Position numbers and translations under genes: made by a program. Below, one piece after another: positions 1 to 34,585 of a stretch of DNA of 34,585 nt. The notes under the pieces are model-generated. The model saw nothing but the letters and a program-made list of their open reading frames with translations, ran no database searches and was not told where the DNA came from. Source of the stretch: Candidatus Altiarchaeota archaeon. GTDB taxonomy: Archaea; Altiarchaeota; Altiarchaeia; IMC4; QMZM01. Positions within the stretch are counted from its first letter, which is position 1. Each line of letters opens with the position of its first letter. The stretch spans positions 1-34,585 of the forward strand of contig JAFGDV010000037.1 of NCBI GenBank assembly GCA_016931955.1. Direction: 5' to 3'.

Positions 1-1
1 C

Positions 2-394
2 CCTGTTGCTTGGGAGTCTCTGCCTGTGGATGATGTTTTATCGATTGGTTTGGTGAATGAGAGCCGTGTCCTTGATCCTGGTAAAGTATTGAGGTTCTTG
101 GACATTATGGAGAATGAAACATGCACTGATACCCTCATTAATCCCTGCTATAATGCGTCTGATTCAGATACATTTGATATCACCAAGTATGAGTGTAATA
201 AGCACTTTATGGGGGTCGGCGATTATGAGTTCTATTTCACGGTGACGGACTTGGATGATAATATACTGTCTCTGGGGGGCGTTAATTGTTCGACTGGAAT
301 CTCTCCCATGGACTATGACTATTTAACGAATATGAAGAGGTCTGCGGTGTTAGGTGACGATGTAGTAAAGATCTCATTTATGGTGTGGACGTAG
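2..394 (+). CDS. C-terminal part of a putative archaeal pilin-like/minor pilin protein (5'-truncated by the window edge)
   Basis: The frame is open from base 2 (PVAWESLPVDDVLSIGLV...LDPGKVLRF). It ends in KISFMVWT, the same terminal beta-strand + W-x ending as the two vWA pilin-like proteins downstream, and lies 3 nt before the next gene. Confidence 0.6.
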   Translation, partial: PVAWESLPVDDVLSIGLVNESRVLDPGKVLRFLDIMENETCTDTLINPCYNASDSDTFDITKYECNKHFMGVGDYEFYFTVTDLDDNILSLGGVNCSTGISPMDYDYLTNMKRSAVLGDDVVKISFMVWT

Positions 395-397
395 AAG

Positions 398-3300
398 ATG
401 AAAAATAAAGGTTACGCTATCATGATTGATGCGTTGGTCGCGGTTGTTTTTTTGTTGATTATGGTAACCGCCGTCTTCACTGTTGAGCTGTCTAAGACGT
501 CTAAGACCGAAGTAATGTCTTTTAAGGAGCTTCATTATGTCTCTGAGGATGTTCTTGATGTCTTGAACAAGAACGGCGTATTGGATGAGATTGCTACGTT
601 GTGGGCGGCCAACTCGACGCCTGGCTCTGAGGAGATGGAGAATGCGTCGATGATAGCTAAAGACTACTTGGAGAAGACGCTTCCTCCACATGTTGGCTAT
701 AGGTTGATTATTGAGGAGGGTTTGAATTCTGTTGTGGTCAACAGCTCTGATGAGTCCCGTATTTCATGGAATGATTCCTCTACTTCTACTCATTCTACAA
801 GGATCTTGGTCGGCTTTGGGAGTGGTCTGCCGACTTTCGCTCATATCTCGTCCGCTTCTTTGGATTCGTTGACGAGTAAGTCTGGCTCGGATTATGCCTA
901 CTTTGGCGGCTTCGTCGGTCAGGGTAATATCTCCCGCTTCATTGACCTGCCCTCTGACGCTAACATAACGAGGGTGTATTTGGAGCTTAACCCTGGGGAA
1001 GACTTTAAGCTGTACATAAATAACATCCAGTGCCCTGGGCCGGGGCCTGGGGGGATCTTTGACGGCATGGGCTTGGATCTGAGCGCCAGCAAATGGGATC
1101 TGACTTCTTGTAAGAACCTGTTTTCTGCTGGTCGGAATTGGGTTAGCATCAACTTCACCTCCACTAATGAGTATGATTTCGTCGGCGGCGGCTTTCTTAA
1201 GGTGGATTATATTACTGGTGAATGGGATAGGATTCCTGACTTCACCACCTACTGGTTTCCCGGCATCAAGGGTTTGATCAATGTCTACTCTGGATTCTAT
1301 GTCCCTGGGAACCTGAATGATATTGAGGTCTACCTGCACTACTTCCATGATCTGCCTGACGTCAACACATATTTCACCATCGCCGATAAAACAATCTACG
1401 AATCTGATACATTGGGTGAAGTGAACGTTACACTCGATTGGCTTTACTTATCTAACAAATTTGGCGGTCCTGGGCTGCTCGTGTCTGCTCTCAGTAATAA
1501 GACGGTGCCTTTGAAGTGGGGCACTGACGAATTCGCCGTGATGGCCTCAGGTAAAGGAACAGCCGACGCAGTACTGATCACCGACGTGTCGGGGAGCATG
1601 TTTGCTTATGCCTGGAGTTGCGACGTTATCGCTTCATCGTCATGTGATTGTAGCCAGGCTAGTAATGGGAAATATTGTTTTGCTCCTTGCTGTAGGAAAA
1701 GAATCAACGTTGCTATGGATGTTGATAAGGAATTCGTCGAGCAGATACTGAATACGTCTGGGACCAGCGTGGGTCTGGTTTCGTATAACGACAAAGTGAG
1801 GTCTTCGCATTCGTTAAGCATAGACAAAGTATCGTTGTTTACTCAGATAGATGGTTATGATGATTTCCCAGATAGGGCCACATGTATTTCTTGTGGGATA
1901 AATCAGGCAACGGCTATTCTAAAGCCCGTGACGGTGGTTTCTTATAATTTTGTCTCTGAGGGGAGTGTTTGGCGTTATTCTGTTGATTACCCGATTGGTG
2001 AGCCTCCGCTTGATGCTGAAGGGGATCCTTGGACGAATATCACTTATAATGATTCAGACTGGAGTGAAGGCGATGCGATTCTTGGTTTTGAAAGCATCCC
2101 TTATGCTCCAAACGTCGACACTGATATAGGAAATAACTTGAATGTTCTCCGCCCTAATCTCTGGGATATAGCTGCTGACCTGCCTCAGCCAGTTGACTTC
2201 ACTTCTGGATTGAATTCCTCAGGCAACACCTTCGGCCCGGATGCGGGAGACGACGGCTGGGACAATGAGACGGGAGTATATGGTGGCACGGGGACGAATG
2301 TTATCTTTACTAGTAATCAGTATCTAAGGGTAGACGCTTATGGGCGTACTGGAGGTGTTGGAAGAGCTGCTAGCGGAGCCTATGGAGTCCAGTTCAACAT
2401 AACTCAGGCCATGCTTGATACTCTCCAAGGCGGCGGAACTGCAGAGTTTTCCTTCAGGTGGCGCGCTGACCAGGCAGGGCTTTCAGGAGGTGAATGGTAC
2501 ACCATACATGCTAGATTTGGTAATAGTAGCGTTATGAACGATTTTATCTTGTATGGTCCAGGTAATGGAGATAATCTGGCTTGGACTACTTGGAGCGTTG
2601 ATGTTGGAAACCACATACAGGGTGTGGGATCGTATTATCTGGATTTTGGCGTCTATATAACCAGTTGTGGTAATAATTTAGACCATGTAGCGGTCGACTT
2701 CGACGACGTCGACTTGGTTATAACGAATGAGACTGGGAACTATTTCTTCCGCAAGGAGTTTAATGTGAGTAATGCGAAAAAGATCGTCAAGGCGAAACTG
2801 CATGTGCTCTCAGATGACCGAGCAGATGTGTACCTGAATGGCAGGCTCATAGACAGCGACTCGACAGAACATAATGCTGTATACTGGAACAGGGGCCCCA
2901 TAGAGGTTAATAAGACATATTTCGTCACAGGGAACAACGTGTTAGCGGTTAAACTATACAACAACGACCCAATTGCTGCGAAATTCGACCTAAAACTCAA
3001 CTACACAAACGACACAAAGAAAAAAGCCATGCTCGTGATGAGCGATGGAATAGCTAATACCCTACTTGACGGAACACGGATTTTGGTTGAGGGTTGTGAT
3101 AAACCTGCTTCAGTGGAAGCAGTAAACAAGGCATGCGAAGCCCGACAATACGGCATTGACGTCTATTCGGTAGCATTCGGATCCGGCGCGGATCCGTGCA
3201 CACTGAAGAAGATAGCGTGCTGGAATTGCAGCGCATGTGTCCCGACAGCCAACCCGAATAATCCTAACTGCTGGCTTTCAGGTGAAAGCTATACTACTTG

Positions 3301-4183
3301 TTCTCGTTTTTACAGTAGTAATGATGCGGATGAGCTTAAGAAGATCTATGGAGAGATCGCTAACAAGATAGCGAATGCCACCATTGAGTTGCAGATGATC
3401 AAAATAACCTTCGGCGAAGTCTCATTGGAGAACATACTCTACCCGGACTCGTACATAAAATACAGGGTAGGGGTTCCGCCGATGCTGAAGCCAGGAGAGA
3501 CATTGATCAACCTGGAAAGCACGAGATTCGGTAACACGATAAGCACTGGATCATTCACTGTGCCCGCCAAGACAAGGCCGATAGAGGCGAAGGTCACATC
3601 ATATTCAGGACCCTATTGGACCAAAAGCCTGAGGATCAATAGTTCAAGTACGTCAGGCTGGCATGAGGTCTACAACCTGACAGATGAATACGGCAACGAC
3701 TACATAACATTAGGCGACCCCTACATGATAAACATCCCAGCAAGCGACGTAGGAGTTGGAGACAACTTAGTGGAGATAAAAACAGGCGCCAACAGCAGCC
3801 ATGACGCCGGAGGCTCAGTAGATGACAAAGTTCTCTACTCCATAGCCATGAATACCTACACGGGCGTCGGAGAACCGAAGCCAAGCTCAGTCGGCTGCAA
3901 CTGGACGGTGGAGTTCTTCGACGGAACAAATGCTACCCTGATGGCCCCCTACAACTACAATGGACTGAAAAGATGCAACTACACCAGCCACAACATCTCC
4001 TACGACAAAACAAGCTCCGTGGATGATGCAGTTTATCGGCTGTTCACCCAACTGGATGAAGACGGCGACCATATGTTAGACGTGAAATTCGACCCAAACA
4101 GTGTCATAGTAGACACGAGAACCATTGGGGGCATAAGGTCTCTGTGGGGTCCTATACGGGTTAAACTGGAGCTATGGACCTAA
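398..4183 (+). CDS. Giant type IV pilin-like vWA adhesin (paralog A, 1261 aa) with carbohydrate-binding-like insertions
   Basis: Class III-like signal MKNKG|YAIMIDALVAVVFLLIMV. vWA MIDAS elements DVSGS, T(CISCG) and MLVMSDG. A W-R-Y...WxxxxYNDSDW...FRKEF...SDDRADVYLNG...GNNVLAV jelly-roll motif lies inside the vWA. Many N-x-S/T sequons. Confidence 0.8.
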   Translation: MKNKGYAIMIDALVAVVFLLIMVTAVFTVELSKTSKTEVMSFKELHYVSEDVLDVLNKNGVLDEIATLWAANSTPGSEEMENASMIAKDYLEKTLPPHVGYRLIIEEGLNSVVVNSSDESRISWNDSSTSTHSTRILVGFGSGLPTFAHISSASLDSLTSKSGSDYAYFGGFVGQGNISRFIDLPSDANITRVYLELNPGEDFKLYINNIQCPGPGPGGIFDGMGLDLSASKWDLTSCKNLFSAGRNWVSINFTSTNEYDFVGGGFLKVDYITGEWDRIPDFTTYWFPGIKGLINVYSGFYVPGNLNDIEVYLHYFHDLPDVNTYFTIADKTIYESDTLGEVNVTLDWLYLSNKFGGPGLLVSALSNKTVPLKWGTDEFAVMASGKGTADAVLITDVSGSMFAYAWSCDVIASSSCDCSQASNGKYCFAPCCRKRINVAMDVDKEFVEQILNTSGTSVGLVSYNDKVRSSHSLSIDKVSLFTQIDGYDDFPDRATCISCGINQATAILKPVTVVSYNFVSEGSVWRYSVDYPIGEPPLDAEGDPWTNITYNDSDWSEGDAILGFESIPYAPNVDTDIGNNLNVLRPNLWDIAADLPQPVDFTSGLNSSGNTFGPDAGDDGWDNETGVYGGTGTNVIFTSNQYLRVDAYGRTGGVGRAASGAYGVQFNITQAMLDTLQGGGTAEFSFRWRADQAGLSGGEWYTIHARFGNSSVMNDFILYGPGNGDNLAWTTWSVDVGNHIQGVGSYYLDFGVYITSCGNNLDHVAVDFDDVDLVITNETGNYFFRKEFNVSNAKKIVKAKLHVLSDDRADVYLNGRLIDSDSTEHNAVYWNRGPIEVNKTYFVTGNNVLAVKLYNNDPIAAKFDLKLNYTNDTKKKAMLVMSDGIANTLLDGTRILVEGCDKPASVEAVNKACEARQYGIDVYSVAFGSGADPCTLKKIACWNCSACVPTANPNNPNCWLSGESYTTCSRFYSSNDADELKKIYGEIANKIANATIELQMIKITFGEVSLENILYPDSYIKYRVGVPPMLKPGETLINLESTRFGNTISTGSFTVPAKTRPIEAKVTSYSGPYWTKSLRINSSSTSGWHEVYNLTDEYGNDYITLGDPYMINIPASDVGVGDNLVEIKTGANSSHDAGGSVDDKVLYSIAMNTYTGVGEPKPSSVGCNWTVEFFDGTNATLMAPYNYNGLKRCNYTSHNISYDKTSSVDDAVYRLFTQLDEDGDHMLDVKFDPNSVIVDTRTIGGIRSLWGPIRVKLELWT

Positions 4184-4185
4184 GA

Positions 4186-6045
4186 ATGATACGAATAAAA
4201 AACAGGAGCGGGTATCTGTTCACGATATCGACGATAATCCTGATAATACCACTAGTGTATCTTATCTCCTATTATGGCGGCGTTCAAGAAACCCAGTTAG
4301 ACGATACCTTGGGCAGGATAAGATGTGATGAACTCCACTACTACGTCGAAGATGTTAAAAGGGATATGGGGCGTGCAGTGGAGATATTCGGTAGGAGGGC
4401 GGCAAGTTACGCAATAGACAACGTCGTCAACTCATTTGAGGGTCTTGAGGATTACAAGTTTAATTGCACATCCCGGTGCGGAGTCGACTGCAGTGAGTTC
4501 TCCTTCGAAACAAACGGTTCAGAGGCCGCGATAGCCGAACTGATACTCTGCGGAACACTCCACGGCAGAAATGTGTCTGCCATGGTCAACCACACCCTCC
4601 CCCTCTGGATAGAAAAGATGAGGGAAGAAGGGGCGCGGATGAACTTCGAAGTCGATATCTCAGCTAAAGAGATCCACATAATCCCAATAGATGCCTGGAA
4701 TTTCGCGGTCATGGTAGACAACAAAGTAAGCGTCAGAGACAGAAAAGGACTATGCTATTACACGGAAAACATAATCACAGTCCACTCCAACTCCTCGATC
4801 ATAGGCCTACCAGACCCACAATACGTCCTAAATACGAAAGGAAACAGAAGACCAATACAAAACTGCACAAAATCCTCTTTTGGAGTTTTAGAGAATCTAG
4901 TAGGCTCTGCATCTGCGAGCGGTGAGGGAAGCGCTTCAGGTACTACATTCATCTACAGCAGCAATATAGGCAATGTTGCCCAATTGATAAACTACTGTAA
5001 TACTAAGGACCCTGATGAATTAAGCCAAGAAATTTTTGTTATGGATATTGCAGGTGGAATAGTCTGCAACAGCCCTTTATGGCGGGCCTGTTTTAACGCA
5101 ACCTCTCCAAGACACTTTGCAGCTGTGATAGACTATGGTCCAGCAAACACATGTGATATGTGTCCTGGGATGGTACCTCGTATCTGTGATACGGGCAGTC
5201 TTAATCTGCCTAATGGGGATTGTATTATGATAATAAGCAATGATACGTGTGTTCCTCCGATTCATGCGGTTGTTATGGGTCTGGATTTTGATTCACTCAA
5301 CACGTCCTGTTATTATGTCAGCGACGTCAGCGGAAACTATGATGGGGATTGTGGGTTTGATACCCCCAATGGGGGGTCGTTCTTCGACCGCCTTGACGGG
5401 AACATGAATCTCTCAGAGAAATACGTGAACCAATCCCTTAAGTATTTTAACAACCCGCTCATCGGCATGGAATCCTTCGTAAGCCTGCACGATCTGAGTA
5501 GTCTAAAGGGGGGAGGACATGACGTTAAAGTGAACTTCAGCAGCACGTGGGTGGACTACCTCTACTGGCAGGACGTTGGAGGATGCGGGGTCATGGCCTT
5601 CTGCGGCGAAGAAGAGGAGAAATTCAAACTAGACTGTGCCCACGCACACGGCTACCGCATAGACACAAGCTGTGAAAGCGTCACCGGTTGCCCCCGATGC
5701 CCTGTGACTGCAGCTTTGATACGATGCGGTATGGAAAATCCGCCTGGCTCCGGAAACTATGATGTAAAATTCACTCTTCAGATTACTGATGTGTGGGCTA
5801 CTTCAATGGATCTATTAGAAAATCCTGTGATGGGATTAGAGATAAATGGCAATCCTTCATCTTTTACTATGGATAAAGTAGTTGGTGAAACAGGTAAATA
5901 CGAGCACATAGAGACAGGTCTTGCAGGGAATGATAGAGTAAAAGGTAATGTAACTATAAGGGAGATAATCTGTCCTTTGGTTGAAAACTCAACAGATAAT
6001 AGTCGGATAACACAGCCGGGTTTCAATCACCCATCGTGTCCATAG
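4186..6045 (+). CDS. Large Cys-rich pilin-like protein (paralog B)
   Basis: MIRIKNRSG|YLFTISTIILIIPLVYL class III-like N-terminus, followed by a long helix and a Cys-rich extracellular region with SFFDRLDGN and WVDYLYW motifs. Start placed at ATG 4186, just after the upstream stop (the ORF track gives 4174). Confidence 0.75.
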   Translation: MIRIKNRSGYLFTISTIILIIPLVYLISYYGGVQETQLDDTLGRIRCDELHYYVEDVKRDMGRAVEIFGRRAASYAIDNVVNSFEGLEDYKFNCTSRCGVDCSEFSFETNGSEAAIAELILCGTLHGRNVSAMVNHTLPLWIEKMREEGARMNFEVDISAKEIHIIPIDAWNFAVMVDNKVSVRDRKGLCYYTENIITVHSNSSIIGLPDPQYVLNTKGNRRPIQNCTKSSFGVLENLVGSASASGEGSASGTTFIYSSNIGNVAQLINYCNTKDPDELSQEIFVMDIAGGIVCNSPLWRACFNATSPRHFAAVIDYGPANTCDMCPGMVPRICDTGSLNLPNGDCIMIISNDTCVPPIHAVVMGLDFDSLNTSCYYVSDVSGNYDGDCGFDTPNGGSFFDRLDGNMNLSEKYVNQSLKYFNNPLIGMESFVSLHDLSSLKGGGHDVKVNFSSTWVDYLYWQDVGGCGVMAFCGEEEEKFKLDCAHAHGYRIDTSCESVTGCPRCPVTAALIRCGMENPPGSGNYDVKFTLQITDVWATSMDLLENPVMGLEINGNPSSFTMDKVVGETGKYEHIETGLAGNDRVKGNVTIREIICPLVENSTDNSRITQPGFNHPSCP

Positions 6046-6055
6046 AAGACAAAGA

Positions 6056-8776
6056 ATGGAAAACCGTGGTTACGCTATTTTGTTGGATTCGCTGATGGCG
6101 TTGATCTTGATACTGATTGTGGCGTCGACGGTGATAACCATAGAGCATTCTAGGACCTCACGGACAGAATCGATGGAGTACACGAAACTGCACTACATGT
6201 CAGAGGATGCATTGGATGTGTTGAACAAGAACGGCATATTGGATGAGATAGCTACATTGTGGGCGGCTAATTCGACGCCTGGCTCAGAAGAGATGCAGAA
6301 CGCGTCAAATATATCCTCTTACTACCTAGAAAAAATCCTGCCACCCAATGCAGGCTACGCCCTCCTAATAGAAGGGGACGAGATAACCAACTCCAGCGGA
6401 GACCCTCAGAGAATAGTGGAACAAAAAACTTCATCGAAGACCAACTCAGTAAGGCTCCTAGTAGGATACGCCAGCGGACTCCCCACCCGCGGCCTAGTAG
6501 CGAGGGCGGCACTATCCAACATAAAAGAAAAAACGACCTCCAGCTTCCTATACTTTGGCGGATTCGTCGGACAAGGAAACATCTCACAGACGATGACGCT
6601 ACCAGAGAACATAACCATACAGGAAGCCTACATGGAACTCAATGTGGGAGACGGCTTCGACTTATACATAAACGGCAACTTCTGCAGAAACCTTCCAGCT
6701 CCAGGAGCAGTGGGTATGTCAGCTAACATAAAAGAAGACATAACAGCATGCAACGGCCTCATCGATCAAAGAGGGGAAAGCAGTCCAAACCTGTTCGAGA
6801 TAAGATTCACCGGAGACAACATAAGCAGGCAATATATTGGCGGAGGATTCATAGAAGTCAGATACAATACCTCAGAGATGGACACATCCCCTGAAACAGG
6901 ACATATGAGGTTCTATTTCCCCCAGATTGAGGGCATAATAAACTATTACTCATCGTTCTATGTTCCCGGCTGGGTTGATTCGATGACTTCAAACATAAGC
7001 TTCAAGAACAACTACACAACGTTCATGTATATAGGCGATAAACTGGTATTCAGCGTTAATGGAAGCAGCACAGCACAAACTGTTGAGAACTCATCCATTG
7101 AACTGTTGAATCTGCTTGGAGCGTCGGCGGTAAGCGAAAAAACCGTTCCCATAAGGATCGGCACAGGAGACCTCTACTATAGTGTGACAAGAGCATTAGG
7201 TGATGCAGACGTCATACTGATAACGGATCTATCTGGGAGCATGAGGTGGAGAATAGGCTACAATGACTCAACACAGGGCGTGCAGAGGAACTGCGACGAT
7301 CTGCAACTGTACGACAACGACACCAGACGGGTGAGCCTCGCTAAATGCTTGGACAAGGACTTCATTAATGCGATAATGAACACATCAGGGAATAGGGTGG
7401 GTTTGGTCGGCTTCTCAACCAACGTGGATAATTCCCATAACCTAAGCGACAATGAGAGCTCATTGATAGATCACATAAACAATTACTCTGACCTGCCCGT
7501 TGGAGGGACCTGCATATGTTGCGCGATAAACCAAGCAATAGAGCTGCTGCAGAACTCAACACCAACGCGTAGAAAATACATCATCGTTATGACGGATGGA
7601 GTTACAGGATACCATTGCGGCGGATGTTCTCTCACTGCTCCCTGCAACTGCGGCGGAGTCTGCAGCAATACCGTGGGAACGTATGAGTGCGATGGAAACC
7701 CAAGCGACTGTGATGGGACACAATGCGATACAGCCATAAACGATAGCATATGCAGTTCAAAGCGCGCACACGACGTCATGAATGCCACCGTCCATTCCAT
7801 AGGCTTTGGTCCGATAGCCACCGACTGCTCCAACGCAAACAAAACCCTCCTAAGAATAGCGGAGTGTGGTAATGGCTCCTATTATGGGAGTGAGAACGCG
7901 AGCGAGCTCGCTGAAATATATGCCAGCATTGCAGGTTATATCATAAACGCAAGCTACTATTCCCAGACAATAGCCCTCACAGGCACTGGGACAGAAAACC
8001 TGACAGGCTCAATCCTCTATGGATACCCTCAATCTTATCTGGACTTCACCTACACGGCGCCTAATGCTTCCAGGTATGGGCTGATATCGCTCACACAGAA
8101 ATCCGACAGATTCAATGATCCAATAAACTGCGTCGGCCACATCACGATACCAGAGAACGTGAACGTGTCGGAGATGAAGGTGACATCCTACTCAGCCGAG
8201 TTCTGGACAGACTACTTGAGGATAGATAACAGCCTGATCTCGCAGGAGGTCTACAAGCTATGGGAGCAGTATCCAGGGACTCCCTACCCCCTGCTCGGAG
8301 ACCCCTACGTGGTGAACGTACCTAACTCGGAGGTGGTCGTCAAAGCTGGTGTCAACGATCTGACTATCGGAACAGGAAACAGTGAAACGGAGCGCACAAA
8401 CTGCTCCATAGACGACAGGGCGATATATACCCTCTGGATAAGGTCCCTGGTAGGCTACGGCGACATCTACCCCTCCAGTGAAGGCTGCGTATGGGACATA
8501 GAATTCGAGGATGGGAGCTTAATAGATGACCTGCAGATCCCGGCAGGATACGTTGGAAGCAAAAACTGCAGCTATACTTCCTCCCTCATCGGAGGATACG
8601 AGAACGACTCCATAAATGATGCCGTCTATAGGCTGCTCTCCGGACTAGACTTAGATGATGATGGGATGGTTGACATACTCATAGACCCCTCCCTGATAGA
8701 GTTCAAGACGATGAGCACTGGAGGCGTCAGGTCCCTGTGGGGTCCGGTTGCAGTCAAACTTGTGGTCTGGATGTAA
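6056..8776 (+). CDS. Giant type IV pilin-like vWA adhesin (paralog A', 906 aa)
   Basis: MENRG|YAILLDSLMALILILIV. vWA motifs DLSGS, TCICC and IIVMTDG. Colinear with 398..4183 (LHYxSEDxLDVLNKNG, YFGGFVGQGNIS, GGxRSLWGP). Confidence 0.8.
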   Translation: MENRGYAILLDSLMALILILIVASTVITIEHSRTSRTESMEYTKLHYMSEDALDVLNKNGILDEIATLWAANSTPGSEEMQNASNISSYYLEKILPPNAGYALLIEGDEITNSSGDPQRIVEQKTSSKTNSVRLLVGYASGLPTRGLVARAALSNIKEKTTSSFLYFGGFVGQGNISQTMTLPENITIQEAYMELNVGDGFDLYINGNFCRNLPAPGAVGMSANIKEDITACNGLIDQRGESSPNLFEIRFTGDNISRQYIGGGFIEVRYNTSEMDTSPETGHMRFYFPQIEGIINYYSSFYVPGWVDSMTSNISFKNNYTTFMYIGDKLVFSVNGSSTAQTVENSSIELLNLLGASAVSEKTVPIRIGTGDLYYSVTRALGDADVILITDLSGSMRWRIGYNDSTQGVQRNCDDLQLYDNDTRRVSLAKCLDKDFINAIMNTSGNRVGLVGFSTNVDNSHNLSDNESSLIDHINNYSDLPVGGTCICCAINQAIELLQNSTPTRRKYIIVMTDGVTGYHCGGCSLTAPCNCGGVCSNTVGTYECDGNPSDCDGTQCDTAINDSICSSKRAHDVMNATVHSIGFGPIATDCSNANKTLLRIAECGNGSYYGSENASELAEIYASIAGYIINASYYSQTIALTGTGTENLTGSILYGYPQSYLDFTYTAPNASRYGLISLTQKSDRFNDPINCVGHITIPENVNVSEMKVTSYSAEFWTDYLRIDNSLISQEVYKLWEQYPGTPYPLLGDPYVVNVPNSEVVVKAGVNDLTIGTGNSETERTNCSIDDRAIYTLWIRSLVGYGDIYPSSEGCVWDIEFEDGSLIDDLQIPAGYVGSKNCSYTSSLIGGYENDSINDAVYRLLSGLDLDDDGMVDILIDPSLIEFKTMSTGGVRSLWGPVAVKLVVWM

Positions 8777-8777
8777 G

Positions 8778-10730
8778 ATGAAAATCTCAAAGAACAAGAG
8801 AGGGTTTTTGTTGACGATAGCTACAATACTGTTGATTATTCCCCTGATACTGTTGATCTCCTATTACACTGGGATATCCGAGACAGGCAGCCAGGATGTT
8901 ATGGGCAAGATGAGATGTGATGAACTGCACTACTTCGTGGAAGACGTTAAAAGAGACATGCAGAGGTCTGTAACGATCTTCGGCAGAAGATCGGCAATAT
9001 ACGCCCTAGACCATCTAGTGGAAACTGGGCAGCCCTTTGAGGACTATGAATTCACATGCACCCCACAATGTGGAGTGGATTGCGGTGAATTCTTTTTCGA
9101 TGACCTGGGTTCAGAAGCAGCCATTGCCGAACTCACTATGTGCGGAACCCTTTATGGAGCGAATGTCACATACATGGTGAACCACACCATACCTGAGTGG
9201 ATCAGGAACATCGAATCCTATGCCGAAAAGATGCACTTCATATTGGATTTAAATGTTTCAGAGATCAAAGTGGTTCCAATGGATGCATGGGATTTTGCGC
9301 TCATAGTGGACTACAAGATCAGAGTACAAGATGAGGAGGGGATGTGCTATTATACTGAAAACATCATACAGGTGATATCCAACTCATCAATAATAGGCCT
9401 GGAAGACCCATTGTATGTGTTGCAGACAGATGGTCACATCTTGAAATACATAGTGAACTGCACAGTGGATCTGGACGTTAAGGCGACGGCGGGCTGCAGC
9501 AAAAGCAGTCTGGGGAATGGGGTGGCCACCGGCAGAATCGTCTACTACTCAGAGATTGACGGAGTAGCTAACTACTGTGATATCACGTCAGACATCAACG
9601 ACATAATACTCGTCATGGACAAGGCGATAGGCAGCTGCAATCAGTTTGGAGACGAATGCTGGAACATAAGCGCTGTAAACCATTTCGCGGGCGTGATAGA
9701 CTACGGCCCAAACAACATAAACAGCATAGTAAACAAATGCGACGTCAGCATCCCATGGGTATTGGATACAGGTAAATTAGATGACGGCGAAACTGGATTC
9801 GGGGGTGGATGGGCCAGGAACCCCGCCTGCGACGGAGGCGACATAAGCCGCGACGGCTGCGTAGTCATATACAATGACCCAATATGCGGGATATACGAGG
9901 TCAGGATAGGCTACGACAGCAATACAACAAACACCACCTGCTACTACGTGAGCGACATAGAGGAATACTACAACACAAAATGCGCAGTTAACTACTCAAA
10001 CGGGCCCTCCTTCTTCGACCGCCTTGACGGGAACCTGAATCTCTCAGAGAAATACGTGAGCCAGTCCATGGAATACTTCAACACGACCCTCATCGGGATA
10101 GAGACCCTCGTACAGCTCTATGAACTGGATTCATATCATTCGATTTATCCCAGCATACCGGTTTATGCAAATGCCACATGGGTTGACTACCTCTACTGGC
10201 AGGGCGTTGTAGGATGCGGGGTTATAAGCTCATGCGAGGTCGGCAAATTCAGATTAAACCTGGACTGTGCGCATTCATTCAAACATGGTGTAGGCACAGA
10301 CTGCGCATTTGTCTCAGAGTGTTACTACTGTGGAGACGGATCCTGCGACATAGGGGAGACATGCGTTAGCTGCCCAGCCGACTGCAGCTGCCCATCCTGT
10401 CCGACACAGGCAAGCCTGGAGATCTGCTCGACAGACATAGGCTCCAATAAATACGATGTCACCTTCACGTTGACTGTGACAAATGCGTCAGGAGGGTTCG
10501 ACCTCAGCGCCCTGCCAGAGATAAACGTCACCATAGAGGGTATCATCGCTGACCACACCATGAATCAGATAGGTGTTGGAACATACGAGTACACAGAGGC
10601 GGGCGTCGGCAAAAATGACCAAATAAAGGGTAATGTGACATTGATTCCGCCGCTTATCGGAGCCGGCTGCCCGACGCTGAGCGATGAGACACCATACGAT
10701 CAAGCAAAGTCTATCCCAGACACCTGCTGA
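8778..10730 (+). CDS. Large Cys-rich pilin-like protein (paralog B')
   Basis: MKISKNKRG|FLLTIATILLIIPLILL; ATG 8778 lies 1 nt after the upstream TAA. Colinear with 4186..6045 (RCDELHYxVEDVKRDM, SFFDRLDGN, WVDYLYWQ), plus an extra CGDGSCDIGETCVSCPADC module. Confidence 0.75.
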   Translation: MKISKNKRGFLLTIATILLIIPLILLISYYTGISETGSQDVMGKMRCDELHYFVEDVKRDMQRSVTIFGRRSAIYALDHLVETGQPFEDYEFTCTPQCGVDCGEFFFDDLGSEAAIAELTMCGTLYGANVTYMVNHTIPEWIRNIESYAEKMHFILDLNVSEIKVVPMDAWDFALIVDYKIRVQDEEGMCYYTENIIQVISNSSIIGLEDPLYVLQTDGHILKYIVNCTVDLDVKATAGCSKSSLGNGVATGRIVYYSEIDGVANYCDITSDINDIILVMDKAIGSCNQFGDECWNISAVNHFAGVIDYGPNNINSIVNKCDVSIPWVLDTGKLDDGETGFGGGWARNPACDGGDISRDGCVVIYNDPICGIYEVRIGYDSNTTNTTCYYVSDIEEYYNTKCAVNYSNGPSFFDRLDGNLNLSEKYVSQSMEYFNTTLIGIETLVQLYELDSYHSIYPSIPVYANATWVDYLYWQGVVGCGVISSCEVGKFRLNLDCAHSFKHGVGTDCAFVSECYYCGDGSCDIGETCVSCPADCSCPSCPTQASLEICSTDIGSNKYDVTFTLTVTNASGGFDLSALPEINVTIEGIIADHTMNQIGVGTYEYTEAGVGKNDQIKGNVTLIPPLIGAGCPTLSDETPYDQAKSIPDTC

Positions 10731-10784
10731 GGCAGGTGTCAGCCATATTTTTAGTAAGCAATCATATAGATTACATTACATTGA

Positions 10785-11855
10785 GTGAAAGTGGAAAATG
10801 AGGAATCACCCTCGGTAGAGGAAGATAGGCTGATGAAGGAGCAGGCTGAGAAGGAAAAGAGGCTTGATAAACTCGTCAGGGACAAGATGGAGGCCCTCAG
10901 CAAGATACGCGGCCTAGTCAGCCAGCAAGCCGAACTGGAGAAGGAACTGGGGGGCATAGATGAGGGGGAGGGGGAGTTGGACAGCAACTTCAAAGACCTC
11001 AGGAGAAGGATAAAAGAGGTCTCGGCTGAATTGGATTCCGCAGCAGACGAGGAAGCGGAGCTGGAAATACACAAGAAAAAGATCCAGCTCATAGCGGAAA
11101 GCGCGAAAGTCGAAGAAGAACTCGACGAAATAACGAAGAAGAAGGTCGAAATACTCGACAAAGTGAAGGAGCTGACGAAGAACAGAGTAGAGCTCGAGGA
11201 ATCGCTTGACTCCGTGAAGGCGGAGGGGATAAAGGTCTCAAGGGAACTGGAAGAACTGAAGAAAACAACGTTTGAATACATGCACCAGATGAGCAAGGAA
11301 ATAGACGAACTCGACCGCGGCGGAAAGCCAACAGAGGCTCCGGTAGAACAGCCGCCTGCTGAGGCTCCTGTGGAAGCTCCTGTAGAGGCTCCTGTGGAAG
11401 CTCCTGTAGAGGCTCCTGTGGAAGCTCCTGTAGAGGCTCCGGTGGAAGCTCCTGTAGAACAGCCGCCTGTAACAGGAGAAGCGCCCAAGAAGGGGAAAAA
11501 AGGCCTCTTCGGGGGCGTATTCGGCAAGAAGAAACCCAAAGAAGAGATGAATATCGGCATGATTAAGGAGGTCCTTGGCATCATGGATAACCTGTTGGAG
11601 AAGCTCCCAGAAGACGTGATCAATGAATTCTCAGAGTCAGAGGAATCTAAGAGATACGAGAAACTCTACTCTGTAGTAAACGAATACAAGGGAGAAGAAG
11701 AGCAGAAGGACTACATAAAGAAAAACGCCAAAACAGTATTAACCAAGATCGATGAACTCCTTAAAAAACTCCCAGAGGACGCGCTTAATGAATTCTCTGA
11801 GTCAGAGGAGTTTGAGAGCTACAGCAGAGTACTGGAAGAGTACGGTATAAGGTGA
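10785..11855 (+). CDS. Coiled-coil protein with EAPV repeat linker and duplicated C-terminal helical motif
   Basis: E/K-rich heptad region, (EAPV)n linker, KKGLFGGVFGKKK, and two copies of DxLLxKLPEDxxNEFSESEE. GTG start is uncertain. Confidence 0.75.
   Translation: MKVENEESPSVEEDRLMKEQAEKEKRLDKLVRDKMEALSKIRGLVSQQAELEKELGGIDEGEGELDSNFKDLRRRIKEVSAELDSAADEEAELEIHKKKIQLIAESAKVEEELDEITKKKVEILDKVKELTKNRVELEESLDSVKAEGIKVSRELEELKKTTFEYMHQMSKEIDELDRGGKPTEAPVEQPPAEAPVEAPVEAPVEAPVEAPVEAPVEAPVEAPVEQPPVTGEAPKKGKKGLFGGVFGKKKPKEEMNIGMIKEVLGIMDNLLEKLPEDVINEFSESEESKRYEKLYSVVNEYKGEEEQKDYIKKNAKTVLTKIDELLKKLPEDALNEFSESEEFESYSRVLEEYGIR
11334..11469 (+). repeat. In-frame 12-nt tandem repeat (8 units at 11361-11456) encoding EAPV
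   Basis: Alternating GAGGCTCCTGTG / GAAGCTCCTGTA units, with GAACAGCCGCCTG on both sides. Confidence 0.95.
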
Positions 11856-11862
11856 TTAATAG

Positions 11863-12840
11863 ATGGGCCTGTTGGATAAGATAAAGAAAAAGAAGGAGGA
11901 GGGCGCTGAAGGTAAGGAGCTTCCATCCGGGAAACCCCTCACCGTTAAAAGCGAGGAAGAGTTCCTGGAGAAATGCAGGGGTTTGACGAAGGACTTCAGG
12001 GGTGTACTCTTACTATCTGGGGACGTTGAAGGCGAGCGTTACTCAGCCAGTCTGATAATCGACAAAGGCAGCATAATCGCTTCAACATTCGAGTTCGACG
12101 GCCTTATAATGTTCAGGGAGCAGGCCATAAACGAGATAACAGGTAAGCTCAAGGGGAGCAAGGGTATCTTGAACATATTCGAATTCGATGACGAGGACAT
12201 GCGACTCATCAGGGATACTAATAAATCCGCCTTCCTGAGCAGTCCAGTGCCTTTGAGCAGCCTAGGCCTTAAGATAAAGCTCCTAGTGGAGCAATGGGTT
12301 GAAAAACAAGAAGGTGAGGGTGCTAGACCGCTTAAACTCCCCGAGCTATTCAAGACCCGAGGCACATTCAATCTGCTTGAGCTTGCCCGAAGCCAGGAGA
12401 AGATCAAGGAAACAGGGAAGAAAGAGGAAAAAATAGGGGGATTAGAGGACGATAAACTTGGAGATATCGATCTTAGGGGAATAGAGAATCTGCTTGGAGG
12501 TGGTGGTGCAGCCGTCGATATCAGGAAGCTTGAGGAGCTTAAGAGGATAAAGGAGGAGAGGCAGAGAAAGATCGCAGAAAAACTGGCTGCAGTGAGAAAG
12601 GGGGAGGGTTCAAAAGAGAAACCGACTGAAGGTAAAAGGGTTCAGACAACAATAGACAAGTTATACAGTCTCGTGAGGAAATACAAGAAACTGAGGATAG
12701 ACGATAAGCTGGCGCACACCCTTGGAGTGAATAGGGCGCAGATCGAGGAATGGGCGGTGATCCTCGAAGAACATGATCTCATCGAACTACGTTATCCGAC
12801 TATTGGGGAACCAGAGATCCGGGTGAAAGGCGATAAATAG
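11863..12840 (+). CDS. DUF2226-like N-terminal domain protein with C-terminal winged-helix-like domain
   Basis: FRGVLLL...SLIIDKGSIIAS...EQAINEI...ILNIFEF resembles DUF2226. The C-terminal TTIDKLYSLV...LGVNRAQIEEWAVILEEHDLIELRYP looks like a wHTH. GGTGA RBS upstream. Confidence 0.6.
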   Translation: MGLLDKIKKKKEEGAEGKELPSGKPLTVKSEEEFLEKCRGLTKDFRGVLLLSGDVEGERYSASLIIDKGSIIASTFEFDGLIMFREQAINEITGKLKGSKGILNIFEFDDEDMRLIRDTNKSAFLSSPVPLSSLGLKIKLLVEQWVEKQEGEGARPLKLPELFKTRGTFNLLELARSQEKIKETGKKEEKIGGLEDDKLGDIDLRGIENLLGGGGAAVDIRKLEELKRIKEERQRKIAEKLAAVRKGEGSKEKPTEGKRVQTTIDKLYSLVRKYKKLRIDDKLAHTLGVNRAQIEEWAVILEEHDLIELRYPTIGEPEIRVKGDK

Positions 12841-12897
12841 GTCTTCTTCTAGTCATGATGTGGATTTATAGTTCAGCGTGCTAATATCTATTCAGAT

Positions 12898-14490
12898 ATG
12901 GCTGAACAGGCTAATGGGAAAGAAGAGGAGGGCGCAGGGAGTGAGTTCTCAAAGGTTAAGGAGAAGGTACTGGAGAAAAAGGAACGCCTTGTAGAGTCCT
13001 ATAATGTTAGATGTGATGAAGTCGAGGTAGAAATAAGGATAGTGATAAAGAATTTCAAGCATACCTACAAGGTCATCGTCCCAGAGGTTAGCATAGCGAC
13101 TTCGGCCTTATTGGATGATATAAAGGAGAAACTGATCGGCGCCATTGAAGTCAATCCTACAGAGATATTCGACACAAAGCTGATGGATGAGTTGAAAACC
13201 GAGCTGAAGGATGATGCTGCGGTGCTCCTCAGTGAAGAACTCCCCGACCTTGGCGAGAAGACCAAGAATCAGTTTATACTGGATCTGATGAACGACCTGC
13301 TTGGCTTAGGCAATATTGAAATCTTCCTCAACGATGACCAGATAGAGGAGATCGTCATCAACTCGGCGAAGGAGCCAGTGAGGGTATACCATAAAAAATA
13401 CGGCTGGCTTGAGTCGAACATAACGTTGAAAAGTGAGGCCCAGATATCCAATTACGCGAACATAATAGCGAGGCGCATTGGGAGGGAGATAACAACATTG
13501 AATCCATTACTGGACGCCCATCTGATGACGAAGGACAGAGCCAACGCCATACTAACCCCGATATCGACGAAAGGCAATACGGTAACAATAAGAAAATTCG
13601 CTCGAGACCCGTGGACTGCCCCGGATTTTATAAAGAATAGGACAGCAAGCTCTGAGGTTCTGGCATTGATCTGGCTTTGCATCCAATACGAGATGAACAT
13701 CCTCATCTCTGGTGGAACAGGCTCTGGGAAGACTTCTTTGCTGAACGTCTGTATGCCGTTCATGCCACCCAACCATAGGATAATATCCATCGAGGATACT
13801 CGAGAGCTGCAGCTGCCGAAGTTCCTCTACTGGTGCCCGCTGACGACGAGGCCTGCAAACCCCGAAGGCAAGGGGGAGGTTACGATGCTTGACCTGGTCG
13901 TTAACTCCCTCAGGATGAGGCCTGACCGGATTATCATGGGCGAGATCCGTAAGCAAAGGGAAGCTGAGGTCCTCTTTGAGGCGATGCATACTGGCCACTC
14001 AGTGTACGGCACACTCCATGCGGACACATGCGCTCAGACCATTACGAGACTTGTTAATCCCCCGATAAACATACCAGAGAGCATGCTTGACTCAGTGCAC
14101 CTGAACGTTGTGATGTTCAGGGATCGGAGGCTGGGTGTAAGGAGGATCTTCGAGGTGGGTGAATTCCTTGAAGAGATAGACCCTAACACGAGGAGGCTGC
14201 ACTTTAATCCCAGCATACTCTACCGATGGGATCCGAGGACAGATGATATAGTCCCAGTCGAGAAGAGCGGCATAAGACTCTATGAGAAGATAGGATCACA
14301 TACTGGCCTATCAGCTGATGAGATCAGGGCAGACATAGACCTGAAGAAGAGGATCCTTGATTGGCTGGTCGAACACAACACTCGTTCCATAGAGGAAATG
14401 GGCACAGTGATGAACAGATACTACGTAGACAGAAACACGGTAATAGATATGGTGGAAAAGAATCAGGACCCTAAGGGGCTGTTTGAGTGA
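12898..14490 (+). CDS. Type II/IV secretion (pilus assembly) ATPase, VirB11/CpaF/TadA family
   Basis: Walker A GGTGSGKTS, Asp box SIEDTREL, LRMRPDRIIMGEIR (Walker B), His box MHTGHSVYGTLHA. Confidence 0.95.
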   Translation: MAEQANGKEEEGAGSEFSKVKEKVLEKKERLVESYNVRCDEVEVEIRIVIKNFKHTYKVIVPEVSIATSALLDDIKEKLIGAIEVNPTEIFDTKLMDELKTELKDDAAVLLSEELPDLGEKTKNQFILDLMNDLLGLGNIEIFLNDDQIEEIVINSAKEPVRVYHKKYGWLESNITLKSEAQISNYANIIARRIGREITTLNPLLDAHLMTKDRANAILTPISTKGNTVTIRKFARDPWTAPDFIKNRTASSEVLALIWLCIQYEMNILISGGTGSGKTSLLNVCMPFMPPNHRIISIEDTRELQLPKFLYWCPLTTRPANPEGKGEVTMLDLVVNSLRMRPDRIIMGEIRKQREAEVLFEAMHTGHSVYGTLHADTCAQTITRLVNPPINIPESMLDSVHLNVVMFRDRRLGVRRIFEVGEFLEEIDPNTRRLHFNPSILYRWDPRTDDIVPVEKSGIRLYEKIGSHTGLSADEIRADIDLKKRILDWLVEHNTRSIEEMGTVMNRYYVDRNTVIDMVEKNQDPKGLFE

Positions 14491-15579
14491 CTATAACCTG
14501 CCCTTGATGGTATGGAATCTTGCCGCCTCAAACACACTCTCAGGTGTTGTGTATCCAACAACTCTATCAGAGTCAACCACTAGCAGAAAATCACTTCCAA
14601 GGATTTTTCCAATAACCTTCTCCGCTTCAAGTCTCGCATCCATCACATTAAAGCCTCGCGTCATAATCCCTCTCACGTTTATCTTGTCAAGATCAGCTCG
14701 GCTCACTACCCTCAGGTCTTCGATACCAAGGATTCCAATGATGCGACCACTTCCCTCAGTTACTGGATAATAGTCTTGACCGGGTCTGGCGATGAGCCTG
14801 ATGAAGTCTCCTACGCTGGTGGATTCATTTACGTGGCGTATGTCTCTCACGGTTATGTTGCCGACGGTAAGCCCCCGCAGTGAATGTTTTATCTTCACTA
14901 TCTGAAGTTCACTGTTTCCTGCGTAGTAGAGGAATACGCCGATCAGGATAAGCCAGAGATGGGGCTGAAGCAAACCCACCATCACCATCATGAAGGCTAT
15001 GAACTGACCTACGTGGACTGCGATCTTAGTCGCATGTATGTAGTCCATCCACAGAGCCAGCATCGCCCTGAAGACCCTGCCGCCGTCCATGGGGAAACCC
15101 GGCACGGTATTGAATAAGCCAAGCATTAGGTTCACCCAGAGCATGCCGCTCAGGATAAAGGCAGGATTCGCGATCGTTGCACTGCCTGTTGAGAAGTTTT
15201 GGATAACAGTCCAGTAGCCCACCAGAGGAAGCTTCGTGAAAACAAGGATGGCATAGACGATGGCTGCCAGAACAAAGTTGGATAGCGGACCAGCTATTGA
15301 GATAACGATCTCTTTTTTCGGATCCTCTGGGACTTCGATGCTTGCGAGACCTCCAATGGGTGTCAGTACTATCCTTGGTACGGGTATGTCAAAGCCCATG
15401 GCAACAAGGGAGTGGCTGAATTCATGCATAAGTACGATCAGAAAGATGCTGATGAAGAAGATCAGGCTGGGCAGGCCGAGAACCGATATAAGGAGCAGAA
15501 AGAAGATGAACGTGATGTGTAATTCGACAGAAATGCCAAATAGTCTGAAGATCCTGTACGAATATTTCATCATAATCAA
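14491..15579 (-). CDS. Site-2 protease (M50 family) with C-terminal CBS pair
   Basis: HEFSH zinc motif, [19 protein letters not shown], several TM helices and a CBS-like C-terminus. The true start may be a few codons in. Confidence 0.93.
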
Positions 15580-16055
15580 CCGCGCGGCATCGCAGTAATC
15601 CCTGTTCGAGCGACTACCTTTATCCCTAAAACCTTCACTAGGTCGATGAACGCGTCTATCTTGTTCGAGTCGCCTGTTATCTCCACAGAGATTGTCTCAG
15701 GGCTTACGTCAACGACCCTGCCCCTGAAGACGTCGGCGTATTGCATCACCTGAGATTTATGTGACTCCTTTGGAGCGTTGACCTTTACTATGCAGAGCTC
15801 CCTGCACACGCATTCGTTGATTGAGTGGTCTGTGACCTTTATAACGTTAACTAGCTTGTTCATCTGTTTCTCTATCTGCTCGAGAATCTTGTCATCCCCT
15901 CTGGTGAGGATTGTCATCCTCGCAATACCGGGCTGCTCGGTTGATCCAACGGTTATGCTTTCTATATTGAATCTTCTTCTGGTGAACATTGATGCAACCC
16001 TCTGCAACACACCTGGTTTGTGTTCGACTAATGCGGTGAATATATGAGTCCTCAT
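15576..16055 (-). CDS. ilvH: Acetolactate synthase small (regulatory) subunit
   Basis: ACT domain [28 protein letters not shown]; [16 protein letters not shown]; [12 protein letters not shown]. Confidence 0.95.
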
Positions 16056-16136
16056 CTTCTGTTAGAATATTATTTTTTGCTTTTAAAACGCAGCCTCTTA
16101 TAAAGCCAACAATTAAAATAGTAATCCATACAAAAA

Positions 16137-16940
16137 ATGGCTGAAAGGGACTCTGAGAGATATCCGGAAGAAGGCGAACTGGTTATAGGAACCGTTGATA
16201 GCATATTCAAGCAGGGTGCGTTCATAAGCCTCGACGAATATGGCGACAAAAAGGGCATGCTCCACCTGTCTGAGATATCCCCTAAATGGGTTCGAAACAT
16301 TCGTGATTATGTGAAGGAGGGGCAGAAGGTAGTTCTCCTCGTACTTAAGGTTAATCTCGACAGGGGGCATATCGATTTATCACTCAGGAGGGTTACTGAC
16401 GCCCAGCGGAAAGAGAAACTGCAGGAGATTAAACAAAAACAACGCAGCGTGAAGCTTCTTGAACAACTGTCAAAGGAGCTTAAGCTCTCTGAGGAGGATG
16501 TGGCATCAATAAAGGAGAAGATCCTCAAAAACTACGATTCCTTGTATGCTGGTTTGGAGACTATAGTGGCAGACAACAGTGAGATGGACAAACTGGATAT
16601 AGAGAAGGGGTGGAAACCCCATTTCCTTGATCTGATCAATAGCAGCATAAAGGCACCGCTGGTGAATGTAACTGGTTATGTATGTTTTAGGAGCTACATG
16701 GGAGATGGGGTTGGTGACATAAAGGAATCATTGGTGAAGATAAGAGACTATGATCGTGATCATAACATAGAGGTTTCGTATATCTCCGCCCCAGTATACC
16801 GGATTAATGTCACTGCCGAGGACTATAAAACAGCGGAGAAGATACTCAAAAATTCCACTGAAGAGGGTATAAAGTATCTTGAAGAACACAACGGGATTGG
16901 AGAATTCCATAGAAAGCTCGCGGAGAAACCAGAAAAGTGA
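16137..16940 (+). CDS. eif2a: Translation initiation factor aIF-2 alpha subunit
   Basis: YPEEGELVIGTV S1 domain, LHLSEISPKWVRNIRDYVKEGQKVV, GHIDLSLRRV, APVYRI; followed by nop10. Confidence 0.97.
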   Translation: MAERDSERYPEEGELVIGTVDSIFKQGAFISLDEYGDKKGMLHLSEISPKWVRNIRDYVKEGQKVVLLVLKVNLDRGHIDLSLRRVTDAQRKEKLQEIKQKQRSVKLLEQLSKELKLSEEDVASIKEKILKNYDSLYAGLETIVADNSEMDKLDIEKGWKPHFLDLINSSIKAPLVNVTGYVCFRSYMGDGVGDIKESLVKIRDYDRDHNIEVSYISAPVYRINVTAEDYKTAEKILKNSTEEGIKYLEEHNGIGEFHRKLAEKPEK

Positions 16941-17119
16941 AAATCAGGAAATGCCCTGTTTGCGGCACCTACTCCCTACAAGAAAGCTGCTCTGAATGTT
17001 TTTCCAGAACCGTTTCCCCCAGGCCTGCAAGATTTTCACCTATTGATCCCTACGGGGCATATAGGAGAGAGATGAAGAGGGGTATGCTTAAAGATGCTCA
17101 TAAAGAAAACAGCCCTTGA
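16937..17119 (+). CDS. nop10: H/ACA RNP protein Nop10
   Basis: KCPVCGTYSL..CSEC...PARFSPIDPYGAYRR; conserved position after aIF2a with a 4-nt overlap. Confidence 0.95.
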   Translation: MKIRKCPVCGTYSLQESCSECFSRTVSPRPARFSPIDPYGAYRREMKRGMLKDAHKENSP

Positions 17120-17465
17120 ATTCATCCTCGGTGTCTCGAGGAGCACACACCCCAAGGAGTTCACCGCATTGCTTCGCGGTAGCCCTGACGTAATCAAGGA
17201 GGTCCTCCTCATACCTGGCTCACTCTTTGGTGAAAACTTCGCAAGCATACGGTTTGATATGAAACCCTTTGATTCCACCATAGTAGGAAGCGTGCACTCT
17301 CATCCGTCGACCTCCTATGAGCCCTCCAACGCAGACCGAGGGTTTTTCTCTAAGACCGGTTTCATACACCTGATCGTTAAATACCCCTATAAAAGTATAA
17401 AAGACGTTGCAGCATATGATCTCCAGGGTAACAGAGTGGATCTTGGTGTGGAAGGGCAGCTATAG
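17094..17465 (+). CDS. JAB1/MPN/Mov34 (JAMM) metalloprotease
   Basis: PKEF...GSVHSHPSTSYEPSNAD matches an intact E-xn-HxH-x7-S-x2-D JAMM motif. Confidence 0.9.
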   Translation: MLIKKTALEFILGVSRSTHPKEFTALLRGSPDVIKEVLLIPGSLFGENFASIRFDMKPFDSTIVGSVHSHPSTSYEPSNADRGFFSKTGFIHLIVKYPYKSIKDVAAYDLQGNRVDLGVEGQL

Positions 17466-17511
17466 GTATGTTTATATAGTCCAAAGATGAATAGATAACA
17501 CCAAACGCAAA

Positions 17512-17958
17512 ATGGATCTGAAAAGCATCCTCCTCTCACTTTTAATACTAGTCTTCATAGTCTCCGCAGAAGAAGGAAGTGGAAACCTATCCTCGTTTGA
17601 GGTCATCGACATAATGAATGCCTTCCTCATACTTGTCTGCTCAATATTCGTTTTTGCAATCGTTGGGACGCTGAGGAATCGAAGACTGCTTGAACTTGTA
17701 CGGTCCGCTCACTTCTTTAAGATAAAGAGGGTCATAACCGCATGGACGTTGTTTGGCTCTGCAGTGCTCCTCTATGCTCTAATCGAGATACTGTTCGCCT
17801 TTAAGGTAATAGACGACGTTGTCATCTACAAAGTCATGAAAACAATCTTCGGTGTTTTATTTGCTGCGGGATTGTTCATACAATATGTTGTGGTCTTGAA
17901 GTACGTAAAGCAGGCCGCTAGGAAAACAACAACTGAAGACAAAGAGAAGAAGGGCTGA
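17512..17958 (+). CDS. Hypothetical membrane protein
   Basis: Signal-like N-terminus plus three hydrophobic helices; TTTATATA box at 17471-17478. Confidence 0.7.
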   Translation: MDLKSILLSLLILVFIVSAEEGSGNLSSFEVIDIMNAFLILVCSIFVFAIVGTLRNRRLLELVRSAHFFKIKRVITAWTLFGSAVLLYALIEILFAFKVIDDVVIYKVMKTIFGVLFAAGLFIQYVVVLKYVKQAARKTTTEDKEKKG

Positions 17959-17960
17959 GC

Positions 17961-17972
17961 TAGTATATATCC
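17961..17972 (+). promoter_or_regulatory. TATA-box-containing motif TAGTATATATCC upstream of hisC
   Basis: About 30 nt before ATG 17998; the identical 12-mer occurs at 19030 and 30434. Confidence 0.6.
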
Positions 17973-17997
17973 TCTATTTCTAAAATACTTTACTGCA

Positions 17998-19032
17998 ATG
18001 GATTATGGTTATGTGAACCCCTGGATTGAGGACATAGAATCCTACATCCCCGGGCAGACAATCGAAGGATGCATCAAGCTGGCGTCCAACGAAAATAGCT
18101 ATGGTCCCTCCCCGAGGGTTCTGAAGGCGATAGCACAGGCCAGTTCTTCACTGAATAGGTATCCCTACAAGGATGATGCTGTTCGAGAAAAAACAGCTCA
18201 ATACTGTAATGTAAAGAGAGATAACATCATACTAGGGAACGGCTCAGACGAGTTGATCGACTTAGTGGTGAAGACATTCAAGGGAGCGATTCTCTCCGTT
18301 TATCCGACATTCGCCACCTACCGGATCTCTTCGCAGATATCCAACAGGGAATACATTGAAGTTAGGCTTAATCCTGATCTATCCTTCCCCCTAGAAGAAT
18401 TCATCTCGAATTCAAGGAAGGCTGACATACTCTTTGTCTGTTCCCCCAACAACCCGACTGGGATGGTTCTCCCTGAGAAGGGGCTCAGGGAAATACTGGA
18501 CGAGGGGAAGATAACAGTTATTGATGAAGCCTACTTTGAATTCTATGGTAAGACAGCTGTTAAACTGCTTGATGACTATGATAACCTCATCGTTTTAAGG
18601 ACATTCGCCAAGGCGTTTGCTTTAGCCGGCCTGAGGATGGGTTACATAGTCGCCAATCCCACAATCACAGGGTTGCTCTACAAGGTGAAGCCACCCTTTA
18701 ATGTGAACTCCCTCGCCCAGGAGGCTGCCCTAGCAGCCCTAGATGACACCCAATACATGAAGTCAACAGTCAACAAGATCGTCGAAGACAGGGAATTTAT
18801 CTATAATAAAATCTCTGAGATGTTCAAGGCCTTCAAATCCCACGCCAACTTCATCCTAGTAGATACTACCCCCCTAAGTTCGGATGAATTTTATGGGAGG
18901 CTTCTGGAGAAAAAAATCATAGTCCGCAACCTCAAAAGATTTACGGGCTTCAGGGGAGAATACTGTAGGATAAGCATAGGCACGACAGGAGAAAACAGAA
19001 AACTTATCAAAGCAGTAAGCGAACTCTGCTAG
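17998..19032 (+). CDS. hisC: Histidinol-phosphate aminotransferase
   Basis: IKLASNENSYG, GNGSDELI, CSPNNPTG, IDEAYFEF, LRTFAKAFALAGLRMGY (PLP lysine). Confidence 0.92.
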   Translation: MDYGYVNPWIEDIESYIPGQTIEGCIKLASNENSYGPSPRVLKAIAQASSSLNRYPYKDDAVREKTAQYCNVKRDNIILGNGSDELIDLVVKTFKGAILSVYPTFATYRISSQISNREYIEVRLNPDLSFPLEEFISNSRKADILFVCSPNNPTGMVLPEKGLREILDEGKITVIDEAYFEFYGKTAVKLLDDYDNLIVLRTFAKAFALAGLRMGYIVANPTITGLLYKVKPPFNVNSLAQEAALAALDDTQYMKSTVNKIVEDREFIYNKISEMFKAFKSHANFILVDTTPLSSDEFYGRLLEKKIIVRNLKRFTGFRGEYCRISIGTTGENRKLIKAVSELC

Positions 19033-19041
19033 TATATATCC
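19030..19041 (+). promoter_or_regulatory. Putative TATA box of tRNA-Pro (TAGTATATATCC)
   Basis: Overlaps the hisC stop codon and lies 30-40 nt upstream of the mature tRNA 5' end. Confidence 0.55.
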
Positions 19042-19071
19042 CCCAGTTACCATATCCTTTATCGTCGATTT

Positions 19072-19146
19072 GGGACCGTAGGGTAGCTTGGCTTATCCTT
19101 CCAGCTTTGGGAGCTGGTGACCCGAGTTCGAATCTCGGCGGTCCCA
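19072..19146 (+). tRNA. tRNA-Pro (anticodon TGG), intronless, CCA not encoded
   Basis: Acceptor stem GGGACCG/CGGTCCC, anticodon arm CCAGC-TT-TGG-GA-GCTGG, T arm CCGAG-TTCGAAT-CTCGG. Confidence 0.97.
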
Positions 19147-19592
19147 CTACCACCTTTTTCTTAGAAAGAAAAACGTGGACGAAAAAGAAAGGAATCTGCC
19201 GAAGGCAGATTCTTAGGGTTGATAAGGGCATACCTGCCCTTATGTGTCGAATCTCGGCGGTCCCATAGCCCTTTTCTCTAGGAAAGAAAAGTGCTATCAT
19301 CAGCAAGATGCTAAGCATCTTGTCTGAGTTGAGGCCAACAGACCTCATCATCCCCAAAGAAACGGAAATTCGCTTCGAGAATTCTTAGGGTTGATAAGGG
19401 CATTTGATGCCCTTATTTCGGGATCTCAGCGGTCCCATTGCCTTCAGCCTTTCTTTTCCGTGAGCGCAAAATCTCCGATTTTGGCGCCCAAAACTGCTAC
19501 AGCAGTTTGACGGAAAACGTGGACGAAAAAGAAAGGAATCTGCCGAAGGCAGATTCTTAGGGTTGATAAGGGCACAAGGTGCCCTTATGTTG
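19128..19592 (+). repeat. tRNA-linked array: tRNA 3'-end copies separating hairpin-rich cassettes
   Basis: TCGAATCTCGGCGGTCCCA at 19128-19146 and 19247-19265, with a degenerate copy at ~19417-19437. A 61-nt exact direct repeat (19170-19230 = 19514-19574). Three copies of ATTCTTAGGGTTGATAAGGGCA-loop-TGCCCTTAT. Confidence 0.9.
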
Positions 19593-20630
19593 TTATCTAT
19601 TTGTCTCCTCGTTGTTTGTTATCTTTTGGATGTTCAGTCCCATGTAGACTGCGCATAGGAGCCCTATTATTAGGGGCAGCAGGAAGAGGCAGAATCTGTT
19701 TATTATTGTTGCTGCGGCTGCGGTGGCTTCAAGCATCTTTGGCTGTGCTATCAGTATGTATAATGCGGTGCTTGAACTCTCCCACACGCCTAATGCCCCG
19801 GGCATGAGCGGGAGAAAAGAGATGCCTGCGACAGTAGTTTCAACGATTAAAACAGTTGAGAACTCTATGGAGACACCAAGGGCAGTGAATATGAGGTATG
19901 TTCGCAGCATTCTCAGCCCCCAGACTATTAGCGACATTATGGTTCCAAAGAACAGGATGTAGTTATCTAACATATGCAATCTGACGGCTTCGTTGAATTT
20001 TCCAGACATCTGGTCGAACTCGGGCAGCACCTCTGTTATGTGTTTTTTCAGGAAATGGATTCCTGAAAGCAGGGTGGCGATCCTTTTCATGCTCTTCAGG
20101 AAGATGTCCTTCCTCGTAACCAGTGTTATTACGACAGCGAACAGAAGCAGCAATATCATGGCAATCGTGGCGAGGAAGAGGGCGAATAGCATCGAAACAC
20201 CCTTCACATATGTGAGGTATATGGCTATTCCGCTGAGTAGGAACATTGGGACGATCTCGAGGAAAAGATCCACGAGGACGCTTGATGCTGCAGTGGTTAA
20301 TGGTAGGTTATCTGTCTTCGAGATTATGTAGGCCTTAACTGGTTCACCCCCAGCAAGACCTATTGGTGTTATGCCATTCATGAAGTATCCTACGAATGTT
20401 GCTGGCAGCAGATTGCGCATTGAGACGTTCGAGTGCCTTAGGACGAGGCGCCATTTAAATGAGGATACGATATTAGAGGTTAACTGTATTGTCAGGATTA
20501 ATAAAAGGTAACCTGGAGAGATCTTTTTTAACTCCTCCAGAAACTGGTCGAAATCAACAAGGTATAGTGTCAGAAACACCAGCAGCAAGCCGATAAGTGA
20601 GAGGAGAATTGCTTTACGTCGCATTTTCAC
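19593..20630 (-). CDS. Lysylphosphatidylglycerol synthase TM / UPF0104 flippase-like membrane protein
   Basis: Multi-TM protein with KWRLVL, GYFMNGITPIGLAGGEPVKAY and PLMPGALGVWE; adjacent to a glycosyltransferase. Confidence 0.88.
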   Translation of the reverse strand: MKMRRKAILLSLIGLLLVFLTLYLVDFDQFLEELKKISPGYLLLILTIQLTSNIVSSFKWRLVLRHSNVSMRNLLPATFVGYFMNGITPIGLAGGEPVKAYIISKTDNLPLTTAASSVLVDLFLEIVPMFLLSGIAIYLTYVKGVSMLFALFLATIAMILLLLFAVVITLVTRKDIFLKSMKRIATLLSGIHFLKKHITEVLPEFDQMSGKFNEAVRLHMLDNYILFFGTIMSLIVWGLRMLRTYLIFTALGVSIEFSTVLIVETTVAGISFLPLMPGALGVWESSSTALYILIAQPKMLEATAAAATIINRFCLFLLPLIIGLLCAVYMGLNIQKITNNEETNR

Positions 20631-21679
20631 ATAAGGGATTCATAGATCTTGACTAGTTTTTCGACAGATTTGTTGATGTCCCTCTTCTTAACCTCCTCCA
20701 ATGATTTTTCGCCGATTTCCTCCCTGATTCCATTATTCTCAAAGAGGTATCTGGTCTGTTCTATGAGTTTTTCTACTGTGTTGCAGGCGATGCCGCCTGA
20801 GCCCACGACCTCCATGAGCACTGGATTGTCTGAAATCAATACGGGTTTTTTGAAGAGCATGGCTTCTTGAGCTACTAATCCCTCAGTCTCGATGAGTGAC
20901 GGCATTAGGAGCATTGAGCACTCATTGAATGCCGCCAACTTGTCTTCATGATCTAAAAACTTGTAGAAGTGTATGTTATCCTTCTCATGTATCCTCTTCT
21001 CGAGTGTTCCTTTACCCACTATGACGAATTCTCGGTCGGGTATTTTCTCTGCCGCTTCTATCACCCAATTGATCCTCTTTGAGGCGTCTATTCTCCCCAG
21101 GTAGAAGGCGAATTCTCCCTTTATGCCGTATTTTTCCTTGAAGTTTATCCTAGGCTTGAGGTTTTCTATTGATTCTGAGGAGTTCATTCCGTTGGGGACT
21201 ACTTCAGCCCGCGCTTTAAGCCCCCTTTCCCTGTACATCTCCTTGGTGGCGTTTGTCTGGCAGACTACGACGTCGAATCTGTTGAAGAAGGATAAAACGT
21301 ACCACCAAGCAAGGTTCTGGAAGACTCGTGGTTGTTTGTGGCCGAACACGCCCTCCAGTAGGTGGTAGGGATGCAGGTGTGTTGTAGTGACCTTCTTTGC
21401 ATTTAGGAATGAGGAGTAGAGGCCAAGGGAATAGGCGGTATGAACGTGCATGATGTCCGCATCAACTTTTCTGAAGGTCGGCAATATGATGTCGTAGTCC
21501 CTCTGAAAGGGTGCGGGTATGTTGGGGAGGGATTTCACAGGGAAACTGTATTCTCTCGTGACCCTCCCTGTTAGGACTTCAATGTCCATGTGCTTCTGTA
21601 GTAAAGGTACAATGCTTTTGATGTAGGTGGTAACGCCATTAAACTGCTCGAATGTATCAGAAACCCATACTACTTTCAT
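20627..21679 (-). CDS. Glycosyltransferase family 4 (GT-B)
   Basis: MKVVWVSDTF..NGV, DIMHVHT, YLGRIDASKRI, MPSLIETEGLVAQEAM. Confidence 0.92.
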   Translation of the reverse strand: MKVVWVSDTFEQFNGVTTYIKSIVPLLQKHMDIEVLTGRVTREYSFPVKSLPNIPAPFQRDYDIILPTFRKVDADIMHVHTAYSLGLYSSFLNAKKVTTTHLHPYHLLEGVFGHKQPRVFQNLAWWYVLSFFNRFDVVVCQTNATKEMYRERGLKARAEVVPNGMNSSESIENLKPRINFKEKYGIKGEFAFYLGRIDASKRINWVIEAAEKIPDREFVIVGKGTLEKRIHEKDNIHFYKFLDHEDKLAAFNECSMLLMPSLIETEGLVAQEAMLFKKPVLISDNPVLMEVVGSGGIACNTVEKLIEQTRYLFENNGIREEIGEKSLEEVKKRDINKSVEKLVKIYESLM

Positions 21680-21684
21680 CCTGC

Positions 21685-22968
21685 CTACTCCTCTCCCCCT
21701 TCTTCAACCTCGATGTCTTCTACGACCGGCGTAAACATGAAGTATTTTTCTACATACTTGCGCATCTCGTCGTCGGAGATGCAGGATCTACGGTCTTCTT
21801 CGTCGTAGAGCCTGTGGATATCATGGTATATCCGCATTATCCTCGGATCCTTTTTTTCGATTTTAATTTGTACGCCCATAAGTTCCTCTGCTATATCCTC
21901 AACCTTCTTTCGTATTACCTCCGTGCCTGAGGAGTCGCCTATCATAAGCCTCCGCTCCCCTCCAACAGACTCTGGGGGGAATGGCTCATATATCAACGGG
22001 TTCTTTATCACAGCCGCTGTATGTATCCCTGATTCGTGGGCGAAGACGTTTTTTCCAACAACTGCTTTGTTTCTTGGGACGAAGATTCGGGCTTCTTTTT
22101 CCATGAACCTGGCGAATTCGACAAGGCATTCTGTGTTGTATCTATCGAAGCCCTTGACCCTGTTGACGAAGAAGACTATTATCTTCTCAAGTTCGCTGTT
22201 TCCTGCCCTCTCGCCTATCCCTAAGAATGTCAGATTCGACCAGTTTGCGCCATACCAGTAGGCTGCAAGTGAATTGGATACTCCCATGCCGAAGTCATCG
22301 TGGATGTGGCTTTCTATGTTTTTGACGCCAATCCCTCGCAGGCTTTTGACAATCTCTGGAATACCGTAGGGTAGGTCTACTTCTGGGAAGGGCATCCCCA
22401 AGCCGAGGGTGTCGCATATTCTTATTATCGTATTCTTGTCCCGGGAAATTATCTCTTTTACTAGGGGGATTGTGAAGCCCTTGAAGTCAGATCTTGTGAT
22501 GTCTTCCAGGTGGCATCGAGCCCTGAGGTCGTGGTCTAATGCATAGTCAAGGGCTTTCAAGTAGTGCTCCATCGCATCTTCTTTGCTTTTGAATTCAATC
22601 TTGTCGAACAGGTGTATGTCTGACACGGACATTAGGATGCCCGTTTCATCTATTCCATCGAATCCAAGTATGATGTCTATGTCTTTTGTATTCGCTCTCG
22701 CCCAGGCAGTAACCTCTGGGTATTTGTATCCCCTGTCAAGCATTTCCCTGGCTACTGCTTTATCCCTGTCCTTGTAGAGGAAGCATTCGATCTTTTCGAT
22801 CCCGATCTTGTGCAGGTATTCGTAGACTTGGAGTTTTGTCTTCTTTGTCATGATGACTCCCGGCATCTGTGCCCCGTCTCTGATAGTGCTGTCGCTTATC
22901 CTTATCTCCTGTTTTAAGGGCAGCTCTACTTTTGGCATGTCATCATAGCTTCTGAACATTTCGTTCAC
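21685..22968 (-). CDS. DRE-TIM metallolyase, probable Re-citrate synthase-like enzyme (IPMS/homocitrate synthase superfamily)
   Basis: DSTIRDGAQ, HIHDDFGMG, GIGERAGN, FAHESGIH. FLY, YPEVTAWARA, ETGILMSVSD and RCHLEDITR resemble Re-citrate synthases. No LeuA regulatory domain. The likely start is ATG 22959, behind AAGGTGA. Confidence 0.8.
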   Translation of the reverse strand: MNEMFRSYDDMPKVELPLKQEIRISDSTIRDGAQMPGVIMTKKTKLQVYEYLHKIGIEKIECFLYKDRDKAVAREMLDRGYKYPEVTAWARANTKDIDIILGFDGIDETGILMSVSDIHLFDKIEFKSKEDAMEHYLKALDYALDHDLRARCHLEDITRSDFKGFTIPLVKEIISRDKNTIIRICDTLGLGMPFPEVDLPYGIPEIVKSLRGIGVKNIESHIHDDFGMGVSNSLAAYWYGANWSNLTFLGIGERAGNSELEKIIVFFVNRVKGFDRYNTECLVEFARFMEKEARIFVPRNKAVVGKNVFAHESGIHTAAVIKNPLIYEPFPPESVGGERRLMIGDSSGTEVIRKKVEDIAEELMGVQIKIEKKDPRIMRIYHDIHRLYDEEDRRSCISDDEMRKYVEKYFMFTPVVEDIEVEEGGEE

Positions 22969-23006
22969 CTTTACTACTATTAATAATTGAGGTTGATAAA
23001 CTACAA

Positions 23007-23873
23007 CTATCTTTCAACTATTTTGACGAAGGCGTCGAATAGTGGTGTGTCGGTAGTCACAGAGAGGAAATTAACCCCTGCGTCATCACAGATCTTCCTC
23101 ACCCCCCCCATGTGTTGCTTGATCTTCTTTAGATACTGCTTCTTGAATTCTGGGCTAAGGTAGGTCCTCTCGCTTTCTGAACTCTCCATGTCTTCGAATT
23201 TTATGTCATCTGTCCACTTTAGCGTTATCTCCCCCGGATCAAGGGTCTGGACTAGGATAGCTTCCTTTGAGTATTTTGCTATCCGGTATATGGCATATTC
23301 TAGGGACTCCATGGGCTCGATGAAGTCGGAGATTATGACGATAAAGGACCTGGATTTTATCATTTTAGTATACTGCTCTATGCATCTTTCAAGGTTTGTC
23401 TGTCCCCCCTGTTTTGACTTATCAAGTATCTCAACCAGCCTGAAGAATTGCATCTTTCCCTTCTTGGGTTGCATAATATCGGTCACTCTGTTAGAAAACA
23501 AGGCGGCACCGAATTTCTCGTACCTGGCCACTGCTAAGTAGGCGAAGCCTACGGCGATGCTTCCCGCATAATCAAATTTCCTCATCCCAGAAACAGCGAA
23601 ATCCATGCTCGCACTGGAGTCAACTAGCAGGTGCAATATGAGGTCTTTTTCTTCCTCGAAGCGTCTTATGTAGAGCCTTTCAGTTCTCGCGTATACCCTC
23701 CAATCAATGGACCTGAAGTCGTCTCCTGGATAATATTCCCTGTAGTCGGCTATCTCTATGCCTCTGCCCTGCCTTATTGAGCGTCTGCTCCCCATGTAGA
23801 TGCTTGAGACCTTCTTTCTAGCTAGTAGGTCAAGTCTTTTGAGCTGGTCTAAAAAGGTGGAATCGACAGCCAC
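23007..23873 (-). CDS. DUF58 family protein (MoxR-associated, vWA-like)
   Basis: GRGIEIADYREYYPGDDFRSIDWRVYART, LLVDSSASMDF, IVIISDF. Confidence 0.93.
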   Translation of the reverse strand: MAVDSTFLDQLKRLDLLARKKVSSIYMGSRRSIRQGRGIEIADYREYYPGDDFRSIDWRVYARTERLYIRRFEEEKDLILHLLVDSSASMDFAVSGMRKFDYAGSIAVGFAYLAVARYEKFGAALFSNRVTDIMQPKKGKMQFFRLVEILDKSKQGGQTNLERCIEQYTKMIKSRSFIVIISDFIEPMESLEYAIYRIAKYSKEAILVQTLDPGEITLKWTDDIKFEDMESSESERTYLSPEFKKQYLKKIKQHMGGVRKICDDAGVNFLSVTTDTPLFDAFVKIVER

Positions 23874-23874
23874 T

Positions 23875-24957
23875 CTACAACCCCTTCAACATCTCAGTTA
23901 TGACGTCGTCTGTCGTTACACCCTTACGCTCTGATTCGAAATTCAGTATCAGCCTATGGCGCAGAACCGGATAAGCCATAGCCTTTATGTCTTCCCGGCT
24001 GACGTAATTCCTGCCGTTGATTAGTGCCCTAGCCTTTGCTGCTAGAACCAAACCTATTGTAGCCCTTGGCGATGCCCCATAGTCCAGGTATTTCTTCGCG
24101 ACGTCGCCTGAAATGGGCCTGGTCTTTGTCACAATAGACAGGGCGTACCTTTTTATCTCATCAGCGATGGGGACCTTACGCGTTAGTTCTTGGATTAGCA
24201 GTAGTTTATCCTTGCTCAGCGCTTTTGTTATCGCAGGCGTTGATCCTCCGGTGTATAGGTCGAGGATTCTGCCTTCGTCTTCGGGCTTTGGGTAGCCTAC
24301 AAGGATTTTAAGCAGGAATCTGTCAACCTGTGCCTCAGGTAGTGGATATGTTCCCTCCATCTCAATGGGGTTCTGTGTTGCCAAAACGATGAATGGATTA
24401 TCCAGTGGATAGGTGGATGTACCAACTGAGACCTGTTTCTCCTGCATGGCCTCCAATAATGCCGACTGCGTTTTTGGGGTTGCCCGGTTTATCTCATCAG
24501 CCAGCAGGATGTTTGTGAAAACCGGCCCCTTCTCGAACTTAAACACCTTCCTACCGTCGCGTTCCTCCACAACATAGGTCCCAGTTATGTCGGAAGGCAT
24601 CAGGTCGGGTGTACACTGTACTCTCTTAAAGTCTAGATCCATTATCCTCGATAGTGTACTTATCATCAGCGTCTTCCCCAGTCCGGGGAATCCCTCAAGG
24701 AGCGCATGGTTTTTCGTGAATATGGCAATGAGTATCTGCTCTATTACCTCCTCCTGTCCTGCTATGACGTTTCTTACCTCTTTTCGGATCTCATCGTATA
24801 TGTCCTTCATCTTGTGGTAGACTTCCTTGACTTCGTGTCTTTCGGAGGGCACATCCAAGAGGTTTACTGGTCTCCCCTGTCTTTCTTGTTCCCCTCTTAT
24901 GCTCTCTATCTCCGACCATATGCTCCCACCTATCTTTGTTTGTTGTTTGTCTCTCAT
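23875..24957 (-). CDS. moxR: MoxR family AAA+ ATPase
   Basis: LEGFPGLGKT, RVQCTPDLMPSDITG, LADEINRATPKTQSALLEAMQE, ATQNPIEMEGTYPLPEAQVDRF, GASPRA. Confidence 0.95.
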   Translation of the reverse strand: MRDKQQTKIGGSIWSEIESIRGEQERQGRPVNLLDVPSERHEVKEVYHKMKDIYDEIRKEVRNVIAGQEEVIEQILIAIFTKNHALLEGFPGLGKTLMISTLSRIMDLDFKRVQCTPDLMPSDITGTYVVEERDGRKVFKFEKGPVFTNILLADEINRATPKTQSALLEAMQEKQVSVGTSTYPLDNPFIVLATQNPIEMEGTYPLPEAQVDRFLLKILVGYPKPEDEGRILDLYTGGSTPAITKALSKDKLLLIQELTRKVPIADEIKRYALSIVTKTRPISGDVAKKYLDYGASPRATIGLVLAAKARALINGRNYVSREDIKAMAYPVLRHRLILNFESERKGVTTDDVITEMLKGL

Positions 24958-24959
24958 TT

Positions 24960-25877
24960 CTATTCCTGCGTTATTTTTTGTAGTGATTGGAAGTAGGCCT
25001 TGATCAATTCCCTATACTCTACGGGGTCTTGTTCCGGGATTTCAGCTGATTTGCCCTTGAGGTCGCCAGCGAACTCTCCTTTTAGTCTCTCTTCGCCGAC
25101 GTCTTTGATCTCGATCTCTCCGCCATATTCTGGATGCATCTCCATGTCCATGTTTTTCCCGGCTATCTTCGCAGAGGATTCTTCACCGTATATGTCTGAG
25201 CCGCCTTCTTCTCCCGTTCCTCCGCCGAATCCGGGAATCGGTCCCTCGTTGACGCCAGGTAACTCTCCTCCAATATCCCCACCAACCATCTCGTCTTCTA
25301 CCTTGTGTTTTGTCTCGAATCTTTCGTCTTCGCTCGCATGGAAGCTGTCGTCTGGTTGTATGTCGAAGCCGGTGAAGTCTTCTATCCTGTCTATGAGGTC
25401 CTTGTCTATGAATCCTCTGAGGTTGAACCCTAGGTCTTCGATGTTTATAAAGTTTATGGAGAGAAAGACAAAAACCAAGACGATCGCTATTATGGCCCTG
25501 GACATTAGCTCGTTCGTGTTGAGGAAGGATGAATACCTCACATCATCCATCTTCTTAGAGACCTCCTTTATGAGGCTGTCGACGATTACATTATGGGTCC
25601 TTCTATTATCGTATGCCGTTTGCAGTCTCTCATCTAGTGCTGGGTAGCTTTTTATCACGGAGTTGATGAGGTTCAACTTATGTAGGCGATACATTAAACC
25701 TATTATGGCGTAGATGATTGCTGGGCAGGCTGCTATGATCGCAGCTATCCCGAACAACCTTAGGATTACTGCAAACACAAGGAAGACTATGAGTGAGTTG
25801 AGGATGGTACCTAGCAGGTTTATCTTGAACGCTAGCCTCTTAACCTCTGTCAGCCTTAGGATTATCGGGTCTTTCAT
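24960..25877 (-). CDS. MoxR-cluster membrane protein with acidic Gly-rich C-terminus
   Basis: Three hydrophobic segments, YPALDERLQTAYDN, an acidic tail and terminal YRELIKAYF. Start moved to ATG 25877, just after the upstream stop. Confidence 0.75.
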   Translation of the reverse strand: MKDPIILRLTEVKRLAFKINLLGTILNSLIVFLVFAVILRLFGIAAIIAACPAIIYAIIGLMYRLHKLNLINSVIKSYPALDERLQTAYDNRRTHNVIVDSLIKEVSKKMDDVRYSSFLNTNELMSRAIIAIVLVFVFLSINFINIEDLGFNLRGFIDKDLIDRIEDFTGFDIQPDDSFHASEDERFETKHKVEDEMVGGDIGGELPGVNEGPIPGFGGGTGEEGGSDIYGEESSAKIAGKNMDMEMHPEYGGEIEIKDVGEERLKGEFAGDLKGKSAEIPEQDPVEYRELIKAYFQSLQKITQE

Positions 25878-25878
25878 C

Positions 25879-26535
25879 TTAGGTCTTGATTTTATCTGCT
25901 TCTTCTTCGAATTTGATGATAATTGTTTGGAGTTCTTGGATGAGTTCTTCAAGCTCGTCTTTTTCTCCTTCGCAGGTTAGTTCTCCGCAGTCCAAGTCTT
26001 CTAGGGCCGTCATTGTCTCCTCAAGCTTGGAGGTTATGTTTTCTACGTATGTTTTCAGGCCTGCTACAGATTTTTTGCATTCTATGACCTTATTTTTTTC
26101 ATTGTTTAGGTTCATCTCTAAGAGATCTGAATCTTTTTCGCATATCCCCAGTTCCTGTTTTGTTGTTAGGTAGTCTGTTCTCCATTTGTCTCTGTCCTCT
26201 ACAGTGTCTGAGAGTTGATCCTGCAGTCCTTCCTTCTCTGTCTTTACTGTGGTGTAGTATCCCTCTAGTGATGTTTCCTTCTGTTTGCTCAGGTTTAGCT
26301 CGTTTATGATCTCTATCAGTGAGTTCTCTTTCTCTTGTAGTTCTAGGTCTTTTGCTTCTATCTCGGACTTTGTCTGGTTTAACTGGTCTTGGGCTTGCTC
26401 GAACATGTTCTTGAATTCTAGGTATTGTGCGTTGACCTTATGGTAGGTGTAGTCGCTGTAGAGCATGGTGCCTACCATCGCAGTCAACAGCAGGATTAGT
26501 AGGCCGAAAAATATGAAGTTCACGTCTTTCTTCAT
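25879..26535 (-). CDS. Membrane-anchored coiled-coil protein
   Basis: Single N-terminal TM helix followed by ~180 aa of heptad-rich sequence; first gene of the apparent MoxR operon. Confidence 0.75.
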   Translation of the reverse strand: MKKDVNFIFFGLLILLLTAMVGTMLYSDYTYHKVNAQYLEFKNMFEQAQDQLNQTKSEIEAKDLELQEKENSLIEIINELNLSKQKETSLEGYYTTVKTEKEGLQDQLSDTVEDRDKWRTDYLTTKQELGICEKDSDLLEMNLNNEKNKVIECKKSVAGLKTYVENITSKLEETMTALEDLDCGELTCEGEKDELEELIQELQTIIIKFEEEADKIKT

Positions 26536-26550
26536 TGGTTAGTTATTCGC

Positions 26551-26565
26551 ATTTCAGACTGAAAT
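26551..26565. promoter_or_regulatory. Perfect palindrome ATTTCAG-A-CTGAAAT, possible operator
   Basis: 7-1-7 inverted repeat in the 39-nt gap, 16-30 nt upstream of the 26535 start. Confidence 0.35.
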
Positions 26566-26574
26566 ACTTATCTC

Positions 26575-27123
26575 CTATGGAGCGCAGCTGAACTGGTATA
26601 TGGAGAACGACCCCGCTCCTATGAACAGCCAGTTGGCTATCTCCATCGCCATCATCACGATGATCAAACCCACTATGGCGTGGATTATCGTCGTCTTAGC
26701 CTCTTTCCTCGTCTGAGGGTCCTCCATGGACCCAGACCACCTAACACCCGCAAGCACGATCTGAAAAGCTGCGACACCCGCAGAAACGCCCCACAAAGTA
26801 ATTGCGATATTACAGAGTGTTTCATTTACTATCGCGGCAGGACTTCCACAGCAGACGTAAAAAACAAAGGGAAGGTCTAGATTACATGCAGGCATACACA
26901 TGGTGTCATCAACCCCCATACAATCCGCTGTCCAGCAACAATTAAATTCGCAGCCAACATAGCCAGCATCTATACATTCCTGGTTGAGCGTTCTTCCATC
27001 AGCAGGTGTCGACAAAATTATATTGCCCGATTTGCAGTTGTGAATGGTGCCCATAACGTTTCCTGCAAAGATAAGTAAAAACAATGCCACGAATAGTGTT
27101 CTAGACTTCATTTTATAGTTCAC
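26575..27123 (-). CDS. TrbC/VirB2-like pilin with Cys-rich N-terminal extension
   Basis: C-terminal two-helix hairpin IVLAGVRW-SGSMEDPQTRKEAK-TTIIHAIVGLIIV, typical of VirB2-like pilins; signal peptide and a Cys-rich segment come before it. Confidence 0.7.
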   Translation of the reverse strand: MNYKMKSRTLFVALFLLIFAGNVMGTIHNCKSGNIILSTPADGRTLNQECIDAGYVGCEFNCCWTADCMGVDDTMCMPACNLDLPFVFYVCCGSPAAIVNETLCNIAITLWGVSAGVAAFQIVLAGVRWSGSMEDPQTRKEAKTTIIHAIVGLIIVMMAMEIANWLFIGAGSFSIYQFSCAP

Positions 27124-27556
27124 CTCTTATGAATCGACCCTCTGAGCTTAATATTAGATTATTCCCAGATATGGTGTTAACGCATACCCATACACTCTTC
27201 GTTGTATTATCTGAGTTAGGGACAGTTATAGGGAGTGGTAGGTCCATTGCCACAAACCATATTCCACCGGATAGGTAGGTGGAGTTCACTGTTGCGTAGA
27301 GGTATTCTTTTTGTGCTATCTGTATTGCCTGTTCTTCTGTCATGGTTACTGGTTTATCCTCTGGTTTTGTCTCTTGGTTGCTGGGGGATAATAAGAGGAT
27401 AGTGATCAGGAATACTATCACAACTGCTCCGATCGCCATTATCCTCAGTGGTCCTTCTCTGAGGCGGTCTGTTATCTCGTCTAAGCCTATTTCAGTAAAG
27501 TACCTAAGCCATCCAATGAAGTCCTCTATTTTTTTGCGCAGGTCGCTGGCGTCCAT
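27113..27556 (-). CDS. Hypothetical single-TM protein, possibly with a PepSY-like domain
   Basis: TM at IMAIGAVVIVFLITILLL; MTEEQAIQIAQ...WFV...VCVNTISG pattern. Confidence 0.6.
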   Translation of the reverse strand: MDASDLRKKIEDFIGWLRYFTEIGLDEITDRLREGPLRIMAIGAVVIVFLITILLLSPSNQETKPEDKPVTMTEEQAIQIAQKEYLYATVNSTYLSGGIWFVAMDLPLPITVPNSDNTTKSVWVCVNTISGNNLILSSEGRFIRGEL

Positions 27557-27567
27557 AGGGTGTCCTT

Positions 27568-27593
27568 TATTTATCTGATTCTGGGGATAAATA
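27568..27593. promoter_or_regulatory. Symmetric divergent promoter element TATTTATC-N10-GATAAATA
   Basis: Inverted repeat in the 46-nt gap; each arm is ~30 nt upstream of the start codon on its own strand. Confidence 0.45.
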
Positions 27594-27602
27594 CTTTATA
27601 CG

Positions 27603-28406
27603 ATGACTTCGAAGGTTGCGGTTAAGGATTACATGACCACCGGCGTTGATTCTCTGCCTTACAATATAAGTGTGGGCGAAGCCATTGAGTTGCTCCTGAA
27701 GTCCAAGCACGCCTATTTTCCAGTGACCAGGAACAATTATCTTGTTGGTGTGGTGAATGCTGCGGATCTGCTCAGACACTATAAGACGCCTGAGATGCCT
27801 ATCAAGGACATGACCGGTAGAAAGCTTATCGTCGCACGACCAGACGTCTTCTTGGACGATGCGGCGCGCATAATGTTCAGGAACGGCTTGAAGAGGCTGC
27901 CGGTAATCGATGAAAAAGGGAAATTGGTCGGCATCATAACCAACACCGACATAGTAAGGTCTCACATAGAGCGGGCCACCCCCCGAAAGGTGGACATGAT
28001 CAAGAACCTCATCGAAGGAGAGCATCGAGTGAAAGTCACAGTTGAAAGATATGATGTTCCCATAGATAAACTGCATCCGACGCAGGATACAATATATGCG
28101 GATGAGTTGGAGGGGAGGAAGTATGAGTTGAAGAGGGGTCTAGCTGAACCCCTCATCGTTGTGAAGAAGAGGAATTACTTTGTATTAGTTGATGGCCATC
28201 ATAGGGCGGTGGCGGCTCGCGGTCTGGACATGGATGAGTTGACTGCGCACGTTCTGGAGATGGACAAGGATGTTGAACTGGGCATGGAGAAGACAGCCCG
28301 AGAGAGAAATCTCATAACCTTGGATGATATCAAAATAATGGATTATGCTCAGCACCCACTGGTTGAGATAACCACTAAGTTGATTGAGAGAAAGCACCTC
28401 AAATAG
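27603..28406 (+). CDS. CBS-pair + ParB/Srx domain protein
   Basis: VKDYMT...FPV...LVGVV and LPVIDEKGKLVGIITNTDI CBS motifs; LHPTQ...EPLIVV...LVDGHHRAVAA ParB/Srx motif. Confidence 0.9.
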   Translation: MTSKVAVKDYMTTGVDSLPYNISVGEAIELLLKSKHAYFPVTRNNYLVGVVNAADLLRHYKTPEMPIKDMTGRKLIVARPDVFLDDAARIMFRNGLKRLPVIDEKGKLVGIITNTDIVRSHIERATPRKVDMIKNLIEGEHRVKVTVERYDVPIDKLHPTQDTIYADELEGRKYELKRGLAEPLIVVKKRNYFVLVDGHHRAVAARGLDMDELTAHVLEMDKDVELGMEKTARERNLITLDDIKIMDYAQHPLVEITTKLIERKHLK

Positions 28407-28525
28407 CTAAGAAGATCAGAATCTAGAAGCCACGTTGTATGTTATTCAAATTCCGGGGAACTTGGAATTCTGCTTTTTATATCTATATTTGGAATATAAT
28501 TTTATTGGTTGGGTGAGTGAAAAAA

Positions 28526-28753
28526 TTGGCTGAATTACCACTGGCTCCTGTGGAACGAGTTATGCGGAATGCTGGCGCTGAACGTATTTCTATAGACGCT
28601 GTGAAGAGGGCGGCAGATGAGGCAGAGCTTGTTATAAAGAGGCTGACAGAGGATGCGCAGAAGATTGCGCACGGCGAGGGCAGGGCGACAATAACCTCTA
28701 AAGACATAACTCTTGCGTCCAAAAAGTTAGTGGCGGCTGAGGCTTACCCCTAA
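28526..28753 (+). CDS. Archaeal histone (HMf family), divergent
   Basis: ELPLAPVERVMRNAGAERIS...GRATITSKDITLA. Start probably TTG 28526 behind GGTGA (GTG 28517 is the alternative). TTTTTATA box near 28474. Confidence 0.92.
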   Translation: MAELPLAPVERVMRNAGAERISIDAVKRAADEAELVIKRLTEDAQKIAHGEGRATITSKDITLASKKLVAAEAYP

Positions 28754-28767
28754 CGGGGTGGTAGGGT

Positions 28768-29160
28768 TTGAATTCGCTGATATTCAGGAAGGGCTTCAAG
28801 GACTGGAAGACAACCTATCGAGTTGAAATAGGTTTCGAGTACACTGCGGACCTAGAGAAGAAGCTGACCAATGTGATCCTGCATCAAATAGACAACAACC
28901 GCACTGTCTCAATACCCTGGAGCGTGCTTGAGACCTTCTTGAACGGTGGAAGAGAGGGTATATATGCTGACGCTTATGGGTTGGTCATAAGACCCATTGA
29001 TGATGGCATACTGGTCTCTGATTCGCGTTTTCTTAAAATAATCATCCATGGAGACCAGGTAGAGGCGATAAAGAGGGCTGCGAAGAACGTTGAAGAAGAC
29101 ATCTCCGAGTCTGTTGAAAGGATATTGAGAGATTTTAGCGCACACCGGGCAGCTTACTAG
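28768..29160 (+). CDS. Hypothetical protein
   Basis: 130-aa ORF filling the gap between the histone and VanZ genes with short spacers; no recognised motif. Confidence 0.6.
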   Translation: MNSLIFRKGFKDWKTTYRVEIGFEYTADLEKKLTNVILHQIDNNRTVSIPWSVLETFLNGGREGIYADAYGLVIRPIDDGILVSDSRFLKIIIHGDQVEAIKRAAKNVEEDISESVERILRDFSAHRAAY

Positions 29161-29171
29161 TTTACTGAAAG

Positions 29172-29552
29172 ATGATGCGTGTTATCAACTGGCTTGAGGA
29201 GCATAAAAGGGCATGTTGGCTTCTCACCCTGGGCTACATGTCCCTCATATTCCTTCTCTCTTCGATGCCTCGCCTGCCTCAGCCCCTACCATTCACCACT
29301 TATTCACAGATAATAGAGCATGTGGGGGAGTATGCTGTACTGGGATTTTTGCTTTCCATGTCATTGAGGTCCAAGAGGGAGGGCGTTAAGAAAAAGACTC
29401 TTTTATTCGCAGTCCTCATAGCCTCTCTCTATGGTGTCTCAGATGAATTCCATCAGTTTTTTGTTCCTGGAAGAGTGGCCAGCGTATTTGATGTCTTCGC
29501 CGACGTTGTTGGTTCGATCCTGGGGGTGTTTTTTAGGAGGCGCTTAGGGTAG
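29172..29552 (+). CDS. VanZ-like membrane protein
   Basis: LIFLLSS, EHVGEYAVLGFLL, YGVSDEFHQFFVPGRVASVFDVFADVVG. Confidence 0.9.
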   Translation: MMRVINWLEEHKRACWLLTLGYMSLIFLLSSMPRLPQPLPFTTYSQIIEHVGEYAVLGFLLSMSLRSKREGVKKKTLLFAVLIASLYGVSDEFHQFFVPGRVASVFDVFADVVGSILGVFFRRRLG

Positions 29553-30425
29553 TATGTTAAGGCCTAGTTCCCTGCCAAAGTCAATGGCTTCTTGATATTC
29601 CACGTGGTTTAACCTTCTCTGAAGTTCCCCATATCCCATGGCCTTGTATTCCGGACGATATTGTCCCATCATGTTCACTGCAGGATTCTCCATGTTTTCT
29701 GAAATCCACTCTAGGATGGGTTTTGTGCAGCATTCAAGGTGTTCCGGTAGGATAAGATGCCTTATGATGACCTCGCATTGCTCTTCAGCCAGCTTGTGGT
29801 TTCTCTTTATTACCTCCGTATAATTTCTTGCATCTGAGAGCCTTTCAGCGCATTCGTCGTTGCCGTATTTGAAGTCTGTTAGATACACATCAATAACGCC
29901 ATCAAGCAACTTCATCGCCTCCTCTGTGAGGTACATGTTCGAGTTCCATATCTGCGGTATGTTCCCATCCAAGTTGTCCAAGACCTGCAGTATGTAGTGG
30001 ATGTTCGGCGTAGGATCCCCTCCAACCCAGTTCACGTTTATTCCCTCAGTTTTTGTGATCATTTCAGCTAACCTTTCTGGCTTTATGTAGATCCCTCCCC
30101 CAGGGTATTGGCTTATGTCCCAGTTCTGGCAGTAGACACACCTGAACGTGCAACCAGAGAAGAATATCGTATAGGAGGGGATCAGTTCGGCTTCCTCCCC
30201 CCAGTGCAGGAACTCTGACGTAATCCTTGACTCAAGAACCCTGCAGTAGCCCCTCTGCCCCATCAGACGATTGACGCCGCATCGCCTCTCACAGAATCTA
30301 CAAGCATGGAGTATGTCCTCAGCAGCGTTTATTTTCTCCCCCAGCTCAGTGCAGAGTAGATACCTTGATTTTTCCCTGCCTGCGAGAATCGATGAATATC
30401 TTTCCAGTGGCTTTTTAGTCATCAT
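29544..30425 (-). CDS. Radical SAM protein, PflX-like (PFL-activating enzyme homologue)
   Basis: CRFCERRCGVNR...GYC, HWGEE, IFFSGCTFRCVYCQNWDISQ, NWVGGDPTP, DVYLTDFKYGN, IIRHLILP. Confidence 0.9.
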   Translation of the reverse strand: MMTKKPLERYSSILAGREKSRYLLCTELGEKINAAEDILHACRFCERRCGVNRLMGQRGYCRVLESRITSEFLHWGEEAELIPSYTIFFSGCTFRCVYCQNWDISQYPGGGIYIKPERLAEMITKTEGINVNWVGGDPTPNIHYILQVLDNLDGNIPQIWNSNMYLTEEAMKLLDGVIDVYLTDFKYGNDECAERLSDARNYTEVIKRNHKLAEEQCEVIIRHLILPEHLECCTKPILEWISENMENPAVNMMGQYRPEYKAMGYGELQRRLNHVEYQEAIDFGRELGLNILP

Positions 30426-30433
30426 GTCCTAGA

Positions 30434-30445
30434 TAGTATATATCC
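30434..30445. promoter_or_regulatory. Third copy of TAGTATATATCC in the divergent pflX/PAC2 gap
   Basis: Exact match to the 17961 and 19030 copies. Confidence 0.5.
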
Positions 30446-30459
30446 CTGATTCAAAAAAA

Positions 30460-31227
30460 ATGGAGAATGTTGTGGTAAAGATACTCAAGGAACCTAAGCT
30501 GAAGAATCCTATCCTAGTGGAGGGTCTGCCGGGTATCGGGTTAGTGGGAAAGCTGGCGGCGGACCACATGCTTGACGAGCTTAAGGCTAAAAAGTTCATA
30601 GAGATATATTCCCCATACCTTCCCCCTCAGGTTTTTATACAGGATGACGGTACCATCAGGCTGGTGAACATGGAATTCCACTACTGGAGGGGTAAGAAAA
30701 GCGACCTCATACTCCTCACAGGGGAGTTCCAGGGCATTACCCCTGACAGCCAGTATCAGCTATCAGAGAAGATCCTGGATATTGCCGAGCGATTTAATGT
30801 TTCGAAGATATTCACTCTAGGGGGTCTTGGCACTGGGGACATAACCACTAAGCCCCGCGTCTTCGGGGCCGTAACTAAGAAGGAGCTGATAGGTGAATTG
30901 GAAGGATCTGGGATAGTCTTTAAGGGCGGTGGTGCAATATTTGGGGCCTCCGGGCTTCTACTGGGCCTAGGTTTATTGCGGGGGATTCATGGGGCCTGCT
31001 TGATGGGCGAAACCCATGGCCAGATTATAGATGCTAAGTCTGCTGAGGCCGTGCTTAGGGTATTAACTAGGGTGCTTGGCATCGAAATCGATATGACCAA
31101 GCTTGCGGAAAAGGCGAAGGAGACGGAGAAACAGATAGGAAAGGTGAGCAGGGTCATATCCGAGCAGAAGAAGGCTCTTAAGAGGCAGCAGGAGTTTATC
31201 GACGAGACCCCCAGCTATATTCGTTAG
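30460..31227 (+). CDS. PAC2 family proteasome assembly chaperone-like protein
   Basis: LVEGLPGIGLVGKLAADH, PPQV, IFTLGG, GASGLLLG, CLMGETHG..IDAKSA. Confidence 0.92.
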   Translation: MENVVVKILKEPKLKNPILVEGLPGIGLVGKLAADHMLDELKAKKFIEIYSPYLPPQVFIQDDGTIRLVNMEFHYWRGKKSDLILLTGEFQGITPDSQYQLSEKILDIAERFNVSKIFTLGGLGTGDITTKPRVFGAVTKKELIGELEGSGIVFKGGGAIFGASGLLLGLGLLRGIHGACLMGETHGQIIDAKSAEAVLRVLTRVLGIEIDMTKLAEKAKETEKQIGKVSRVISEQKKALKRQQEFIDETPSYIR

Positions 31228-32120
31228 ATAAAACCTAGTTCCTGCTTTGTTGGAAGCCCTGTTCTCGCACCCAGTTTTTGTATGCATCGCGCAGCCATTC
31301 TGTTTCCAAGAATGCCTGATTCGTGGGTACTTTTTCCCGAGATCAGACCGTAGATAAAACCTGCTGAGAAGGCGTCGCCTGCACCGGTTGTGTCCACGAC
31401 CCTCACCCCCGCAGCCTTTACCTTGTGTTCTCCGTCCTGGTCTCGGAGGTAACAGCCTTTATCCCCTAATGTAACCGCCACCCTCTTGACCCCTTTTTCG
31501 ATTAATGTTTTACTACCGTTCCTATAATCCTCACCGGTCATCACCCTTATCTCTGACTCGTTCAGGAATACTATCGAACTCCTCTTCAATATGGGCAGCA
31601 TGGGAGACAATCCCTTTCTAGAGTACAATATGCCTGGGCTGAGGCTTATCTCTACCTTCTTTGGTAGCAGGTTAACGATTTTCTTCTGTAATCCAAATTG
31701 TCTGTCATCTACGAAAGAGCTCAGGTGCAGGTATCCGGTGTTCTTGGCGTATTCTAGGAGTTCCTCTTTGAATTCTAGCATGCTGTTGGCTCCTGGGTAG
31801 GGGTAAAGCGTCCTCTCCCCCCGGGAGTCTACAAAGCCTATGATGAATCCCGTTCTGCCTTTGAGTATGGATATCCCTCTTGTGTTAACCCCATAATCCT
31901 TGAAGTCTTCAAGCATAATCCTGCCTTCTGGATCGTCTCCTAATGCCCCGATGAAGCCTGTTCTCAGGCCCAGCCTTGCAAGTCCTGCTATGGTGTTCGC
32001 AGCCGATCCTCCTGGCAGTTCCTCGAAGTCAAGGATCTCCTGGTGTTCTCCCTCCTTTGCGAGATCTTTGACCCGATACAATCTGTCCAGGTTCAGTGCA
32101 CCAAAGCCGATAACATCCAT
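31224..32120 (-). CDS. PfkB family carbohydrate/nucleoside kinase
   Basis: PGGSAANT..GLARLG, FLNESE, VTLGDKG, VVDTTGAGDAFSAGF. Confidence 0.93.
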   Translation of the reverse strand: MDVIGFGALNLDRLYRVKDLAKEGEHQEILDFEELPGGSAANTIAGLARLGLRTGFIGALGDDPEGRIMLEDFKDYGVNTRGISILKGRTGFIIGFVDSRGERTLYPYPGANSMLEFKEELLEYAKNTGYLHLSSFVDDRQFGLQKKIVNLLPKKVEISLSPGILYSRKGLSPMLPILKRSSIVFLNESEIRVMTGEDYRNGSKTLIEKGVKRVAVTLGDKGCYLRDQDGEHKVKAAGVRVVDTTGAGDAFSAGFIYGLISGKSTHESGILGNRMAARCIQKLGARTGLPTKQELGFI

Positions 32121-32121
32121 T

Positions 32122-32463
32122 CTAACATGTTAAATGTAATGCGGCGATGACCTTCTTCTCACCGAACATCCTGTTGTATGTACTACAAGCCTTACCCGTT
32201 CTCTCCACTATCAACTCAACACCCCTAGATTCAATAAATTTTCTGGTTTCTGGTGGAACACTCATCATCCCAGAGTTGCCTGTGCCGATGATCAACAGGT
32301 CCGGTTTCCTTCCGATAATCTCTGAGATATCCCCGACCAATAGCCTATGTCCCTCCTTCCGCCACCAGTCTGATTCCACGTGATCCTCAAGCATTACTAC
32401 ATCGCTCGTATAGGCCTTACCGTCTATGACAATCCGGCCGAAGTCGTAGCTGTCTACCCTCAT
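32122..32463 (-). CDS. Mth938-like (DUF498) protein
   Basis: YDFGRIVIDGKAYTSDV, WWRKEGH, LIIGTG, ACSTYN, AALHLTC. Confidence 0.92.
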   Translation of the reverse strand: MRVDSYDFGRIVIDGKAYTSDVVMLEDHVESDWWRKEGHRLLVGDISEIIGRKPDLLIIGTGNSGMMSVPPETRKFIESRGVELIVERTGKACSTYNRMFGEKKVIAALHLTC

Positions 32464-32469
32464 TTTGGA

Positions 32470-34491
32470 TTATGCTACTTCACCCATTTCCAGTTCTATC
32501 TCAATCAACCTCTTCTGGTAGTCTTCCATTATCCCTTGATAGATGTCTGCACCCACTCTTCCCTGCCGGTACCTTTCCTCGAGGATCTGGATTTTGTGCT
32601 CTAGTTTGTCTTTTTCTTCCTTTAACTCCTGGAAGATATGATTCCCATCAATCCTCTTCTCTCTGCTGGTTTCTTCCGGTCCACCGGAAACGATCCTCTT
32701 CACTGTCCTGTAATCCTCATATTCCCCCTCTTTTTCATCTTTTCTTTCATCCTTATAGCTTAGCCTGAATCCCTCGTTGAGTTTTTTCACCATTGCATAT
32801 AAGTCCCTGTAGAGTTCCTTCTCTCCGCTGGAGTCCATAAGCTCTTCTGCGGATATCGCCCAAGGTATCAGGGTGGATTCCTGTTCTCGGATTGCTGTCA
32901 GAAAATCATCCATGGTGATGTCTCTCTCAGATGACTCGGATACTGCCTTTTTCCAGGGGATGCTTGCCGCATTATTGCAGATTTCATCGATGTCCGCTGC
33001 AGAGTAGCCCTCCGTTAATTCCGCCAGCTTTTCTAAGTCCACTTCAGGGGACAAGGGTTTCCCCAGCGTGCAAATCCCAAAGATTTCAATCCTTGAATGA
33101 AAATCTGGTGGGGGGATGAATATCCTCTTGCTGAATCTCCCAGACCTCCTTAGTGCGGGGTCAAGCTCCCAGGGTGTATCTGTTGCAGCTATAACCAATA
33201 CGTCTTCACTCAGCCCCTCCACGCCGCTCATGTCCATTAGAAACTGATTCAGTATTCTCTTCTTCGAGCTGTCAAGAGAACTCTTGCGGCTGCAGAGGGC
33301 ATCTATCTCGTCAAAGAATATGATCGCTGGCGCGTTTTTGCTTGCTTGTTCAAACACTCTATGTATCTCATCAGCACCCTCCCCTTTCTCTCCAACAATG
33401 TCGCTGATGTTTACGTTGAAGAAGGAAACACCGCACTCCCCAACAGCCGCTCTTGCAAGTTGAGTCTTCCCACATCCTGGAGGCCCATACAATAATATCC
33501 CTCCGCCGGTTTTCTTCCCGAATTTCTGGGATACTTTGGTGTGGGTTAGGGGGTAGATTATTGATTCAGTGATCTCCTTTTTTGCATTCTCCAACCCTCC
33601 AACGTCTGAAAAGGATATCGTCGATTTTTCGACTGGGGTGGAATCCATAACGCCGAGTTCAGTGCTCAGGGATATGGGTTTTAACCTAACCTCTGTTTCA
33701 TAATTCCTCTTCGCATTTTTACTGTTCTTGGAACATAGAGGAAAGTGTGAGACAACCTCCGCCCCTTGCCCTTCACAGTGTTCGCACAGGAGGTAGGGTA
33801 TATATATTATCGCATCGAGCATCACATCGCAGTTGGATAAATAGCGGATAACTCTTGCGATCTTCTCTATGGAATACTCTATCATACTTCGGTGATACGA
33901 GTTATCGACGGTGTCTGTAGTCTCTAAAAAATAGGACAGGTCATATCTTCTATCATCGAATTTCGGCAAGTAGTATGCTGGTTTAACATAGTACTCCCTG
34001 ATCTCGCTCTCATCTATGGCGATCCTCATTATGTTGAACAGGCTGTTGCTTTTTGGTTCAAAGACCATGACAAGACCATGTCTTGCGAGCTCAATCACCA
34101 TATCCTGGTCTAATTCAGTGCACTCCACGCTGCCTCTTTCAAGTATGTAGCTGAGGGTGTTCAGCATCCCGGAGGGTAGATCAATCACCTTCCTCAGTAT
34201 GTCTGTTTTCTCTACCTGTGGTTTTGTATGAACAACCCCTTTGTGGTACATGTGATACAGGTCTGCTGTTGAAAGGTCGACGTAGAGATTATTTCGTTTT
34301 ACATGGGTTATGGTGTTCCTGAAGAGAAGGCCTTTATCGACTTTTTTCAGCCTTGTTACCCCCAGCTTGGCTAACGGCAAGTACTTTTTATGCAGTCTTA
34401 CCCTCGGATTGCCTTCGGCGAAGTCTAATACATTCCTCTCGAATTTTTCCGAAATAGCGAAGGATAAAGTATCTACTTTATTGATTTTCAT
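32470..34491 (-). CDS. Single-module classical-clade AAA+ ATPase (CDC48/Vps4-like) with unknown N-terminal region and C-terminal coiled coil
   Basis: FSDVGGL, LLYGPPGCGKT, IIFFDEIDAL, DPALRRSGRF, TEGYSAADI. Start placed at ATG 34491; the longer TTG-start ORF runs into a hairpin cluster. Confidence 0.88.
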   Translation of the reverse strand: MKINKVDTLSFAISEKFERNVLDFAEGNPRVRLHKKYLPLAKLGVTRLKKVDKGLLFRNTITHVKRNNLYVDLSTADLYHMYHKGVVHTKPQVEKTDILRKVIDLPSGMLNTLSYILERGSVECTELDQDMVIELARHGLVMVFEPKSNSLFNIMRIAIDESEIREYYVKPAYYLPKFDDRRYDLSYFLETTDTVDNSYHRSMIEYSIEKIARVIRYLSNCDVMLDAIIYIPYLLCEHCEGQGAEVVSHFPLCSKNSKNAKRNYETEVRLKPISLSTELGVMDSTPVEKSTISFSDVGGLENAKKEITESIIYPLTHTKVSQKFGKKTGGGILLYGPPGCGKTQLARAAVGECGVSFFNVNISDIVGEKGEGADEIHRVFEQASKNAPAIIFFDEIDALCSRKSSLDSSKKRILNQFLMDMSGVEGLSEDVLVIAATDTPWELDPALRRSGRFSKRIFIPPPDFHSRIEIFGICTLGKPLSPEVDLEKLAELTEGYSAADIDEICNNAASIPWKKAVSESSERDITMDDFLTAIREQESTLIPWAISAEELMDSSGEKELYRDLYAMVKKLNEGFRLSYKDERKDEKEGEYEDYRTVKRIVSGGPEETSREKRIDGNHIFQELKEEKDKLEHKIQILEERYRQGRVGADIYQGIMEDYQKRLIEIELEMGEVA

Positions 34492-34511
34492 TACAAACAC
34501 GCAAGGATACG

Positions 34512-34577
34512 ACAAATTGCCTTAGGCAATTTGTGTACAGCGACGAAGTCGCTTGTACTGCGTCCTTCAGGTCGCAG
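34512..34577. repeat. Three adjacent short hairpins (REP-like)
   Basis: ACAAATTGCC-TTA-GGCAATTTGT; GTACAGCGAC-GAA-GTCGCTTGTAC; CTGCGTCC-TTCA-GGTCGCAG. Confidence 0.75.
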
Positions 34578-34585
34578 AGGAACAC

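Follow-up and report, generated by a model that had tools for sequence, protein, structure and literature searches.

The locus at the start of this 34,585-nt stretch of Candidatus Altiarchaeota DNA (the window, used here for the whole stretch) raises the question of whether two tandem pairs of large pilin-like proteins, each a vWA protein (A) with a cysteine-rich partner (B), form the tip of an archaeal pilus, and whether the duplication gives the cell two alternative tips.

Two diverged A-B pairs with basic-Gly leaders

The features of the locus are collected in Table 1. The preliminary description had reported four large reading frames, 1-10 nt apart, in two A-B copies, and the gene lengths and gaps bear this out (A1-B1, 2 nt; B1-A2, 10 nt; A2-B2, 1 nt; a further 3 nt separate U from A1). 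The paralogues are well diverged, with 42% identity between A1 and A2 across a stretch of 535 columns, 33% across another of 437, and 44% between B1 and B2 across 648. Cysteine makes up 4.2% and 4.9% of B1 and B2 versus 1.7% and 2.4% of A1 and A2, in keeping with the description of B as a Cys-rich partner. The start of B1 can be placed at the ATG at 4186 (619 aa) or at an overlapping ATG at 4174 (623 aa). The claim that the genes lie upstream of a pilus assembly ATPase holds in that a T2SSE/FlaI-like ATPase lies downstream, but it is not adjacent to B2; X1 and X2 lie between, and no TadC gene follows the ATPase within the window.

Table 1. Features of the A-B locus, in positions of the window
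Feature	Position	Strand	Remarks
U, small minor pilin, 3' part	2..394	+	cut by contig start; U-family HMM E 7e-33; arCOG07613-type in relatives
A1, pilin-like vWA protein, 1261 aa	398..4183	+	
A1 parts			pilin half ~aa 6-140 (N-terminal), beta-rich domains, vWA, C-terminal module with conserved strand at end
A1 MIDAS residues			D396/S398/S400/T495/D883
A1 vWA insert, ~355 residues	1925..3007	+	separates MIDAS Thr from Asp by 386 aa, versus 28 in A2
B1, cysteine-rich pilin-like protein, 619 aa	4186..6045	+	N-terminal helix without acidic residue
A2, pilin-like vWA protein, 906 aa	6056..8776	+	vWA without insert; AlphaFold2 model mean pLDDT 87.7
A2 vWA domain, aa 378-641	7187..7978	+	intact MIDAS
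A2 C-terminal beta-strand, aa 898-905	8747..8770	+	strand in model; predicted completion of N-terminal half's pilin sheet
B2, cysteine-rich pilin-like protein, 650 aa	8778..10730	+	model pLDDT 91.3
B2 parts			core aa 10-233 + 400-505; inserted domain 235-380; C-terminal Ig/CBM56-like domain 540-648
X1, coiled-coil protein with EAPV repeats	10785..11855	+	precedes X2 in a few loci
X2, conserved gene	11863..12840	+	immediately 5' of ATPase in most main loci
Pilus assembly/secretion ATPase	12898..14490	+	T2SSE E 1e-34; FlaI-like E 7e-85

The A-B-A-B arrangement is unlikely to be a mis-assembly. An 11,333-nt contig from a DNA run covers positions 58-11390 at even depth; the run is possibly the source sample, so the contig is not independent. 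Recent duplication and mis-assembly were both rejected on the divergence of A1 from A2 and of B1 from B2, their separate clades in trees and the spanning contig. Switching of DNA cassettes was also rejected, as there are no long identical or inverted repeats and B1 and B2 share only paralogous stretches at 76-84%. Neither of two RNA contig sets covered the window to any real extent, and a sigma-70 promoter scan of the window stayed at chance level, the sigma-70 model not being suited to archaea.

Each of A1, B1, A2 and B2 has a single hydrophobic segment directly after a basic leader that ends in Gly, with leader/mature junctions KG/Y, RSG/Y, RG/Y and RG/F in that order. The class III-like signal described earlier stands as a leader and hydrophobic segment in all four, but the strict FlaFind motif, applied as a sequence pattern, is found among them in B2 only, and in 31/103 A and 74/103 B homologues. 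The relaxed basic-leader pattern fits 4/4 window proteins, 103/120 A homologues and 103/120 B homologues. Glu at +5 is absent from all four window proteins, as had been noted; as a mark of the tip this absence is not diagnostic, because U, A and B alike go without Glu5 (the Glu5 pilin of these loci is P) and A keeps an acidic residue, so that B alone is without one. Asp occupies +6 in 76/76 A rows and Asp or Glu occupies it in 21/21 U rows, while Asp or Glu occurs anywhere from +1 to +12 in 0/145 B rows. On these alignments the putative charge signature of an apical subunit is carried by B rather than by A, which counts against the reading that we favour below.

Domains carried by the two families and split forms of A

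The scaffolds of the two pairs are colinear and their surface parts differ, as had been described, the variable parts being surface domains. The models of A2 and B2 start with long N-terminal helices followed by strands. Only A2 passes the vWA Pfam cut-off (E 2e-10); the match of A1 is weak (E 0.004) because its domain is split by the insert. MIDAS residues are kept in 80-82 of 82 vWA rows and are also present in A1, and the vWA of A2 is modelled as a MIDAS-type fold with the DxSxS...T...D pattern. In the fold search, the nearest folds to the A2 vWA among the matches listed are the tip adhesins Mfa5 (Z 23.9, rmsd 3.1, 222 aligned), Streptococcus sanguinis PilB (Z 23.2, rmsd 2.9, 229 aligned), SpaC and PitA. 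The vWA fold with MIDAS is thus common, at Z 19-24, to A2 and the pilus adhesins PilB (7b7p), Mfa5 (6tnj, Porphyromonas), SpaC (6m48, Lactobacillus), RrgA and GBS104. In the known adhesins the domain is appended, whereas in A it is nested three domains deep in the pilin hairpin and is dispensable in some orthologues, being missing from the 634-703-aa forms.

The architectures of A homologues span 141 to 1824 aa. Insertion at a single vWA site is seen in 26/74 homologues, the inserts including CUB, LamG and GH2 sugar-binding domains. For the A1 insert, the match to a rhamnosidase sugar-binding domain (NCBIfam E 0.0017) falls far short of the cut-off, the Atlas search was uninformative (best 0.76), and a PDB sequence search gave nothing credible. 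The two added domains of B2 reach Z 8-9.5 in the fold search and are missing from short B relatives. The domains inserted into vWA or appended to B differ among copies and species, and these variable domains of A and B would set the ligand. The A family points to where DPANN archaea place variable binding domains, which makes these domains candidate host- or surface-recognition modules.

The fold searches with full-length A2 and B2 models show no pilin among the matches listed, where vWA, Ig and swivelling domains take up the places. The profiles of the A N-half and of B likewise had no credible match in PDB sequence searches. The B core matches short DPANN relatives at 0.95-0.96 in the Atlas search and DUF7286 at 0.88, a lead only. 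Pfam gives weak links to DUF7288 in 5 and to DUF7262 in 4 of 62 rows, with a best E of 2.5e-6, and the DUF7286 and DUF7288 profiles have no match in the window's genome. A natural A-B fusion was sought in 128 new B-family representatives and none was found, four long ones bearing an unrelated N-terminal domain. Complex prediction for one small natural pair of a related locus (L030; B residues 20-506 with a 143-residue minimal A), run with no control folds, gave 0.20, 0.51 and 0.23 against a mark of 0.32, which favours neither side.

The entire adhesin cassette of A lies between the pilin half and the conserved C-terminal strand. In A relatives of 141-172 aa, and also in U, the strand comes directly after the pilin half and is joined to the preceding strand by a short turn, which argues that it belongs to the A/U fold. 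Split forms of A also occur. All 13 complete ORFs with the C-module only end in the strand (13/13) and none carries a class III leader (0/13). The strand terminates only 1 of 23 ORFs with the N-half only; of the 22 without it (3 are cut off), 20 have a class III leader with Asp+6. Both halves, a strand-less pilin and a strand-ending secreted protein, are present in 14/37 genomes examined, and in two of these (G017 and G018) both adjoin B. Donation in trans is opposed by one genome, G005 (93% complete), which has a strand-ending secreted protein, yet a single A that is intact. In 7/21 genomes with an N-half-only gene, the loci retrieved hold no C-module-only gene. The coevolution signal for strand pairing is weak (Neff 117), its top pair joining the A N-half to the C-module; a search for more minimal A proteins found 6, too few to improve it.

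Strand addition at bacterial pilus tips is described for PilK-PilC/PilY1 and for Caulobacter crescentus CpaL/TadG; it was argued to be possibly ancestral and proposed for the last universal ancestor, and archaea, with four mentions and none on tip complexes, were not analysed (PMC13533445). Like these proteins, A has a pilin-like N-terminus, a large adhesin insertion and a C-terminal strand predicted to finish the sheet of the N-terminal half, either in cis or in trans. Unlike them, it is archaeal, and a single family, often a single genome, includes both cis and trans forms. The putative donor in the archaeal split forms is a module of ~110 residues, whereas that of PilC/PilY1 is a beta-propeller. 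A further difference is Asp at +6 in A and the lack of any acid in B, and no sequence or fold match to CpaL, PilK or PilY1 was obtained. The family comparison suggests that split A is the PilK/PilY1 arrangement, of which our literature search found no description for archaea. By analogy, archaea may lock adhesins on the pilus tip by strand donation as bacteria do. If this is true, a bacterial mechanism shown in 2026, in bacteria only, would extend to archaea. The A family offers a direct test of it, since A orthologues exist in the genetically tractable Thermococcales.

Assignment to the system 1 pilus and spread among Altiarchaeota

A, U, P and one B orthologue are listed as components of the archaeal system 1 (Epd-like) pilus in a published table. 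Three proteins of arCOG05787 (P0020, P0026 and P0033) match A2 at 46-48% identity over their best stretch. Neighbours of A orthologues belong to arCOG07613, 06117, 03821 and 06495 and the adjoining ATPases to arCOG01817, the window proteins receiving their arCOG assignment through orthologues only. The gene order in Pyrococcus is P-P-arCOG05788-arCOG05787-large protein. Judged by orthology, A and B are putative enlarged minor pilins of this known pilus. System 1, as described from Methanococcales, Methanobacteriales, Thermococcales and DPANN (PMC4858521; PMC13705601), has gene order and component families (arCOG05787, 07613, 03821, 06495, 01817 and 01811/01812, by orthologue) in common with the window. 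The two differ in that DUF2341 is described for Thermococcales-type loci, whereas the cargo here is a MIDAS vWA with nested inserts, and in that the A-B pair is tandemly duplicated here. No DUF2341 was found in the window proteins or 28 homologues; it is replaced by vWA and other domains, and we therefore call the locus a variant of system 1. Two large system 1 proteins were hypothesised earlier to be PilY-like tip adhesins (PMC4858521). The portions of the literature cited here place other system 1 minor pilins near the base, and the strand mechanism, a trimer and split forms are not given in those portions (PMC4858521; PMC13705601). System 1 proteins are recorded there as 'surface protein' or 'predicted pilin', with pilus start and tip content not settled in these sources. 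What appears new here is the nested cassette and the cis/trans split series in an archaeal A family.

The conserved gene order is P-U-A-B-ATPase-TadC-TadC. A lies immediately 5' of 31/35 long B genes, and U lies directly 5' of A in 23/25 loci whose first A gene has the N-half. Among 61 genomes of the phylum, B matches occur in 51 and A matches in 55, and both occur in 13/13 near-complete genomes. The check on synteny and copy number proposed at the outset thus came out in favour of a linked pair, and the system 1 filing of A orthologues, the A-B adjacency and the vWA match to tip adhesins together support the original view of the genes as type IV pilus components. Most relatives have one A-B pair at the locus, and the tandem is confined to 3/61 genomes (the window's own, G000, with G021 and G026). 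In these three, first and second copies fall in separate clades in the same order (SH-aLRT 97 and 99 for B; 1.0 and 0.99 for A). On these trees, the tandem is older than the split of its three genomes. Both copies are full length in the window, and the first copies diverge faster. In G026, U is doubled. The B copies that adjoin long A genes fail to group together (p-AU 0.024, for a group defined after the trees were seen). A given A copy is therefore not strictly paired with a given B copy across lineages, which also counts against the favoured reading.

A putative U-A-B tip and the alternatives

We judge it somewhat better than an even chance that the window encodes two diverged A-B copies of a system 1 pilus that, with U, likely form the complex capping and starting it and would likely give one cell two alternative adhesive tips. 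What is conserved is a U-A-B unit preceded by a Glu5 pilin, which makes a trimeric U-A-B tip more likely than the A+B heterodimer proposed originally. Interchangeable trimeric minor-pilin tips are known in bacteria (PMC12075869). The window repeats the pattern of that genetically shown system, in which a genome encodes paralogous minor-pilin sets that share a scaffold and vary in their exposed domains. Unlike in that system, the sets here are tandem in one operon-like run, interchange is inferred, and the archaeon is non-predatory as far as known.

A prepilin peptidase would cleave behind the leader Gly, and P, U, A and B would bundle through their N-terminal helices. The last strand of A is predicted to fold back and complete the sheet of its own pilin half, as in Caulobacter CpaL, so that 760-1120 adhesin residues (beta domains, vWA and optional inserts) would loop from one hairpin. 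In split relatives, the strand would be donated in trans to the strand-less pilin, like that of PilC/PilY1 to PilK. The window ATPase groups with main-locus ATPases, and a TadC pair on another contig (G000:C19:2063-3990), 55-58% identical to the TadCs adjoining orthologous ATPases, is its likely partner; together they would assemble either tip set. Inspection of this genome by eye also gave a candidate prepilin peptidase (C2:26887-27774) and candidate pilins on C7, C14, C33 and C40. Tip location, interchange of the pairs on one filament and different ligands would complete the scheme. The fuller proposal, that a U-A-B tip complex primes system 1 pili, licensed by strand addition, and that the tandem copies are interchangeable tips with different ligands, is tentative and falls a little short of even.

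An unlikely alternative, though the strongest, is that each pair supplies the tip of a different machine, one that of the window ATPase and the other that of a second ATPase-TadC-TadC locus (contig C14), where it would replace the short A/B set retained by other Altiarchaeota. In most relatives the main locus has a single long B, a single short B lying next to the second ATPase, and the C14 ATPase falls in the second-locus clade. The three tandem genomes show no short second B locus, and G000 is without half-A genes. However, at 73-92% completeness these genomes may have the short set in an unassembled part; in three others (G014, G017 and G019), two long B genes occur together with a short one; and a small, remote U-A-B-like series on C33 of G000 could serve another machine.

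Somewhat less probable again is that B is an apical PilK-like subunit taking the last strand of A or of a secreted protein, or that the four proteins together make up one larger tip or are spread along the filament. Short B has strand-ending secreted proteins encoded immediately upstream, which we liken to bacteria, where pilY1 adjoins pilX. Two genomes (G005 and G008) have strand-ending secreted proteins without a strand-less A. B alone has no acid in its N-terminal helix, the mark of PilK (PMC13533445). Set against this, the strand belongs to the A/U fold, a strand-less A pilin has to receive its strand from elsewhere, no donor lies upstream of short B in genomes with a short intact A (G010, G011, G028, G029 and G030), and the top coevolving pair, although weak, lies within A.

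It is improbable that the four are membrane-anchored, bindosome-like surface adhesins on an uncleaved helix or short stub, as might be argued from the strict motif missing in 3/4 window proteins, the window without TadC or major pilin and a filament for these organisms not found in the literature searched, given that the basic-Gly leader recurs in most A and B homologues, Glu5 pilins, an ATPase and two TadC genes are conserved neighbours, and the genome encodes candidates for the major pilins and the peptidase as well as a TadC pair.

Gene layout and assembly

We guardedly favour reading the four large pilin-like ORFs as two paralogous U-A-B tip sets serving one archaeal system 1 (clade 1, Epd-like) pilus, U being the small minor pilin before the vWA-bearing A and B the cysteine-rich partner. 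We infer the tip position, the subunit order and the interchangeability of the two sets; alternative tips are known in bacteria (available text of PMC12075869 and PMC13759059). ORF calls bear out the four closely spaced genes of the preliminary description, comparison of A1 with A2 and of B1 with B2 upholds its A-B-A-B paralogy, and all four proteins have the leaders, and lack the Glu5, as it had stated. The main difference between A1 and A2 is about 355 extra residues within the A1 vWA domain. The ATPase said to follow the pairs is present, but two genes intervene between it and B2. The suggested FlaFind-type check, applying the strict motif as a pattern, is positive in B2 and negative in A1, B1 and A2, the three proteins with Tyr at +1. 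No TadC gene lies downstream of the ATPase in the window, and the likely TadC pair of this ATPase sits outside it, on contig C19 of the same genome.

Window positions 1-87 belong to a contig with about twice the depth, and positions 58-112 also occur in another contig, which diverges thereafter. These two results suggest that a second U gene broke the assembly, and such a gene probably lies upstream of the window start, as in the relative G026.

Coordinates of features in the window (unprefixed) and in loci of the source and related genomes
Feature	Position	Strand	Remarks
Contig-start repeat	1-112		Short, near-identical; about twice depth
U	2-394		5'-cut
Assembled DNA-run contig	58-11390		Even depth; run may be the source sample
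A1	398-4183	+	
B1	4186-6045	+	Start most likely the ATG at 4186
A2	6056-8776	+	
B2	8778-10730	+	
X1	10785-11855		Coiled-coil protein; ahead of X2 in few loci only
EAPV repeats in X1	11331-11474		Nine, 12 nt each
X2	11863-12840		No Pfam family; directly before the ATPase in most main loci; 280 to 690 aa, C-terminal 65 residues strongly conserved, middle variable
ATPase	12898-14490		
MoxR AAA ATPase, DUF58/vWA, DUF7502, coiled-coil membrane protein	23007-26535	-	Consecutive; similar MoxR genes upstream of many short-B (~300-aa B relative) loci in relatives
T4SS/VirB2-type pilin domain	26575-27123	-	In a cysteine-rich protein; Pfam E 4e-10
Thr-/Cys-rich membrane-anchored protein, 210-219 aa	L013:5704-6336; L026:9317-9976; L032:8601-9254		Between A and B; one genus
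Tandem strand-ending proteins	L129:1-6757 (G008:C45)		Two, one of 1484 aa, ahead of a single short B, as if alternative donors
Second, small pilin series of the source genome	G000:C33:203-5371 (L070)		Matching order, no ATPase nearby; Glu5 pilins, U-like (E 2e-25), 129-aa A-like (E 0.009), 274-aa B-like (E 0.007)

Conservation and pilus membership

The usual gene order among 50 loci is P (the Glu5 pilin), U, A, B, X2, ATPase, TadC, TadC. Among the 35 long (main-locus) B genes with more than 1 kb of upstream DNA, 31 have A directly before them, three of these with an intervening 215-aa gene, and U precedes A in 23 of the 25 loci whose first A includes the N-half (its pilin half, ~aa 6-140). Six of the 61 phylum genomes carry two long B genes, which are in tandem in three (the source genome G000, G021 and G026), with the order U-U-A-B-A-B in G026. 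At L028/L066 (G033:C7), A is amplified without B: after U come an A that is broken or split, an intact A and a single B. Four proteins (P0304, P0320, P0321 and P0357, one carrying the name Aenigmarchaeota) have a secreted N-terminal domain and a membrane segment fused ahead of a B-family pilin.

The nearest named homologues are from Altiarchaeota, with remoter ones in Woese- and Aenigmarchaeota; 456 of 7991 candidates scored are hits to A, and the B profile yields 844 representatives at 50% identity. A is matched in 55 and B in 51 of the 61 phylum genomes, and both in all 13 near-complete ones; no A or B match was found in G001-G004, from one family of the class (65-87% complete). Table S4 of PMC13705601 classes the A orthologues P0020, P0026 and P0033 as arCOG05787, the genes upstream of them as arCOG07613/06117 and arCOG03821, one downstream gene as arCOG06495, and the ATPase/TadC genes as arCOG01817/01811/01812/01808; table S3 places arCOG05787, 07613, 03821 and 06495 in system 1, and arCOG06117 in system 2. 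The supplement of PMC4858521 gives the Pyrococcus locus order 03822-03821-05788-05787-03512 (arCOGs), and the available text hypothesises that clade 1 has two large adhesins at the tip. The parts are therefore already known as families and their role is a published hypothesis, and system 1 membership is well supported.

Domain anatomy, split forms and the apical subunit

The A2 model (pLDDT 87.7) runs from helices through a small sheet, beta domains, the vWA domain (378-641) and more beta domains to a final strand (898-905). Structures matched by the vWA domain include Mfa5 (Z 23.9), PilB of S. sanguinis (23.2) and SpaC (21.7), and MIDAS residues are kept in 80-82 of 82 rows. At the site of the A1 insert, 26 of the 74 homologues having both anchors carry more than 60 extra residues, and the domains inserted across 28 proteins include CUB, LamG, GH2 sugar-binding, CARDB, FG-GAP and GH115-C. 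The B2 model (pLDDT 91.3) shares its core with the 300-aa relatives. Inserted into this core is a domain of swivelling type (Z about 9), and a domain resembling Ig/CBM56 (Z 8.7) stands at the C-terminus; Z values this middling do not establish a function. Among the structural matches listed for the full-length A2 and B2 models, none was to a pilin fold.

A-related ORFs in 130 loci, sorted by N-half, vWA and C-module profiles (the C-module being the C-terminal module that ends in the conserved strand), comprise forms of 141-172 aa, in which the strand comes immediately behind the pilin half; of 246-288 aa, which have the C-module; of 634-703 aa, which lack vWA; of about 880-950 aa, which include vWA; and of as many as 1824 aa, which carry inserts. 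In L071-L130, none of the 13 complete C-module-only ORFs has a class III leader, all 13 end in the strand, and most, judged by eye, begin with an apparent ordinary signal peptide. Of the 23 N-half-only ORFs in these loci, one ends in the strand; the other 22, which include three cut off and two short fragments, have a class III leader and Asp+6 in 20 cases. Both halves are present in 14 of the 37 genomes with fetched loci, and an N-half-only gene occurs in 14 of the 16 genomes having a C-module-only gene (reverse, 14 of 21), the loci having been chosen from hit lists in incomplete and related genomes. Short B, donor (a separate strand-ending secreted protein) and N-half genes are adjacent in G017 and G018. 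In G005 and G008, donors are present and a strand-less A was not seen. Mean-field coevolution in 162 intact A proteins (Neff 117) gives weak signals: the top-ranked pair joins N-half and C-module, and among the 25 highest-ranking pairs of this kind 6 involve the last strand, versus about 2 expected by column share.

This cis/split pattern matches that of bacterial strand addition as described in the available text of PMC13533445, where GspK or CpaL provides the strand in cis, preceded by a large insertion, or PilC/PilY1 provides it in trans. Literature searches, with most subscription papers outside their reach, listed no publication that describes strand addition at archaeal pilus tips or deals with these Altiarchaeota proteins.

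Which subunit is apical depends on the rule applied. P pilins have Glu+5 in 9 of 9 checked, as M. maripaludis system 1 pilins do (PMC3875500, available text); with the anchor present, U has Asp/Glu+6 in 21 of 21 rows (23 total) and A has Asp+6 in 76 of 76 (82 total). B has an acidic residue within +1 to +12 in 0 of 145 rows (148 total), and would thus be apical under the bacterial charge rule, but the strand rule would instead place A at the apex. An arrangement with B at the apex is kept as a less likely rival reading.

Age of the duplication

In both families the first copies group together in one clade and the second copies in another, as seen in a quick B tree of 43 rows (SH-aLRT 97 and 99) and in an A tree of the C-terminal scaffold with 35 rows (FastTree 1.0 and 0.99). 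First copies diverge faster: in most regions of the scaffold they are 50-63% identical to their orthologues, against 70-75% for second copies. In a second lineage, G016-G019, a very long A is accompanied by a B of its own. A single clade of the B copies adjoining long A is rejected (p-AU 0.024; 18 rows, with the group picked after the trees were seen), so duplication or re-pairing occurred more than once.

Follow-up and report, generated by a model that had tools for sequence, protein, structure and literature searches.

Hairpin cassettes bounded by copies of neighbouring gene ends at tRNA-Pro and other loci of a Candidatus Altiarchaeota archaeon

The stretch of DNA analysed here (hereafter the window; 34,585 nt, contig C9 of a Candidatus Altiarchaeota genome) holds a tRNA-Pro(TGG) gene that is followed by three small cassettes, each closed by the same end hairpin and delimited by copies of the tRNA's own 3' end. 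Cassettes of this family, which measure ~75-170 nt and carry no genes, are found in near-identical form behind other tRNA genes of the genome, and their end hairpin is spread through the order to which the window belongs. In our judgement the chances are about even that they are non-autonomous and insert at gene ends through a recombination in which the gene end is duplicated (a target-restoring, Campbell-like process), the arrays being reshaped later. The original prediction, made from the letters of the window, had read the array as serial, polarised integration of tiny structured elements at a tRNA att site. Taken as a whole, that interpretation is partly supported. The window sequence belongs to a short-read MAG of 1.55 Mb in 46 contigs that is 92% complete.

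Layout of the tRNA-Pro locus

tRNA-Pro, recognised by both ARAGORN and Rfam, is the sole tRNA gene of the window, and its last 19 nt recur downstream in one exact copy and one degenerate copy (Table 1). Both copies had been named in the original prediction, as had the three cassettes that they delimit, which measured 99, 153 and 155 nt. With up to 3 mismatches allowed, the tail 19-mer gave 2 matches in the window and none in 100 shuffles. All three cassettes are non-coding, and the ORF list holds no ORF of 60 aa on their + strand. An identical 61-nt repeat, mentioned in the original prediction, is shared by cassettes 1 and 3. By comparison, cassettes 1 and 2 are only 62% identical in their shared region, although tail copy 1, which lies between them, matches the tRNA at 19/19 positions.

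Table 1. Coordinates of the features at the tRNA-Pro locus, numbered from the first letter of the window.
Feature	Position	Strand	Details
tRNA-Pro(TGG) gene	19072-19146/7	+	ARAGORN; Rfam RF00005, 55.7 bits
Duplicated tail	19128-19146	+	last 19 nt of tRNA-Pro, T-loop to discriminator
Cassette 1	19147-19246	+	fold -39 kcal/mol, z -6.1; repeats; D pattern
Cassette 1, hairpin A (T-run/A-run)	19150-19178	+	
Cassette 1, hairpin C	19190-19214	+	
Cassette 1, end hairpin D	19222-19243	+	base motif from 19216
Tail copy 1	19247-19265	+	19/19 identity to last 19 nt of tRNA-Pro
Cassette 2	19266-19418	+	fold z -4.6
Cassette 2, hairpin A	19266-19296	+	
Cassette 2, two B hairpins	19300-19327, 19330-19347	+	
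Cassette 2, weak C-like segment		+	
Cassette 2, end hairpin D	19394-19416	+	
Tail copy 2	19419-19437	+	15/19 identity; differences mostly in T-loop part
Cassette 3	19438-19588	+	fold z -6.6
Cassette 3, hairpins	19464-19487, 19491-19508	+	
Cassette 3, hairpin C	19534-19558	+	
Cassette 3, end hairpin D	19566-19588	+	
61-nt exact repeat	19170-19230 (cassette 1), 19514-19574 (cassette 3)	+	
22-nt end motif with hairpin	19216-19243, 19388-19416, 19560-19588	+	
Possible third tail copy, strongly decayed	19589-19608	+	10/20 match, counted by eye; uncertain
Convergent ORF	19593-20630	-	345 aa

The cassettes are chains of hairpins, with folding z-scores of -4.6 to -7.3 over both strands and none of 200 shuffles folding as well. 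The particular hairpins listed in the original prediction are present in the computed folds. We distinguish five modules under labels of our own. Module A, a T-run/A-run hairpin, begins 0-10 nt downstream of the gene (at tRNAs, downstream of the discriminator base), modules B and C are variable hairpins, and module D is the end hairpin, conserved at its base (GGGTTGATAAGGG...CCCTTAT) and variable, with compensating changes, at its top. Module E is an alternative end hairpin found behind tRNA-Val, Met, Arg and Phe. Each of the three cassettes of the window terminates in D. The shared 22-nt end motif with its 9-10 bp hairpin, already noticed in the original prediction, occurs three times in the window against 0 expected. 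A scan of 18500-20200 with Rfam (E up to 1) returned the tRNA plus three weak chance matches, and no family for the cassettes.

Part of the array could be compared with independently assembled sequence. A Logan contig of 110 nt matches 19203-19312 without difference and spans the end of cassette 1, tail copy 1 and the start of cassette 2. None of the DNA-run contigs listed spans the full array, so that they are uninformative on copy-number variation, and the RNA run of the same study (n=1) has no contig on the stretch and is uninformative on expression. At the far end of the array, the possible third tail copy overlaps the last codons of the convergent gene, whose 345-aa ORF comes within 5 nt of the foot of D in cassette 3.

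Spread of the cassettes in the genome and the order

ARAGORN recognised 14 tRNA genes in the genome when introns were excluded and 21 when they were allowed. Copies of the gene's own tail (last 18 nt, up to 4 mismatches) are present within 1.5 kb downstream of 7 of the 14 (Pro, Val-TAC, Met, Arg-TCG, Gln, Gly-TCC and Phe-GAA), amounting to 9 copies; upstream, the same criteria gave no copy at any of the 14. An eighth case is tRNA-Glu, whose tail copy lies across a contig break (C46/C44). Every tail copy matches the tRNA that stands before it, which means that it derives from the target and not from the element. The cassettes of this genome are always oriented like the upstream tRNA.

The search for dispersed copies that the original prediction had called for was positive. 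Modules of the window cassettes recur with 85-100% identity behind tRNA-Gly, Glu, Phe, Val, Ile, Arg and Gln and at 4 sites where no tRNA was detected; for contrast, the adjacent hisC gene is just 66-69% identical to that of a relative in the same genus. A cassette behind tRNA-Gly(GCC) on contig C14 matches the B part of cassette 2 at 92% over 80 nt. Parts of cassette 3 have counterparts on contigs C23 (94% identity over 78 nt), C4 and C27 (97-98% over 58-59 nt). Outside the window's contig the end motif occurs four more times, in three cases no more than ~550 nt from a contig end, and it is found in relatives as well. A contig from another sample of the same study is identical to window positions 19460-19590 and then continues into a copy of the tRNA-Glu tail in place of the tRNA-Pro flank, from which it follows that the same cassette is present at two different tRNA loci. 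Non-coding, bounded by tail copies and with near-identical relatives at other loci, the cassettes agree with the tiny non-autonomous units of the original prediction.

Related arrangements were seen at a gene start and within tRNA genes. On contig C18 (8869-8990) the first 29 nt of a protein gene, comprising the start codon and 9 codons, are duplicated before an A-C cassette that is followed by the whole gene; by reading, the codons that differ between the two copies of this gene head comprise 3 synonymous changes and a single conservative substitution. Predicted introns of 72-115 nt with A-type modules occur in tRNA-Leu (C8:44124-44324), tRNA-Trp (C10:27976-28153), tRNA-Asn (C31:19172-19318) and tRNA-His (C38:23749-23911). 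The tRNA-Trp intron appears to hold what we take to be the usual box C/D guide.

A 13-mer from the foot of D is present in 25 of 41 related genomes. In a sample of 61 genomes of the phylum it was found in 26, all of them in the window's order (26 of the 49 sampled there), and in none of the 12 genomes from two other families outside the order; the reversed pattern matches 3 places. We read 44 D units from the genome itself and nine relatives. Behind 19 of these comes a copy of the upstream tRNA's tail, extending from the T-loop to the discriminator or a few bases past it, and behind 2 comes a whole tRNA whose first 21-22 nt recur upstream of the cassette. Protein-gene or other repeats bracket another 2, and 17 are without a repeat.

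In the relatives, tRNA 5' ends and protein-gene ends (17-87 nt) likewise occur as copies flanking the cassettes. An example is relative G010, where direct repeats of 17-58 nt bracket 14 of the 17 D loci tested; most start 0-3 nt after D and two start 28-29 nt after it. Most of these repeats consist of the final codons of an ORF, in which the stop codon may or may not be included. A tRNA head is duplicated in G022 (L106, G022:C185:1900-3300), where six tandem units of 132-135 nt precede a complete tRNA-Lys gene, and each unit combines the AT-rich region from upstream with the tRNA-Lys(TTT) head (first 30 nt) and an A module. A genome of the order that is assembled as a single contig has tail copies at up to 3 of its 22 tRNAs and head copies at 4 of the 22, which indicates that the architecture is independent of fragmented assemblies. 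At locus L116 (G024:C31:11500-12136), ARAGORN predicts a tRNA-Ser(TGA) with a 239-nt 'intron' that encloses a whole cassette ending in D; either a lengthy duplication of the tail or a genuine, cassette-derived intron could explain it.

The tRNA-Pro site itself differs among relatives. In same-genus genome G001 the order hisC, tRNA-Pro, convergent membrane gene is kept, and ~75 nt without any cassette take the place of the array. Behind tRNA-Pro(TGG), G010 has at least 2 units of 75 nt, in each of which a short D cassette is joined to a tail copy; in G011 there is a lone A hairpin, and G029, G006 and G008 have no cassette. In the archaeal relative L012 (HisC 56% identical), no cassette was seen in the 270 nt from hisC to the contig end. 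The array thus does not appear to be an assembly artefact and is neither invariant nor lacking in dispersed copies, any of which would have spoken against the original prediction, and its site is empty in a member of the same genus.

Junctions, strand bias and possible origins

The right junction of the cassettes is fixed, with the duplicated segment starting 0-3 nt past the foot of D in nearly all cases, and the left junction is loose, the duplicated length varying between 13 and 87 nt. Where tRNA tails are copied, substitutions and indels are frequent in the T-loop part and the last 13 nt are mostly intact. Such loose and variable junctions are unlike conservative site-specific recombination. 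The original prediction had the cassettes integrate at an att site in the tRNA 3' end, of the kind used by tyrosine integrases, and this part is not supported in that form: the tail copies do not behave like a fixed site of such an enzyme, as the T-loop part is often altered and the duplicated segment can also be a tRNA 5' end or the end of a protein gene. Conservative att recombination by a tyrosine integrase is not favoured.

Array-final cassettes are usually without a tail copy behind them, as at tRNA-Trp, Val(GAC), Ile and Gly(GCC) and probably at the third cassette of the window, and a genome-wide search found no distant partners for repeat-less D units. Together, these results indicate that cassettes can arrive or be inherited without duplication. 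At tRNA-Gln and at locus L125 one cassette stands with one tail copy. The predicted decay of the copies with distance holds at tRNA-Pro (19/19, then 15/19) but is not a general rule: polarity is inconsistent among arrays, and at tRNA-Met the near copy has 4/18 mismatches and the far copy none.

Comparison of 53 distinct D units showed a conserved foot and a variable top with compensating changes, and hairpin C shows compensating changes at stem positions 5-8. G.U pairs in the D units number 19 on the sense strand versus 1 on the antisense strand, counts that are not independent because the units are related to one another. The sense strand is the more stable in 24 units, the less stable in 5 and equal in 24 (Wilcoxon p 2e-4). 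The G.U bias and the better folding of the sense strand point clearly to D as a hairpin that acts single-stranded, on the sense strand (RNA or ssDNA), and not as a double-stranded palindrome. Co-transcription of the cassettes with the tRNA, raised in the original prediction, would fit only their common orientation and the sense-strand G.U bias.

Several other roles were considered and set aside. D directly adjoins complete tRNA genes (G000 Gly-TCC; G024 Gly, Thr) and the starts of some ORFs, as a promoter might, but the distance from TTGATAAG to the junction varies with the hairpin top, and the G.U bias suggests a single-stranded role. A tRNA-like fold or minihelix of D plus tail copy is disfavoured by the lack of the 5' strands and by the sequence ahead of D, which does not change with the acceptor stem. 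No bulge-helix-bulge pairing was seen by eye at the junctions, which argues against a T-loop intron. Module B is a plain long hairpin without Rfam match, not a hammerhead ribozyme, and the bases after D are not uniform at protein-gene loci, as an IS91-like GTTC target would demand.

The two copies of protein-gene tails were compared codon by codon at 14 loci with an upstream open frame of at least 30 codons, setting the gene's own tail against the displaced copy. The differing codons were synonymous in 19 cases and non-synonymous in 9, and 3 of the 9 come from the poorly aligned locus L144. If the displaced copy decayed freely and the gene itself accepted synonymous changes only, about 36-46% of the differences would be expected to be synonymous; the observed excess has P 0.0006-0.017 under rough assumptions, with a rough null model and few loci, mainly L122, L141 and L148. 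The simplest reading would be that each copy evolved as a functional gene end in a lineage of its own and that the two were joined recently. The synonymous bias favours the entry of a unit made up of 'gene end plus cassette', from a different lineage or locus, over duplication in place.

Enzymes that might act on the cassettes were searched for in the 92% complete genome. The tyrosine recombinase domain PF00589 has a single match, on contig C38 beside tRNA-Cys, and none in the window, in agreement with the original prediction. There are no matches to the Y1 (HUH) transposase PF01797 or to Cas1 PF01867, and no reverse transcriptase was found. No IntI or attI stands next to the array, and paired RYYYAAC/GTTRRRY core sites are absent from the foot of D, where ATAAGGG pairs with CCCTTAT. 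The integron- or CRISPR-like growth that had been suggested thus finds neither core sites of the integron type nor Cas1, HUH transposase or reverse transcriptase to go with it.

The C38 match belongs to a classical integrated element of ~9.6 kb (C38:51049-60750), in which tRNA-Cys(GCA) is followed by the gene of a 403-aa tyrosine recombinase. A precise 15-nt copy of the tRNA-Cys tail, starting in the T-loop, lies 9.6 kb downstream at C38:60736, and behind it the resident A-B-C cassette of tRNA-Cys continues. The ends of this element carry neither an A nor a D module. A direct repeat over the tRNA 3' part exists at the cassettes too, often with T-loop mismatches or indels and of variable length, versus the precise 15 nt at tRNA-Cys.

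On the reading that we put at about even, a cassette would be copied in directly behind a gene, more rarely in front, through a recombination in which ~13-90 nt at the end (or start) of the target gene are duplicated. The entering unit would be 'gene end plus cassette' and would recombine within the gene end, and the displaced gene-end copy would be left 0-3 nt after hairpin D, the junction being fixed at the foot of D. With the gene end duplicated on entry, the gene would stay whole. Donor units may come from other loci or lineages, and the tRNA-Pro locus would record at least two such events on top of a first cassette. Arrays would afterwards have been reshaped by slippage and by exchange of modules between loci. 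As the cassettes encode nothing, the enzymes would have to act in trans. Several observations count against insertion: the sole tyrosine recombinase is tied to the tRNA-Cys element, in a genome without detected Cas1, HUH Y1 or reverse transcriptase; a double-stranded circle of 75-170 bp would be a physically awkward intermediate; a tail copy is usually lacking behind the last cassette of an array; some tandem arrays consist of identical units, as plain slippage would produce (G010 Pro, L115, L135 and the six units at G022 tRNA-Lys); and the polarity of arrays is inconsistent. A bolder reading, which we hold only tentatively and would not expect to prevail, is that the cassettes are a new class of archaeal mobile element without a recombinase of its own. 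It would travel with a spare end of the target gene, enter through it and so swap tRNA tails and heads and the last codons of proteins between lineages, a host enzyme making the fixed junction at single-stranded D (RNA or ssDNA).

The cassettes might instead have arisen by local slippage or template switching, with 'tRNA tail plus cassette' duplicated in place between breakpoints in the T-loop and at the foot of D and with gene conversion afterwards homogenising or exchanging cassettes of different loci, requiring no mobile intermediate and no dedicated enzyme. This possibility, which we regard as doubtful, would account for the identical-unit arrays, for arrays here that mostly have one tail copy fewer than cassettes and none behind the last, for the imprecise T-loop junction and for the lack of any recombinase found; the D end ...TTATGTT, common among the units, and the T-loop start GTT would suit such breakpoints. 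It sits badly with the perfect tail copy 1 between two cassettes of 62% identity, with the single-cassette loci that have one tail copy (tRNA-Gln, L125), with the synonymous bias of the differences between protein tails and with the presence of one cassette at different tRNA loci. Much less probable still are scars of kilobase-sized tyrosine-integrase elements that entered the tRNA gene and later lost their cargo. The same genome does have such an element at tRNA-Cys, with a tail copy that also starts in the T-loop; its ends, however, carry neither A nor D, whereas the cassette ends are conserved over an order, and no gene is enclosed by the D units read (44 units; 17 loci). The duplicated segments moreover include tRNA 5' ends and protein-gene ends of many lengths, and the junctions are imprecise.

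A third alternative, compatible with insertion and in our view unlikely, is that the cassettes are host-useful, co-transcribed spacer RNAs, the archaeal counterparts of the E. coli tRNA-linked repeats (TLRs), in which the tail copy would mimic a 3' processing signal and D would be protective or protein-binding. The constant orientation like that of the upstream gene, the G.U pairs on the sense strand and the order-wide base of D beneath a varying, compensating top would all suit an RNA, and PMC8144298 describes three E. coli TLRs as processed sRNAs and discusses the repeated 3' end as a processing signal. Close relatives nevertheless have empty sites, tail copy 2 is down to 15/19 identity, a tRNA-like fold would need 5' strands that are absent from the tail copy, the sequence before D is independent of the acceptor stem, and no Rfam family matches.

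Relation to known systems

The available text of PMC8144298, citing Egan and Landy 1978 and Rudd 1999, describes 22 TLR units in E. coli at 10 loci, one to five per locus, each ending in 18-19 bp of the 3' end of the upstream tRNA or rRNA; their function is there said to be mostly not known. As far as that text goes, TLRs and the present cassettes are alike in being short non-coding units directly behind tRNA genes (in TLRs, also rRNA genes), here in the same orientation, and in having the 3' end of the upstream gene as the unit end, which here amounts to 19/19 and 15/19 positions in the window and to 7/14 tRNA genes. TLRs are bacterial, whereas the archaeal cassettes are mosaics of hairpin modules with an order-wide end hairpin. 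Unlike TLRs, the cassettes are also found away from tRNA genes, in tRNA introns, at the 5' ends of tRNA and protein genes and, in relatives, behind the 3' ends of protein genes. As the taxa are far apart, homology with the enterobacterial TLRs is unlikely.

Archaeal integrative elements that target tRNA genes include those of the SSV and pTN3 types, and there is a T-loop class of att sites. With tyrosine-integrase elements the cassettes share the direct repeat from T-loop to 3' end, the intact gene, the displaced partial copy and possible stacking. They differ in having no integrase or cargo, a size of 75-170 nt, an imprecise T-loop junction, duplications of 13-87 nt and the same cassette ends at many different targets. 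Integron cassettes form arrays whose units end in an imperfect attC hairpin with a conserved base and a variable top, which acts single-stranded and with a strand bias. The present cassettes resemble them in forming arrays, in the end hairpin with conserved base and variable top and in the strand bias, but have no IntI, attI or GTTRRRY/RYYYAAC pair and no genes, and they duplicate the ends of target genes. REP/BIME mosaics are modular palindromic intergenic units mobilised by RAYT transposases. The cassettes are likewise modular palindromic units behind genes, with many near-identical copies per genome; this genome, however, has no Y1/HUH transposase gene, and the end of the neighbouring gene is duplicated, which to our knowledge is not the case for REPs. 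Insertion of the CRISPR or casposon type is not matched, as there is no Cas1 and the duplication is of variable length (13-87 nt) and not fixed. Partial tRNA genes in archaea are described in PMC9897764 as products of integrated elements of 9-23 kb.

A literature search, with most subscription journals outside its coverage, found no paper on such small hairpin cassettes in archaea. New in this work are an end hairpin that is shared across the order and also serves at tRNA heads and protein-gene ends, the biases towards the sense strand and towards synonymous differences, and the comparison with a genuine integrase event that the genome itself offers. Should the cassettes prove mobile, they would be far smaller than any integrating element described for archaea, would carry no enzyme and would point to an undescribed mode of DNA insertion at gene ends. 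The E. coli TLRs have been unexplained since 1978, and a second, much richer system could make their origin testable.

The cassettes also have practical consequences. Repeated cassettes evidently break short-read assemblies at tRNA loci: in this genome 8 of the 21 tRNA genes lie within 400 nt of a contig end (C3, C14, C22, C24 twice, C30, C45 and C46), the remaining tRNA-Pro genes are missing from the assembly, and 21 tRNA genes are all that was found in a genome 92% complete. Cassettes further create partial tRNA genes that annotation tools may misread, and in the relatives they rewrite the last codons of proteins.
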